Shown: positions 1-24,000 of the stretch, piece after piece
Numbering within the stretch: position 1 is the first letter of the stretch
How the letters are laid out: each line of letters starts with the position of its first letter
Source: Candidatus Enterococcus murrayae
GTDB lineage: Bacteria > Bacillota > Bacilli > Lactobacillales > Enterococcaceae
Assembly: GCF_017315985.1 (NCBI RefSeq)
Contig: NZ_JAFLVR010000012.1
Span: 95,972 to 119,971, forward strand
Length of the DNA stretch: 24,000 nucleotides
Direction: 5' to 3'
Notes under the pieces: generated by a model
Databases searched by the model: none
The model's input: only the letters and a program-made list of their open reading frames with translations
Told to the model about the DNA's origin: nothing
Translations under genes and position numbers: made by a program

Positions 1-1
1 A

Positions 2-826
2 GATAAAGAAGACAAAGCTAGTGAAGAAACTAAAATGACTGTTGCCAAAAAATCTTATCCGACCACATCAAAATTTGAGATTGGCTACTGGGAGAACTTT
101 GGCCTAGTGTATGAAGGTAAGATCGAGAATGAAGGATGGGACCTATCAGATGCCGCACGTGTTACCAAGACAGCTAATCTAATTGATGCAGAAACGAAAC
201 AAGTTGCAGCCAAACTAGACGTGGCAAATACAGACTGGTATCAAGAAGGACGTTTCAATGGCTATCAAATCATTGCCAGCAATGATGTATTAGGAGCACT
301 AGATGAAGGAACATACACGATTCAAATGACTGTTGCCATTGATGGAGAAGTTGTTGAGGAAACAGAGCTAGATTTGACTCAAATGATCTCACGTATGGGA
401 CCAATCCATGACAATTATGCTGATTTAGAAAAAGTAGTTGTTAAGAGCAACACTGTTCAACCAAAGGTTATCGGCAATCGACCTGGAATTTCTATTACTA
501 AAAATTCAACTGACTCGATCAAGCTAGTGAACAAATACTGGAATAAAGAAAATCAACTAGTTTTTGAAGGCTATCTTGATAGCGAAACAGCTCGTTCTGG
601 CTCAAGTAAAAATTTAGTCGTTACTAACAAAGATGGCGAAGTCGTGTATGAAAAAGCAAGTTTGACATCTGCACCAAGTTCATGGGGGCTGCCAACAGGG
701 ATTTCAGATGAAGAATCCTTCCAAGCGATTATTCCAGAAGAATTTTCGGATCAAGCAGCGTTCACCTTTGCTTTGGTGGTAAATGATGACAATGGACAGG
801 AACTTTTTAACGGCACATTTGGCTAG
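2..826 (+). CDS. hypothetical protein, C-terminal part (frame is open to the window edge); contains two tandem ~100-aa repeats
   Basis: The frame of the 35..826 ORF has no stop back to nt 2, and there is no convincing SD before ATG 35, so the gene probably starts upstream of the window. Two internal repeats share Y-W-x4-L-V-[YF]-E-G (FEIGYWENFGLVYEG / LVNKYWNKENQLVFEG). The stop is 29 nt before the GT2 gene. I recognise no family. Confidence 0.5.
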   Translation, partial: DKEDKASEETKMTVAKKSYPTTSKFEIGYWENFGLVYEGKIENEGWDLSDAARVTKTANLIDAETKQVAAKLDVANTDWYQEGRFNGYQIIASNDVLGALDEGTYTIQMTVAIDGEVVEETELDLTQMISRMGPIHDNYADLEKVVVKSNTVQPKVIGNRPGISITKNSTDSIKLVNKYWNKENQLVFEGYLDSETARSGSSKNLVVTNKDGEVVYEKASLTSAPSSWGLPTGISDEESFQAIIPEEFSDQAAFTFALVVNDDNGQELFNGTFG

Positions 827-855
827 TCTCACAGAGTACGAAAGAAGGAAAAAGA

Positions 856-2160
856 ATGTTTACATTACCACCCATGCTGTTTATCATTGCGAAATGGATC
901 TGTTTCGTTTTAGTAGTGATTGTTTTTGCCAATTTAATTTACTTTACTTGTCTCTCTCTTTTTGGGTTAATTAAACCCAAAAGAGAGTACAAGCTTGTTG
1001 CAGATAAGAAAAAATTCGTTTTTGTTGTTCCTGCTCATAATGAAGAAGAGGTTATTGAAGCCACGATCGAAAGCTTATTGAACCAAAATTATCGTAAGGA
1101 TCTATATGATATTGTTGTTATTGCCGATAATTGCACGGATAATACGCTAGACATCATTCAAAGCTTTAATCAAGAAAACGTTGTTGCCTTTGAAAATACT
1201 TCGCTGCCGGATGAACCCAGAGGTAAACCCCATGCGATTGCCAAATATATTGCTACTGATCATTGGAAAAGCTACGATTATGTTGCCTTTATTGATGCCG
1301 ACAATATTGTAGAATCGAATTATTTGAGAGAAATGAATGCTCAGCTGATTGCACATCCAGAATTTACCGCTGTCCAAGGATATTTAGGGATGAAGAATGT
1401 CTCCACATCCATAACAGCCACAGGCTATGCAGCGGTCTATTTTATTACGAATCGAGCAGTTCAATATGCGAATTACCGTCTAGGTTGGAATGCGGCGATT
1501 GGAGGAACTGGCTTCGTGCTGGATACAGTCTATCTGGCAGAGCGAGGCTGGAATCCTAGAAGCTACACTGAAGACTTTGAGCTTCAGGTCGAGCTTTCGA
1601 TGGCAGGAAAGAAGAGTGGCTGGAACCATTTCGCAGTTGTGCATGATGAAAAACCGAACTCTTTTATTGCCAGTCATAATCAGCGCACGCGCTGGGCGCA
1701 AGGACATTGGTTTGTTGCTATTACTACTACAATGAAACAAATTACGACATTGTTTAAAGCAAAATCACTGCAGGAATTCCTTAGTAAAGTAGAAACATTA
1801 TTCTATTCCTATTCAATGGTCAGACCAATTGCTTATTTGTGTATTCTATTGCTAATGCTGATAGATCATCGACTAGCTAACTATCTTCCGCATACCTTTT
1901 CGTTACTTATGTTTTGGTTGTCCATCGAATGTTTGAACTTTTTTGTTATTCCAATAGTCTATTTTTCACAAGAAGCAGCCCCGTATTTCGATAAAAAGGA
2001 AGGGGTTATTGCTAAGCTATTATTTTATGTGCGCTTAACAATTGGTTTTGTCTGGAACTCTTTGACCTATATGATTGCCCAAGTGATCGGCTTTTTCACC
2101 TGGTTTAAACCGCAAAATAACTGGAAGAAAACTGTTCACAATGCTACTTTTGATAGATAG
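856..2160 (+). CDS. processive family-2 glycosyltransferase (PgaC/IcaA/cellulose-synthase-like exopolysaccharide synthase)
   Basis: SD GAAGGA upstream of the ATG. Hydrophobic N-terminus, then the GT2 motifs VVPAHNEEEVI, DNCTDNT, IDADN, TEDFEL and QRTRWAQG (the QxxRW processivity motif). Several C-terminal hydrophobic helices. Its 434 aa is similar to PgaC/IcaA. Confidence 0.85.
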   Translation: MFTLPPMLFIIAKWICFVLVVIVFANLIYFTCLSLFGLIKPKREYKLVADKKKFVFVVPAHNEEEVIEATIESLLNQNYRKDLYDIVVIADNCTDNTLDIIQSFNQENVVAFENTSLPDEPRGKPHAIAKYIATDHWKSYDYVAFIDADNIVESNYLREMNAQLIAHPEFTAVQGYLGMKNVSTSITATGYAAVYFITNRAVQYANYRLGWNAAIGGTGFVLDTVYLAERGWNPRSYTEDFELQVELSMAGKKSGWNHFAVVHDEKPNSFIASHNQRTRWAQGHWFVAITTTMKQITTLFKAKSLQEFLSKVETLFYSYSMVRPIAYLCILLLMLIDHRLANYLPHTFSLLMFWLSIECLNFFVIPIVYFSQEAAPYFDKKEGVIAKLLFYVRLTIGFVWNSLTYMIAQVIGFFTWFKPQNNWKKTVHNATFDR

Positions 2161-2173
2161 GAGCCTTTGATAA

Positions 2174-2260
2174 ATGAAAAATAAAAAATTAGTGAATGCT
2201 TTGTTTCTCTCAAGTATGATTGTTTTTTTGACGTTTTTCTTTCTGACAACAATAAATTAG
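2174..2260 (+). CDS. possible 28-aa single-pass membrane micro-protein (MKNKKLVNALFLSSMIVFLTFFFLTTIN)
   Basis: Not in the ORF track because it is under 60 aa. ATG lies 10 nt after GGAG and 13 nt after the GT2 stop. It has a basic N-terminus plus a roughly 18-residue hydrophobic stretch, and the terminator at 2286..2330 follows it. Confidence 0.3.
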   Translation: MKNKKLVNALFLSSMIVFLTFFFLTTIN

Positions 2261-2285
2261 AAATGAACTGTATAGGACTACAAAC

Positions 2286-2330
2286 AGGAATCTTCTCGCT
2301 TATAATAAGTGAGAAGATTCCTATTCTTTT
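2286..2330 (+). terminator. rho-independent terminator of the GT2 unit
   Basis: Stem aggaatcttctc (2286-2297) pairs with gagaagattcct (2311-2322). The loop contains further ctta/taag pairing and is followed by attcttttatt. Confidence 0.75.
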
Positions 2331-2367
2331 ATTAGCGGGAAAAGGAATAGTTTGTATGCCAATTTGG

Positions 2368-2397
2368 TTGCTAATTGATACAATCTTTTTGTATAGT
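2368..2397 (+). promoter_or_regulatory. candidate sigma-A promoter for the GNAT gene
   Basis: TTGCTA (2368-2373), an 18-nt spacer, then TATAGT (2392-2397), about 60 nt upstream of ATG 2459. Pattern match only. Confidence 0.3.
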
Positions 2398-2458
2398 TTA
2401 ATTAAACAGAAAATGTAAGCCCTTACTTTTTCGGTGAGAAATGGAGGAGTGATAAAAA

Positions 2459-3709
2459 ATGAGAGAAATTAGAGAGATAAAAATCGTTGAAATGGATCAA
2501 TATTGTGAGATAGCTTTTCATTCTTACCCTAGTTATAAGGACTTTTCTGATGAAGGGAAGAAAGATTTTATTCGTGAAATGCTTTTTATGAGAAAGCACG
2601 ATCCAGATATTCAATTTTGGGGGATGTTTGAGGGAAAGAAATTAATTGCTCAAATGCGGCTGCTGACCTTTAAAATGAATTTTCTGAATAAGACTATTCA
2701 AGTAGGCGGCTTAGGATCGTTAGCTGTTCATTTAATGTATAAAAGACAGGGGATTGCCCGCGAAATGATCGATTTTTGTGAAGAGTATTTCTTGGATCAA
2801 AAAATTCCTTTAGTTACTTTACTCCCTTTTTCGCCTCCTTTTTATTACAACAAAGGCTATGGCTATGGTACTAAAATGAATAGATATATTGTACCGACCA
2901 GTGTCTTGCCTAAATATGCAGGTGAAAATACGTGTGATTTTGCCACAAAGAAAGAGATATCTAAATTAAAAAAAGCGCATTCAGAAATGCTGCATCAAAC
3001 ACATGGAATGGCGGAAAAGATGGCTTATGAATGGGAGAATAATTTTGCGGATCCAGAAAATCTGTTTATTAAAAGTGTTGATCAACAAGGTGAGACGGAT
3101 GGGTACGCCATTTTCAAGTTCAAGAGTACCGATGCCGACAATTATACTAAAATTCAAATTTTAGTGAGGGAATTGGTTTATACAAACCGGGAAGTACTGT
3201 CTAAATTAATCGGCTTCTTTGCAAACCAAAGCGATCAAGCACAAACGATTGAGATAAAAACCTATGAAGAAGATTTTCACTATTTGTTCTCTAATCCCTT
3301 AAGCTGCTCAGAAAATGCTACGGAGTATGGCTATTTTGAAACAAATACGCAATATATCGGGAACATGTATAAAATAATTGACCTGCCTCTTATGCTGAAG
3401 CATGTAACGCACAGAAGATATAACAACCAGAGTGTTTGCTTCACATTGACACTACAAGAAGGTTCTAGTGAACAGGTGTATAACATCGTGATAAAAGAAG
3501 GCGATATAGAAATAAAACGAACGAAGGAACCTTTTGTTTTAAGTGTTGCGCTAACGCTGTCAGATTTCAGTTCAATTTTTGTTGGAGCGACGACATTTGG
3601 AAAAATTTACGCTGCGGGACGACTAGAGTGCTCTGATCCGAATAGAATAAAAAGCCTAGATGATGCCTTTTCTGTAGAACGAGGACCAGTTTGTTGGAGT
3701 GATTATTAA
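2459..3709 (+). CDS. Eis-like GNAT N-acetyltransferase (GNAT domains plus a C-terminal SCP2-like domain)
   Basis: Strong SD GGAGGAG. The 416-aa length and architecture are typical of the Eis family. Acetyl-CoA P-loop-like motif KRQGIAREMIDF follows beta-strand GLGSLAVH. Confidence 0.75.
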   Translation: MREIREIKIVEMDQYCEIAFHSYPSYKDFSDEGKKDFIREMLFMRKHDPDIQFWGMFEGKKLIAQMRLLTFKMNFLNKTIQVGGLGSLAVHLMYKRQGIAREMIDFCEEYFLDQKIPLVTLLPFSPPFYYNKGYGYGTKMNRYIVPTSVLPKYAGENTCDFATKKEISKLKKAHSEMLHQTHGMAEKMAYEWENNFADPENLFIKSVDQQGETDGYAIFKFKSTDADNYTKIQILVRELVYTNREVLSKLIGFFANQSDQAQTIEIKTYEEDFHYLFSNPLSCSENATEYGYFETNTQYIGNMYKIIDLPLMLKHVTHRRYNNQSVCFTLTLQEGSSEQVYNIVIKEGDIEIKRTKEPFVLSVALTLSDFSSIFVGATTFGKIYAAGRLECSDPNRIKSLDDAFSVERGPVCWSDY

Positions 3710-3957
3710 AAATTTTCAACCACCGAAAAAAGGTGAAGCCGTGAACAAAGAGAGGGTGAAAATTGTTCTTGATCGAGGTTCTAATTGTGTCAGAGGTCAC
3801 AGTTCAGTCTTTTGACAAATAGAAGTCATTTTTTTATTCTATAGCCAGTGGAGGAGCTCCCGCTAATTGAATAAAACGAAATTACCAGGTGTATGGATGT
3901 ACTGAAATAAAAAGCAGATAGCAGTTGAATATATGCAATCCATTAGGAGGTATTTTA

Positions 3958-4908
3958 ATGACAAAAAGAATCTCACTTGAACAAGCCGCAATAGAATTTA
4001 GTGAAGCAAATGCACCTCACCCGCGAATTTATGAGTTGCCACCCGAGGAAGGGCGTGCATTATTAGAAGAAGTTCAAGAATCACCAGTAGAAAAACAGCC
4101 CGTTACGACTGAAGACGAAACATTGAATACCGGCAAATGGGGCGAGATCAATGTCCGTTTCATTCGACCAGAAGGCACGACGGAAAAATTGCCGGTGATC
4201 TTTTATATACATGGTGCTGGTTGGGTATTCGGCAGCGCGAAAACTCATGATAAGCTAGTACGAGAACTCGCAGTACGAACAAATTCTGTTGTCGTATTTC
4301 CTGAATACAGCCGCTCTCCAGAAGCAAAATATCCAACAGCTATTGAGCAAAACTATGCGATATTGCAGCAGCTGCCAGAGCTTGCCAAACAGAAAAATTT
4401 TGATGTGGATCACTTAACAGTGGCAGGCGACTCGGTCGGTGGGAATATGTCTATCGTAATGACGATCCTGACAAAGCAGCGCGGCGGTATTCCAATCAAG
4501 CAGCAGGTTCTTTATTATCCAGTAACGGATGCGAATTTTGATACAGATTCCTACAATGAATTTCAAGAGGATTATTTCTTGACCAAAGAAGGGATGCAAT
4601 GGTTCTGGGATCAATACACGACAGATGAAAATCAGCGTAAGGAAATCACAGCCTCACCATTAAGGGCCTCTATCGAAGAGTTAAAAGGACTGCCAGCAGC
4701 TATGATTTTAAACGGCGAAGCTGATGTCCTACGCGATGAAGGCGAGGCCTATGCACGCAAGCTTCGTGAAGCAGGGGTTGAAGTCACTCAAGTTCGTTTC
4801 CAAGGGATGATCCATGATTTCGTCATGGTCAACTCACTCGATCAAACAAACGCTGCTCGTGCCGCGATGACCCTATCAACGGAGTGGATTAAGGAACGGA
4901 ATAAATAA
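3958..4908 (+). CDS. alpha/beta-hydrolase, hormone-sensitive-lipase (family IV) esterase/lipase
   Basis: I prefer ATG 3958 (SD AGGAGG 7 nt upstream) over the track start at 3925. Oxyanion motif HGAGW (HGGG variant), nucleophile elbow GDSVGGN, ADVLRDEGEAY (Asp) and MIHDF (His). Confidence 0.85.
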   Translation: MTKRISLEQAAIEFSEANAPHPRIYELPPEEGRALLEEVQESPVEKQPVTTEDETLNTGKWGEINVRFIRPEGTTEKLPVIFYIHGAGWVFGSAKTHDKLVRELAVRTNSVVVFPEYSRSPEAKYPTAIEQNYAILQQLPELAKQKNFDVDHLTVAGDSVGGNMSIVMTILTKQRGGIPIKQQVLYYPVTDANFDTDSYNEFQEDYFLTKEGMQWFWDQYTTDENQRKEITASPLRASIEELKGLPAAMILNGEADVLRDEGEAYARKLREAGVEVTQVRFQGMIHDFVMVNSLDQTNAARAAMTLSTEWIKERNK

Positions 4909-5090
4909 GTTTGAAATTAGATTTTTACTTGTAGAAGCCTTGCCAGTTCTAGAGCATCAAATAGTGAAGGCTTGTGTATGAAGCGAATTGATTGTTCAGT
5001 GCGATATTATGAAAAGTGAGGCTCTATTCAGTCTTAACTGGTGGAAGAAAAGTTCTCCTATAGCTGGACTGATGGGTGATAAATAAATTT

Positions 5091-5137
5091 AGGCAATACC
5101 AAGATACTTTGAGTGGTGTTTTGGTATTGCCTTTTTT
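5091..5137 (+). terminator. rho-independent terminator about 180 nt downstream of the esterase stop
   Basis: Stem aggcaataccaa (5091-5102) pairs with ttggtattgcct (5121-5132), followed by tttttt. Confidence 0.7.
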
Positions 5138-5298
5138 GCATTTGCGAAGATAAAAGGAATGGTTTGTATAAATAATAGCTCGATGATCCTGAACAGATGC
5201 TTTCTCTTTTTATAAATAGAACTGGCTGTGCTTTAAAAACTAAGTATTTAAAAGTTTTCAGTTTTTCTCTCAATATTAGGATGGTAGATAATTTTCTA

Positions 5299-5326
5299 TT
5301 GACAGAGCTCTCTCGAGTTGTATCCT
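5299..5326 (+). promoter_or_regulatory. candidate promoter of the PucR-type regulator gene
   Basis: TTGACA (5299-5304), a 16-nt spacer, then TATCCT (5321-5326). The -10 is weak. Pattern match only. Confidence 0.25.
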
Positions 5327-5336
5327 TATACAAAAG

Positions 5337-7031
5337 GTGGTGTTCCAATTGTTAGATAATCCAATGCAATATGTGTTCAATTATGAGTTTAGAGATGTTA
5401 CGGTTAAGGACTTGGTCAAGTCTAAAAAACTTGAAGCAAGTGAGGTATACGCAGATGAATTAAGCTTGGATAATATAATCAAAAGTGCAACTGTTATGGA
5501 TGTAGAAGATATTGTTCCTTGGTTGCATGAAGGAGATGTTGTTTTTATTAGTAGATTCATGAAAAATTGCTTTACTAATATTTTTATTCAGCGAATTCTA
5601 CTAAAAAAAGTATCGTGTGTTATAACACAAAAGAAGTTCAAAAAATATGTGACAGATGAGCAGTTTGAGTTATTGAAGAAGAACAATCTACCGATTATTT
5701 TTGTCTCAGATTCTTCATCTTGGAGTGATTTGATTGTTGCGATACAGAACTTGATTATTCAAAACCAGACCCATTATTTAGTTGAGAATCAAGAGTTTCA
5801 AAATTCCATTATAAATTATTTATCGAGTAGTAGTTCTCAAAATAGTTTATGTGATATTGTGCACAGTTTAACTGGAATAACTATCGCAATCACGAATCGT
5901 AATCTTCAGCTAGTGGATTACTCAAAAGATAATGATTGGGAATCGGACTTAGCTGGATTAACAAAAAAAGAGTTAGTCGAAAAAAAAGCAATCGGAGAAA
6001 ATTTTAATGAATTGCCAATATTCGGGTTTCACTATTCAAGAGAAAGCCAAGCAGAAACACCTGATTATTTTGTTATTCCTGATCGTTTATCAAGATATGG
6101 TGCATGTTTTTATATCATCGTTAAGCACAAAGAAGAGACTTTATATTTATCTCCTCAGATTATAGGTCGAATAGAAACAGTGGAGTCAATTTACTCATTG
6201 AAGCATAGTATTATCTCAGATTTGAGAAAGTCCAATTATTATTTTAAGACGGTAGTTTTTGAAGACTTATTAGAAATGGAAGAGAGAGATGAAAAGAAAC
6301 GCCATCATATCAGTTTGAATTTGAAACAAGACTTGAAAGAATATTATCACTTAATAATAATAAAAAATGCCAAAGACAATACGATTTGCAAAAATGTTGA
6401 TTTATTAACAGGCTTTATTGATTATATTAAGCACAAGGGGTTTGCCGATGATGAGCTTCTACTGTTTGTTTATAAAGAGCATTGGATCATTTTGATTGAT
6501 GATTCCATCCATTCTATTAAGAAGACCGGTGATACAATTTATGAGTTACTGGTTACATATTTTGAGAATGATGGATTTGTTATAGGAATCAGCAATCTAC
6601 ACCATTATTGGGAGTTAAAACAGGCGTTTAATGAAGCCTCATTTGCTGTTGATTATTTGGTCCATAATAGTAATTCCCAATCAACATTGCTATACAATGA
6701 GTTAGGAATAATTAAGCTTTTTACAGACCAGAATAGTCAAATCAATAGTGTTTATACTAATGAAATGTATCGAACTTTTTTGAAGCCTGTTTTAGAGTAT
6801 GATAAGGAGCAGCAAACGGCATTATATGAAACCTTGGTCACATTTTTTTCCAATGACTTGTCTTTCGTAAAGACGAGTGCAACTCTGTTTATCCATGTGA
6901 ATACCTTAAGGGCTCGAATAAAAACAATCGAAAAAATTTTGAATGTAGATACAAATCGAATTGATAGCCTAATGAATATACGGTTGGCAGTTCTATTGTA
7001 TCAGTTTGGGTATTTTGAAAAAATAGAATAG
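5337..7031 (+). CDS. PucR/CdaR-family transcriptional regulator
   Basis: The C-terminus carries the PucR-type HTH (SATLFIHVNTLRARIKTIEKILNVD), and the length of about 560 aa is typical of PucR-like regulators. The start is ambiguous: GTG 5337, TTG 5349 (6 nt after AAGGTGGTG) or ATG 5364. Visibly more AT-rich than its neighbours. Confidence 0.8.
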   Translation: MVFQLLDNPMQYVFNYEFRDVTVKDLVKSKKLEASEVYADELSLDNIIKSATVMDVEDIVPWLHEGDVVFISRFMKNCFTNIFIQRILLKKVSCVITQKKFKKYVTDEQFELLKKNNLPIIFVSDSSSWSDLIVAIQNLIIQNQTHYLVENQEFQNSIINYLSSSSSQNSLCDIVHSLTGITIAITNRNLQLVDYSKDNDWESDLAGLTKKELVEKKAIGENFNELPIFGFHYSRESQAETPDYFVIPDRLSRYGACFYIIVKHKEETLYLSPQIIGRIETVESIYSLKHSIISDLRKSNYYFKTVVFEDLLEMEERDEKKRHHISLNLKQDLKEYYHLIIIKNAKDNTICKNVDLLTGFIDYIKHKGFADDELLLFVYKEHWIILIDDSIHSIKKTGDTIYELLVTYFENDGFVIGISNLHHYWELKQAFNEASFAVDYLVHNSNSQSTLLYNELGIIKLFTDQNSQINSVYTNEMYRTFLKPVLEYDKEQQTALYETLVTFFSNDLSFVKTSATLFIHVNTLRARIKTIEKILNVDTNRIDSLMNIRLAVLLYQFGYFEKIE

Positions 7032-7041
7032 TCATTGAAAC

Positions 7042-7072
7042 AGGCCTTACATAAATTGTAAGGTCTTTTTTG
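7042..7072 (+). terminator. rho-independent terminator after the regulator gene
   Basis: Stem aggccttaca (7042-7051) pairs with tgtaaggtct (7057-7066, one G-U pair), followed by tttttg. Confidence 0.75.
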
Positions 7073-7311
7073 ATTTTTACTAGGCAAGTCTCCTTTGTTT
7101 GTTCATACAATTGTAAGCCTTTTCTTTTGTGTATTTAGCTAATTCATTTTTAGAGTAGATTCTTCTAAACTTAAATTGTTCATAATTATTGTTTTGTAGA
7201 ACATTTGATAAAACAGCTAGGAGTGCGCAACCAAAATTAGCTTCGAAAGGGAGTATGTATAGAAGTACTTGAAAATAAGTAAGAACATTATAGAAGGGAG
7301 TGTCTAGTAGT

Positions 7312-8835
7312 ATGGTTGACGATACAACAAAAAGTAAAAAGAAAATGAAGGGACTCAATTCCTTTGTTGTCATGTTTGTTGTAATGGTCTTTATAACGCT
7401 TTTAACATGGGTAATCCCAGGCGGGGAATACCAATTGGACAAAGCAGGCAACGCAATAGCAGGAACTTATTCTGCTTTGCCTTCAAATAAACAAGGGCTG
7501 TGGGATATTATTGTAGCCCCGATTATTGGAATGGTCGGTAATAGTGCAGTTAGTGGAGCAGTCGCCATTTCATTATACGTTATGCTTTTCGGAAGTTTTC
7601 TAGAAATGATGGATGAAACAGGAGTTATTGGGTTAGTTTTGAAGTCTGTTTCAAAGCGATTTGAAAAGCATCCTTATGTGCTTATTACCGTCTTAACATT
7701 CATTATGGCTTTTTTAGGAACAACCCAAGGTTCCTATGAAGAAGGATATGTTTACGTCTCATTGTTCCTTCCAATTTTTTTAGCACTTGGAATGGACTCT
7801 ATTACTGTATTAATGATTACCGTTTTTGGGACGCAAATTGGGTGTGCGTCTTCTGTGATAAACCCTTTCTCAACCGGGATAGCGTCAGATATTGCGGGAA
7901 TCTCATTTGGTAGTGGGATAATGGAAAGACTGTTGATTTTTTTCGTATTAACCGCTTTTGTTTCATTTATAATTTGCCTTTATGCGAAAAGTGTCAAAGC
8001 TCATCCAGAGCGTTCTATCCAATTTTTTAGGCGCGATGACGATTTACTTGAGTTTGGTGGAGGATCAGAAAATTCTGACAATGATCAGTCAATGAGTGGA
8101 AAGGAAAAGTCCTTAGTAGCGGTATTCATTAGCACCTTTGTCATCATGGTTTTAGCGTTATTTCCATGGACATCTATAAATGAGAATTTCACACTTTTTC
8201 AAGATATCGCAGAATGGATTAATACCACACCTATTATTAACACGATCATCGGCAGTGATGTCGTTGCATTTGGAGATTGGTACTTTGTAGAATTATGCGG
8301 CTTAATGCTCATTATGAGTATTATTTCAGGGAAGGTCGCTGGATTTTCAATTGATAAAATAATCAAGATTATTATGAAAGGTGCTGGAGCATTAATTTCA
8401 ACAGCATTGATGGTTCCTATGGCAAGAGGCATACAAGTATTAATGACGCAAGGAAATATTACGGCAACAATTTTGAATGCTACAGAAAAAAGCATCGGCT
8501 CATTACCATTAATCATTTTCGTCATTTTTGCCTTTGTCATTTATCTAGTGTTTGCTTGTTTTCTTCCTAGTTCAACTGGACTTGCTGGAGCGACTATAGC
8601 AGTCATGGTTCCGTTAGGGAGTTTTGTAGGCGTTGAGCCTTTCATTATGATCATTATTTATAATTTTGCTTTAGGGATAGCGAAGATGTTTACGCCAACC
8701 TCGATTATTGTTATGACCTGTACGCAATATGCAAAGATAGACTATTTGTCTTGGGTTAGAGGTGTTTGGAAACAATTAGCCATGATTTTTGCAGTTTGTT
8801 TAGCGATTGTTTTACTTCTAGTCATCGTTACCTAA
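7312..8835 (+). CDS. YfcC/ArcD-family (DcuC-like) permease, putative substrate/product antiporter of the deiminase operon
   Basis: Polytopic membrane protein of about 507 aa. It has a basic N-terminus (KSKKKMKG), then a TM helix, then WVIPGGEY, which matches what I recall of YfcC-type carriers. I prefer ATG 7312 (AAGGGAG 11 nt upstream) over GTG 7300. Confidence 0.75.
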   Translation: MVDDTTKSKKKMKGLNSFVVMFVVMVFITLLTWVIPGGEYQLDKAGNAIAGTYSALPSNKQGLWDIIVAPIIGMVGNSAVSGAVAISLYVMLFGSFLEMMDETGVIGLVLKSVSKRFEKHPYVLITVLTFIMAFLGTTQGSYEEGYVYVSLFLPIFLALGMDSITVLMITVFGTQIGCASSVINPFSTGIASDIAGISFGSGIMERLLIFFVLTAFVSFIICLYAKSVKAHPERSIQFFRRDDDLLEFGGGSENSDNDQSMSGKEKSLVAVFISTFVIMVLALFPWTSINENFTLFQDIAEWINTTPIINTIIGSDVVAFGDWYFVELCGLMLIMSIISGKVAGFSIDKIIKIIMKGAGALISTALMVPMARGIQVLMTQGNITATILNATEKSIGSLPLIIFVIFAFVIYLVFACFLPSSTGLAGATIAVMVPLGSFVGVEPFIMIIIYNFALGIAKMFTPTSIIVMTCTQYAKIDYLSWVRGVWKQLAMIFAVCLAIVLLLVIVT

Positions 8836-8912
8836 GTAATTAACTAAAGGAATATATCAATTTAAGTCAATGAACATTCATATTAAAAAATGAGTTAAAC
8901 GGAGGAGAAAAA

Positions 8913-10025
8913 ATGACAGTATCAATTAAAGGAAGACACTTTTTAGCTTTGGAGGATTTTACTCCTGAGGAGATTCGCTATTTGCTTGATCTAGCATTAC
9001 AATTGAAAGAAGAGAAACATGCAGGAAAAAATCAACAGGAATTTATCGGAAAAAACTTATTGATGCTTTTTGAAATGAATTCTACTCGAACACGATGTGC
9101 TTTCGAGACCTCTGGCTGTGATCTTGGAATGGGGACGACATTTCTGTCTAATTCACATTTTGGGGAAACAGAGACGATTAAAGATTCGATGAGAGTATTT
9201 AGCAGCATGTATGATACCATCGGTTATCGTGGAGCTAAACATAGTACTTTATTGGAAATGACAAAGCACAGTACGATTCCAATTATTAATGGGTATACCG
9301 ATCACCAGCATCCTACACAAATGTTGGCCGATGCGATGACTTTAGATGAAATATGGGGACGTGAAGGATACAAAGGAAAGACATTATGCTTTATTGGTAG
9401 AGGTGGAGCCGTTAATTCCTTTTCTTACGGTGTGATTTGCGCGATGCTAGGGATGAATTTCACTTATATCACTTCTTATATGGATTTAGAGGAAGCAATG
9501 GACGGCTTAACTCAGGCGCAACGTGACCTTTTCCATCAATTTGTACCAGAAGGAGAAGTATCACCTAACTGGAACACTAAAATGGATCCTAAAAAGCGCA
9601 AAATTGTGGAAGATTTATTTGCTAAGTATAGCCCAGATTGCAAATTTATTGAAACCGATAACATTGATGCAATTAAAGGTGTCGACATTATTACGACGGA
9701 AAATTGGGGGTTCTTTACCGATCCAGTTGAAACATGGTTACCTGGAATTATTCGTTTCCGACCTTATCAAGTTAATCGTGAGCTTATGGAGCGCACAGAA
9801 AATCCGAACTGTATTGCTCTTCACATGCTTCCAGCAACTCATAATATGGATCATGCCTCTGGTCAAAGGTTGCTTACTGCGGTAGATGACAAAGATTTAC
9901 AAGAGTTTCTGAAGAAAGGAATGGAAGTAACGGACGAGGTCTTTGAAGAAAATGCGGCGCATATTTTTAGAGAGGCTGAAAATAGATTGCATACTATTAA
10001 AGCAGTTATTCGTGCTGTTCAATAA
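8913..10025 (+). CDS. carbamoyltransferase of the OTC/ATC superfamily, with catabolic-OTC-like backbone but non-ornithine specificity motifs
   Basis: SD GGAGGAG. Carbamoyl-phosphate motifs are intact: STRTR (aa 57-61, nt 9081-9095), YRG Arg106 and HPTQ (aa 133-136, nt 9309-9320). The C-terminal EVTDEVFE...EAENRLHTIKAV is OTC-like. However, the OTC DxWxSMG loop reads TENWGFF (nt 9696-9716) and HCLP reads HMLP (nt 9822-9833). An extra segment of roughly 25-30 aa sits around aa 190-235. Confidence 0.85.
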   Translation: MTVSIKGRHFLALEDFTPEEIRYLLDLALQLKEEKHAGKNQQEFIGKNLLMLFEMNSTRTRCAFETSGCDLGMGTTFLSNSHFGETETIKDSMRVFSSMYDTIGYRGAKHSTLLEMTKHSTIPIINGYTDHQHPTQMLADAMTLDEIWGREGYKGKTLCFIGRGGAVNSFSYGVICAMLGMNFTYITSYMDLEEAMDGLTQAQRDLFHQFVPEGEVSPNWNTKMDPKKRKIVEDLFAKYSPDCKFIETDNIDAIKGVDIITTENWGFFTDPVETWLPGIIRFRPYQVNRELMERTENPNCIALHMLPATHNMDHASGQRLLTAVDDKDLQEFLKKGMEVTDEVFEENAAHIFREAENRLHTIKAVIRAVQ

Positions 10026-10052
10026 TTTTTTATCCAAAACAAGGAGGAAGTT

Positions 10053-11324
10053 ATGAATAATTTAGAGTATAAAGAACTAGATTATAAGGATTTTAGATTT
10101 CCGGGTGAGTTTGAACCCCAGGAAGCAGTAATCCTAGGCTGGCCAGAAATGGCTGAATGTGTTAAAGGGTACAGTCTTCATCAGGCTTTTGCACAATTAA
10201 TTAAAATTATTGTTGAACAAGCTAATGATGTAACCGTTTATGTAAACTGTCCAAAAGAAGAGATGGTAACTAGTTGTAAAAAAGCTCTTGCTGAAGAAAA
10301 AGTAGACATCGAAAAAGTAAAAATTACTACGTATCCTGATGGCAGTAATTGGACAAGAGATTATGGACCAGACATGATGGTGGACGATAGAGGAAATAAG
10401 ATTTTAGCTAATCCACGCTTCAATATGTATGGGCAAAGTACAATTGACAGCACTACTTCACAACTTTGTGCAAGATTTGCTCCTCATTTAGCATTAGAAA
10501 TGGGGTATAGAGATTTTGTTAATTCAACATTGATTACTGAAGGCGGCGACAAAGAGTTCAATGGTAATGGTGTCCTGATGACACTAAGAGATACGGAGGT
10601 AACTAAGCGCAATCCGCATATGTCTACAGAAGAAGTGGAAAAAGAGTTAAAACGATTGTTCAATGTCAAGAAAGTTATATGGTTTGAAAAAGGTGTTTTT
10701 GATGATGAACTAACCACTTCAGGTGTTTTGGACTATGTAGATGGTGAGCCCGTTTACCGCTCTTCTTCTGCGAATGGGCATATTGACGAGTTCTGCCGAT
10801 TTGTTGATACGAATACGATTATATTAGCCGAAGTTACAGATGAGGAAGCAGCAACAATGAACTCACATAGGATCACGAAAGAACGTCTAGACGCGGCGTA
10901 TGAAATCCTAAATAATTCTACAGATGCTGCTGGGCAGCCATTCAAAATTTTGAGAATGCCCATCCCTGAGCCATTTTATGTTCATACAAAGAAAGGTGAT
11001 TGGATTAATGACACTTGGACTTGTCGCTACAGCGAAGGCGGCGACTATTTAGATGATGGAACACCGATGCCTCACGGAGATATGGTTATGCAGCCGGCCT
11101 TAAGCTATTGCAACTTTTTAATCTTAAACAATATTGTAATTGCTCAATCCTATTGGGAGGAAGGTCGACCAGAAAGCATTAAGGAACTGGATAAACAAGC
11201 ATTAGCGGTTTTACAAGAGGCCTTTCCTGATCGGAAAATCGTACCATTCGTTAGTACAGCATTAAACATTCGCGGTGGCGGCGTTCATTGTGCAACAAAG
11301 AACATACCAATCTCAGCCAAATAA
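10053..11324 (+). CDS. agmatine-deiminase-family (PAD_porph-type) guanidino-group hydrolase, unusually long (423 aa)
   Basis: SD AAGGAGGAAG. N-terminal FRFPGEFEPQEAVILGWPE, then WTRDYGP, TEGGD, NGHIDEF (His243/Asp245, nt 10779-10787), SYCNFLILNNIVI, FPDRKIV, and C-terminal RGGGVHCATK with the nucleophile Cys413 (nt 11289-11291). Confidence 0.85.
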   Translation: MNNLEYKELDYKDFRFPGEFEPQEAVILGWPEMAECVKGYSLHQAFAQLIKIIVEQANDVTVYVNCPKEEMVTSCKKALAEEKVDIEKVKITTYPDGSNWTRDYGPDMMVDDRGNKILANPRFNMYGQSTIDSTTSQLCARFAPHLALEMGYRDFVNSTLITEGGDKEFNGNGVLMTLRDTEVTKRNPHMSTEEVEKELKRLFNVKKVIWFEKGVFDDELTTSGVLDYVDGEPVYRSSSANGHIDEFCRFVDTNTIILAEVTDEEAATMNSHRITKERLDAAYEILNNSTDAAGQPFKILRMPIPEPFYVHTKKGDWINDTWTCRYSEGGDYLDDGTPMPHGDMVMQPALSYCNFLILNNIVIAQSYWEEGRPESIKELDKQALAVLQEAFPDRKIVPFVSTALNIRGGGVHCATKNIPISAK

Positions 11325-11336
11325 TTGATAAAAGCT

Positions 11337-11372
11337 AATATCTCAGCACAGAATCGACTGTGTTGAGATATT
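11337..11372 (+). promoter_or_regulatory. intercistronic stem-loop between the deiminase and carbamate kinase genes, with no U-tract
   Basis: aatatctcagcaca (11337-11350) pairs with tgtgttgagatatt (11359-11372). The stem is 14 bp with one G-U pair and the loop is 8 nt. It is followed by catgattAAGGAG, the SD of the next gene. Confidence 0.5.
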
Positions 11373-11393
11373 CATGATTAAGGAGTCCTATAT

Positions 11394-12341
11394 ATGACGA
11401 AACCTAAAATTGTAATTGCGTTAGGCGGGAATGCCCTGCAATCAAAAGAGAGTGAGGCAACTGCAGAAGCACAACTAGAAATTGTACGAGAAACTTGTGA
11501 GCATATAGCTGAAATTAGCGGCCGCGGATATGAAATGACTATTGTACACGGGAATGGACCTCAAGTTGGACGAATCATCTTAGCCAGTGAGACGGCCAAA
11601 GATGAAGTACCTCCGATGCCTTTTGATGTATGTAGTGCAATGTCACAAGGCTATATTGGGTATCATCTTCAACAAGCGCTGAAATATGCACTTAATAAAC
11701 GGAATCGGAATGTTCCAGTAGTAACAGTCGCAACACAAATGATTGTAGAGCCAAATGATCCAGCGTTTCAAACACCGAATAAACCAATTGGACCATTTTA
11801 TTCTAAAGAGGAAGCGACATTACTTGAAAAAGAAAAAGGGTATGATTTGAAGGAAGATGCTGGACGTGGGTGGCGTCGTGTCGTTGCTTCACCTTTGCCA
11901 AGAAAAATTGTTGAGATTGATGCAGTAAAAATGCTGTGGAACAATGCAATTGTGATTACCTGTGGCGGCGGCGGAATCCCAGTAATTGAAAAGTCAGATG
12001 GACTATTAGAAGGAGTCCCAGCTGTGATTGATAAAGATTACGCAGCTGAACTTTTAGCTGAACAAGTTGAGGCGGATTTTTTACTCATTCTTACAGAAGT
12101 AGAAAAAGTGGCAATTAATTTTAATAAGCCTAATCAAAAAAACTTAAGCAGCATGAGTCTCACAGAAGCAACCAAATATGTGGAAGAAGGCCATTTTGCA
12201 GCAGGTAGTATGTTGCCAAAAGTTCAAGCAGCAATGAAATTTGTTAGAAGTAATCCGTCAAAAAAGGCAATTATTACTTCGTTGGACAAAGTAATAGAAG
12301 CTTTAGATGGTAAAACTGGAACACATATTACATTTGCTTAG
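11394..12341 (+). CDS. arcC: carbamate kinase
   Basis: SD AAGGAG. N-terminal IVIALGGNAL, then HGNGPQVG, CGGGGIPV and a C-terminal amino-acid-kinase fold. Its 315 aa matches carbamate kinases. Confidence 0.9.
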   Translation: MTKPKIVIALGGNALQSKESEATAEAQLEIVRETCEHIAEISGRGYEMTIVHGNGPQVGRIILASETAKDEVPPMPFDVCSAMSQGYIGYHLQQALKYALNKRNRNVPVVTVATQMIVEPNDPAFQTPNKPIGPFYSKEEATLLEKEKGYDLKEDAGRGWRRVVASPLPRKIVEIDAVKMLWNNAIVITCGGGGIPVIEKSDGLLEGVPAVIDKDYAAELLAEQVEADFLLILTEVEKVAINFNKPNQKNLSSMSLTEATKYVEEGHFAAGSMLPKVQAAMKFVRSNPSKKAIITSLDKVIEALDGKTGTHITFA

Positions 12342-12482
12342 ATAGTCAAATTGCTTCAAGGCTACTTATTAATCGACTTCACATAGAAATTTTACGATGA
12401 ACCTGAAGGAAAATTCTGGAGAAAATGAAGAAGTTGCATGAACTGAAAAAAATTATCCCAAAAAAAGATAGGTGAATAGACG

Positions 12483-13472
12483 ATAACACGACTTTTATGT
12501 TTTGAAGCGAATGAAGAACGAAAAGTGTTTGTTAATGAATGGGTGAAAAAAACTGGTGTTCAAGTAGATACTGTTCCTTACAAACTCACTTTGGAAACTG
12601 TAGATATGGTTCGAGGATATGATGGTGTTTCCATATCAGAAGCTGGGAAATTCGATTCTTCCATTTTTCCTCAACTAAGTAAATATGGAATTAAACACTT
12701 AGCGCAGAGAACATCTGGTTTTGAAGGGTTTGACTTGGAAGCTGCCAAGCGCAGTGGAATTATTATTACAAACGTTTCTAGCTACTCACCAGAATCTATC
12801 GCGGAGTTCACGCTTATGCTCGCACTCCAGCTAGTAAGAAGATCAAAGGATTTGGATCAACGTGTTAAAAGGTTTGATTTCAATTGGAGTCCAGAGGTAA
12901 GAGGGAAGGTAATGAAGGAACAAACAGTTGCTATTATAGGCGTTGGACGAATTGGTTATGAAGTGGCAAAATTGTTCAAGGCTTTTGGTTCGACCATCAA
13001 CGGTTATGCTACGCACCGCAATAAAAATGCGAATGATCTATTTGAATACAAAGATTCAATTGAAGAAGCAATCCATAACGCAGATATAATAACTCTTCAT
13101 ATACCTGGAAAGGAAAAGAACCATCATTTATTTGATAAAAAAATGTTCAATAAGTTTAAACCAGGGGCTTGCTTGATTAATACTTCTCGTGGTTCATTAG
13201 TTAATACATCGGATCTAATTGAAGCATTAGATAGTGGGAGAGTTTCAGCAGCAGCTTTAGATGTCTATGAAAATGAAGCGGAATACATTCCTGGTAAACA
13301 TGAAGAAATTTCAGATACTGTTTTCAAAGAATTACTAAACCATCCGAAAGTTACTTTTTATCCCCACTGCGCCTACTATACTGATGTTTCCATGCGAAAT
13401 ATGGTCCATTATGCGTTGGATTCGATTATAGAGGTTATTGAGACTGGCGATAGCTTTTCAAGAGTCAACTAG
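12483..13472 (+). CDS. D-isomer-specific 2-hydroxyacid dehydrogenase (D-lactate-dehydrogenase-like), with ATA at the expected initiation codon
   Basis: NAD motif IIGVGRIGYEVA and catalytic triad context NTSRGSLV / LDVYENE / YPHCAYYT. The track starts at GTG 12525, but the frame is open from 12480 and encodes the family-typical beta-1 strand (x)TRLLCFEANEERK. SD AGGTGA (12470-12475) lies 7 nt before ATA 12483. No ATG, GTG or TTG is available there. Confidence 0.7.
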   Translation: MTRLLCFEANEERKVFVNEWVKKTGVQVDTVPYKLTLETVDMVRGYDGVSISEAGKFDSSIFPQLSKYGIKHLAQRTSGFEGFDLEAAKRSGIIITNVSSYSPESIAEFTLMLALQLVRRSKDLDQRVKRFDFNWSPEVRGKVMKEQTVAIIGVGRIGYEVAKLFKAFGSTINGYATHRNKNANDLFEYKDSIEEAIHNADIITLHIPGKEKNHHLFDKKMFNKFKPGACLINTSRGSLVNTSDLIEALDSGRVSAAALDVYENEAEYIPGKHEEISDTVFKELLNHPKVTFYPHCAYYTDVSMRNMVHYALDSIIEVIETGDSFSRVN

Positions 13473-13576
13473 TCTATGATTTTAATAAAATTGACAAAAT
13501 TAGTAAAGTAGTTGAATAGACAAGGCAGTAAAAAACATTAATAGAAATCTGTGACCCATTAAAACTATTAGATTTG

Positions 13577-13623
13577 AAACAGAGCTGATTTAGAAAGGAA
13601 ATCTTCTAAATCAGCTCTGTTTT
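13577..13623. terminator. bidirectional rho-independent terminator shared by the dehydrogenase (+) and epimerase (-) genes
   Basis: A perfect 19-bp stem: aaacagagctgatttagaa (13577-13595) pairs with ttctaaatcagctctgttt (13604-13622), with an 8-nt loop. A/T runs at both ends. The right arm overlaps the last codons of the minus-strand gene. Confidence 0.8.
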
Positions 13624-14232
13624 GCTGTTTTCTGTTCTAAATATTTCTCTACCCATGACAAATTTTTCCACACCGATTGTTCGTAGCCGTTGCGCTCTTT
13701 CCATAGTAATATCGCCGTCCACCCAAAGCTCCTGTTTTGGAAATGATTGTCTGGTTTTGCTAATTTTTTCACTCATTTCTTCAATAAACATTTGACCTTG
13801 TCCATCGGGTTCACTGGTCATCAATAAAAGCATGGAGGTTCTTTTAATCAGGTAGGCATATTCTATTAAAGAAGTAGTTGGTAAAAAGGCTAGACCAACC
13901 TTGATATTGTTTTGCTGACAGTAAAAAATCAGTTCAGCGAGATTTTGGCAGGATTCGGCATGAATAAAAACAGTGCAAGGTAAGTAGTCAACAAGCAGTT
14001 TCACGTATTTTTCTGGTTGAGTCACCATTAGATGGATATTAAAGGACATTGTAGTTAAATAACGTAGTTCCTGAATAGTTGCAAGACCAAAAGTAATGTT
14101 ATTAACAAAATTGCCATCCTCAATGTCTAAATGAATTTCTTGAAAACCATTCGCTTCTACTTTTAATAATTCTTTTGCTAAATAGAGTTGTTTCGCAGAA
14201 GCTAAGGATGGTATAATCCTGTTCCTCATCAT
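13606..14232 (-). CDS. ribulose-phosphate 3-epimerase family protein (SgcE/AlsE-like sugar-phosphate epimerase)
   Basis: SD AAGGGGGA. IIPSLASA, HLDIEDGNFVNNITFG (the HxD metal and catalytic motif), NIHLMV and WVDGDI. Its 208 aa fits the family. Divergently transcribed from the PTS operon. Confidence 0.8.
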   Translation of the reverse strand: MMRNRIIPSLASAKQLYLAKELLKVEANGFQEIHLDIEDGNFVNNITFGLATIQELRYLTTMSFNIHLMVTQPEKYVKLLVDYLPCTVFIHAESCQNLAELIFYCQQNNIKVGLAFLPTTSLIEYAYLIKRTSMLLLMTSEPDGQGQMFIEEMSEKISKTRQSFPKQELWVDGDITMERAQRLRTIGVEKFVMGREIFRTENSKTELI

Positions 14233-14329
14233 TACAGTTCCCCCTTTCTCTTCCTACTACCTATGATAATAATTCAAGAAATATTTTTCAGTAGTCAATT
14301 TTTAGAGAAGATTTTCAAATTTCTGCTCA

Positions 14330-14358
14330 TTGTACGATCCACACAGCTAAATTATGCT
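14330..14358 (+). promoter_or_regulatory. candidate promoter of the PRD-regulator/PTS operon
   Basis: TTGTAC (14330-14335), a 17-nt spacer, then TATGCT (14353-14358), about 35 nt upstream of ATG 14394. Pattern match only. Confidence 0.3.
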
Positions 14359-14393
14359 AGTAGTGTAATAAATAACCGAAAGGAGGTAAATCA

Positions 14394-16448
14394 ATGAAAG
14401 CGAATCAGCGTTTATTAGAACTGATCTATTTTTTCGAAACGACTCCCAAAACGTCGATCAAAGATATTGAGTCCCAGTTAAATATTCCAGAAAGTGCCGT
14501 GCGTTATGAAATTGATAATCTGAACTATTATCTTAGAATGATGGAACTACCAGAAATTCAAAAGGAAAATAATGGTCAGCTTATTTCAACTGTAGTGAAT
14601 TTTGAACCTGTAAATCAATTATTAGAAGAAATCTATAGGCCTGATTCGAAAAAAAGACGAGATTATTTAACGTTCAAGTTAGTACTCGCAGGAAAAATCA
14701 ATATTCAAAAGGAATCGATATTTCTAGATGTAACTAGAAATACAGTCAAATCAGATTTAAGGAGTGTCATTCAAGTTCTCGAACGTGAACAAATATACGT
14801 AAAAGAACGGAAAATCATTGCTGGAAACGAATTGGAGATGCGCCGCTTTATTTTGAACCGTTATCGAGAAAATTATTTGGTTCTCTTCTCTGAAAAGGAG
14901 AAACGACTGATCTCTAATCCCATTGAACGAAGAATTCTTGAGGATCTTGAAGATATTGATTTTGGAAAAATGGCGGCTCAAATAAAAGAGTTAGCAAAAA
15001 ACTATCCATTCACTAACTTTTATGAAACATTTTTGCTAAATGTACTAGTGACCATTCATCGTAATCATTATGGTCATTCAATTCAAGAAGTTCAAAACGT
15101 CTCTCAAATTCAAGCACTTGGGGAATATATAGCTATCAGGAAACTCATGCAGAGTATCGGAGGGAGGTATAACTTTTCTGAAAGAGAGATCGCCTATTTG
15201 ACGGAAATTTTAGTCAGTTATAGTGAAGAGTCAATCAATCAGAGTTACCAGAAGAATCTTTTGTCTTTCAAATTATTTGTTTCCAAACTAGTGACTAGTG
15301 TTGGTAAGGAGCTTGGGATGGAATTAACAGAAGATCCTATTCTAATGGAAGGGCTTTATCAACACGTTAAAAGCACGATTTATCGAAAGAACAACTCCTA
15401 TGAGATGGATAGTGAGATTTATCAACAAGCTATTGGGAACTATCAAAGCTTATTTTCGCTTTTAGAAAAAAATATTGAGTTTTATCAGAATGAACTTAAT
15501 GTTCACTTTACAAAAGAAGACATTGCTTTGTTTGTGATTCATTTCTTAGGAGGGATAAGAAGATTTCAAGAAACACATCAGCCTAATTTAAGAGTTTTAC
15601 TCGTATGTCATTCAGGCTATGGAACATCAGTCCTTTTAAAAAATCTGATCGAAAAAAATTATAACGTTGAGGTGGTTGGAACTTCTTCCATCTATCAAAT
15701 CAATGATTACCTTTCTCAAAACATTGATTTGATCGTGAGTACTTTATATTTTTCCTTTGAAATTAAAAAAACAGTAGAAGTTCCCATTCTGTTTATTTCG
15801 CCGTTCTTAACCTTTAATGATGATCAGAAGTTAAAAGAATTTGGAATTACTAGAAAACGGGAAAAAAATAAAATTTCTGTAAATAAATTATTGAAAGTGC
15901 TAGAGCGTCATACCACTATTTCTAATTCCTTAAGTTTGAAAAAGGACTTATTAGCTGCTTTTCCAGAGAATCTACAAGAGGAGCGAAAAGAATCTAGTCT
16001 GTTTGATGGCCTCAAAGATGAAGACATTACTTTCGTTCAAGAAATAGAGGATTGGCAAACGGGATTGTCCATGTGCAGCCAATCGCTGGAACAAAACCAA
16101 GTTGTGAAAAAGAGTTATTTGGAGGGAATATCACAATCCGTTAATTTATATGGTGCCCATTTTGTTATTCGGAATCAAATTGCGATTCCTCACGGCAGTG
16201 AGAAAAGTGGAGTTTTAAAATCAGGTATCCATATTCTTTATGTGAAAAATCCAGTTATTTTTCCAAATGAATTACCAGTAAGACTGATATTCTTTATTGC
16301 TTCGAAAGAAAAAGAGCTATTAATAAATACAGTGATGACTATCAATGCTATTTCTCATGATAAAAAGTTTTATCAAAAATTAGACCACGCAATTGAAAAA
16401 GCAGAATCCTTATCTGATTTCTTCAAAGAGTGGCTCGATGGAGTGTGA
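14394..16448 (+). CDS. PRD-domain transcriptional activator (MtlR/LicR type: HTH, two PRDs, EIIB-Gat-like domain, EIIA-Mtl/Fru-like domain)
   Basis: SD AAAGGAGG. N-terminal winged-helix region, central PRD-like helical region with His-containing segments (VTIHRNHYG, LFVIHFLGG), EIIB-like LRVLLVCHSGYGTSVLL, and a C-terminal EIIA-like domain with IAIPHGS. Confidence 0.85.
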   Translation: MKANQRLLELIYFFETTPKTSIKDIESQLNIPESAVRYEIDNLNYYLRMMELPEIQKENNGQLISTVVNFEPVNQLLEEIYRPDSKKRRDYLTFKLVLAGKINIQKESIFLDVTRNTVKSDLRSVIQVLEREQIYVKERKIIAGNELEMRRFILNRYRENYLVLFSEKEKRLISNPIERRILEDLEDIDFGKMAAQIKELAKNYPFTNFYETFLLNVLVTIHRNHYGHSIQEVQNVSQIQALGEYIAIRKLMQSIGGRYNFSEREIAYLTEILVSYSEESINQSYQKNLLSFKLFVSKLVTSVGKELGMELTEDPILMEGLYQHVKSTIYRKNNSYEMDSEIYQQAIGNYQSLFSLLEKNIEFYQNELNVHFTKEDIALFVIHFLGGIRRFQETHQPNLRVLLVCHSGYGTSVLLKNLIEKNYNVEVVGTSSIYQINDYLSQNIDLIVSTLYFSFEIKKTVEVPILFISPFLTFNDDQKLKEFGITRKREKNKISVNKLLKVLERHTTISNSLSLKKDLLAAFPENLQEERKESSLFDGLKDEDITFVQEIEDWQTGLSMCSQSLEQNQVVKKSYLEGISQSVNLYGAHFVIRNQIAIPHGSEKSGVLKSGIHILYVKNPVIFPNELPVRLIFFIASKEKELLINTVMTINAISHDKKFYQKLDHAIEKAESLSDFFKEWLDGV

Positions 16449-16452
16449 TAAG

Positions 16453-16923
16453 ATGCTTAACCAAGATTTTGTTTATTTTGACGAAGAATACAAATCAGCC
16501 CGGGATTTACTCTCACAAATTGCCAAGGATTTGTATAAAAAAGGCTACGTTAAAGAAACGTATGAACAGTCTATTATTTCTAGAGAAGAGAAGTACCCTA
16601 CAGGTTTGAAGTTAGCAGGCTTGAATATCGCAATCTGTCATACAGAACCTAAAGATGCTGTTAAAAATACCTTGTTTTTAGTAAAACCAGCTCAGCCCGT
16701 ATTTTTTAAGAATGCTGAGACATTAGAAATACTGCCGGTGGATTTGGTCATTGGTTTGGTATTCAGTGATGGGAAAATCCATTTAAAGAATCTTTCTTTT
16801 TTAGCTCAGTTATTTACCAATCAACAATTCATTCAGGAAATTAAGCAGGCGGCTTCAAAGAGAGAACTGATAACGACCTTTTCTCATTTTGCGCAGATAG
16901 GAGGAGAGCAATGGAGCGATTGA
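16453..16923 (+). CDS. PTS EIIA component (PTS_EIIA_2, ascorbate/galactitol/SgcA type)
   Basis: I prefer ATG 16453 (MLNQDFVYF...), 4 nt after the regulator stop, over the overlapping track start at 16393. EEKYPTGL and a NIAICHTE phospho-His context. 156 aa. Confidence 0.8.
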   Translation: MLNQDFVYFDEEYKSARDLLSQIAKDLYKKGYVKETYEQSIISREEKYPTGLKLAGLNIAICHTEPKDAVKNTLFLVKPAQPVFFKNAETLEILPVDLVIGLVFSDGKIHLKNLSFLAQLFTNQQFIQEIKQAASKRELITTFSHFAQIGGEQWSD

Positions 16924-18023
16924 AGCAGTTGATTATGGAATTATCCGATTTACCAGGAAATGTTGGTTACGAAGATCAAGTCATTCAGTATTTGCTAGAC
17001 AGTTTAGGCGAGGAAAAGCAGGTTTCTCTCGATATATTAGGAAACTTGACCGTTCACTTAACGCCAAAAAACATAGGAAAACAAAGAGTTATGCTTTTTG
17101 GACATATGGATGAGGTTGGCATGATGGTCAATCATATCGACAAAAATGGATTTATCTACTGTGAGAAACTGGGTTCATTGAATCCTACTTGCCTTGCAGG
17201 TTTAAAACTCGAGTTACATGGGGAGAAAGGATCAGTCAATGGGGTCGTGGGAGTAAAGTCTCATCATTTGGCAAAACAAAAAGAGGGAAAGATTCCAGAG
17301 AATGCTCGGGACTACTATTTGGATGTTGGGGCTTTAAGTAGGGACGAAGTATTAGATGCAGGGATTGACATAGGTTCTCCGGTCACTTTCAAGCCACAAT
17401 TCTTGCAATTATATGGAAACTGCATCGCAAACAAGGCGATGGATGACCGTGCGTTGTTAGGAATTTTACTCTATTTGACTGAGAATTTAGCCATTGAGAA
17501 ATTGGACGTAGACTTATATCTAGTATTTAGCGTTCAAGAGGAATTCAACACTCGCGGGATTATGCCGACTGTTAGAGAGATTCATCCAGATATTGTTATT
17601 GGTTTAGATGTTACTCCGGCAACTGACACACCGGATTTATCCGGATTATCTGAGATTAAGTTAGGAAAAGGTCCCGCATTAACTTTCATGAATCATCATA
17701 GCCGCGGCACATTAGCAGGCATTGTTCCGAATAAACGATTTTTGACCTATTTAGAAACTATGGGGGAAAGAGCTGGTATACCGATTCAGAGAGAAGTAGC
17801 CACAGGGATTTTGACTGAGACAGCTTATATCGCCATTGAAAATAATCAAACTGTTGTAGCGAATATTTCATTGCCTACTCGATATACACATTCGCCTGTT
17901 GAAGTTATCCATTTGGAAGATGCACTAGGAATTTATCAATTGTTGGCAGAATTTCTACTTTCTTTAGATGGCACTCAAAAGTTTGGAAAAAATAGTGATT
18001 TTGAAAGGAATGATAATAAATGA
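16911..18023 (+). CDS. M42-family metallopeptidase-like protein (SgcX/FrvX type)
   Basis: SD AGGAGGAG. It overlaps the EIIA gene by 13 nt. All M42 metal ligands are present in context: FGHMDEVG, AMDDRAL, SVQEEFNTRG, IGLDVTPA and RYTHSPVE. Confidence 0.85.
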   Translation: MERLKQLIMELSDLPGNVGYEDQVIQYLLDSLGEEKQVSLDILGNLTVHLTPKNIGKQRVMLFGHMDEVGMMVNHIDKNGFIYCEKLGSLNPTCLAGLKLELHGEKGSVNGVVGVKSHHLAKQKEGKIPENARDYYLDVGALSRDEVLDAGIDIGSPVTFKPQFLQLYGNCIANKAMDDRALLGILLYLTENLAIEKLDVDLYLVFSVQEEFNTRGIMPTVREIHPDIVIGLDVTPATDTPDLSGLSEIKLGKGPALTFMNHHSRGTLAGIVPNKRFLTYLETMGERAGIPIQREVATGILTETAYIAIENNQTVVANISLPTRYTHSPVEVIHLEDALGIYQLLAEFLLSLDGTQKFGKNSDFERNDNK

Positions 18024-18295
18024 AAAAAGTGATTGTAGCCTGTGGAACTGGTATGGCGACTTCTTCCATGATCGCGGAGAAAGTCAGACAGGTTCTAGAG
18101 GACAACGAGGTGGAGTACACGCTTTCTCAAGCACAATTAAGTGAGTTAGACATGTACAAAGAAGCAGATTTATTTGTAACGGCGATGCGGATCGAAGAAG
18201 ATTACGGAGTACCGATGGTTGTTGGCACGCCTTTCTTGGTAGGAATCGGGGAAGCTGAAGCAGCTGCGAAGATTATTGAAATTCTAAAAAATTGA
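18020..18295 (+). CDS. PTS EIIB component, galactitol family (GatB/SgcB type)
   Basis: ATGA start/stop overlap with the previous gene. MKKVIVACGTGMATSSM carries the phospho-Cys in the VACG context. 91 aa. Confidence 0.85.
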   Translation: MKKVIVACGTGMATSSMIAEKVRQVLEDNEVEYTLSQAQLSELDMYKEADLFVTAMRIEEDYGVPMVVGTPFLVGIGEAEAAAKIIEILKN

Positions 18296-18315
18296 TTTGA
18301 TAAGGAGGAAGATTG

Positions 18316-19632
18316 ATGGAAGCAATACTCGATTATATTTTATCACTAGGCTCGACAGTATTTGTTCCAATTGTTCTGTTCATTATTGGTCTAATATTTG
18401 GTTTAGGTTTTTTCAAGTCTATCAAATCAGGGATTACTGTAGGTGTTGGATTTATTGGTTTCAATTTAGCAGTTGGACTTATTTCCAGTTTTTTGTCGCC
18501 AGCTGTCAATTTAATTGTGGAGCGATTTGGATTTAATCTAACGGTTATTGACTTAGGATCTGGTGCAGGTGCTGGCGTTGCTTTTTCAACAGTAGTCGGT
18601 GCGTTAATTATCCCAGCGGTTTTCATTTTAAACGTAATCCTTTTGGCTATTGGTGCCACTAAAACGATGAACATTGATATTTTCAATTATTCTCATTACG
18701 CCTTTACTGGAGCAGTCGTCCATACTGTGACAGGAAATTTGGTTTTAGGGATGGGAGTAGCCTTAGTGCAAGCCACATGGTCATTATTATCTGCCGATTA
18801 CACAGCAAAAAGAGTCCAAAATGAGTTAGGAGTTGAAAGTATTTCAATTCCTCAGGGCTATGCAGCAAGCAGTGTTCCGTTATTCGTAATTCTAGATAAG
18901 ATTTACAGTAAAATTCCTTTTCTCCAAAACTCAACTTTGGATATTAAAGGCTTACAGAAAAAAGTCGGATTTATGGGAGATCCAGTGATAATCGGTGGAA
19001 TATTGGGTATCATTTTAAGTTTATTGTCTGGTTATGGCTTTAAAGATGGTGCGAACCTTGTAATGGGTGTCTGCGGAATTATGGTACTGTTTCCGAGAAT
19101 GATCAAAATTATCGTGGAAGGTCTGATGCCTCTATCGGAAGCCGCAAAGGGATTTTTTGCAAAGCATTTCTCTGGAAAAGAAGTATACATCGGACTCGAT
19201 TCCGCAGTTACCTTGGGACATCCTACTACTATGATTATTGGAACAATACTGATTCCTATTACGTTGATACTAGCAGCAATTTTACCAGGAAATCGTGTGT
19301 TGCCTTTAGCTGATTTAGCTTTTGCTGCGTTCTTTATCTGTATGGCGACTATTATCCATAAAGGAAATATCCTAAAAACCTTAATTAGTGGTGTCATTAA
19401 TATGACAGGTATTTTATACATTGCAACATGGATTTCACCTTATTTTACAAAACTAGCGGAAAAAGGCGGCGTGTCAGAATCCGGTGATAAGGTCAGTGCC
19501 TTATGGGCAGGGAATGTCTTTGATTTTGTTATCGCAAACATTGGATTTTTGGGTTATCTTGGCTTGGCCATTTTAATTATAGCAACTTGTTTTATAACGA
19601 TTTTTGTAAAAAGAAATGCTTTAAAAGATTAA
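18316..19632 (+). CDS. PTS EIIC permease, galactitol family (GatC/SgcC type)
   Basis: ATG 18316 lies 7 nt after AAGGAGG (the track used TTG 18313). The N-terminus MEAILDYILSLGSTVFVPIV resembles GatC, and the protein is a polytopic membrane protein of about 438 aa. Confidence 0.85.
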   Translation: MEAILDYILSLGSTVFVPIVLFIIGLIFGLGFFKSIKSGITVGVGFIGFNLAVGLISSFLSPAVNLIVERFGFNLTVIDLGSGAGAGVAFSTVVGALIIPAVFILNVILLAIGATKTMNIDIFNYSHYAFTGAVVHTVTGNLVLGMGVALVQATWSLLSADYTAKRVQNELGVESISIPQGYAASSVPLFVILDKIYSKIPFLQNSTLDIKGLQKKVGFMGDPVIIGGILGIILSLLSGYGFKDGANLVMGVCGIMVLFPRMIKIIVEGLMPLSEAAKGFFAKHFSGKEVYIGLDSAVTLGHPTTMIIGTILIPITLILAAILPGNRVLPLADLAFAAFFICMATIIHKGNILKTLISGVINMTGILYIATWISPYFTKLAEKGGVSESGDKVSALWAGNVFDFVIANIGFLGYLGLAILIIATCFITIFVKRNALKD

Positions 19633-19650
19633 ACATCAGGAGGGAACAAC

Positions 19651-20469
19651 ATGACTTGGTTAAAAGAAAAATTAGGTACAGAAAAGGCAATTATTGCAAT
19701 GTGTCATTTCGATGCGTTGCCGGGGGATCCTCATTTTAATGAGGAAGGTGGTATGGAAAGAGTGATTGAGCATGCCAAAGCTGATTTTTTAGCGCTTCAA
19801 GAAGGCGGCGTTGACGCAGTAATGTTTTCTAATGAGTTTTCTTTACCTTATTTAACAGATGTTCGGACAGAGACAGTAGCCGCAATGGCACGAATCATTG
19901 GAGAGCTGAAACCATTAATTAATATACCATTTGGAGTAAATGTTTTATGGGATGCTAAAAAATCGTTAGACTTAGCAAAAGCCGTGGATGCTGTTTTTGT
20001 AAGAGAGATTTTTACTGGGGTATATGGGTCAGATTTTGGCTTATGGAACACAAATGTCGGAGATACTGTTCGACATCAAAAACAAATTGGCGCTCAAAAC
20101 GTGAAACTTCTTTTTAATATCGTTCCGGAGGCTGCTACTTATCTTGGTGATCGTGACATTACAAGTGTTGCCAAATCAACTGTTTTCAATAATCGTCCAG
20201 ACGCACTTTGTGTCTCAGGTTTGACAGCTGGAACAGAGACAGACGCTAATACTCTAAAGGTTGTCAAAGATGTTGTTCCCAATACTGTTGTTTTCGCCAA
20301 CACTGGTGTCAGACTGAACAATGTTGAAGAACAATTAAAGATCGCTGATGGTGCTGTTGTTGGTACTACGTTTAAGAAAGATGGCGTCTTCGAAAATCAT
20401 GTTGATCAGGCACGTGTGAAGGAATTTATGGATAAGGTCAAAGCGTTTCGTGAGCAGTCCCATTCATGA
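19651..20469 (+). CDS. BtpA/SgcQ-family TIM-barrel protein of unknown function
   Basis: SD AGGAGGG. The AIIAMCHFDALPGDPHF and GGVDAVMFSNEF motifs and the 272-aa length match my recollection of the BtpA/SgcQ family. It sits immediately after EIIC, as sgcQ does in the E. coli sgc cluster. Confidence 0.7.
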   Translation: MTWLKEKLGTEKAIIAMCHFDALPGDPHFNEEGGMERVIEHAKADFLALQEGGVDAVMFSNEFSLPYLTDVRTETVAAMARIIGELKPLINIPFGVNVLWDAKKSLDLAKAVDAVFVREIFTGVYGSDFGLWNTNVGDTVRHQKQIGAQNVKLLFNIVPEAATYLGDRDITSVAKSTVFNNRPDALCVSGLTAGTETDANTLKVVKDVVPNTVVFANTGVRLNNVEEQLKIADGAVVGTTFKKDGVFENHVDQARVKEFMDKVKAFREQSHS

Positions 20470-21137
20470 GCAAACCAACTGTGATCCATCGTTATAAGTT
20501 TGTGATTGATTTTGATGGTACGATTTCAATTAATGATAGTACGACAATGCTGGCTGAAATGTATATTCCTGATCTACATCAGAAATATTTAAGGGAGATT
20601 CGAAATGGAAATATTTCTGTAAGGAAATATATAAAAGAACAATTAGAAGCAATTAGGATTACCAGAGAAGAGTACATTCGTACATTACGAAACGAGATGC
20701 AGATTGACTTGACCTTCAAAAATTTTCTGATAAAGAATTGGGATTTTATGATTGTAAGTGCGGGCACTCTACAAAATGTTTTTTACTCATTAGAAGCAAA
20801 AGGGATAGATATCTCACAAAAACAAATTATTTCAAATCATTTGACTTTCAATGGTGAAGAATTGAAAGTGGAGGCACCGCGCCAATATGATGATCAGGAA
20901 AATGGTATTAATAAGGCTGAAGTCATCAGGAACTATCAGCGACAAGGATATCAAGTTGTTTTTATAGGTGACAGTATTTCAGATTTTGAAGGTGCTAAAG
21001 TTTCGGATATTGTGTATGCCAAAAAGAGCCAGAAATTAGCGAAGTACCTCAAAGCACAAAATATTCCTTTTATTGAGTATCAAAATTTTGACGAAATTGT
21101 TCGTCATTTTCAACGATATTTAGTTGGTATGAAGTAA
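20466..21137 (+). CDS. HAD-superfamily phosphatase (subfamily IB, PSPase/MtnX-like)
   Basis: ATGA overlap with the previous gene. HAD motif I is VIDFDGTIS, motif II is MIVSAGT, and motif III is K...FIGDSISD. Confidence 0.75.
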   Translation: MSKPTVIHRYKFVIDFDGTISINDSTTMLAEMYIPDLHQKYLREIRNGNISVRKYIKEQLEAIRITREEYIRTLRNEMQIDLTFKNFLIKNWDFMIVSAGTLQNVFYSLEAKGIDISQKQIISNHLTFNGEELKVEAPRQYDDQENGINKAEVIRNYQRQGYQVVFIGDSISDFEGAKVSDIVYAKKSQKLAKYLKAQNIPFIEYQNFDEIVRHFQRYLVGMK

Positions 21138-21150
21138 ATGATAGTTCTAT

Positions 21151-21180
21151 AAAATCCAAGCAGCTTCTTTGGATTTTGTA
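21151..21180 (+). terminator. probable terminator of the PTS operon
   Basis: aaaatccaa(g) (21151-21160) pairs with (c)tttggatttt (21167-21177) with one bulge. The stem is AT-rich and its T-run tail is part of the arm. Confidence 0.5.
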
Positions 21181-21435
21181 GGACTATCTTTTTTGGGGGA
21201 ATCTGTATTGAAGACATGCTTTGTTTGACTATGGGATATAAATAGAAGATCGTCTTTAAATGATGAGAGTGCTTATGATTTCAGCCCACTAGTTCGCAGA
21301 TGTTTTTGAATAGCTTTTTGTTGAATCATTACACAAATATTTCTCTCCTAGAGTTTATTTCTTCTTTAATAATTATAGTAAATAAAAAATAGCTACATTC
21401 TATATTGAAAACCCCTGTCACTTCAATTAGAATTT

Positions 21436-21461
21436 AATTATCATACGCTATTATGATAATT
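21436..21461. promoter_or_regulatory. perfect 10-bp inverted repeat (candidate operator) directly upstream of sstT
   Basis: AATTATCATA (21436-21445), 6 nt, then TATGATAATT (21452-21461). It ends 4 nt before ATG 21466. Confidence 0.3.
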
Positions 21462-21465
21462 AAAA

Positions 21466-22722
21466 ATGGAAAAGAGGGTACTCGTTTTGCTAGAATTTTT
21501 TAAACAGCTTTCGCTAATCAAGCGGATCGTCATAGGGATTATCGTTGGGGGAATATTAGGTGTTTTTCTTCCTCAATGGAGCTTTATTGCGATCCTAGGC
21601 AGTTTGTTTGTTGGCGCGTTAAAAGGGATTGCGCCACTATTGGTATTTGTGTTGATCATGTCTTCGGTATCGAAACATCAAGCGGAAACGCAAACGTTCA
21701 TTAAGCCAATCATTTCTTTGTACTTATTTACCACTTTATTAGCAGCAACTGTTGCTGTATTGGCTAGTTATATTTTCCCGCTAACTATTTCGTTACAAGA
21801 GGTTTCGGGTTCTCAAGAAGCGCCCAAAGCTCTGATCGATGTATTGACGACTATTTTGAATAATATTGTTCAAAATCCGTTACAGGCAATGATTGATGGT
21901 AATTATTTAGGGGTTCTATTTTGGTCCGCTTTAATTGGTTTTGCACTACGTACACGGAAAAATTCGGTAAAAGAAGTCATTGACGAATTTTCTCAAGCAA
22001 TTACTGGGGTAGTCCAGTTAGTTATTGCGATGGCACCATTTGGTATCGCGGGTCTTGTTTTTGATTCGGTCGCATCAACTGGTTTGTCCGGTTTAGCGCA
22101 ATACGGCCGTCTTTTGCTTCTATTAGTAGGTACAATGTTGGTTGTAGATTTGATTATTTATCCTTTAGTCGCTTTTGTGATCATTAGACAAAATCCATAT
22201 CCGCTCGTTTGGTTCTGCTTAAAAGAAAGTGCGATTCCAGCATTTTTCACTCGAAGCTCTGCAGCCAATATCCCAATCAATATGATGTTGGCTAAACGCT
22301 TAGGTTTAACAAAAGAATCGTATTCTATTTCGTTACCACTAGGTGCAACCATCAATATGGGGGGAGCAGCGATTACTATCTCTATAATGACCTTAGCGAC
22401 TGTTCATACTTTAGGAATCGCTGTTCCTTTTAGTTTGACCTTAATGCTATGTGTATTGTCAGCCTTAGCTGCTTGTGGAGCTTCAGGAATTGCCGGCGGG
22501 TCGTTATTATTAATCCCATTAGCCTGCAGTCTCTTTGGAATTTCCAACGATATTGCTATGCAAGTTGTTGGTGTTGGCTTCATTATCGGGGTAGTTCAAG
22601 ATTCTGTTGAGACAGCAGTGAACTCATCCAACGATTTATTTTTCACGGCTATTGGTGAATTTTCAGATCTGCGCAAACGTGGAGAAAAAATTAATCTAAA
22701 GGAACGCTTGGCAGAGAAATAA
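21466..22722 (+). CDS. sstT: serine/threonine:sodium symporter SstT (DAACS family)
   Basis: About 410-aa polytopic protein with N-terminal SLIKRIVIGIIVGGILG, then AIPAFFTRSSAANIPINM and GATINMGGAAI (the DAACS reentrant-loop motifs). An alternative start is TTG 21487, 7 nt after GAGGG. ATG 21466 has no SD. Confidence 0.85.
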   Translation: MEKRVLVLLEFFKQLSLIKRIVIGIIVGGILGVFLPQWSFIAILGSLFVGALKGIAPLLVFVLIMSSVSKHQAETQTFIKPIISLYLFTTLLAATVAVLASYIFPLTISLQEVSGSQEAPKALIDVLTTILNNIVQNPLQAMIDGNYLGVLFWSALIGFALRTRKNSVKEVIDEFSQAITGVVQLVIAMAPFGIAGLVFDSVASTGLSGLAQYGRLLLLLVGTMLVVDLIIYPLVAFVIIRQNPYPLVWFCLKESAIPAFFTRSSAANIPINMMLAKRLGLTKESYSISLPLGATINMGGAAITISIMTLATVHTLGIAVPFSLTLMLCVLSALAACGASGIAGGSLLLIPLACSLFGISNDIAMQVVGVGFIIGVVQDSVETAVNSSNDLFFTAIGEFSDLRKRGEKINLKERLAEK

Positions 22723-22755
22723 AGAACGTTGATTCAGTTCTCAAGAAATGAATGA

Positions 22756-22792
22756 AATAGGAGTGTACAGAAGATGTACACTCCTATTTTTT
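22756..22792. terminator. bidirectional terminator between the convergent sstT and lysS-like genes
   Basis: aataggagtgtaca (22756-22769) pairs with tgtacactcctatt (22775-22788), followed by tttt. An A-run lies on the other side. Confidence 0.8.
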
Positions 22793-22807
22793 CTATAATA
22801 GAGAAAG

Positions 22808-24000
22808 TTATTCGCTTTTTTTATCTGGGCGCATAATTGGAAACAGCACAGAATCTCTTAGATTTTTGGTTCCAGTGATTACTTGAATTAATCGATCTAT
22901 GCCCATACCCCAACCAGAAATCGGGGGCATACCGTGACGCATAGCAGTAAGGTAATCAGTATCCATTACCATGGCTTCTTGATCTCCCTCTTTATTTAAT
23001 TTCGCCTGTTGCTCAAGTCTTCGTTCTTGTTCTGTAGGATCAACAAGTTCAGAGTAGCCGTTAATAATTTCAGCACCGTTAATAATTAATTGAAAACGGT
23101 CTGTAATTTGCGGATTTTCGTCATTTGCTCGAGCTAGTGGTGATAGCTCAATAGGATGCTCTGTTAAAAAGGTTGGTTGAATAATCCGTGGACGACTTAC
23201 TTTTTTATAGAGCAAATCAATTAGGTTTCCTTTTCCCATTGAGTCTAAGTCATCCGTGCTATTGAGCTCAATGTTGTTTCTTTTAATTTCTTTCAATAGG
23301 CTTTTTGCTGTATCGAACTGATTTATGTCTATTCCACAATCTTTGATAAGCAGCTCTCGAAAGGTCACAATCGGCCATTCGCCATCAAATTCTATAAGAC
23401 GTTCATTTATGGAAATCTGTGTTTTACCATAAACCTCTTTGATTACTGAAACGAGCATTTCTTGTAAAAATTTCATATTGTCTAAATAGTTATAATATGC
23501 GCAATAAGCCTCTAACATAGTAAAATCCTGCAAATGAGTAGCGTCCATACCCTCATTGCGAAAACAACGGGCAAATTCAAATACTTTGGTAAATCCGCCT
23601 ACAATGGCCCTTTTTAAATAAGTTTCAGGAGCTATACGCAAAAAAACATCAATATCTAAAGCATTATGGTGTGATACAAAAGGCTTAGCCAAAGCACCAG
23701 AAGGCTTATTGGTCAAAACAGGTGTCTCAATTTCAATATATTGCTCATTCTCTAAATAGCGTCTAATAGCTTGAATGATTTTCGTTCGCAACAAGAAACG
23801 CTCCTTGGCTTCTTTATTCATGATTAAATCAAGATATCGTTGACGATAAATAATCTCAGAATTCTGCAACCCATGAAATTTTTCCGGTAGTGGAAGGTAG
23901 CTCTTGCCTAAAAAAGTATACTCTTTTACTCTTAACGTTTTTTCTCCTGTTTTAGTTGTAAAAATGGCGCCCTCTAATCCGATAAAATCACCAGTATCAA
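22808..24000 (-). CDS. lysS: class II lysyl-tRNA synthetase-like protein, 5'-truncated by the window edge; motif 2 is divergent
   Basis: The minus-strand frame stays open from 23869 to nt 23998 (..DTGDFIGLEGAIFTTKTGEKTLRVKEYTFLGKSYLPLPEKFHGLQ..), which is the end of the OB-fold and the linker. The track start is therefore artefactual. YRQRYLDLIMN, HHNALD, FRNEG, and motif 3 GWGMGIDRL. Confidence 0.85.
   Translation of the reverse strand, partial: DTGDFIGLEGAIFTTKTGEKTLRVKEYTFLGKSYLPLPEKFHGLQNSEIIYRQRYLDLIMNKEAKERFLLRTKIIQAIRRYLENEQYIEIETPVLTNKPSGALAKPFVSHHNALDIDVFLRIAPETYLKRAIVGGFTKVFEFARCFRNEGMDATHLQDFTMLEAYCAYYNYLDNMKFLQEMLVSVIKEVYGKTQISINERLIEFDGEWPIVTFRELLIKDCGIDINQFDTAKSLLKEIKRNNIELNSTDDLDSMGKGNLIDLLYKKVSRPRIIQPTFLTEHPIELSPLARANDENPQITDRFQLIINGAEIINGYSELVDPTEQERRLEQQAKLNKEGDQEAMVMDTDYLTAMRHGMPPISGWGMGIDRLIQVITGTKNLRDSVLFPIMRPDKKSE

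Follow-up and report, generated by a model that had tools for sequence, protein, structure and literature searches.

A PucR-associated operon of Candidatus Enterococcus murrayae combines a divergent deiminase with a divergent transcarbamylase and may encode a third deiminase-type energy pathway

Two described deiminase systems resemble the locus presented here. In the agmatine operon of Enterococcus faecalis, aguR-aguBDAC, a pentein deiminase of the PAD_porph type (AgDI), an OTC-fold putrescine transcarbamylase (PTC) and a carbamate kinase perform three successive reactions, and the operon has a dedicated LuxR-type regulator and APC-type transporter. The amine of agmatine is bound by two carboxylates, Asp220 and Asp89 in MtAIH (Glu214 and Asp91 in EfAgDI) (PMC6447857). 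PTCs are recognised by three structural signatures, namely a 230-loop (Y/W)(G/W)(V/L/I)X replacing XSMG, an invariant HCLP and a C-terminal helix 13 extension of about 20 residues (PMC3282769). The arginine system arcABC-arcE of Streptococcus pneumoniae relies instead on an ArcA-type (PF02274) deiminase, and its permease ArcE is a characterised exchanger of Arg, Orn and citrulline (PMC5300872). YgeW/YTCase and ureidoglycine transcarbamylase (UGTCase), transcarbamylases whose specificity is unknown or unusual, are encoded beside a carbamate kinase gene, their carbamoyl phosphate serving ATP synthesis (PMC4581275, PMC6022934, PMC4016543). Catabolic transcarbamylases are recognised by just such a neighbouring carbamate kinase gene (PMC6022934).

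The window analysed here is a stretch of 24,000 nucleotides from Candidatus Enterococcus murrayae. Its plus strand carries six ORFs, from a PucR-type regulator gene to a D-LDH-like gene, and the gene content, order and spacing given in the first-pass annotation were confirmed. The regulator (564 aa, positions 5337 to 7031) matches PF07905 (PucR, E 6e-11) and PF13556 (HTH_30, E 7e-15) and is a probable activator of the operon. It does have a terminator of its own, as had been claimed: an intrinsic-type hairpin on the plus strand (7042 to 7075), with a 10-bp stem containing four GC pairs, is followed by the T-run TTTTTTGATTT. Four genes then follow on the same strand, for a permease (7312 to 8835), a transcarbamylase (8913 to 10025), a deiminase (10053 to 11324) and a carbamate kinase (11394 to 12341). 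They are separated by 77, 27 and 69 nucleotides, with strong Shine-Dalgarno (SD) sequences GGAGGAG, AAGGAGG and AAGGAG. The terminator scan called no internal terminator in this block, nor any between the carbamate kinase gene and the D-LDH-like gene, and the next one downstream, a strong plus-strand hairpin at 13576 to 13623 (20-bp stem, then a T-run), closes the block. The genes are presumably co-transcribed.

The carbamate kinase scores 413 bits on TIGR00746 (cutoff 358.25) and is a bona fide arcC equivalog, as in the pneumococcal operon. The permease matches PF03606 (DcuC, E 4.5e-77); on the YfcC equivalog model it obtains 171.5 bits for a cutoff of 500, a match at the family level only. 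It shares the family of ArcE (TC 2.A.118), unlike the APC transporter of the agu operon, just as the PucR regulator differs from the LuxR-type AguR. We presume that it exchanges substrate for product. Its mechanical ORF spans 7300 to 8835, yet the true start is most likely the ATG at 7312, since this codon sits behind the SD GAAGGGAG and aligns with the start of the orthologue in Enterococcus sp. PF1-24.

The deiminase (423 aa, plus strand; PAD_porph E 1.4e-64, PF04371) belongs to a distinct family whose members measure 411 to 431 aa. It is AguA-like in fold, as first proposed: the AF2 model (pLDDT 89.6) finds its best Foldseek matches among agmatine deiminases (TM 0.82-0.86, 24-26% identity) and superposes on 2JER, 6NIB and 1VKP with TM 0.81-0.86. 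Agmatine deiminases are pentein alpha/beta-propellers with a nucleophilic Cys, a His and a pair of Asp that hold the guanidinium group; the corresponding residues D103, H243, D245 and C413 are kept in 141 of 141 aligned sequences, and the Cys/His/Asp set is shared with the E. faecalis enzyme. On the AguA model TIGR03380 the protein scores 166.1 bits against a cutoff of 381.8, and on NF010070 169.2 against 483, while the canonical AguA encoded in the genome of locus L031 reaches 594 bits on the same AguA model. The neighbour-joining tree unites canonical AguA sequences (E. faecalis, S. mutans, Arabidopsis, Medicago) in 200 of 200 bootstraps with the window deiminase outside, and places its family in a separate clade (199/200).

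Compared with E. faecalis AgDI, the window enzyme is 24-26% identical, about 60 aa longer, devoid of the equivalents of Glu214 and Asp91, and possesses an Arg236. By sequence alignment, the position of MtAIH Asp220 is occupied by Ser239, invariant in the family, and that of Asp89 by residue 98, a Ser in the window protein and Ser, Met, Leu or Thr across the family. The five canonical sequences used for comparison all show Asp at W-2; at the other position four show Asp or Glu, and the fifth reads ETNEH there but falls in a gap of the automated alignment. Arg236, invariant in the family, lies in the same loop as the lost amine ligand, and its role could be structural instead of substrate-binding. 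Assignment as an AguA of the characterised type was rejected on the model cutoffs, the 200/200 clade and the replacement of both amine ligands. An arginine deiminase of the ArcA type (PF02274) was sought in a profile scan of the operon proteins and the two immediate flanking genes, and none was found, contrary to the pneumococcal operon.

The transcarbamylase (370 aa, plus strand; OTCace_N and OTCace domains) falls under the cutoff of all 17 NCBIfam models that it matches, with 248.9 bits for 280.85 on TIGR00658 (OTC), 266 for 515 on NF003286 and 188.6 for 500 on TIGR04384 (PTC); it scores 210 bits against PDB OTCs. Its family is monophyletic in all 500 bootstraps and sister to ArgI/ArcB-type OTCs, its nearest characterised relatives, in 384 of 500, and grouped with the E. 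faecalis PTC in none (0/500). Family members carry the motifs M-x-STRTR, HPTQ, IGRGGA, TENWGFFT and HMLP, together with an insert some 32 aa long. None of the carbamoyl-phosphate motifs is missing: SxRT, HPxQ and HxLP occur as STRTR, HPTQ and HMLP. The ornithine set, on the other hand, is gone: the Lys found in OTCs two positions before STRT (Gln in PTCs) is a Met in the window protein (FEMNSTRTR), the DxxxSMG loop has become ENWGFFT, HCLP has become HMLP and the GDxxNN segment reads GRGGAV. The picture of a catabolic OTC-like backbone stripped of its ornithine motifs therefore holds, and both enzymes branch outside the characterised AguA and PTC clades.

The PTC signatures are missing as well. 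An invariant W-GFFT (ENWGFFT) stands in place of the 230-loop, HMLP takes the place of HCLP in all family members but one (16 of 17), which has HQLP, and the protein stops six residues past its HTIKAVI motif, with no helix 13. Identity as a PTC was rejected on the score, the 0/500 bootstraps and the absence of the three signatures, and identity as an OTC on the cutoffs and the lack of Lys, SMG and HCLP. The resulting pocket appears hydrophobic and aromatic (ENWGFF, Met, Phe) with a new Arg. HMLP is absent from the published transcarbamylase motif table. The enzyme likewise differs from YgeW, a knotted, long-loop protein at great distance (41-43 bits, distance 2.09), and from the ATCase-like UGTCase; it shares with both a place beside a carbamate kinase gene, but neither of them is paired with a pentein deiminase. 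It belongs to a new conserved family and presumably works in the catabolic direction (ureido-X + Pi -> X-NH2 + carbamoyl phosphate). Our literature search retrieved no paper on this family, which is termed "hypothetical protein" at NCBI and OTC in UniRef and JGI. The expectation that automated annotation would call the two enzymes agmatine deiminase and OTC was thus right at NCBI for the deiminase, labelled "agmatine deiminase (family protein)", and for the transcarbamylase right in UniRef and JGI but wrong at NCBI.

Another enterococcal module combines similar parts. The PucR-OTC-YfcC-DDAH-like module of the Enterococcus mundtii plasmid pLDW-8, likewise uncharacterised, has a regulator and a permease of the same families (64% DNA identity for the permease), again associated with a transcarbamylase and a pentein hydrolase. 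However, the transcarbamylase encoded there, 312 aa long, is an ordinary OTC of the argF type that retains SMG and HCLP, the pentein is a DDAH/ADI-type protein of 284 aa, and no carbamate kinase gene is adjacent.

We profiled the neighbourhoods of 29 non-redundant deiminase-family loci, counting carbamate kinase, dehydrogenase and M24 genes within 8 kb. Deiminase and transcarbamylase genes are adjacent in 21 loci, belonging to Enterococcus, Facklamia, Lachnospiraceae, Oscillospiraceae, Peptoniphilus-like contigs and Eggerthellaceae and hence to at least three classes, while their partners vary: regulators are of the PucR or TetR type (PucR beside the pair in 9/29) and transporters of the DcuC, NhaC or Gate type. 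At 13 of the 29 loci the deiminase has a carbamate kinase gene within 8 kb, and contig ends cut several of the remaining ones. That the pair persists from phylum to phylum while regulators and transporters are exchanged speaks for a separate, dedicated pathway. A point on the other side is that the deiminase occurs alone in the other eight loci, together with MerR/GyrI-like regulators, and therefore cannot feed a local transcarbamylase in those genomes.

We consider it probable, though well short of assured, that this PucR-controlled operon encodes a third, uncharacterised deiminase-type pathway of substrate-level phosphorylation. Under this scheme the ArcE-like permease would import a guanidino compound, probably in exchange for the amine product. 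The pentein deiminase, with Cys413 as nucleophile aided by His243, Asp245 and Asp103, would hydrolyse it (guanidino-X + H2O -> ureido-X + NH3), the OTC-derived transcarbamylase would phosphorolyse the ureido compound to amine and carbamoyl phosphate, and carbamate kinase would convert carbamoyl phosphate and ADP into ATP, CO2 and NH3. An ATP-yielding pathway for a guanidino compound other than arginine, and possibly other than agmatine, had been suggested at the outset; cutoffs, trees and residues all point the same way, and the substrate is probably neither of the two.

What, then, could the substrate be? Its class is read here from a handful of positions located by aligning sequences. Most likely the distal end lacks a positive charge, being a carboxylate or a 2-hydroxy or 2-oxo acid, because the deiminase has lost both amine-binding carboxylates and gained an invariant Arg, because the transcarbamylase has lost the Lys/SMG/Cys set and offers a hydrophobic aromatic pocket with a new Arg, and because D-2-hydroxyacid dehydrogenases repeatedly join the cluster. 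We favour, as a guess, a guanidino acid or hydroxy acid, with 4-guanidinobutyrate, 5-guanidinovalerate, argininic acid, 2-oxoarginine and guanidinoacetate as candidates. Since the transcarbamylase lacks the ornithine-carboxylate Lys, a substrate carboxylate would need another site, for which the Arg of GRGG is our only guess. More specifically, we propose tentatively, at somewhat less than an even chance, that a guanidino acid or its hydroxy counterpart (4-guanidinobutyrate, or argininic acid/2-oxoarginine) is fermented for energy by a pathway spread horizontally among gut Enterococcaceae, Clostridia and Eggerthellaceae and served in some lineages by a dedicated D-2-hydroxyacid dehydrogenase. 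If so, the deiminase would be a new enzyme with a new EC number, and the transcarbamylase the fourth firmly assignable catabolic one.

Could this simply be a divergent agmatine pathway (agmatine -> N-carbamoylputrescine -> putrescine), with a swapped transporter and regulator and a remodelled binding site? The gene set parallels the AgDI pathway, the deiminase has the fold, the catalytic residues and the database label of an agmatine deiminase, and the transcarbamylase is PTC-like in its lack of the OTC Lys and its hydrophobic pocket. This reading nevertheless appears unlikely, as it has to accommodate the loss of both amine-binding carboxylates, scores far under the models (166 bits against 382 for the deiminase, 189 against 500 for the transcarbamylase), the position of both enzymes outside the characterised clades and the absence of all three PTC signatures. 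Moreover, the genome of locus L031 holds a canonical AguA and a PTC-like gene alongside its member of the deiminase family.

A basic alpha-amino-acid analogue of arginine (homoarginine, canavanine, D-arginine or norarginine), yielding the matching ornithine analogue, would suit a permease of the same family as ArcE, which exchanges basic amino acids and citrulline, and a transcarbamylase sister to ArgI/ArcB-type OTCs. We find this quite improbable: the residues binding the alpha-carboxylate and alpha-amino group of ornithine are all replaced (the Lys before STRT, the GDxxNN Asn and the SMG loop), and at the positions that hold the amine of agmatine the deiminase has no acidic residue with which an alpha-amino group could pair.

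The loss of the amine ligands and the aromatic transcarbamylase pocket (ENWGFF, Met, Phe) would also agree with a neutral, N-substituted or peptide-bound guanidino compound, such as plant N-acyl-agmatines, N-acetylarginine, Arg-Pro-type dipeptides or diketopiperazines. PPAD, another PAD_porph member, acts on peptide C-terminal Arg, and an M24 prolidase-like gene adjoins the cluster in Eggerthella. In E. lenta, a strain-variable cluster annotated arcB/argF/aguA, whose membership of this enzyme family is conjectural, is associated with a compound of M ~254.137 (PMC10234575 Table S6), a mass that by our calculation agrees with C11H18N4O3; cyclo(Cit-Pro) would have this formula, but so does His-Val. 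However, the M24 gene is not recurrent (within 8 kb in fewer than 3 of 29 loci), and neither the invariance of Arg236 nor the association with a dehydrogenase is accounted for, so that we regard such a substrate as quite improbable too. Highly improbable, finally, is an anabolic or detoxifying role, with the transcarbamylase producing some ureido metabolite or the deiminase inactivating a toxic guanidine: transcarbamylase reactions are reversible and stand-alone deiminases do occur with MerR/GyrI-like regulators (Bacillus cereus group, Clostridium, Peptostreptococcaceae), but in the window the transcarbamylase gene is accompanied by those of a carbamate kinase and a permease, a recognised catabolic signature (PMC6022934), and no biosynthetic gene recurs around the 29 loci.

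Downstream of the carbamate kinase gene comes that of a D-LDH-type D-2-hydroxyacid dehydrogenase (12483 to 13472, plus strand; NF006374, 373 bits for a cutoff of 356), possibly an accessory member of the block. The gene apparently starts at a non-canonical ATA behind its own SD, a codon that lines up with the first residue of the PF1-24 orthologue (331 aa). A 2-hydroxyacid dehydrogenase gene is found within 8 kb of the deiminase at eight of the 29 loci, five embedded in the operon, two downstream and one at 3 kb. Clusters of Lachnospiraceae, Oscillospiraceae and Peptoniphilus share an orthologous enzyme (60% identity). Against the proposed pathway stand the ATA start, the mere 30% identity of the window protein to the embedded dehydrogenases and the TetR-type clusters, which have no dehydrogenase.

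The block from PucR to D-LDH is syntenic as a unit with Enterococcus sp. PF1-24, where the flanks differ and the PucR orthologue is interrupted by an IS3 element. The spacer between deiminase and carbamate kinase genes contains a stable RNA hairpin on the plus strand with no U-tract (11337 to 11372; dG -21.2 kcal/mol, z -3.9), and none of 200 shuffled sequences folds as well; possible functions are mRNA stabilisation or processing, or attenuation. In the regulator-permease spacer, alignment of the two available sequences, the window and PF1-24, leaves TGCGCAACCA (7224 to 7233, plus strand) as the sole conserved block besides the SD, which hints weakly at a candidate promoter or operator element.

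The gene set proposed in the first-pass annotation, a hybrid of deiminase, carbamoyltransferase and carbamate kinase genes behind a PucR-type regulator with its own terminator, is present as described and lies entirely on the forward strand. The PucR-family regulator (5337-7031), which combines a PucR N-terminal domain with an HTH_30 domain, is followed by a terminator-like hairpin with a T-run at 7042-7066. Then come a DcuC/YfcC-family permease, a transcarbamylase of 370 amino acids (8913-10025), a PAD_porph deiminase of 423 amino acids (10053-11324) and a carbamate kinase (11394-12341), the last matching the NCBIfam arcC equivalog at 413 bits against 358. The likeliest start of the permease is ATG 7312, with the Shine-Dalgarno (SD) sequence GAAGGGAG upstream, and it matches the start of the Enterococcus sp. 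PF1-24 orthologue in an alignment. Direct reading bore out spacers of 77, 27 and 69 nucleotides in the block from permease to carbamate kinase, with the SDs GGAGGAG, AAGGAGG and AAGGAG, and no terminator was predicted inside it. The spacer between the deiminase and kinase genes holds a stable, perfect 15-bp hairpin (11337-11372; -21 kcal/mol, z -3.9) with no U-tract; its role might lie in mRNA processing or stability, or in a partial attenuation that sets carbamate kinase stoichiometry. The genes flanking the block (glycosyltransferase, GNAT, esterase and a PTS operon) are unrelated. Across the spacer between the regulator and permease genes and the first part of the permease gene lies a 123-amino-acid antisense ORF (7080-7451, reverse strand), without family support and probably spurious.

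Past the carbamate kinase, no terminator was found before 13576-13623, which lies beyond a D-lactate-dehydrogenase-type D-2-hydroxyacid dehydrogenase gene on the forward strand (12483-13472, in the region 12470-13472). The alignment of this gene with its 331-amino-acid orthologue in PF1-24 begins at an ATA codon, position 12483, which lies seven bases 3' of an AGGTGA SD; the first canonical in-frame start, GTG 12525, would cost about 14 conserved N-terminal residues. To judge from the sequence, either a rare ATA start is in use or the start codon is decaying.

The transcarbamylase scores below cutoff on all 17 NCBIfam models that it matches, including those for ornithine transcarbamylase (OTC, TIGR00658: 249 versus 281) and putrescine transcarbamylase (PTC, TIGR04384: 189 versus 500). 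The features that separate OTC from PTC (PMC3282769) place it with neither. Two residues before STRT, where OTCs have Lys and PTCs Gln, the family has Met; the specificity loop, XSMG in OTCs and (Y/W)(G/W)(V/L/I)X in PTCs, reads ENWGFFT; and the third carbamoyl phosphate motif, HCLP in both, is HMLP, a variant absent from the published transcarbamylase motif table. The C-terminal helix of PTCs is absent, as in OTCs. Family members further show GRGGA in place of the OTC motif GDxxNN, a short 80s loop (SHFG) and about 32 inserted residues, and these distinguishing features are kept from Enterococcus to Eggerthellaceae. In a tree with E. coli ArgI and PyrB, P. aeruginosa ArcB, PDB 9Y83, P. furiosus OTC, E. 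mundtii ArgF, E. faecalis PTC and YgeW as references, the family was monophyletic in 500/500 replicates and sister to the ArgI/ArcB-type OTCs in 384/500, while it grouped with PTC in 0/500. The earlier description of a catabolic-OTC-like backbone that lacks the ornithine motifs thus holds.

The deiminase likewise falls below both NCBIfam AguA cutoffs (166 versus 382 and 169 versus 483); the canonical AguA of a locus that also carries a family member (L031) reaches 594 bits on the model where the window protein gets 166. Solved agmatine deiminases superpose on its AF2 model (pLDDT 89.6, pTM 0.90) with TM scores of 0.81-0.86, at an identity of only 24-26%. As references we took the enzymes of E. 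faecalis (2JER), S. mutans (2EWO), Arabidopsis (3H7C) and Medicago (6NIB), with sequences from PDB alignments and the numbering checked. In the Medicago enzyme, Asp220 and a backbone carbonyl bind the terminal amine of agmatine, as does Asp89 by way of a water molecule (PMC6447857); the PDB alignments equate Asp220 and Asp89 with E. faecalis Glu214 and Asp91. We aligned 141 sequences with MAFFT: 14 from the family (the window protein among them), 122 representatives from an exhaustive search and five canonical enzymes. Every sequence has the catalytic residues Asp103, His243, Asp245 and Cys413. At W-2 the residue is Asp in all five canonical enzymes, and four of the five have Asp or Glu aligned directly before (T/A)NGH; the fifth, that of L031, reads ETNEH at this site, but MAFFT places a gap in that column. 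Position 98 is non-acidic in every family deiminase, and the family strictly conserves R236-S-x-S239-A-N-G-H within a family-specific insertion of about 16 residues. The deiminase thus lacks both carboxylates that hold the cationic amine, and the same substrate-distal loop has acquired an invariant Arg. In a bootstrapped neighbour-joining tree, the five canonical agmatine deiminases formed an exclusive clade (200/200) and the window protein fell in a separate, compact one (199/200). In these two trees, neither enzyme of the pair sits inside the characterised AguA or PTC clades. The family deiminases are nested in a large uncharacterised radiation of PAD_porph proteins of 400-450 amino acids (186 clusters at E<1e-30 in the exhaustive representative search).

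Both proteins have homologues that form populated families. We found the loci through exact-protein look-ups and a single scan of species-representative genomes, then mapped their genes with BLAST and with an unbiased clustering of every ORF lying no more than 8 kb from the deiminase. In 21 of the 29 non-redundant loci the enzyme pair is kept as a module, with a family transcarbamylase that adjoins the deiminase or is separated from it only by a transporter gene. Also recurrent are a Gate-domain transporter (15/29), carbamate kinase (13/29), an NhaC-type transporter and a TetR regulator (12/29 each), a DcuC-type permease (11/29), a PucR regulator (9/29), a D-2-hydroxyacid dehydrogenase (8/29) and a MerR/GyrI-like regulator (5/29); no further recurrent gene family was found within 8 kb in these loci. 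Loci with PucR are ordered (Gate)-DcuC-(dehydrogenase)-transcarbamylase-deiminase-(DcuC)-carbamate kinase and occur in Enterococcus, Facklamia, Enterocloster, Schaedlerella, an Oscillospiraceae MAG and a Peptoniphilus-like contig. Two layouts go with TetR: TetR-transcarbamylase-NhaC-deiminase-(Gate)-(carbamate kinase) in Allofournierella, Pseudoflavonifractor, Oribacterium, Adlercreutzia, Enorma and Eggerthella, and transcarbamylase-deiminase-DcuC-carbamate kinase in Slackia and Rubneribacter. Since L031 holds a canonical AguA and a PTC-like gene besides its family member, the family system and the canonical agmatine system are paralogous, not alternatives. An M24/creatinase-like peptidase was considered as a core pathway member and rejected, not being recurrent in the systematic count. 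Genes of this prolidase-like kind (Creatinase_N/Peptidase_M24) lie directly upstream of the TetR-type cluster in Eggerthella guodeyinii (L036, 7020-8162) and 5 kb from that of Adlercreutzia (L006, 16226-17374).

Between the window deiminase and its counterparts in Enterococcus sp. PF1-24 and in several Lachnospiraceae, identity is 82-83%; the Lachnospiraceae include Enterocloster and Schaedlerella genomes (loci L009, L010, L011 and L014). This is far above the vertical expectation across classes and indicates recent inter-class horizontal transfer. Synteny between the window and PF1-24 runs exactly from PucR through the dehydrogenase gene, with unrelated flanks. No plasmid copy of the pair emerged from a blastn search of PLSDB, whose matches were limited to single genes, arcC and YfcC. 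In PF1-24 (L001/L012, 3777-6810) the orthologous PucR regulator is cut in two by an IS3-family transposase, and more IS and integrase fragments lie between the carbamate kinase and dehydrogenase genes; the operon may be deregulated or silent in this strain.

What might such a module degrade? A transcarbamylase next to a carbamate kinase gene is a recognised catabolic arrangement (PMC6022934), and ArcE, a characterised arginine/ornithine exchanger, also transports the ureido intermediate citrulline (PMC5300872). On gene content, the most economical and a well-supported reading would be that the ArcE-like permease imports a guanidino compound, which would be deiminated, its ureido product phosphorolysed and the resulting carbamoyl phosphate used to make ATP. 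The evidence supports a deiminase/transcarbamylase/carbamate kinase pathway with uncharacterised enzyme families and specificity, widespread in gut anaerobes. As to its substrate, the transcarbamylase lacks the alpha-amino-acid recognition set, and its pocket is hydrophobic and aromatic and contains a new Arg (GRGG). In three lineages the operon encloses a gene for an orthologous, CtBP/PGDH-like D-2-hydroxyacid dehydrogenase (for example L037, 6014-7021), with 60% identity between Peptoniphilus and Enterocloster, and a D-lactate-dehydrogenase-type enzyme lies 3' of the operon in both Enterococcus-type loci. Taken together, the deiminase residues, the transcarbamylase pocket and the dehydrogenase association hint that the far end of the guanidino substrate may be a carboxylate or a 2-hydroxy/2-oxo acid, not an amine. 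We consider this possible rather than probable, because Arg236 of the deiminase could be structural and because the TetR-type clusters carry no dehydrogenase. A link to purines or allantoin, through oxamate or ureidoglycolate chemistry, was prompted by the PucR regulator and the dehydrogenase and was rejected, since guanidino groups are what penteins act on and the gene neighbourhoods show no recurrent amidohydrolase. An Rfam scan at gathering threshold for a riboswitch as a ligand clue, covering the window and six loci, returned an unrelated T-box only.

According to reviews, only ornithine, putrescine and ureidoglycine transcarbamylases are firmly established as catabolic, and room is left for more: which other ureido compounds feed microbial carbamoyl phosphate and ATP (PMC6022934)? 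We found no description of this enzyme family in the literature. The locus is a concrete, widely distributed candidate for a further catabolic transcarbamylase. Clear signatures in its sequence accompany it, as do a partner deiminase, transporters and regulators, which makes the question directly testable. The family is found in gut taxa that are prevalent in humans (Enterocloster, Schaedlerella, Angelakisella, Allofournierella, Eggerthella, Adlercreutzia, Peptoniphilus). Databases currently label the deiminase as agmatine deiminase and the transcarbamylase either as OTC (UniRef and JGI) or as 'hypothetical protein' (NCBI, in Enterocloster, Schaedlerella, Angelakisella, Peptoniphilus and Eggerthella), so that metabolic models miss or misassign the pathway. 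Among guanidino compounds are uraemic toxins and molecules related to drugs, and the identity of the substrate could bear on host-microbe chemistry.

One published data set offers a lead. In E. lenta, Noecker et al. (2023) reported a second 'agmatine deiminase' operon that agmatine did not induce and that might act on a related compound; the locus-tag notation is ambiguous, as ELEN_RS11010 is entered as induced (PMC10234575). Their Table S6 associates a strain-variable cluster annotated arcB/argF/aguA, in 16 strains, with about 100-fold more of an unidentified compound, seen as features at m/z 255.144, 238.117, 277.127, 293.100 and 300.202 at two retention times and not followed up by the authors (PMC10234575). 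From the adducts at m/z 255.144, 277.127 and 293.100 we calculate M ~254.137, which fits C11H18N4O3, for example cyclo(Cit-Pro) or His-Val. Prokka would plausibly label a family transcarbamylase, closest to ArcB, as arcB, and Eggerthella guodeyinii carries the family; membership of the E. lenta cluster in it is a lead, not evidence.

A conjugative plasmid of E. mundtii, pLDW-8, carries an analogous module (L034, NZ_CP018062.1, 3322-9260) with PucR and a YfcC permease of 64% DNA identity to that of the window. It differs in having an argF-type OTC (312 amino acids), an unannotated gap of 850 bp and a 284-amino-acid pentein of the DDAH/ADI type. This module may convert methylarginine, or another guanidino compound, to citrulline and then to ornithine and carbamoyl phosphate, which suggests that PucR/YfcC-linked deiminase modules exist in several enzyme flavours.

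In the Bacillus cereus group (where it adjoins an AmiS/UreI channel), Clostridium and Peptostreptococcaceae, the family deiminase also stands alone, accompanied by a MerR/GyrI-like regulator; in Romboutsia, a Thermotogae MAG and Anaerovorax it stands alone with no MerR gene nearby. Four of these proteins, from the Bacillus cereus group (L003, L028) and from Clostridium and Peptostreptococcaceae (L022, L029), are 54-59% identical and keep both R236 and S239. Their MerR/GyrI-like regulator is divergent, and in Bacillus mycoides the AmiS/UreI channel follows. No transcarbamylase or carbamate kinase was found near these four, where deimination may serve nitrogen scavenging or detoxification.

Follow-up and report, generated by a model that had tools for sequence, protein, structure and literature searches.

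We propose that a carbamoyltransferase (CT) encoded by Candidatus Enterococcus murrayae within a 24,000-nucleotide stretch of DNA (the window, from contig NZ_JAFLVR010000012.1) is the phosphorolytic enzyme of a third, undescribed deiminase-type fermentation parallel to the arginine- and agmatine-deiminase pathways, a reading that we judge fairly probable and in which the amine released would be neither ornithine nor, probably, putrescine. To our knowledge, the established fermentations built from a deiminase, a transcarbamylase, and a carbamate kinase number only two, those of arginine and agmatine. In the proposed pathway, a guanidino compound, R-NH-C(=NH)NH2, would be imported via a YfcC/ArcE-type exchanger and converted by a long-form PAD_porph deiminase (PAD) to the ureido compound R-NH-CO-NH2 and ammonia; CT would then phosphorolyze the ureido compound to R-NH2 and carbamoyl phosphate, carbamate kinase would convert carbamoyl phosphate and ADP to ATP, CO2, and NH3, and the amine R-NH2 would be exported. 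The operon in the window encodes the full ADI/AgDI-like set of a guanidino deiminase, CT, a carbamate kinase, and an exchanger, and this set is conserved in other genera. We infer the direction of the reaction and the coupling of the three enzymes from gene linkage; that the transporter is an exchanger and that the substrate is not putrescine are likewise inferred.

The CT gene is a single open reading frame of 370 codons (window positions 8913..10025; all genes and motifs given here lie on the plus strand) that matches the Pfam models OTCace_N and OTCace; NCBI annotates the product as a hypothetical protein, and its UniRef label is ornithine carbamoyltransferase (OTC). The SxRT, HPxQ, and HxLP motifs, which bind carbamoyl phosphate throughout the transcarbamylase superfamily (PMC4581275), identify CT as a member of that superfamily, and its predicted structure (AF2; pLDDT 90.5) is consistent with the unknotted OTC branch, whose two-domain OTC/ATC fold has neither the proline-rich loop nor the extended 120's loop of knotted members, the knot being judged by Foldseek matches, of which the best are alpha-type, unknotted OTCs (TM 0.91). 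The best sequence matches are also OTCs, at 33–34% identity. Translation confirms the proposal of the earlier note that all carbamoyl-phosphate motifs are kept: STRTR (aa 57–61, nt 9081–9095, within FEMNSTRTR at 9069..9095), Arg106 in YRG (nt 9225–9233), and HPTQ (aa 133–136, 9309..9320) are intact. Across the CT family, S57-T-R-T-R61, R106, H133-P-T-Q136, L306-P307, and the C-terminal R358 are conserved, and because the carbamoyl-phosphate site is both intact and invariant, CT is predicted to be a working transcarbamylase and not a relic. The C-terminal segment EVTDEVFE...EAENRLHTIKAV, which had been called OTC-like, indeed aligns, residue for residue, with OTCs of the catabolic and alpha types whose structures are solved.

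Comparison with curated transcarbamylase families, which the earlier note had proposed, places CT below every NCBIfam cutoff: it scores 248.9 against 280.85 for the OTC model TIGR00658 and 188.6 against 500 for the putrescine carbamoyltransferase (PTC) model TIGR04384, falls far under the cutoffs of the remaining OTC models (including PRK models), and matches the YgeW and AOTC models at 41–79 bits in the N-terminal domain only. In a neighbor-joining tree, the CT family and a sister clade form a long branch that is separate from OTCs and from PTC-like sequences. Our literature searches returned no paper containing both "HMLP" and "carbamoyltransferase" and none describing the CT family.

The second-substrate site is where CT departs from OTCs. 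The DxxxSMG motif, the lysine of FxKxSxRT, Asn167, and the cysteine of HCLP, which together make up the OTC signature, are all missing. In place of HCLP, CT has HMLP (aa 304–307, 9822..9833), as had been noticed earlier, and this change is family-wide; the OTC T-D-x-W-x-S-M-G (240's/SMG) loop is represented by TENWGFFT (9696..9719; TENWGFF at aa 262–268), which with a pLDDT of 66 is the least confident part of the model, as expected for a mobile loop. The previously proposed replacement of SMG by GFF is real but was given in the wrong register, given that OTC V-S-M-G aligns with G-F-F-T (S to F, M to F, and G to T), and the aspartate preceding the SMG loop (DVWVSMG) is a glutamate in CT (ENWGFFT). 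Four further second-substrate changes had gone unmentioned: Lys53 is Met55 of CT (PTC Gln50), the GDxxNN loop is GRGGAV (9396..9413), where alignments show the loss of Asn167 and Asn168 and the gain of an invariant Arg163, the 80's loop, which is contributed by the adjacent subunit, is two residues shorter, and Gln82 is a histidine (SNSHFG). Among the 120 closest proteins (61–92% identity), HMLP occurs in 119 and TENWG(F/Y/H)FT in all 120, and R163, E263, and M305 are invariant in a 26-sequence alignment; since the motif changes are fixed across these relatives, we do not attribute them to chance. K53, N167, D231, S235, and M236 bind the alpha-amino-acid head group of ornithine (PMC4581275), and in CT they are replaced by Met (Leu in a few members), Ala (Ala or Cys in the family), Glu, Phe, and Phe, respectively, while C273 is replaced by Met. 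Because every listed head-group residue is changed, the earlier suggestion that the substrate lacks an alpha-amino-acid head group at this position is reasonable; its alternative, a bulkier substrate, finds no specific support, and the large hydrophobic side chains of the pocket could equally accommodate a smaller or more apolar substrate.

These replacements bear on the simplest reading of the annotation, which is that CT is an ordinary, divergent catabolic OTC acting on citrulline. The best sequence and fold matches and the UniRef label agree with such an assignment, as do the substrates of ArcE-type transporters, namely arginine, ornithine, and citrulline; we nevertheless regard it as highly improbable given that K53, N167, D231, S235, M236, and C273 are all replaced and fixed, that the TIGR00658 score is under the cutoff, that no arcA-type arginine deiminase is encoded nearby and the partner enzyme is instead a PAD_porph protein, and that ornithine use was shown to be decided by this loop when YGLY was engineered to VSMG in a PTC (PMC3282769).

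CT also contains a family-specific insertion of 26–31 residues at approximately aa 194–224 (9492..9584) that corresponds to gaps in all aligned OTCs. The earlier note had reported such an insertion but described it as 25–30 residues within approximately aa 190–235, an extent that we correct here. The insertion directly follows strand 7 (aa 182–186), lies beside the GRGG loop, and is modeled as two short helices and a loop (DSSP; pLDDT 80–90); G214 and W220 within it are invariant in the 26-sequence alignment. Based on the confident model, the position beside the GRGG loop, and the invariant G214 and W220, the insertion is probably functional.

The sequence of CT also fails to match the signatures of the characterized classes that do not use ornithine. 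PTCs have invariant STRT and HCLP motifs, have (Y/W)(G/W)(V/L/I)X in place of XSMG, and possess a C-terminal helix 13 of approximately 20 residues, (L/f/v/i)XX(F/Y/L/M/v)(L/i/m), that is constant in and exclusive to PTCs (PMC3282769). CT lacks the lysine two positions before STRT, as PTCs do, but has Met or Leu where PTCs have Gln (roles of the OTC lysine and PTC Gln50 according to PMC3282769 and PMC4581275); its loop reads GFFT in register, and a one-residue shift gives WGFF, in which Phe falls outside V/L/I; and it ends level with OTCs (...HTIKAVIRAVQ) without a helix 13. The diaminopropionate and diaminobutyrate enzymes DPTCase and DBTCase have a (T/S)RWQTTG or TRWQSMG loop and HDLP (PMC4581275). 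The PTC, DPTCase, and DBTCase signatures thus all fail on CT, and the suspicion that a methionine in HxLP is foreign to characterized classes is upheld by these HCLP and HDLP requirements and by the empty literature search.

The strongest evidence lies outside the CT gene, to which the earlier note had confined itself: its neighbors encode a carbamate kinase, a transporter of the exchanger type, and a dedicated deiminase. The operon consists, in order, of the genes for a YfcC/ArcE-type transporter, CT, PAD, carbamate kinase, and a D-lactate dehydrogenase, with a PucR-family regulator upstream. The transporter (7300..8835; DcuC fold, TC 2.A.118-like; Pfam DcuC, 260 bits) scores 171 bits against a cutoff of 500 for the NCBIfam YfcC model, "putative basic amino acid antiporter", and a transporter of this type adjoins CT and PAD in all nine of the nine loci with the cluster type of the window. 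In ADI pathways, substrate/product exchange has been proven for ArcE-type (TC 2.A.118) and NhaC-type transporters, with ArcE exchanging arginine and ornithine (PMC5300872); by analogy, the protein encoded at 7300..8835 is presumed to be the substrate/product exchanger. A search for a solved relative of the YfcC-type transporter found none. The listed GTG start of this gene touches its own ribosome-binding site and may be wrong. The carbamate kinase (arcC, 11394..12341) exceeds the cutoff of the TIGR00746 equivalog model (413 vs. 358 bits). The D-lactate/D-2-hydroxyacid dehydrogenase gene (12525..13472; NF006374, 373 vs. cutoff 356) is probably in the same transcript as the rest of the operon; a scan for terminators between it and the carbamate kinase gene predicted none, and a strong terminator-like hairpin of 20 pairs (13576..13623, +) closes the operon. 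The PucR-family protein (5337..7031; Pfam PucR and HTH_30) is probably the regulator of the cluster; a terminator-like hairpin (7042–7066) separates its gene from the operon, and a PucR homolog is encoded beside the cluster in related loci L001–L005 and L008. A 2-hydroxyacid dehydrogenase that is not orthologous to that of the window lies within the operon in L002, L003, L005, and L008; that of Lachnospiraceae has CtBP and McyI as its closest matches, and the enzyme of the window is a D-lactate dehydrogenase. Given that the two dehydrogenases are non-orthologous and missing from several clusters, we dropped them as a clue to the substrate. An oxalurate/oxamate (allantoin) reading prompted by the PucR regulator and the dehydrogenase was rejected on two grounds: the partner that is always present is a deiminase of guanidino groups, and TetR-type and sister clusters lack the dehydrogenase.

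PAD (10053..11324; 423 aa; Pfam PAD_porph, 219 bits) is an agmatine-deiminase-like guanidino-group deiminase that reaches 166, under half the cutoff of 382, against the AgDI equivalog TIGR03380. The catalytic residues D103, H243, D245, and C413 are kept, and insertions occur in both segments that recognize the distal amine of agmatine in agmatine iminohydrolases (AIHs), the loops being taken from the Medicago AIH paper; the protein looks like an active yet distinct deiminase and is presumed to supply the ureido substrate of CT. As judged from sequence, CT and PAD are both remodeled exactly where their characterized relatives hold the far end of the substrate.

The main competing explanation is that CT is a convergent PTC in a second, independent agmatine deiminase pathway (agmatine to N-carbamoylputrescine, then to putrescine and carbamoyl phosphate, and on to ATP), which we consider unlikely but worth taking seriously. 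The only characterized relatives of PAD are agmatine deiminases, and three enzymes with a transporter reproduce the AgDI layout; in CT, the lysine that pairs with the carboxylate of ornithine is lost, W-G-F-F recalls the W-Y-G-L-Y of PTCs, and E263 occupies the position at which PTC D227 binds the distal amine. A convergent putrescine enzyme is possible in that the lysine loss, the aromatic loop, and the kept acid resemble the PTC solution in kind. However, CT fails the PTC signature at HCLP, in the register of the 230-loop, and at helix 13, it has Met or Leu at the Gln50 position, it scores only 189 against the TIGR04384 cutoff of 500, the loops of PAD that would hold the amine of agmatine have been rebuilt, and the cluster contains no AguD-type APC antiporter. 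Enterococcus faecalis, Eggerthella lenta, and Slackia are already listed as having canonical PTCs (PMC3282769), and because the same lineages also carry the CT system, a different job is suggested for the latter.

The linkage of CT to PAD is not confined to Enterococcus. At 50% identity, the CT family reduces to a single representative (701 bits); full-length matches of the sister clade follow at 286 and 261 bits, and ordinary OTCs match CT at no more than 214 bits. CT and long PAD genes are neighbors or one gene apart in 15 loci (the window, L001–L008, and L011–L016), from Enterococcus, Enterocloster, Schaedlerella, other Lachnospiraceae, Oscillospiraceae, Slackia, Rubneribacter, and Eggerthella guodeyinii (Eggerthellaceae), and Allofournierella. 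Most CT–PAD clusters include a carbamate kinase; none is encoded near the cluster in L003, L007, L011, L017, and L020. A second, abundant architecture combines genes for a TetR regulator, CT, an NhaC-type transporter, PAD, carbamate kinase, and a Gate-domain membrane protein, in variable order and with no other enzymes. The family is compact and strongly conserved, and it turns up in numerous assemblies from human and animal guts, where an individual protein may be present on dozens of contigs. A metagenome scan with the family alignment listed 80 loci, comprising HCLP OTCs in 78, an HDLP protein in one (L090), and the sister clade in one (L020). Bacillus mycoides and Romboutsia have the long PAD without a CT partner, which means that its product is not in every case passed to a carbamoyltransferase. 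The Bacillus mycoides PAD gene adjoins those for a urea/amide channel (AmiS/UreI) and a MerR/GyrI-like regulator.

Two further explanations concern the size of the substrate and the direction of the reaction. It is very improbable, in our estimation, that PAD acts on guanidine or methylguanidine to give urea or methylurea, which CT would convert to ammonia or methylamine with the pocket filled by Phe and Met. The bulky hydrophobic residues in place of all polar pocket residues and the Bacillus mycoides gene arrangement would suit such small substrates, but two large dedicated transporters, the 30-residue insertion, the conserved Glu263 and Arg163, and the acid-rich lid loops of PAD suggest a larger one with a charged far end, and the reaction is without precedent. 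In addition, a search of the window and seven related loci with Rfam at the gathering threshold gave no match except an unrelated T-box; the absence of a guanidine riboswitch in these eight sequences means that Rfam offers no hint of the ligand. No more credible is an anabolic role in which an amine is carbamoylated to a ureido metabolite or natural product, as by DPTCase and DBTCase. Altered 240's loops and variants of HxLP do occur in transcarbamylases from biosynthetic clusters; here, however, biosynthetic genes are missing, CT is constantly accompanied by transporters, a hydrolytic deiminase, and a carbamate kinase of the catabolic type, its hosts are gut anaerobes with a fermentative metabolism, and the DPTCase and DBTCase motifs are absent.

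We return to a guanidino-compound fermentation and lean, if only somewhat, toward the view that CT and the long PAD define a third pathway of substrate-level phosphorylation, widespread in gut Firmicutes and Eggerthellaceae, which would use a guanidino compound other than arginine and agmatine and in which CT would represent a new EC activity. The new second substrate would be held by a pocket lined with Met, Phe, and Trp, by Arg163 and Glu263, and by the family-specific lid insertion. Candidates that would suit the acid-rich loops of the deiminase and the retained Glu263 include omega-guanidino acids, analogs of agmatine and other guanidines of the diamine type, and derivatives of arginine in a different binding register. 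Our literature searches for a third deiminase pathway or for a guanidinobutyrate, guanidinoacetate, creatine, homoarginine, or canavanine deiminase returned nothing relevant. A 2015 review of the family noted that some transcarbamylase clades still lack an assigned substrate and pathway, and the CT system is directly testable because it brings its own deiminase, kinase, transporters, and regulator. Identifying the substrate would extend the metabolism of gut anaerobes by an energy source and by a nitrogen flux of three NH3 per molecule, would provide a new specificity rule (Met in HxLP, the GFFT loop, and the strand-7 insertion) for annotating thousands of genes mislabeled as "OTC" or "hypothetical", would reveal how distal-substrate sites co-evolve in paired enzymes, and might account for how a guanidino compound from the host or the diet is turned over.

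Among known systems, catabolic and alpha-type OTCs (ArcB; PDB 1ORT, 1DXH, 2W37, and 9Y83) share with CT the unknotted fold (TM 0.9), the C-terminal helix, the STRTR, R106, HPTQ, xLP, and C-terminal ENRxHT elements, and clustering with carbamate kinase and an ArcE-type transporter; CT differs from them by K53M, N167A, D231E, S235F, M236F, and C273M, by the shorter 80's loop and the strand-7 insertion, and by having a PAD_porph deiminase as its partner in place of ArcA. PTC (AguB of E. faecalis; PDB 4A8H and 3TXX) resembles CT in its deiminase/carbamoyltransferase/carbamate kinase setting beside an enzyme of the agmatine deiminase family, in lacking the OTC lysine, in having an aromatic or hydrophobic loop for SMG, and in the acid at the D227 position, whereas CT has HMLP instead of HCLP, Met instead of Gln50, and the extra insertion, and at 29–30% identity is more distant from PTCs than from OTCs. 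DPTCase and DBTCase are set apart from CT by its TENWGFFT loop and HMLP. Agmatine deiminases (AguA/AIH; PDB 2JER, 2EWO, and 6NIB) and PAD share the PAD_porph pentein fold and the catalytic Cys, His, and two Asp, but PAD is approximately 50–60 residues longer. Closest to the CT system is the sister clade (FEW..STRTR, TEEWRY, HELP; P0124 and P0125 in L017 and L020), which is also linked to a long PAD that is 43% identical to that of the window and has the same insertions. Its members share with CT a hydrophobic residue at the K53 position (Trp in the sister clade), the short SNSHxG 80's loop, TExW, a cysteine-free HxLP (HELP or HMLP), and a TetR regulator; unlike CT, they lack the strand-7 insertion, have an insertion of 6–16 residues within the 240's loop, and have GNCA in place of GRGG, and their loci encode MFS transporters and, in L017 and L020, no carbamate kinase.

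The open reading frame at 8913–10025 of the window encodes an ornithine carbamoyltransferase (OTC)-like protein, hereafter CT, that represents a genuine, conserved, and unannotated subfamily of transcarbamylases with a dedicated deiminase. Its translation is a single unbroken protein of 370 amino acids, in which Pfam detects both transcarbamylase domains. The best solved relatives of CT are catabolic/alpha-type OTCs (E about 1e-60), which align with an N-terminal block (amino acids 5–183) and a C-terminal block (amino acids 245–368) separated by extra sequence. The translation places every motif where the earlier note had read it: STRTR (nt 9081–9095), Arg106 in YRG, HPTQ at amino acids 133–136 (nt 9309–9320), TENWGFF (nt 9696–9716), and HMLP (nt 9822–9833). 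The insertion that it described is also borne out by a multiple alignment, at about amino acids 194–224, where CT is 26–31 residues longer than OTCs. The SMG motif of OTC, said to be replaced by GFF, is indeed replaced, but the proposed register was one position off: T-D-V-W-V-S-M-G of OTC pairs with T-E-N-W-G-F-F-T of CT, so SMG aligns with F-F-T and the Asp becomes Glu. The alignment adds four changes absent from that note, namely Met in place of the Lys of FxKxSTRT, GRGGAV in place of the Asn167-bearing GDxxNN loop, an 80's loop shortened by two residues, and His in place of Gln82. Ornithine is bound in OTC by K53, N167, D231, S235, and M236 (PMC4581275); all five positions are replaced in CT and the carbamoyl-phosphate ligands are all kept. 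The claim of a retained carbamoyl-phosphate site with replaced ornithine motifs is confirmed and strengthened, and the accompanying interpretation, that the second substrate lacks an alpha-amino-acid head group or is bulkier, is supported in part. That CT is simply a divergent OTC is extremely improbable, as none of the ornithine ligands is retained and arcA is absent.

An AlphaFold2 model of CT computed from the family alignment (pLDDT 90.5, pTM 0.90) was compared with known structures using Foldseek, whose top matches are unknotted alpha-type OTCs (TM 0.91 on the target, 33–34% identity), with the Enterococcus faecalis putrescine carbamoyltransferase (PTC) further down (TM about 0.8, 29–30% identity). 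The insertion is modelled as two short helices (192–196 and 201–208) and a loop, with pLDDT of 80–90, directly after strand 182–186. In the C-terminal domain, the sheet order is 8-7-6-9-10 (PMC4581275) and the strands point their C-terminal ends at the active site; the insertion is thus predicted to come out next to the GRGG loop, which follows strand 6, and to lie at the distal end of the second-substrate pocket.

Among the best 120 database matches (61–92% identity, 370–385 amino acids), HMLP is present in 119 and TENWG[F/Y/H]FT in all. A 26-sequence CT alignment shows that R163-G-G, T262-E-N-W-G, F268, T269, and H304-M-L-P are invariant, as are G214 and W220 within the insertion, and that F267 is shared by at least 90% of the sequences. 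An exhaustive HMMER search over 1.8 billion representatives gathers the whole family into a single cluster at 50% identity (701 bits). Two proteins come next among the full-length matches, one 48% identical (286 bits) and the other 44% (261 bits), and ordinary OTCs score at most 214 bits. The family and these two proteins occupy a long branch of a neighbor-joining tree, apart from OTCs and PTC-like sequences. The window protein is WP_207107625.1 (Candidatus Enterococcus murrayae / Enterococcus sp. MJM16), and its NCBI name, "hypothetical protein," is consistent with scores below every curated cutoff (249 vs 281 for OTC, TIGR00658; 189 vs 500 for PTC, TIGR04384).

CT lies in a series of genes on one strand that includes, upstream, a PucR-family regulator (5337–7031), a terminator-like hairpin (7042–7066), and a YfcC/DcuC-type transporter (7300–8835). 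The listed GTG start of the transporter (7300) abuts a ribosome-binding-like sequence, AGAAGGGAG, with no spacer (7270–7310), and translation probably begins at a codon further downstream. Following CT are a 423-amino-acid PAD_porph deiminase (10053–11324), a carbamate kinase (CK; 11394–12341) that scores above the arcC equivalog cutoff, a D-lactate dehydrogenase (12525–13472), and, as the last element, a terminator-like hairpin of 20 pairs (13576–13623). Since the partners of CT are catabolic and no biosynthetic genes are present, an anabolic role for the enzyme is most unlikely. A PTS-type operon downstream (14394–21137) is unrelated to the cluster and is composed of a PRD/EIIA/EIIB regulator (14394–16448), an EIIA (16393–16923), an M42 peptidase-like protein, EIIB, a GAT-family EIIC, a BtpA-family protein, and a HAD hydrolase. 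The listed TTG start of the EIIA gives a 56-nt overlap with the preceding gene and has probably been placed too far upstream. At the other end of the window, a 263-amino-acid open reading frame (35–826) upstream of a GT2 glycosyltransferase has no match in Pfam or NCBIfam.

The deiminase is a long form of this agmatine-deiminase-like family (long PAD). It retains the catalytic Asp, His-x-Asp, and Cys in an alignment and scores 166–169 bits against agmatine-deiminase models with cutoffs of 382–483. It is 50–60 residues longer than solved agmatine deiminases, and the extra residues, located N-terminal to the GHID motif and within the linker preceding the SYxNF motif, fall in the same two segments (212–224 and 278–314) with which Medicago MtAIH recognises the terminal amine of agmatine (PMC6447857). 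Conserved acids (D227, D230, D316, and D335) are abundant in these insertions, together with one conserved Arg236. These amine-recognition loops differ from those of the agmatine deiminases, which are nevertheless the only characterised relatives of the long PAD, and the kind of change seen in CT parallels that made by PTC. A convergent PTC is a possibility that we weigh seriously but consider unlikely: besides the difference in the PAD loops, CT departs from four of the five signature traits published for PTC, and Enterococcus, Eggerthella, and Slackia already have canonical PTCs (PMC3282769).

CT and the long PAD stay linked across phyla. Scanning a single genome for each species yielded eight related loci (Enterococcus sp. 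PF1-24, Enterocloster citroniae, E. aldenensis, a Lachnospiraceae MAG, Schaedlerella arabinosiphila, an Oscillospiraceae MAG, Slackia, and Rubneribacter), all of which encode CT, the long PAD, and a YfcC-type transporter together. With the window included, CK and the PucR regulator are each found in seven of nine loci, a ~450-amino-acid "Gate"-domain membrane protein in six, and a 2-hydroxyacid dehydrogenase, sharing just 30% identity with the window D-lactate dehydrogenase, inside the operon in four; CK is not near CT and the PAD in some clusters. The Gate protein (L002:4110–5471, L011:14004–15353, L013:14772–16118, and equivalents), present in most loci and absent from the window, has a PF07670 "Gate/nucleoside recognition" domain and weakly matches the CD0519/CD1768 family. 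A CtBP/McyI-like D-2-hydroxyacid dehydrogenase (L002:7407–8423, L003:8974–9969, L008:8948–9943, and L005 at ~9134–9940) is encoded between the transporter and CT in Lachnospiraceae and Oscillospiraceae clusters; among solved structures, the Lachnospiraceae protein is most closely related to CtBP and McyI. Two non-orthologous dehydrogenase types have thus been recruited to CT clusters, several of which have neither. In the closest related genome, Enterococcus sp. PF1-24 (L001:4966–7999), the PucR regulator is split by an IS3-family transposase (6023–7078) between its PucR domain (4966–5880) and HTH_30 (7190–7999) and is probably inactivated. The most abundant CT branch (Eggerthella guodeyinii, Allofournierella, and Angelakisella-like assemblies) has a second, self-contained gene set of TetR, CT, an NhaC-type transporter, PAD, CK, and the Gate protein, with no other enzyme. 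Just upstream of the E. guodeyinii cluster, on the same strand, is a 380-amino-acid Creatinase_N/Peptidase_M24 protein (L011:8020–9162) that may simply be a conventional Xaa-Pro peptidase and is not seen in the other loci.

The nearest other unnamed carbamoyltransferases form a sister clade (L017:6639–10342; L020:5345–11342) with FEW(G/E)STRTR, TE(E/G)W(R/I)Y, and HELP or HMLP motifs and a 6–16-residue insertion within the 240's loop. They are paired with their own long PAD, which is 43% identical to that of the window and has the same insertions, in loci that also encode MFS transporters of the oxalate/formate-lactate type and a divergent TetR. Yet another substrate is probable for this clade. 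Because the pair recurs with different regulators and transporters, including in the sister clade, CT and the long PAD constitute an evolutionary unit that swaps both. Long PADs also occur without any carbamoyltransferase, in Bacillus mycoides (CP036132.1; L009:9038–12365), with a MerR/GyrI-like regulator on one side and an AmiS/UreI urea/amide channel on the other, and in Romboutsia weinsteinii (L010:10001–11257), among GNAT acetyltransferases, a hint that this deiminase family serves in detoxification or nitrogen scavenging. The B. mycoides neighborhood would suit a small guanidine or urea as the substrate, but we give this reading very little weight, as Rfam finds no guanidine riboswitch in the window or in seven related loci, and the reading fits poorly with the elaborate transporters and charged pocket residues.

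By analogy to the arginine and agmatine deiminase pathways, and from the constant gene set, we posit that a guanidino compound is taken up and deiminated by the long PAD to a ureido compound and NH3, that CT would phosphorolyse the ureido compound to a free amine and carbamoyl phosphate from which CK would make ATP, and that the amine would exit through an exchanger. The sequence features and the gene linkage are direct observations; the reaction direction, the coupling of the enzymes, and the exchanger role are inferred. Each of the two transporter types has a precedent for that role, in that ArcE (TC 2.A.118) and a Halobacterium NhaC-type protein are substrate/product exchangers of the arginine deiminase pathway (PMC5300872). 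Given that both enzymes are rebuilt precisely at the distal-substrate sites of their characterised relatives and co-vary across two clades, we think that arginine is not the substrate and that agmatine is probably not either. The CT pocket has lost all polar ornithine ligands, gained Met55, Phe267, Phe268, Met305, and Arg163, and kept the acid Glu263; these sequence clues and the acids of the PAD would fit a substrate whose far end is cationic or zwitterionic, for example agmatine analogues or other diamine-type guanidines, arginine derivatives in another register, or omega-guanidino acids, among which they do not decide.

CT belongs to the unknotted OTC branch of the transcarbamylase superfamily. 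Judged by motifs, it appears to lie outside the OTC, PTC, DPTCase/DBTCase, and knotted families because their defining motifs, which were tested, are not found in it. Our literature search returned no paper on the CT family, on HMLP with "carbamoyltransferase," or on a third deiminase pathway, and a 2015 review notes that transcarbamylase clades of unknown function remain (PMC4581275). Although the enzyme pair is uncharacterised, the logic of the pathway is familiar: like ArcB and AguB, CT would work as a catabolic transcarbamylase feeding carbamate kinase.

Follow-up and report, generated by a model that had tools for sequence, protein, structure and literature searches.

Few sugar operons of Escherichia coli have gone unexplained as long as sgc, its sugar unassigned after 30 years. 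A 2026 PNAS paper still lists it as unassigned, and neither an sgcC nor an sgcX deletion had a phenotype on any of 190 carbon sources (PMC13343008). A similar set of genes in Candidatus Enterococcus murrayae raises the question of whether they form an orthologue of sgc and, if so, which pathway they would serve. We addressed this in a window of 24,000 nucleotides (NZ_JAFLVR010000012.1:95972-119971; positions count from its first letter), for which an earlier note, made from the sequence alone, had described an sgc-like cluster without assigned substrate, a description that holds for sgc in the literature examined.

Organisation of the locus

The sgc-like unit of Candidatus Enterococcus murrayae is a 7.5-kb block (13606-21137) comprising the following genes:

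13606-14232, minus strand: Rpe-family epimerase (SgcE-type), divergent from the operon
14394-16448: activator with Mga-HTH, PRD, EIIB and EIIA domains (Pfam)
16453-16923: stand-alone EIIA (PF00359)
16911-18023: M42 protein (SgcX-type)
18020-18295: EIIB (PF02302)
18313/18316-19632: EIIC-GAT (PF03611)
19651-20469: BtpA/SgcQ protein (TIGR00259, 337 bits, cut-off 153)
20466-21137: HAD-IB protein

Family profiles and direct reading of the sequence confirmed the gene content, coordinates and overlaps of the earlier note throughout. As read from the sequence, the TGA of the activator gene is separated from the EIIA start codon (ATG, 16453) by a 4-nt gap, the EIIA and M42 genes overlap by 13 nt (16911-16923), and ATGA overlaps join the M42 and EIIB genes (18020-18023) and the SgcQ and HAD-IB genes (20466-20469). 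For the EIIC gene the ATG at 18316, 6 nt past a GGAGG, is the more likely start, favoured over an in-frame TTG at 18313. Terminator-like hairpins lie on both sides of the unit (13576-23 and 21141-87). Comparison with Enterococcus pallens gave one collinear block (13639-21097, 78% nucleotide identity) with unrelated flanks, and the divergent epimerase is thus part of the unit.

All three PTS families (PF02302, PF03611 and PF00359) match, and EIIC scores 470 bits against TIGR00827, under the cut-off of 542. The activator appears by sequence to be MtlR/LicR-like, with Mga-HTH (11-61), PRD (298-386), PTS_IIB (400-476) and EIIA_2 (540-671) domains, a single PRD lying above the Pfam threshold. The HAD protein has the motifs DFDGT and GDSISD and passes the general HAD-IB model alone (58 versus 45). 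Identity with MtnX (HK-MTPenyl-1-P phosphatase) was rejected (NF007103, 94 versus 292; TIGR01489, 77.4 versus 81.55), and no other methionine-salvage genes were found near the HAD-IB gene.

Relationship to E. coli sgc

The gene families match those of E. coli K-12 sgcXBCQAER (KpLE2 island; b4300-b4305, b4565) one for one, with an M42 SgcX, Gat-type EIIB and EIIC, a BtpA-family SgcQ, a PF00359 EIIA and the Rpe paralogue SgcE in common. Identity to the E. coli proteins is 71% for SgcQ (over 268 aa), 54% for SgcC, 44% for SgcB, 41% for SgcX and 39% for SgcE, and the window proteins are nearer to these counterparts than to their own-genome paralogues (Rpe ≤32%, M42 ≤30%, EIIC ≤40%). The stand-alone EIIA shares the family PF00359 with SgcA, without a BLAST match between the two. 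In trees, an SgcX-type M42 clade (34 rows, support 100/100) contains the window M42 protein and E. coli SgcX and leaves out six own-genome M42 paralogues, FrvX and YpdE, and the window epimerase lies inside an SgcE-type clade (22 rows, support 99/98); its top NCBIfam match is NF005944, a model that E. coli SgcE passes. Given the identities, the two clades and the SgcE model as the top match of the epimerase, the Enterococcus block is very probably an orthologue of E. coli sgcXBCQAE. The gene content of sgcXBCQAER that the earlier note had recognised is borne out by the same evidence, and a comparison of synteny with E. coli and other copies, which it had proposed, found the X-B-C-Q order to be the same in E. 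coli. Orthology to a cluster of defined substrate was looked for and not found, and the motif-based assignments of SgcQ and the M42 protein were upheld.

The SgcE-type clade keeps the four metal ligands (H/D/H/D) and carries the signatures HxDxED for HxDxMD, SEPD for VNPG and GR for GS, the active-site region having three acidic gains (Met to Glu, Asn to Glu and Gly to Asp). A housekeeping Rpe identity was rejected for the window epimerase, which scores 148 against TIGR01163 (cut-off 212.6), has Glu for the first cushion Met and differs in phosphate-loop residues; the housekeeping copy is likely that on contig C41.

Several features set the two clusters apart. The regulator in E. coli is the DeoR-type SgcR, whereas the Enterococcus operon begins with the PRD/EIIB/EIIA activator, a replacement already noticed from the sequence and real, given its Mga-HTH, PRD, PTS_IIB and PTS_EIIA_2 domains. 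Unlike in E. coli, the EIIA gene lies upstream of the M42 gene, the epimerase gene is transcribed divergently and the unit lies outside any prophage-like island, E. coli sgc being in the KpLE2 island. The HAD-IB phosphatase, translationally coupled to SgcQ, had been seen as an addition, and it is indeed absent from E. coli sgc; it is, however, not peculiar to this locus, since four unrelated phosphatase families (HAD-IB, HAD-IA, HAD-IIA and IMPase family members, 22 labelled instances) recur in SgcQ operons.

The SgcX-type hydrolase

The M42 motifs HMDE, DDR, QEE, LDVT and YTHSP align with those of the solved M42 peptidases 9qr6 and 4wwv. This agrees with the earlier observation that all five metal-ligand positions are intact and extends it to the catalytic Glu; its ligands being intact, the protein is a predicted dinuclear metallohydrolase. 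Elsewhere in the same genome, three Lac/Cel-type PTS operons encode M42 with or without M24, and E. coli frvABXR and fryBC-ypdEF-fryA likewise have aminopeptidase-family genes (M42, often with M24) inside. All of these differ from sgc, however, in having other PTS families, no SgcQ or SgcE, and M42 proteins outside the SgcX clade.

SgcQ operons in other genomes

About 85 SgcQ-type operons were compared using simple ORF calling and BLAST labels, 37/85 having an FGGY kinase and 19/85 a Gat-type PTS; the genomes being related and the contigs often truncated, these and the other operon tallies should be read as plain counts without statistical weight. Each of the 19 PTS-type operons encodes a peptidase-type hydrolase of family M42 or M29, and collinear operons of the order DeoR-SBP-ABC-hydrolase-FGGY-SgcQ have M42 and M29 sharing one slot; 12 FGGY-type operons, as called, are without any hydrolase. 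The peptidase-type hydrolase is integral to the SgcQ unit. Versions with an ABC importer and FGGY kinase (for example in Brevibacillus, Paenibacillus and Anaerolineae) share with Enterococcus the SgcQ orthogroup (65-88% identity) and the SgcX-type M42 clade. In these, a ribose-type or CUT1 ABC importer and the FGGY kinase stand in for the PTS, DeoR-type control is common, the Rpe paralogue is usually absent and M29 replaces M42 in many operons, whereas the PTS versions come with Rpe-type partners. Regulators of related loci are DeoR-, PRD- or LevR-type. Other operons encode GGT, a PTE-family protein (best NCBIfam model 'phospho-furanose lactonase') and NagB/6PGL-like proteins, and one locus combines a ribulokinase over the cut-off, a KpsF-like SIS protein and SgcQ, which, like the Rpe-type partners of the PTS versions, fits a pentulose phosphate as output. 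SgcQ, the M42/M29-type hydrolase and the special epimerase make up a conserved unit, one whose most likely role is the processing of a phosphorylated sugar derivative.

A pentitol/polyol pathway has been proposed for E. coli sgc (PMC13343008): a sugar alcohol would enter through the Gat-type PTS, and oxidation and epimerisation of its phosphate would lead to the pentose phosphate pathway. Membership of the PTS in the Gat family fits this proposal, as do the SDR genes in 13 SgcQ-type operons and a Zn-ADH and SDR encoded between the EIIC and M42 genes of one of them (L016). Both the Enterococcus and the E. coli clusters nevertheless lack a dehydrogenase, and M42/M29 and SgcQ would be left without a role, which makes a polyol substrate very unlikely in our judgement.

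SgcQ as a candidate enzyme

SgcQ has a single gene in the genome, and no other gene of the unit is as conserved: identity is 71-96% across operons in which partner proteins reach 29-83%. Its AF2 model (pLDDT 90) matched in Foldseek only phosphate-binding TIM barrels (PcrB/GGGPS, TrpA, HisF, KDPG aldolase and Rpe), the best TM-score being 0.5-0.6, a value at which, SgcQ being without a close solved relative, the chemistry is not readable from the fold. The C-terminal strand ends carry invariant polar residues (H19, N61/E62, D101, R118 and E160), and glycine-rich beta7/beta8 loops are also conserved. The model makes SgcQ a phosphate-binding (beta/alpha)8 barrel, and it is probably an enzyme whose substrate is the product of the PTS or kinase.

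If SgcQ instead served the membrane permease as a BtpA-like chaperone or biogenesis factor, the M42 protein would be a passenger general peptidase. Such a role is hinted at by the name of NCBIfam NF045918, which has cyanobacterial BtpA as a photosystem I biogenesis factor, and by a mention of 'PTS chaperone-like features' (PMC13343008). SgcQ, however, scores 149.7 bits against the cut-off of 400 for this cyanobacterial equivalogue, and identity with the photosystem I biogenesis protein BtpA was rejected. The 37 SgcQ operons with FGGY kinases and ABC importers have no PTS, the predicted phosphate-binding TIM-barrel fold puts the invariant polar residues on the catalytic face, and the M42 partner is of a dedicated clade co-inherited with SgcQ, all of which leave a chaperone role highly improbable.

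A putative pathway and its alternatives

In the Ula and Sgb pathways, the product of a PTS or FGGY kinase passes to a hydrolase, then to a TIM-barrel enzyme that binds phosphate and on to a 3-epimerase leading into the pentose phosphate pathway. The Enterococcus unit resembles these in logic and not in membership. The Ula PTS draws on the three Pfam families seen here (PF03611, PF02302 and PF00359), whereas the enzymes are non-homologous (MBL-fold UlaG versus M42, KGPDC UlaD/SgbH versus BtpA-family, AP_endonuc_2-type UlaE/SgbU versus Rpe-type) and the 4-epimerase UlaF/SgbE has no counterpart; membership of the Ula pathway was rejected, the families of the lactonase UlaG, KGPDC UlaD, UlaE and UlaF being absent from the cluster.

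By analogy, the PTS would import and phosphorylate a carbohydrate derivative, SgcX would cleave the phosphorylated product hydrolytically at an amide, ester or lactone-type bond, and SgcQ would convert the resulting phosphosugar or phospho-sugar acid via acid-base or metal-enediolate chemistry, in what could be an isomerisation, decarboxylation or lyase-type reaction. SgcE would then 3-epimerise a ketose phosphate to a central pentose or hexose phosphate, the HAD-IB phosphatase would dephosphorylate a by-product or relieve build-up of a toxic phospho-intermediate, and the activator would be switched on when its EIIB and EIIA domains lose phosphate during transport. We put forward this particular order and chemistry tentatively, as one possible course. 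Taking the unit with this mechanism as a functional, horizontally mobile sgc orthologue in avium/pallens-group Enterococcus is, on balance, the interpretation we favour, with a sugar derivative, possibly nitrogen-containing, an acid or a lactone, as the substrate.

A strict analogue of Ula/Sgb would have the PTS or kinase yield a phosphorylated aldonolactone or keto-acid, which we regard as unlikely; with equally poor prospects, the hydrolase would open a lactone or lactam, decarboxylation of a beta-keto acid phosphate by SgcQ would give a pentulose 5-phosphate and SgcE would epimerise this product. The three shared PTS families speak for a sugar acid, and the pairing of FGGY kinase and barrel resembles LyxK-SgbH, which belongs to the E. 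coli yiaK-S operon. Further points in its favour are the PTE-family protein, encoded between two BtpA genes (L094), the SgcQ genes of Priestia and Bacillus loci, which follow those for a GntP permease and a gluconokinase over the cut-off, beside a glucosaminate-type operon, and pentulose-phosphate enzymes nearby (Rpe, the KpsF-like SIS protein and ribulokinase). Against this, no KGPDC/HPS structures were among the top 50 Foldseek matches of SgcQ, which presumably lacks the KGPDC motif set, and many operons encode CUT1 importers as well as SDR dehydrogenases, as is typical where the substrate is a neutral sugar or a polyol. M42 and M29 are, moreover, bona fide aminopeptidase families for which we know of no lactonase activity, so that a lactonase-type role would be unprecedented.

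The peptidase families direct attention to an amino-acid-conjugated sugar or ketosamine (aminoacyl, peptidyl or gamma-glutamyl; an Amadori, opine-like or aminoacyl sugar), a substrate to which we give only a small chance. SgcX, elsewhere M29 or GGT, would on this unlikely scheme be a true aminopeptidase freeing a sugar-amine phosphate; SgcQ, just as doubtfully, would be a TIM-barrel deglycase or isomerase (compare the Amadori-rearrangement barrels TrpF and HisA), with SgcE epimerising a cationic ketosamine phosphate. Two unrelated aminopeptidase folds and GGT occupy one operon slot, NagB-like proteins occur in operons without a peptidase, and M42 with or without M24 recurs in the three other own-genome PTS operons and in E. 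coli frv and fry, all of which speak for a conjugate. The three acidic gains of the SgcE-type active-site region would suit a cationic substrate, but equally fit metal or hydroxyl binding. FrlB/FrlD-type deglycases or kinases of Amadori pathways do not co-occur, and the ligands known for Gat-type permeases and for binding proteins of the ribose and CUT1 types are plain sugars and polyols; to our knowledge, ribose-type binding proteins seldom bind amino-acid conjugates. Nitrogen-containing carbon sources induce sgc in E. coli (PMC13343008), though these data are correlative. On a minority reading, SgcQ, SgcE and the SgcX-type peptidase would belong to one undescribed pathway, spread across phyla, for nitrogen-containing sugar conjugates, with M42 or M29 acting as an aminopeptidase on a phosphorylated glyco-amino-acid and SgcQ as a TIM-barrel deglycase or lyase of a new kind; if true, this would account for PTS operons that contain aminopeptidase genes (sgc, frv, fry and four in this Enterococcus).

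Implications for the sgc family

Identity of SgcQ is 65-96% across Bacillota, Chloroflexota, Atribacterota, Spirochaetota and Pseudomonadota, and this wide conservation suggests a widespread, unrecognised substrate. The Enterococcus unit offers two handles absent in E. coli: a PRD activator that would be coupled to transport and has a compact, divergent promoter, a possible reporter for inducer screens, and a coupled phosphatase, deletion of whose gene could trap intermediates. The soluble binding proteins of the ABC-type relatives are open to ligand screens. An answer for one of these systems would allow thousands of genes to be annotated and might explain why aminopeptidase genes recur in PTS operons.

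Layout and boundaries of the unit

ORF listing together with Pfam and NCBIfam scans bore out the gene set and coordinates of the sgc-like cluster that the earlier note had proposed, in which an epimerase gene on the minus strand is divergent from a plus-strand operon headed by the regulator.

13606-14232, minus strand: Rpe-family epimerase
14394-16448, plus strand: regulator of 684 aa with Mga-HTH, PRD, PTS_IIB and PTS_EIIA_2 domains, first operon gene
16453-16923, plus strand: EIIA
16911-18023, plus strand: M42 protein
18020-18295, plus strand: EIIB
18316 (preferred start) or 18313 to 19632, plus strand: EIIC-GAT
19651-20469, plus strand: BtpA/SgcQ
20466-21137, plus strand: HAD-IB phosphatase, last operon gene

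The close coupling claimed for the operon genes can be read in the sequence throughout: a 4-nt gap (TGA-taag-ATG) lies ahead of the EIIA gene, the EIIA and M42 genes overlap by 13 nt, with GGAGGAG preceding the overlap, and two ATGA overlaps occur in the operon. For EIIC, the ATG at 18316, 6 nt past GGAGG, appears a better start than the in-frame TTG at 18313, judging from its better spacing to this GGAGG. Terminator-like hairpins are present at both ends of the unit (13576-13623 and 21141-21187). The first of these has a 20-bp stem, lies where the epimerase gene converges with a D-2-hydroxyacid dehydrogenase gene, covers the epimerase stop codon and is probably a bidirectional terminator. No cre site was found in the promoter region, the three matches across the whole window being within chance expectation, and we claim no promoter since the promoter scan of the window gave a result not above shuffles.

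Orthology with E. coli sgc

In E. coli K-12 the genes are annotated in the order sgcX-B-C-Q-A-E-R. Identities between the window and E. coli proteins were 71% for SgcQ, 54% for SgcC, 44% for SgcB, 41% for SgcX and 39% for SgcE, and the paralogues encoded elsewhere in the same genome were all less similar to each window protein than its Sgc counterpart. In a maximum-likelihood tree the M42 proteins from all SgcQ operons, including that of the window and E. coli SgcX, formed one clade (34 rows, 100/100), with the six other M42 proteins of this genome, FrvX and YpdE falling outside it. The epimerases of SgcQ operons, SgcE included, likewise formed a clade (22 rows, 99/98), and the top NCBIfam match of the window epimerase was the SgcE model. 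Those SgcE-clade members included in the motif listing all keep the four Rpe metal ligands and carry HxDxED for HxDxMD, T-S-E-P-D for T-V-N-P-G, W-x-DG for E-x-DG and G-R for G-S; none of these changes occurs in the other paralogues. The sgc-like content proposed from sequence is thus matched by the identities, by both clades and by the SgcE model. As had also been proposed, E. coli sgc has a DeoR regulator whilst the window unit has a PRD activator and an extra HAD gene. The window unit is a real, intact member of an already known operon family and not a novel kind.

When the window M42 protein was aligned with solved M42 aminopeptidases, the motifs HMDE, DDR, QEE, LDVT and YTHSP were all intact, in agreement with the claim that its metal ligands are kept, and the HAD protein carries DxDGT and GDxxxD motifs. 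The unit is probably functional. An MtnX-like annotation of the HAD protein was considered as a pointer to methionine-salvage-type chemistry and rejected because scores were under the cut-off and unrelated phosphatases are found at other loci.

Distribution and genome context

The window SgcQ is 96% identical to the Enterococcus avium and E. pallens proteins. Comparison with E. pallens gave a single DNA match, collinear over window 13639-21097 at 78% identity, with unrelated flanks, which indicates that the epimerase-to-phosphatase unit moves as one piece. A BtpA-family gene was found in only 2 of the 25 species genomes searched within the genus and in 29/401 genomes of the phylum sample; the cluster is a patchily distributed accessory trait. 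This 4.86-Mb Enterococcus genome is unusually rich in PTS and pentose-phosphate paralogues and encodes seven Rpe-family proteins, seven M42 proteins and 17 PF03611 EIIC proteins, and a single SgcQ.

M42 genes occur in four PTS operons of this single genome. Those with a Lac/Cel-type PTS (EIIA/EIIB/EIIC) are at the following positions (G000, the window's own genome; C, contig).

G000:C73:42500-52500 (L132)
G000:C94:19000-28000 (L133)
G000:C29:114000-126500 (L134)

An M24 prolidase-like gene is also present in two of these three and a PRD activator in one, an arrangement like that of E. coli fryBC-ypdEF and frvABXR. In the C94 operon, a GRDB-like (glycine reductase B) fragment of 173 aa additionally separates EIIC from two tandem M42 genes.

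Comparative anatomy of SgcQ operons

Two samples were compared, comprising 40 BtpA loci from the phylum sample and 80 named loci with an SgcQ of 65-96% identity, the latter covering Bacillota, Chloroflexota, Atribacterota, Spirochaetota, Enterobacterales, Rhizobiaceae and others. Neighbours were labelled with a panel anchored on Pfam/NCBIfam calls.

Neighbours in 85 SgcQ-type operons. Tallies are counts and not statistics, the genomes being related and the contigs often truncated.
FGGY kinase: 37/85
Gat-type PTS: 19/85
M42: 32/85
M29: 12/85
GGT: 2/85
PTE-family protein: 2/85
Rpe paralogue: 19/85, almost solely alongside PTS
SDR: 13/85, alongside CUT1 ABC importers
HAD-IB: 4/85
HAD-IA: 6/85
HAD-IIA: 7/85
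IMPase: 5/85

SgcQ was the most conserved operon gene in every case (71-96%, versus 29-83% for its partners). An M42 or M29 gene was present in all 19 PTS-type SgcQ operons, and these unrelated peptidase families share one slot in collinear DeoR-SBP-ABC-(M42 or M29)-FGGY-SgcQ operons, between whose M42 and M29 types median identity was 47% for FGGY and 70% for SgcQ. The top NCBIfam model of the PTE-family protein was 'phospho-furanose lactonase'. Clustering of the unlabelled ORFs of SgcQ operons gave no further recurrent family. Flanking ORFs of large size or unknown kind, checked at several loci, proved unrelated (two-component system, HlyD, Rieske, AFOR, OYE).

Several individual loci (L-numbers) had further neighbours. 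In L094 (8134-11573) and L111 (8142-10816) the PTE-family gene lies between tandem BtpA paralogues that are about 39% and 74% identical to the window SgcQ; in L094, which was scanned, the gene with the lactonase top model is followed by a HAD phosphatase gene. In L007 and L008 (Priestia megaterium) and L070 (Bacillus sp. RC) SgcQ comes last, after GntR and a GntP permease and directly downstream of a glucosaminate-type set (amidohydrolase, SelA-like lyase, KDPG-type aldolase and PfkB kinase), and in the Priestia loci a gluconokinase above cut-off also precedes it. Four Anaerolineae/Chloroflexota loci (L068, L077, L079 and L082) have four conserved genes just upstream of SgcQ, encoding E2-like (UQ_con) plus YukD, JAB, FHA and VWA proteins, a set resembling bacterial modules for ubiquitin-like conjugation. 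DhaK/DhaL (dihydroxyacetone-kinase-type) pairs occur within or beside the SgcQ/M42/FGGY operons of L014, L015, L017 and L058, and in L066 a TIM paralogue and UPF0047 and DUF3284 proteins are encoded between the M42 and SgcQ genes.

The SgcQ protein

The AlphaFold model of SgcQ (pLDDT 90.3) is a (beta/alpha)8 barrel. Foldseek returned solely generic phosphate-binding barrels (PcrB/GGGPS, TrpA, HisF, KDPG aldolase and Rpe) with E-values of about 1e-9, TM-scores of 0.5-0.6 and identities of 12-18%, so that no chemistry is assignable from them, and a sequence search of the PDB gave zero matches. Residues H19, D55, N61, E62, Y67, R118, K242 and D244 and the loops at G190, G219 and G238-T239 are invariant across divergent members and map in the model to the C-terminal strand ends and the beta7/beta8 phosphate-binding position. 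This modelled pattern suits an enzyme acting on a phosphorylated small molecule and does not suit a membrane-protein chaperone.

Proposed pathway and substrate class

No substrate or reaction is assigned to SgcQ, SgcX or SgcE in the available literature, in which we also found no functional study of SgcC, of PF03437/COG0434, of BtpA with PTS and epimerase or with FGGY, of M42 with PTS and galactitol, of frvX/ypdE or of the phospho-furanose lactonase. Starting from the observed parts list, its orthology and its co-inheritance with phosphorylating uptake modules, we infer a pathway in which the substrate would be phosphorylated by the PTS, an amide-, ester- or lactone-type bond cleaved by the SgcX-type hydrolase, and the phospho-intermediate transformed by SgcQ, with SgcE then 3-epimerising a ketose phosphate toward central metabolism. 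The phosphatase may strip phosphate off a by-product or ease accumulated-phosphosugar stress, and the PRD activator may sense transport via its EIIB and EIIA domains. In its logic the inferred pathway is nearest to the Ula/Sgb (ascorbate and yiaK-S) pathways of E. coli, in which phosphorylation by PTS components of the same three families, or by an FGGY kinase, is followed by a hydrolase, a phosphate-binding barrel and a 3-epimerase. The parallel is one of analogy, and all three enzymes are non-homologous between the two systems.

For the substrate, two classes are about equally compatible with these findings. One is a sugar conjugated to an amino acid or bearing an amine, as suggested by the M42/M29/GGT displacement, NagB-like neighbours, the acidic residues gained by SgcE, the aminopeptidase genes within other PTS operons, and the induction of E. 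coli sgc on slow-growth, nitrogen-containing carbon sources (PMC13343008; PNAS, July 2026). The same study, whose Methods name ΔsgcC and ΔsgcX Keio strains, found sgc deletion mutants to be without defect on 190 Biolog carbon sources. The other class, a sugar-acid or lactone, has support from the lactonase-like PTE protein, the context of GntP and gluconokinase, and neighbours of pentulose-phosphate type. The lack of a dehydrogenase in the window cluster makes a plain pentitol route less probable than either. The value of the window unit is as a second, tractable model beside E. coli sgc.
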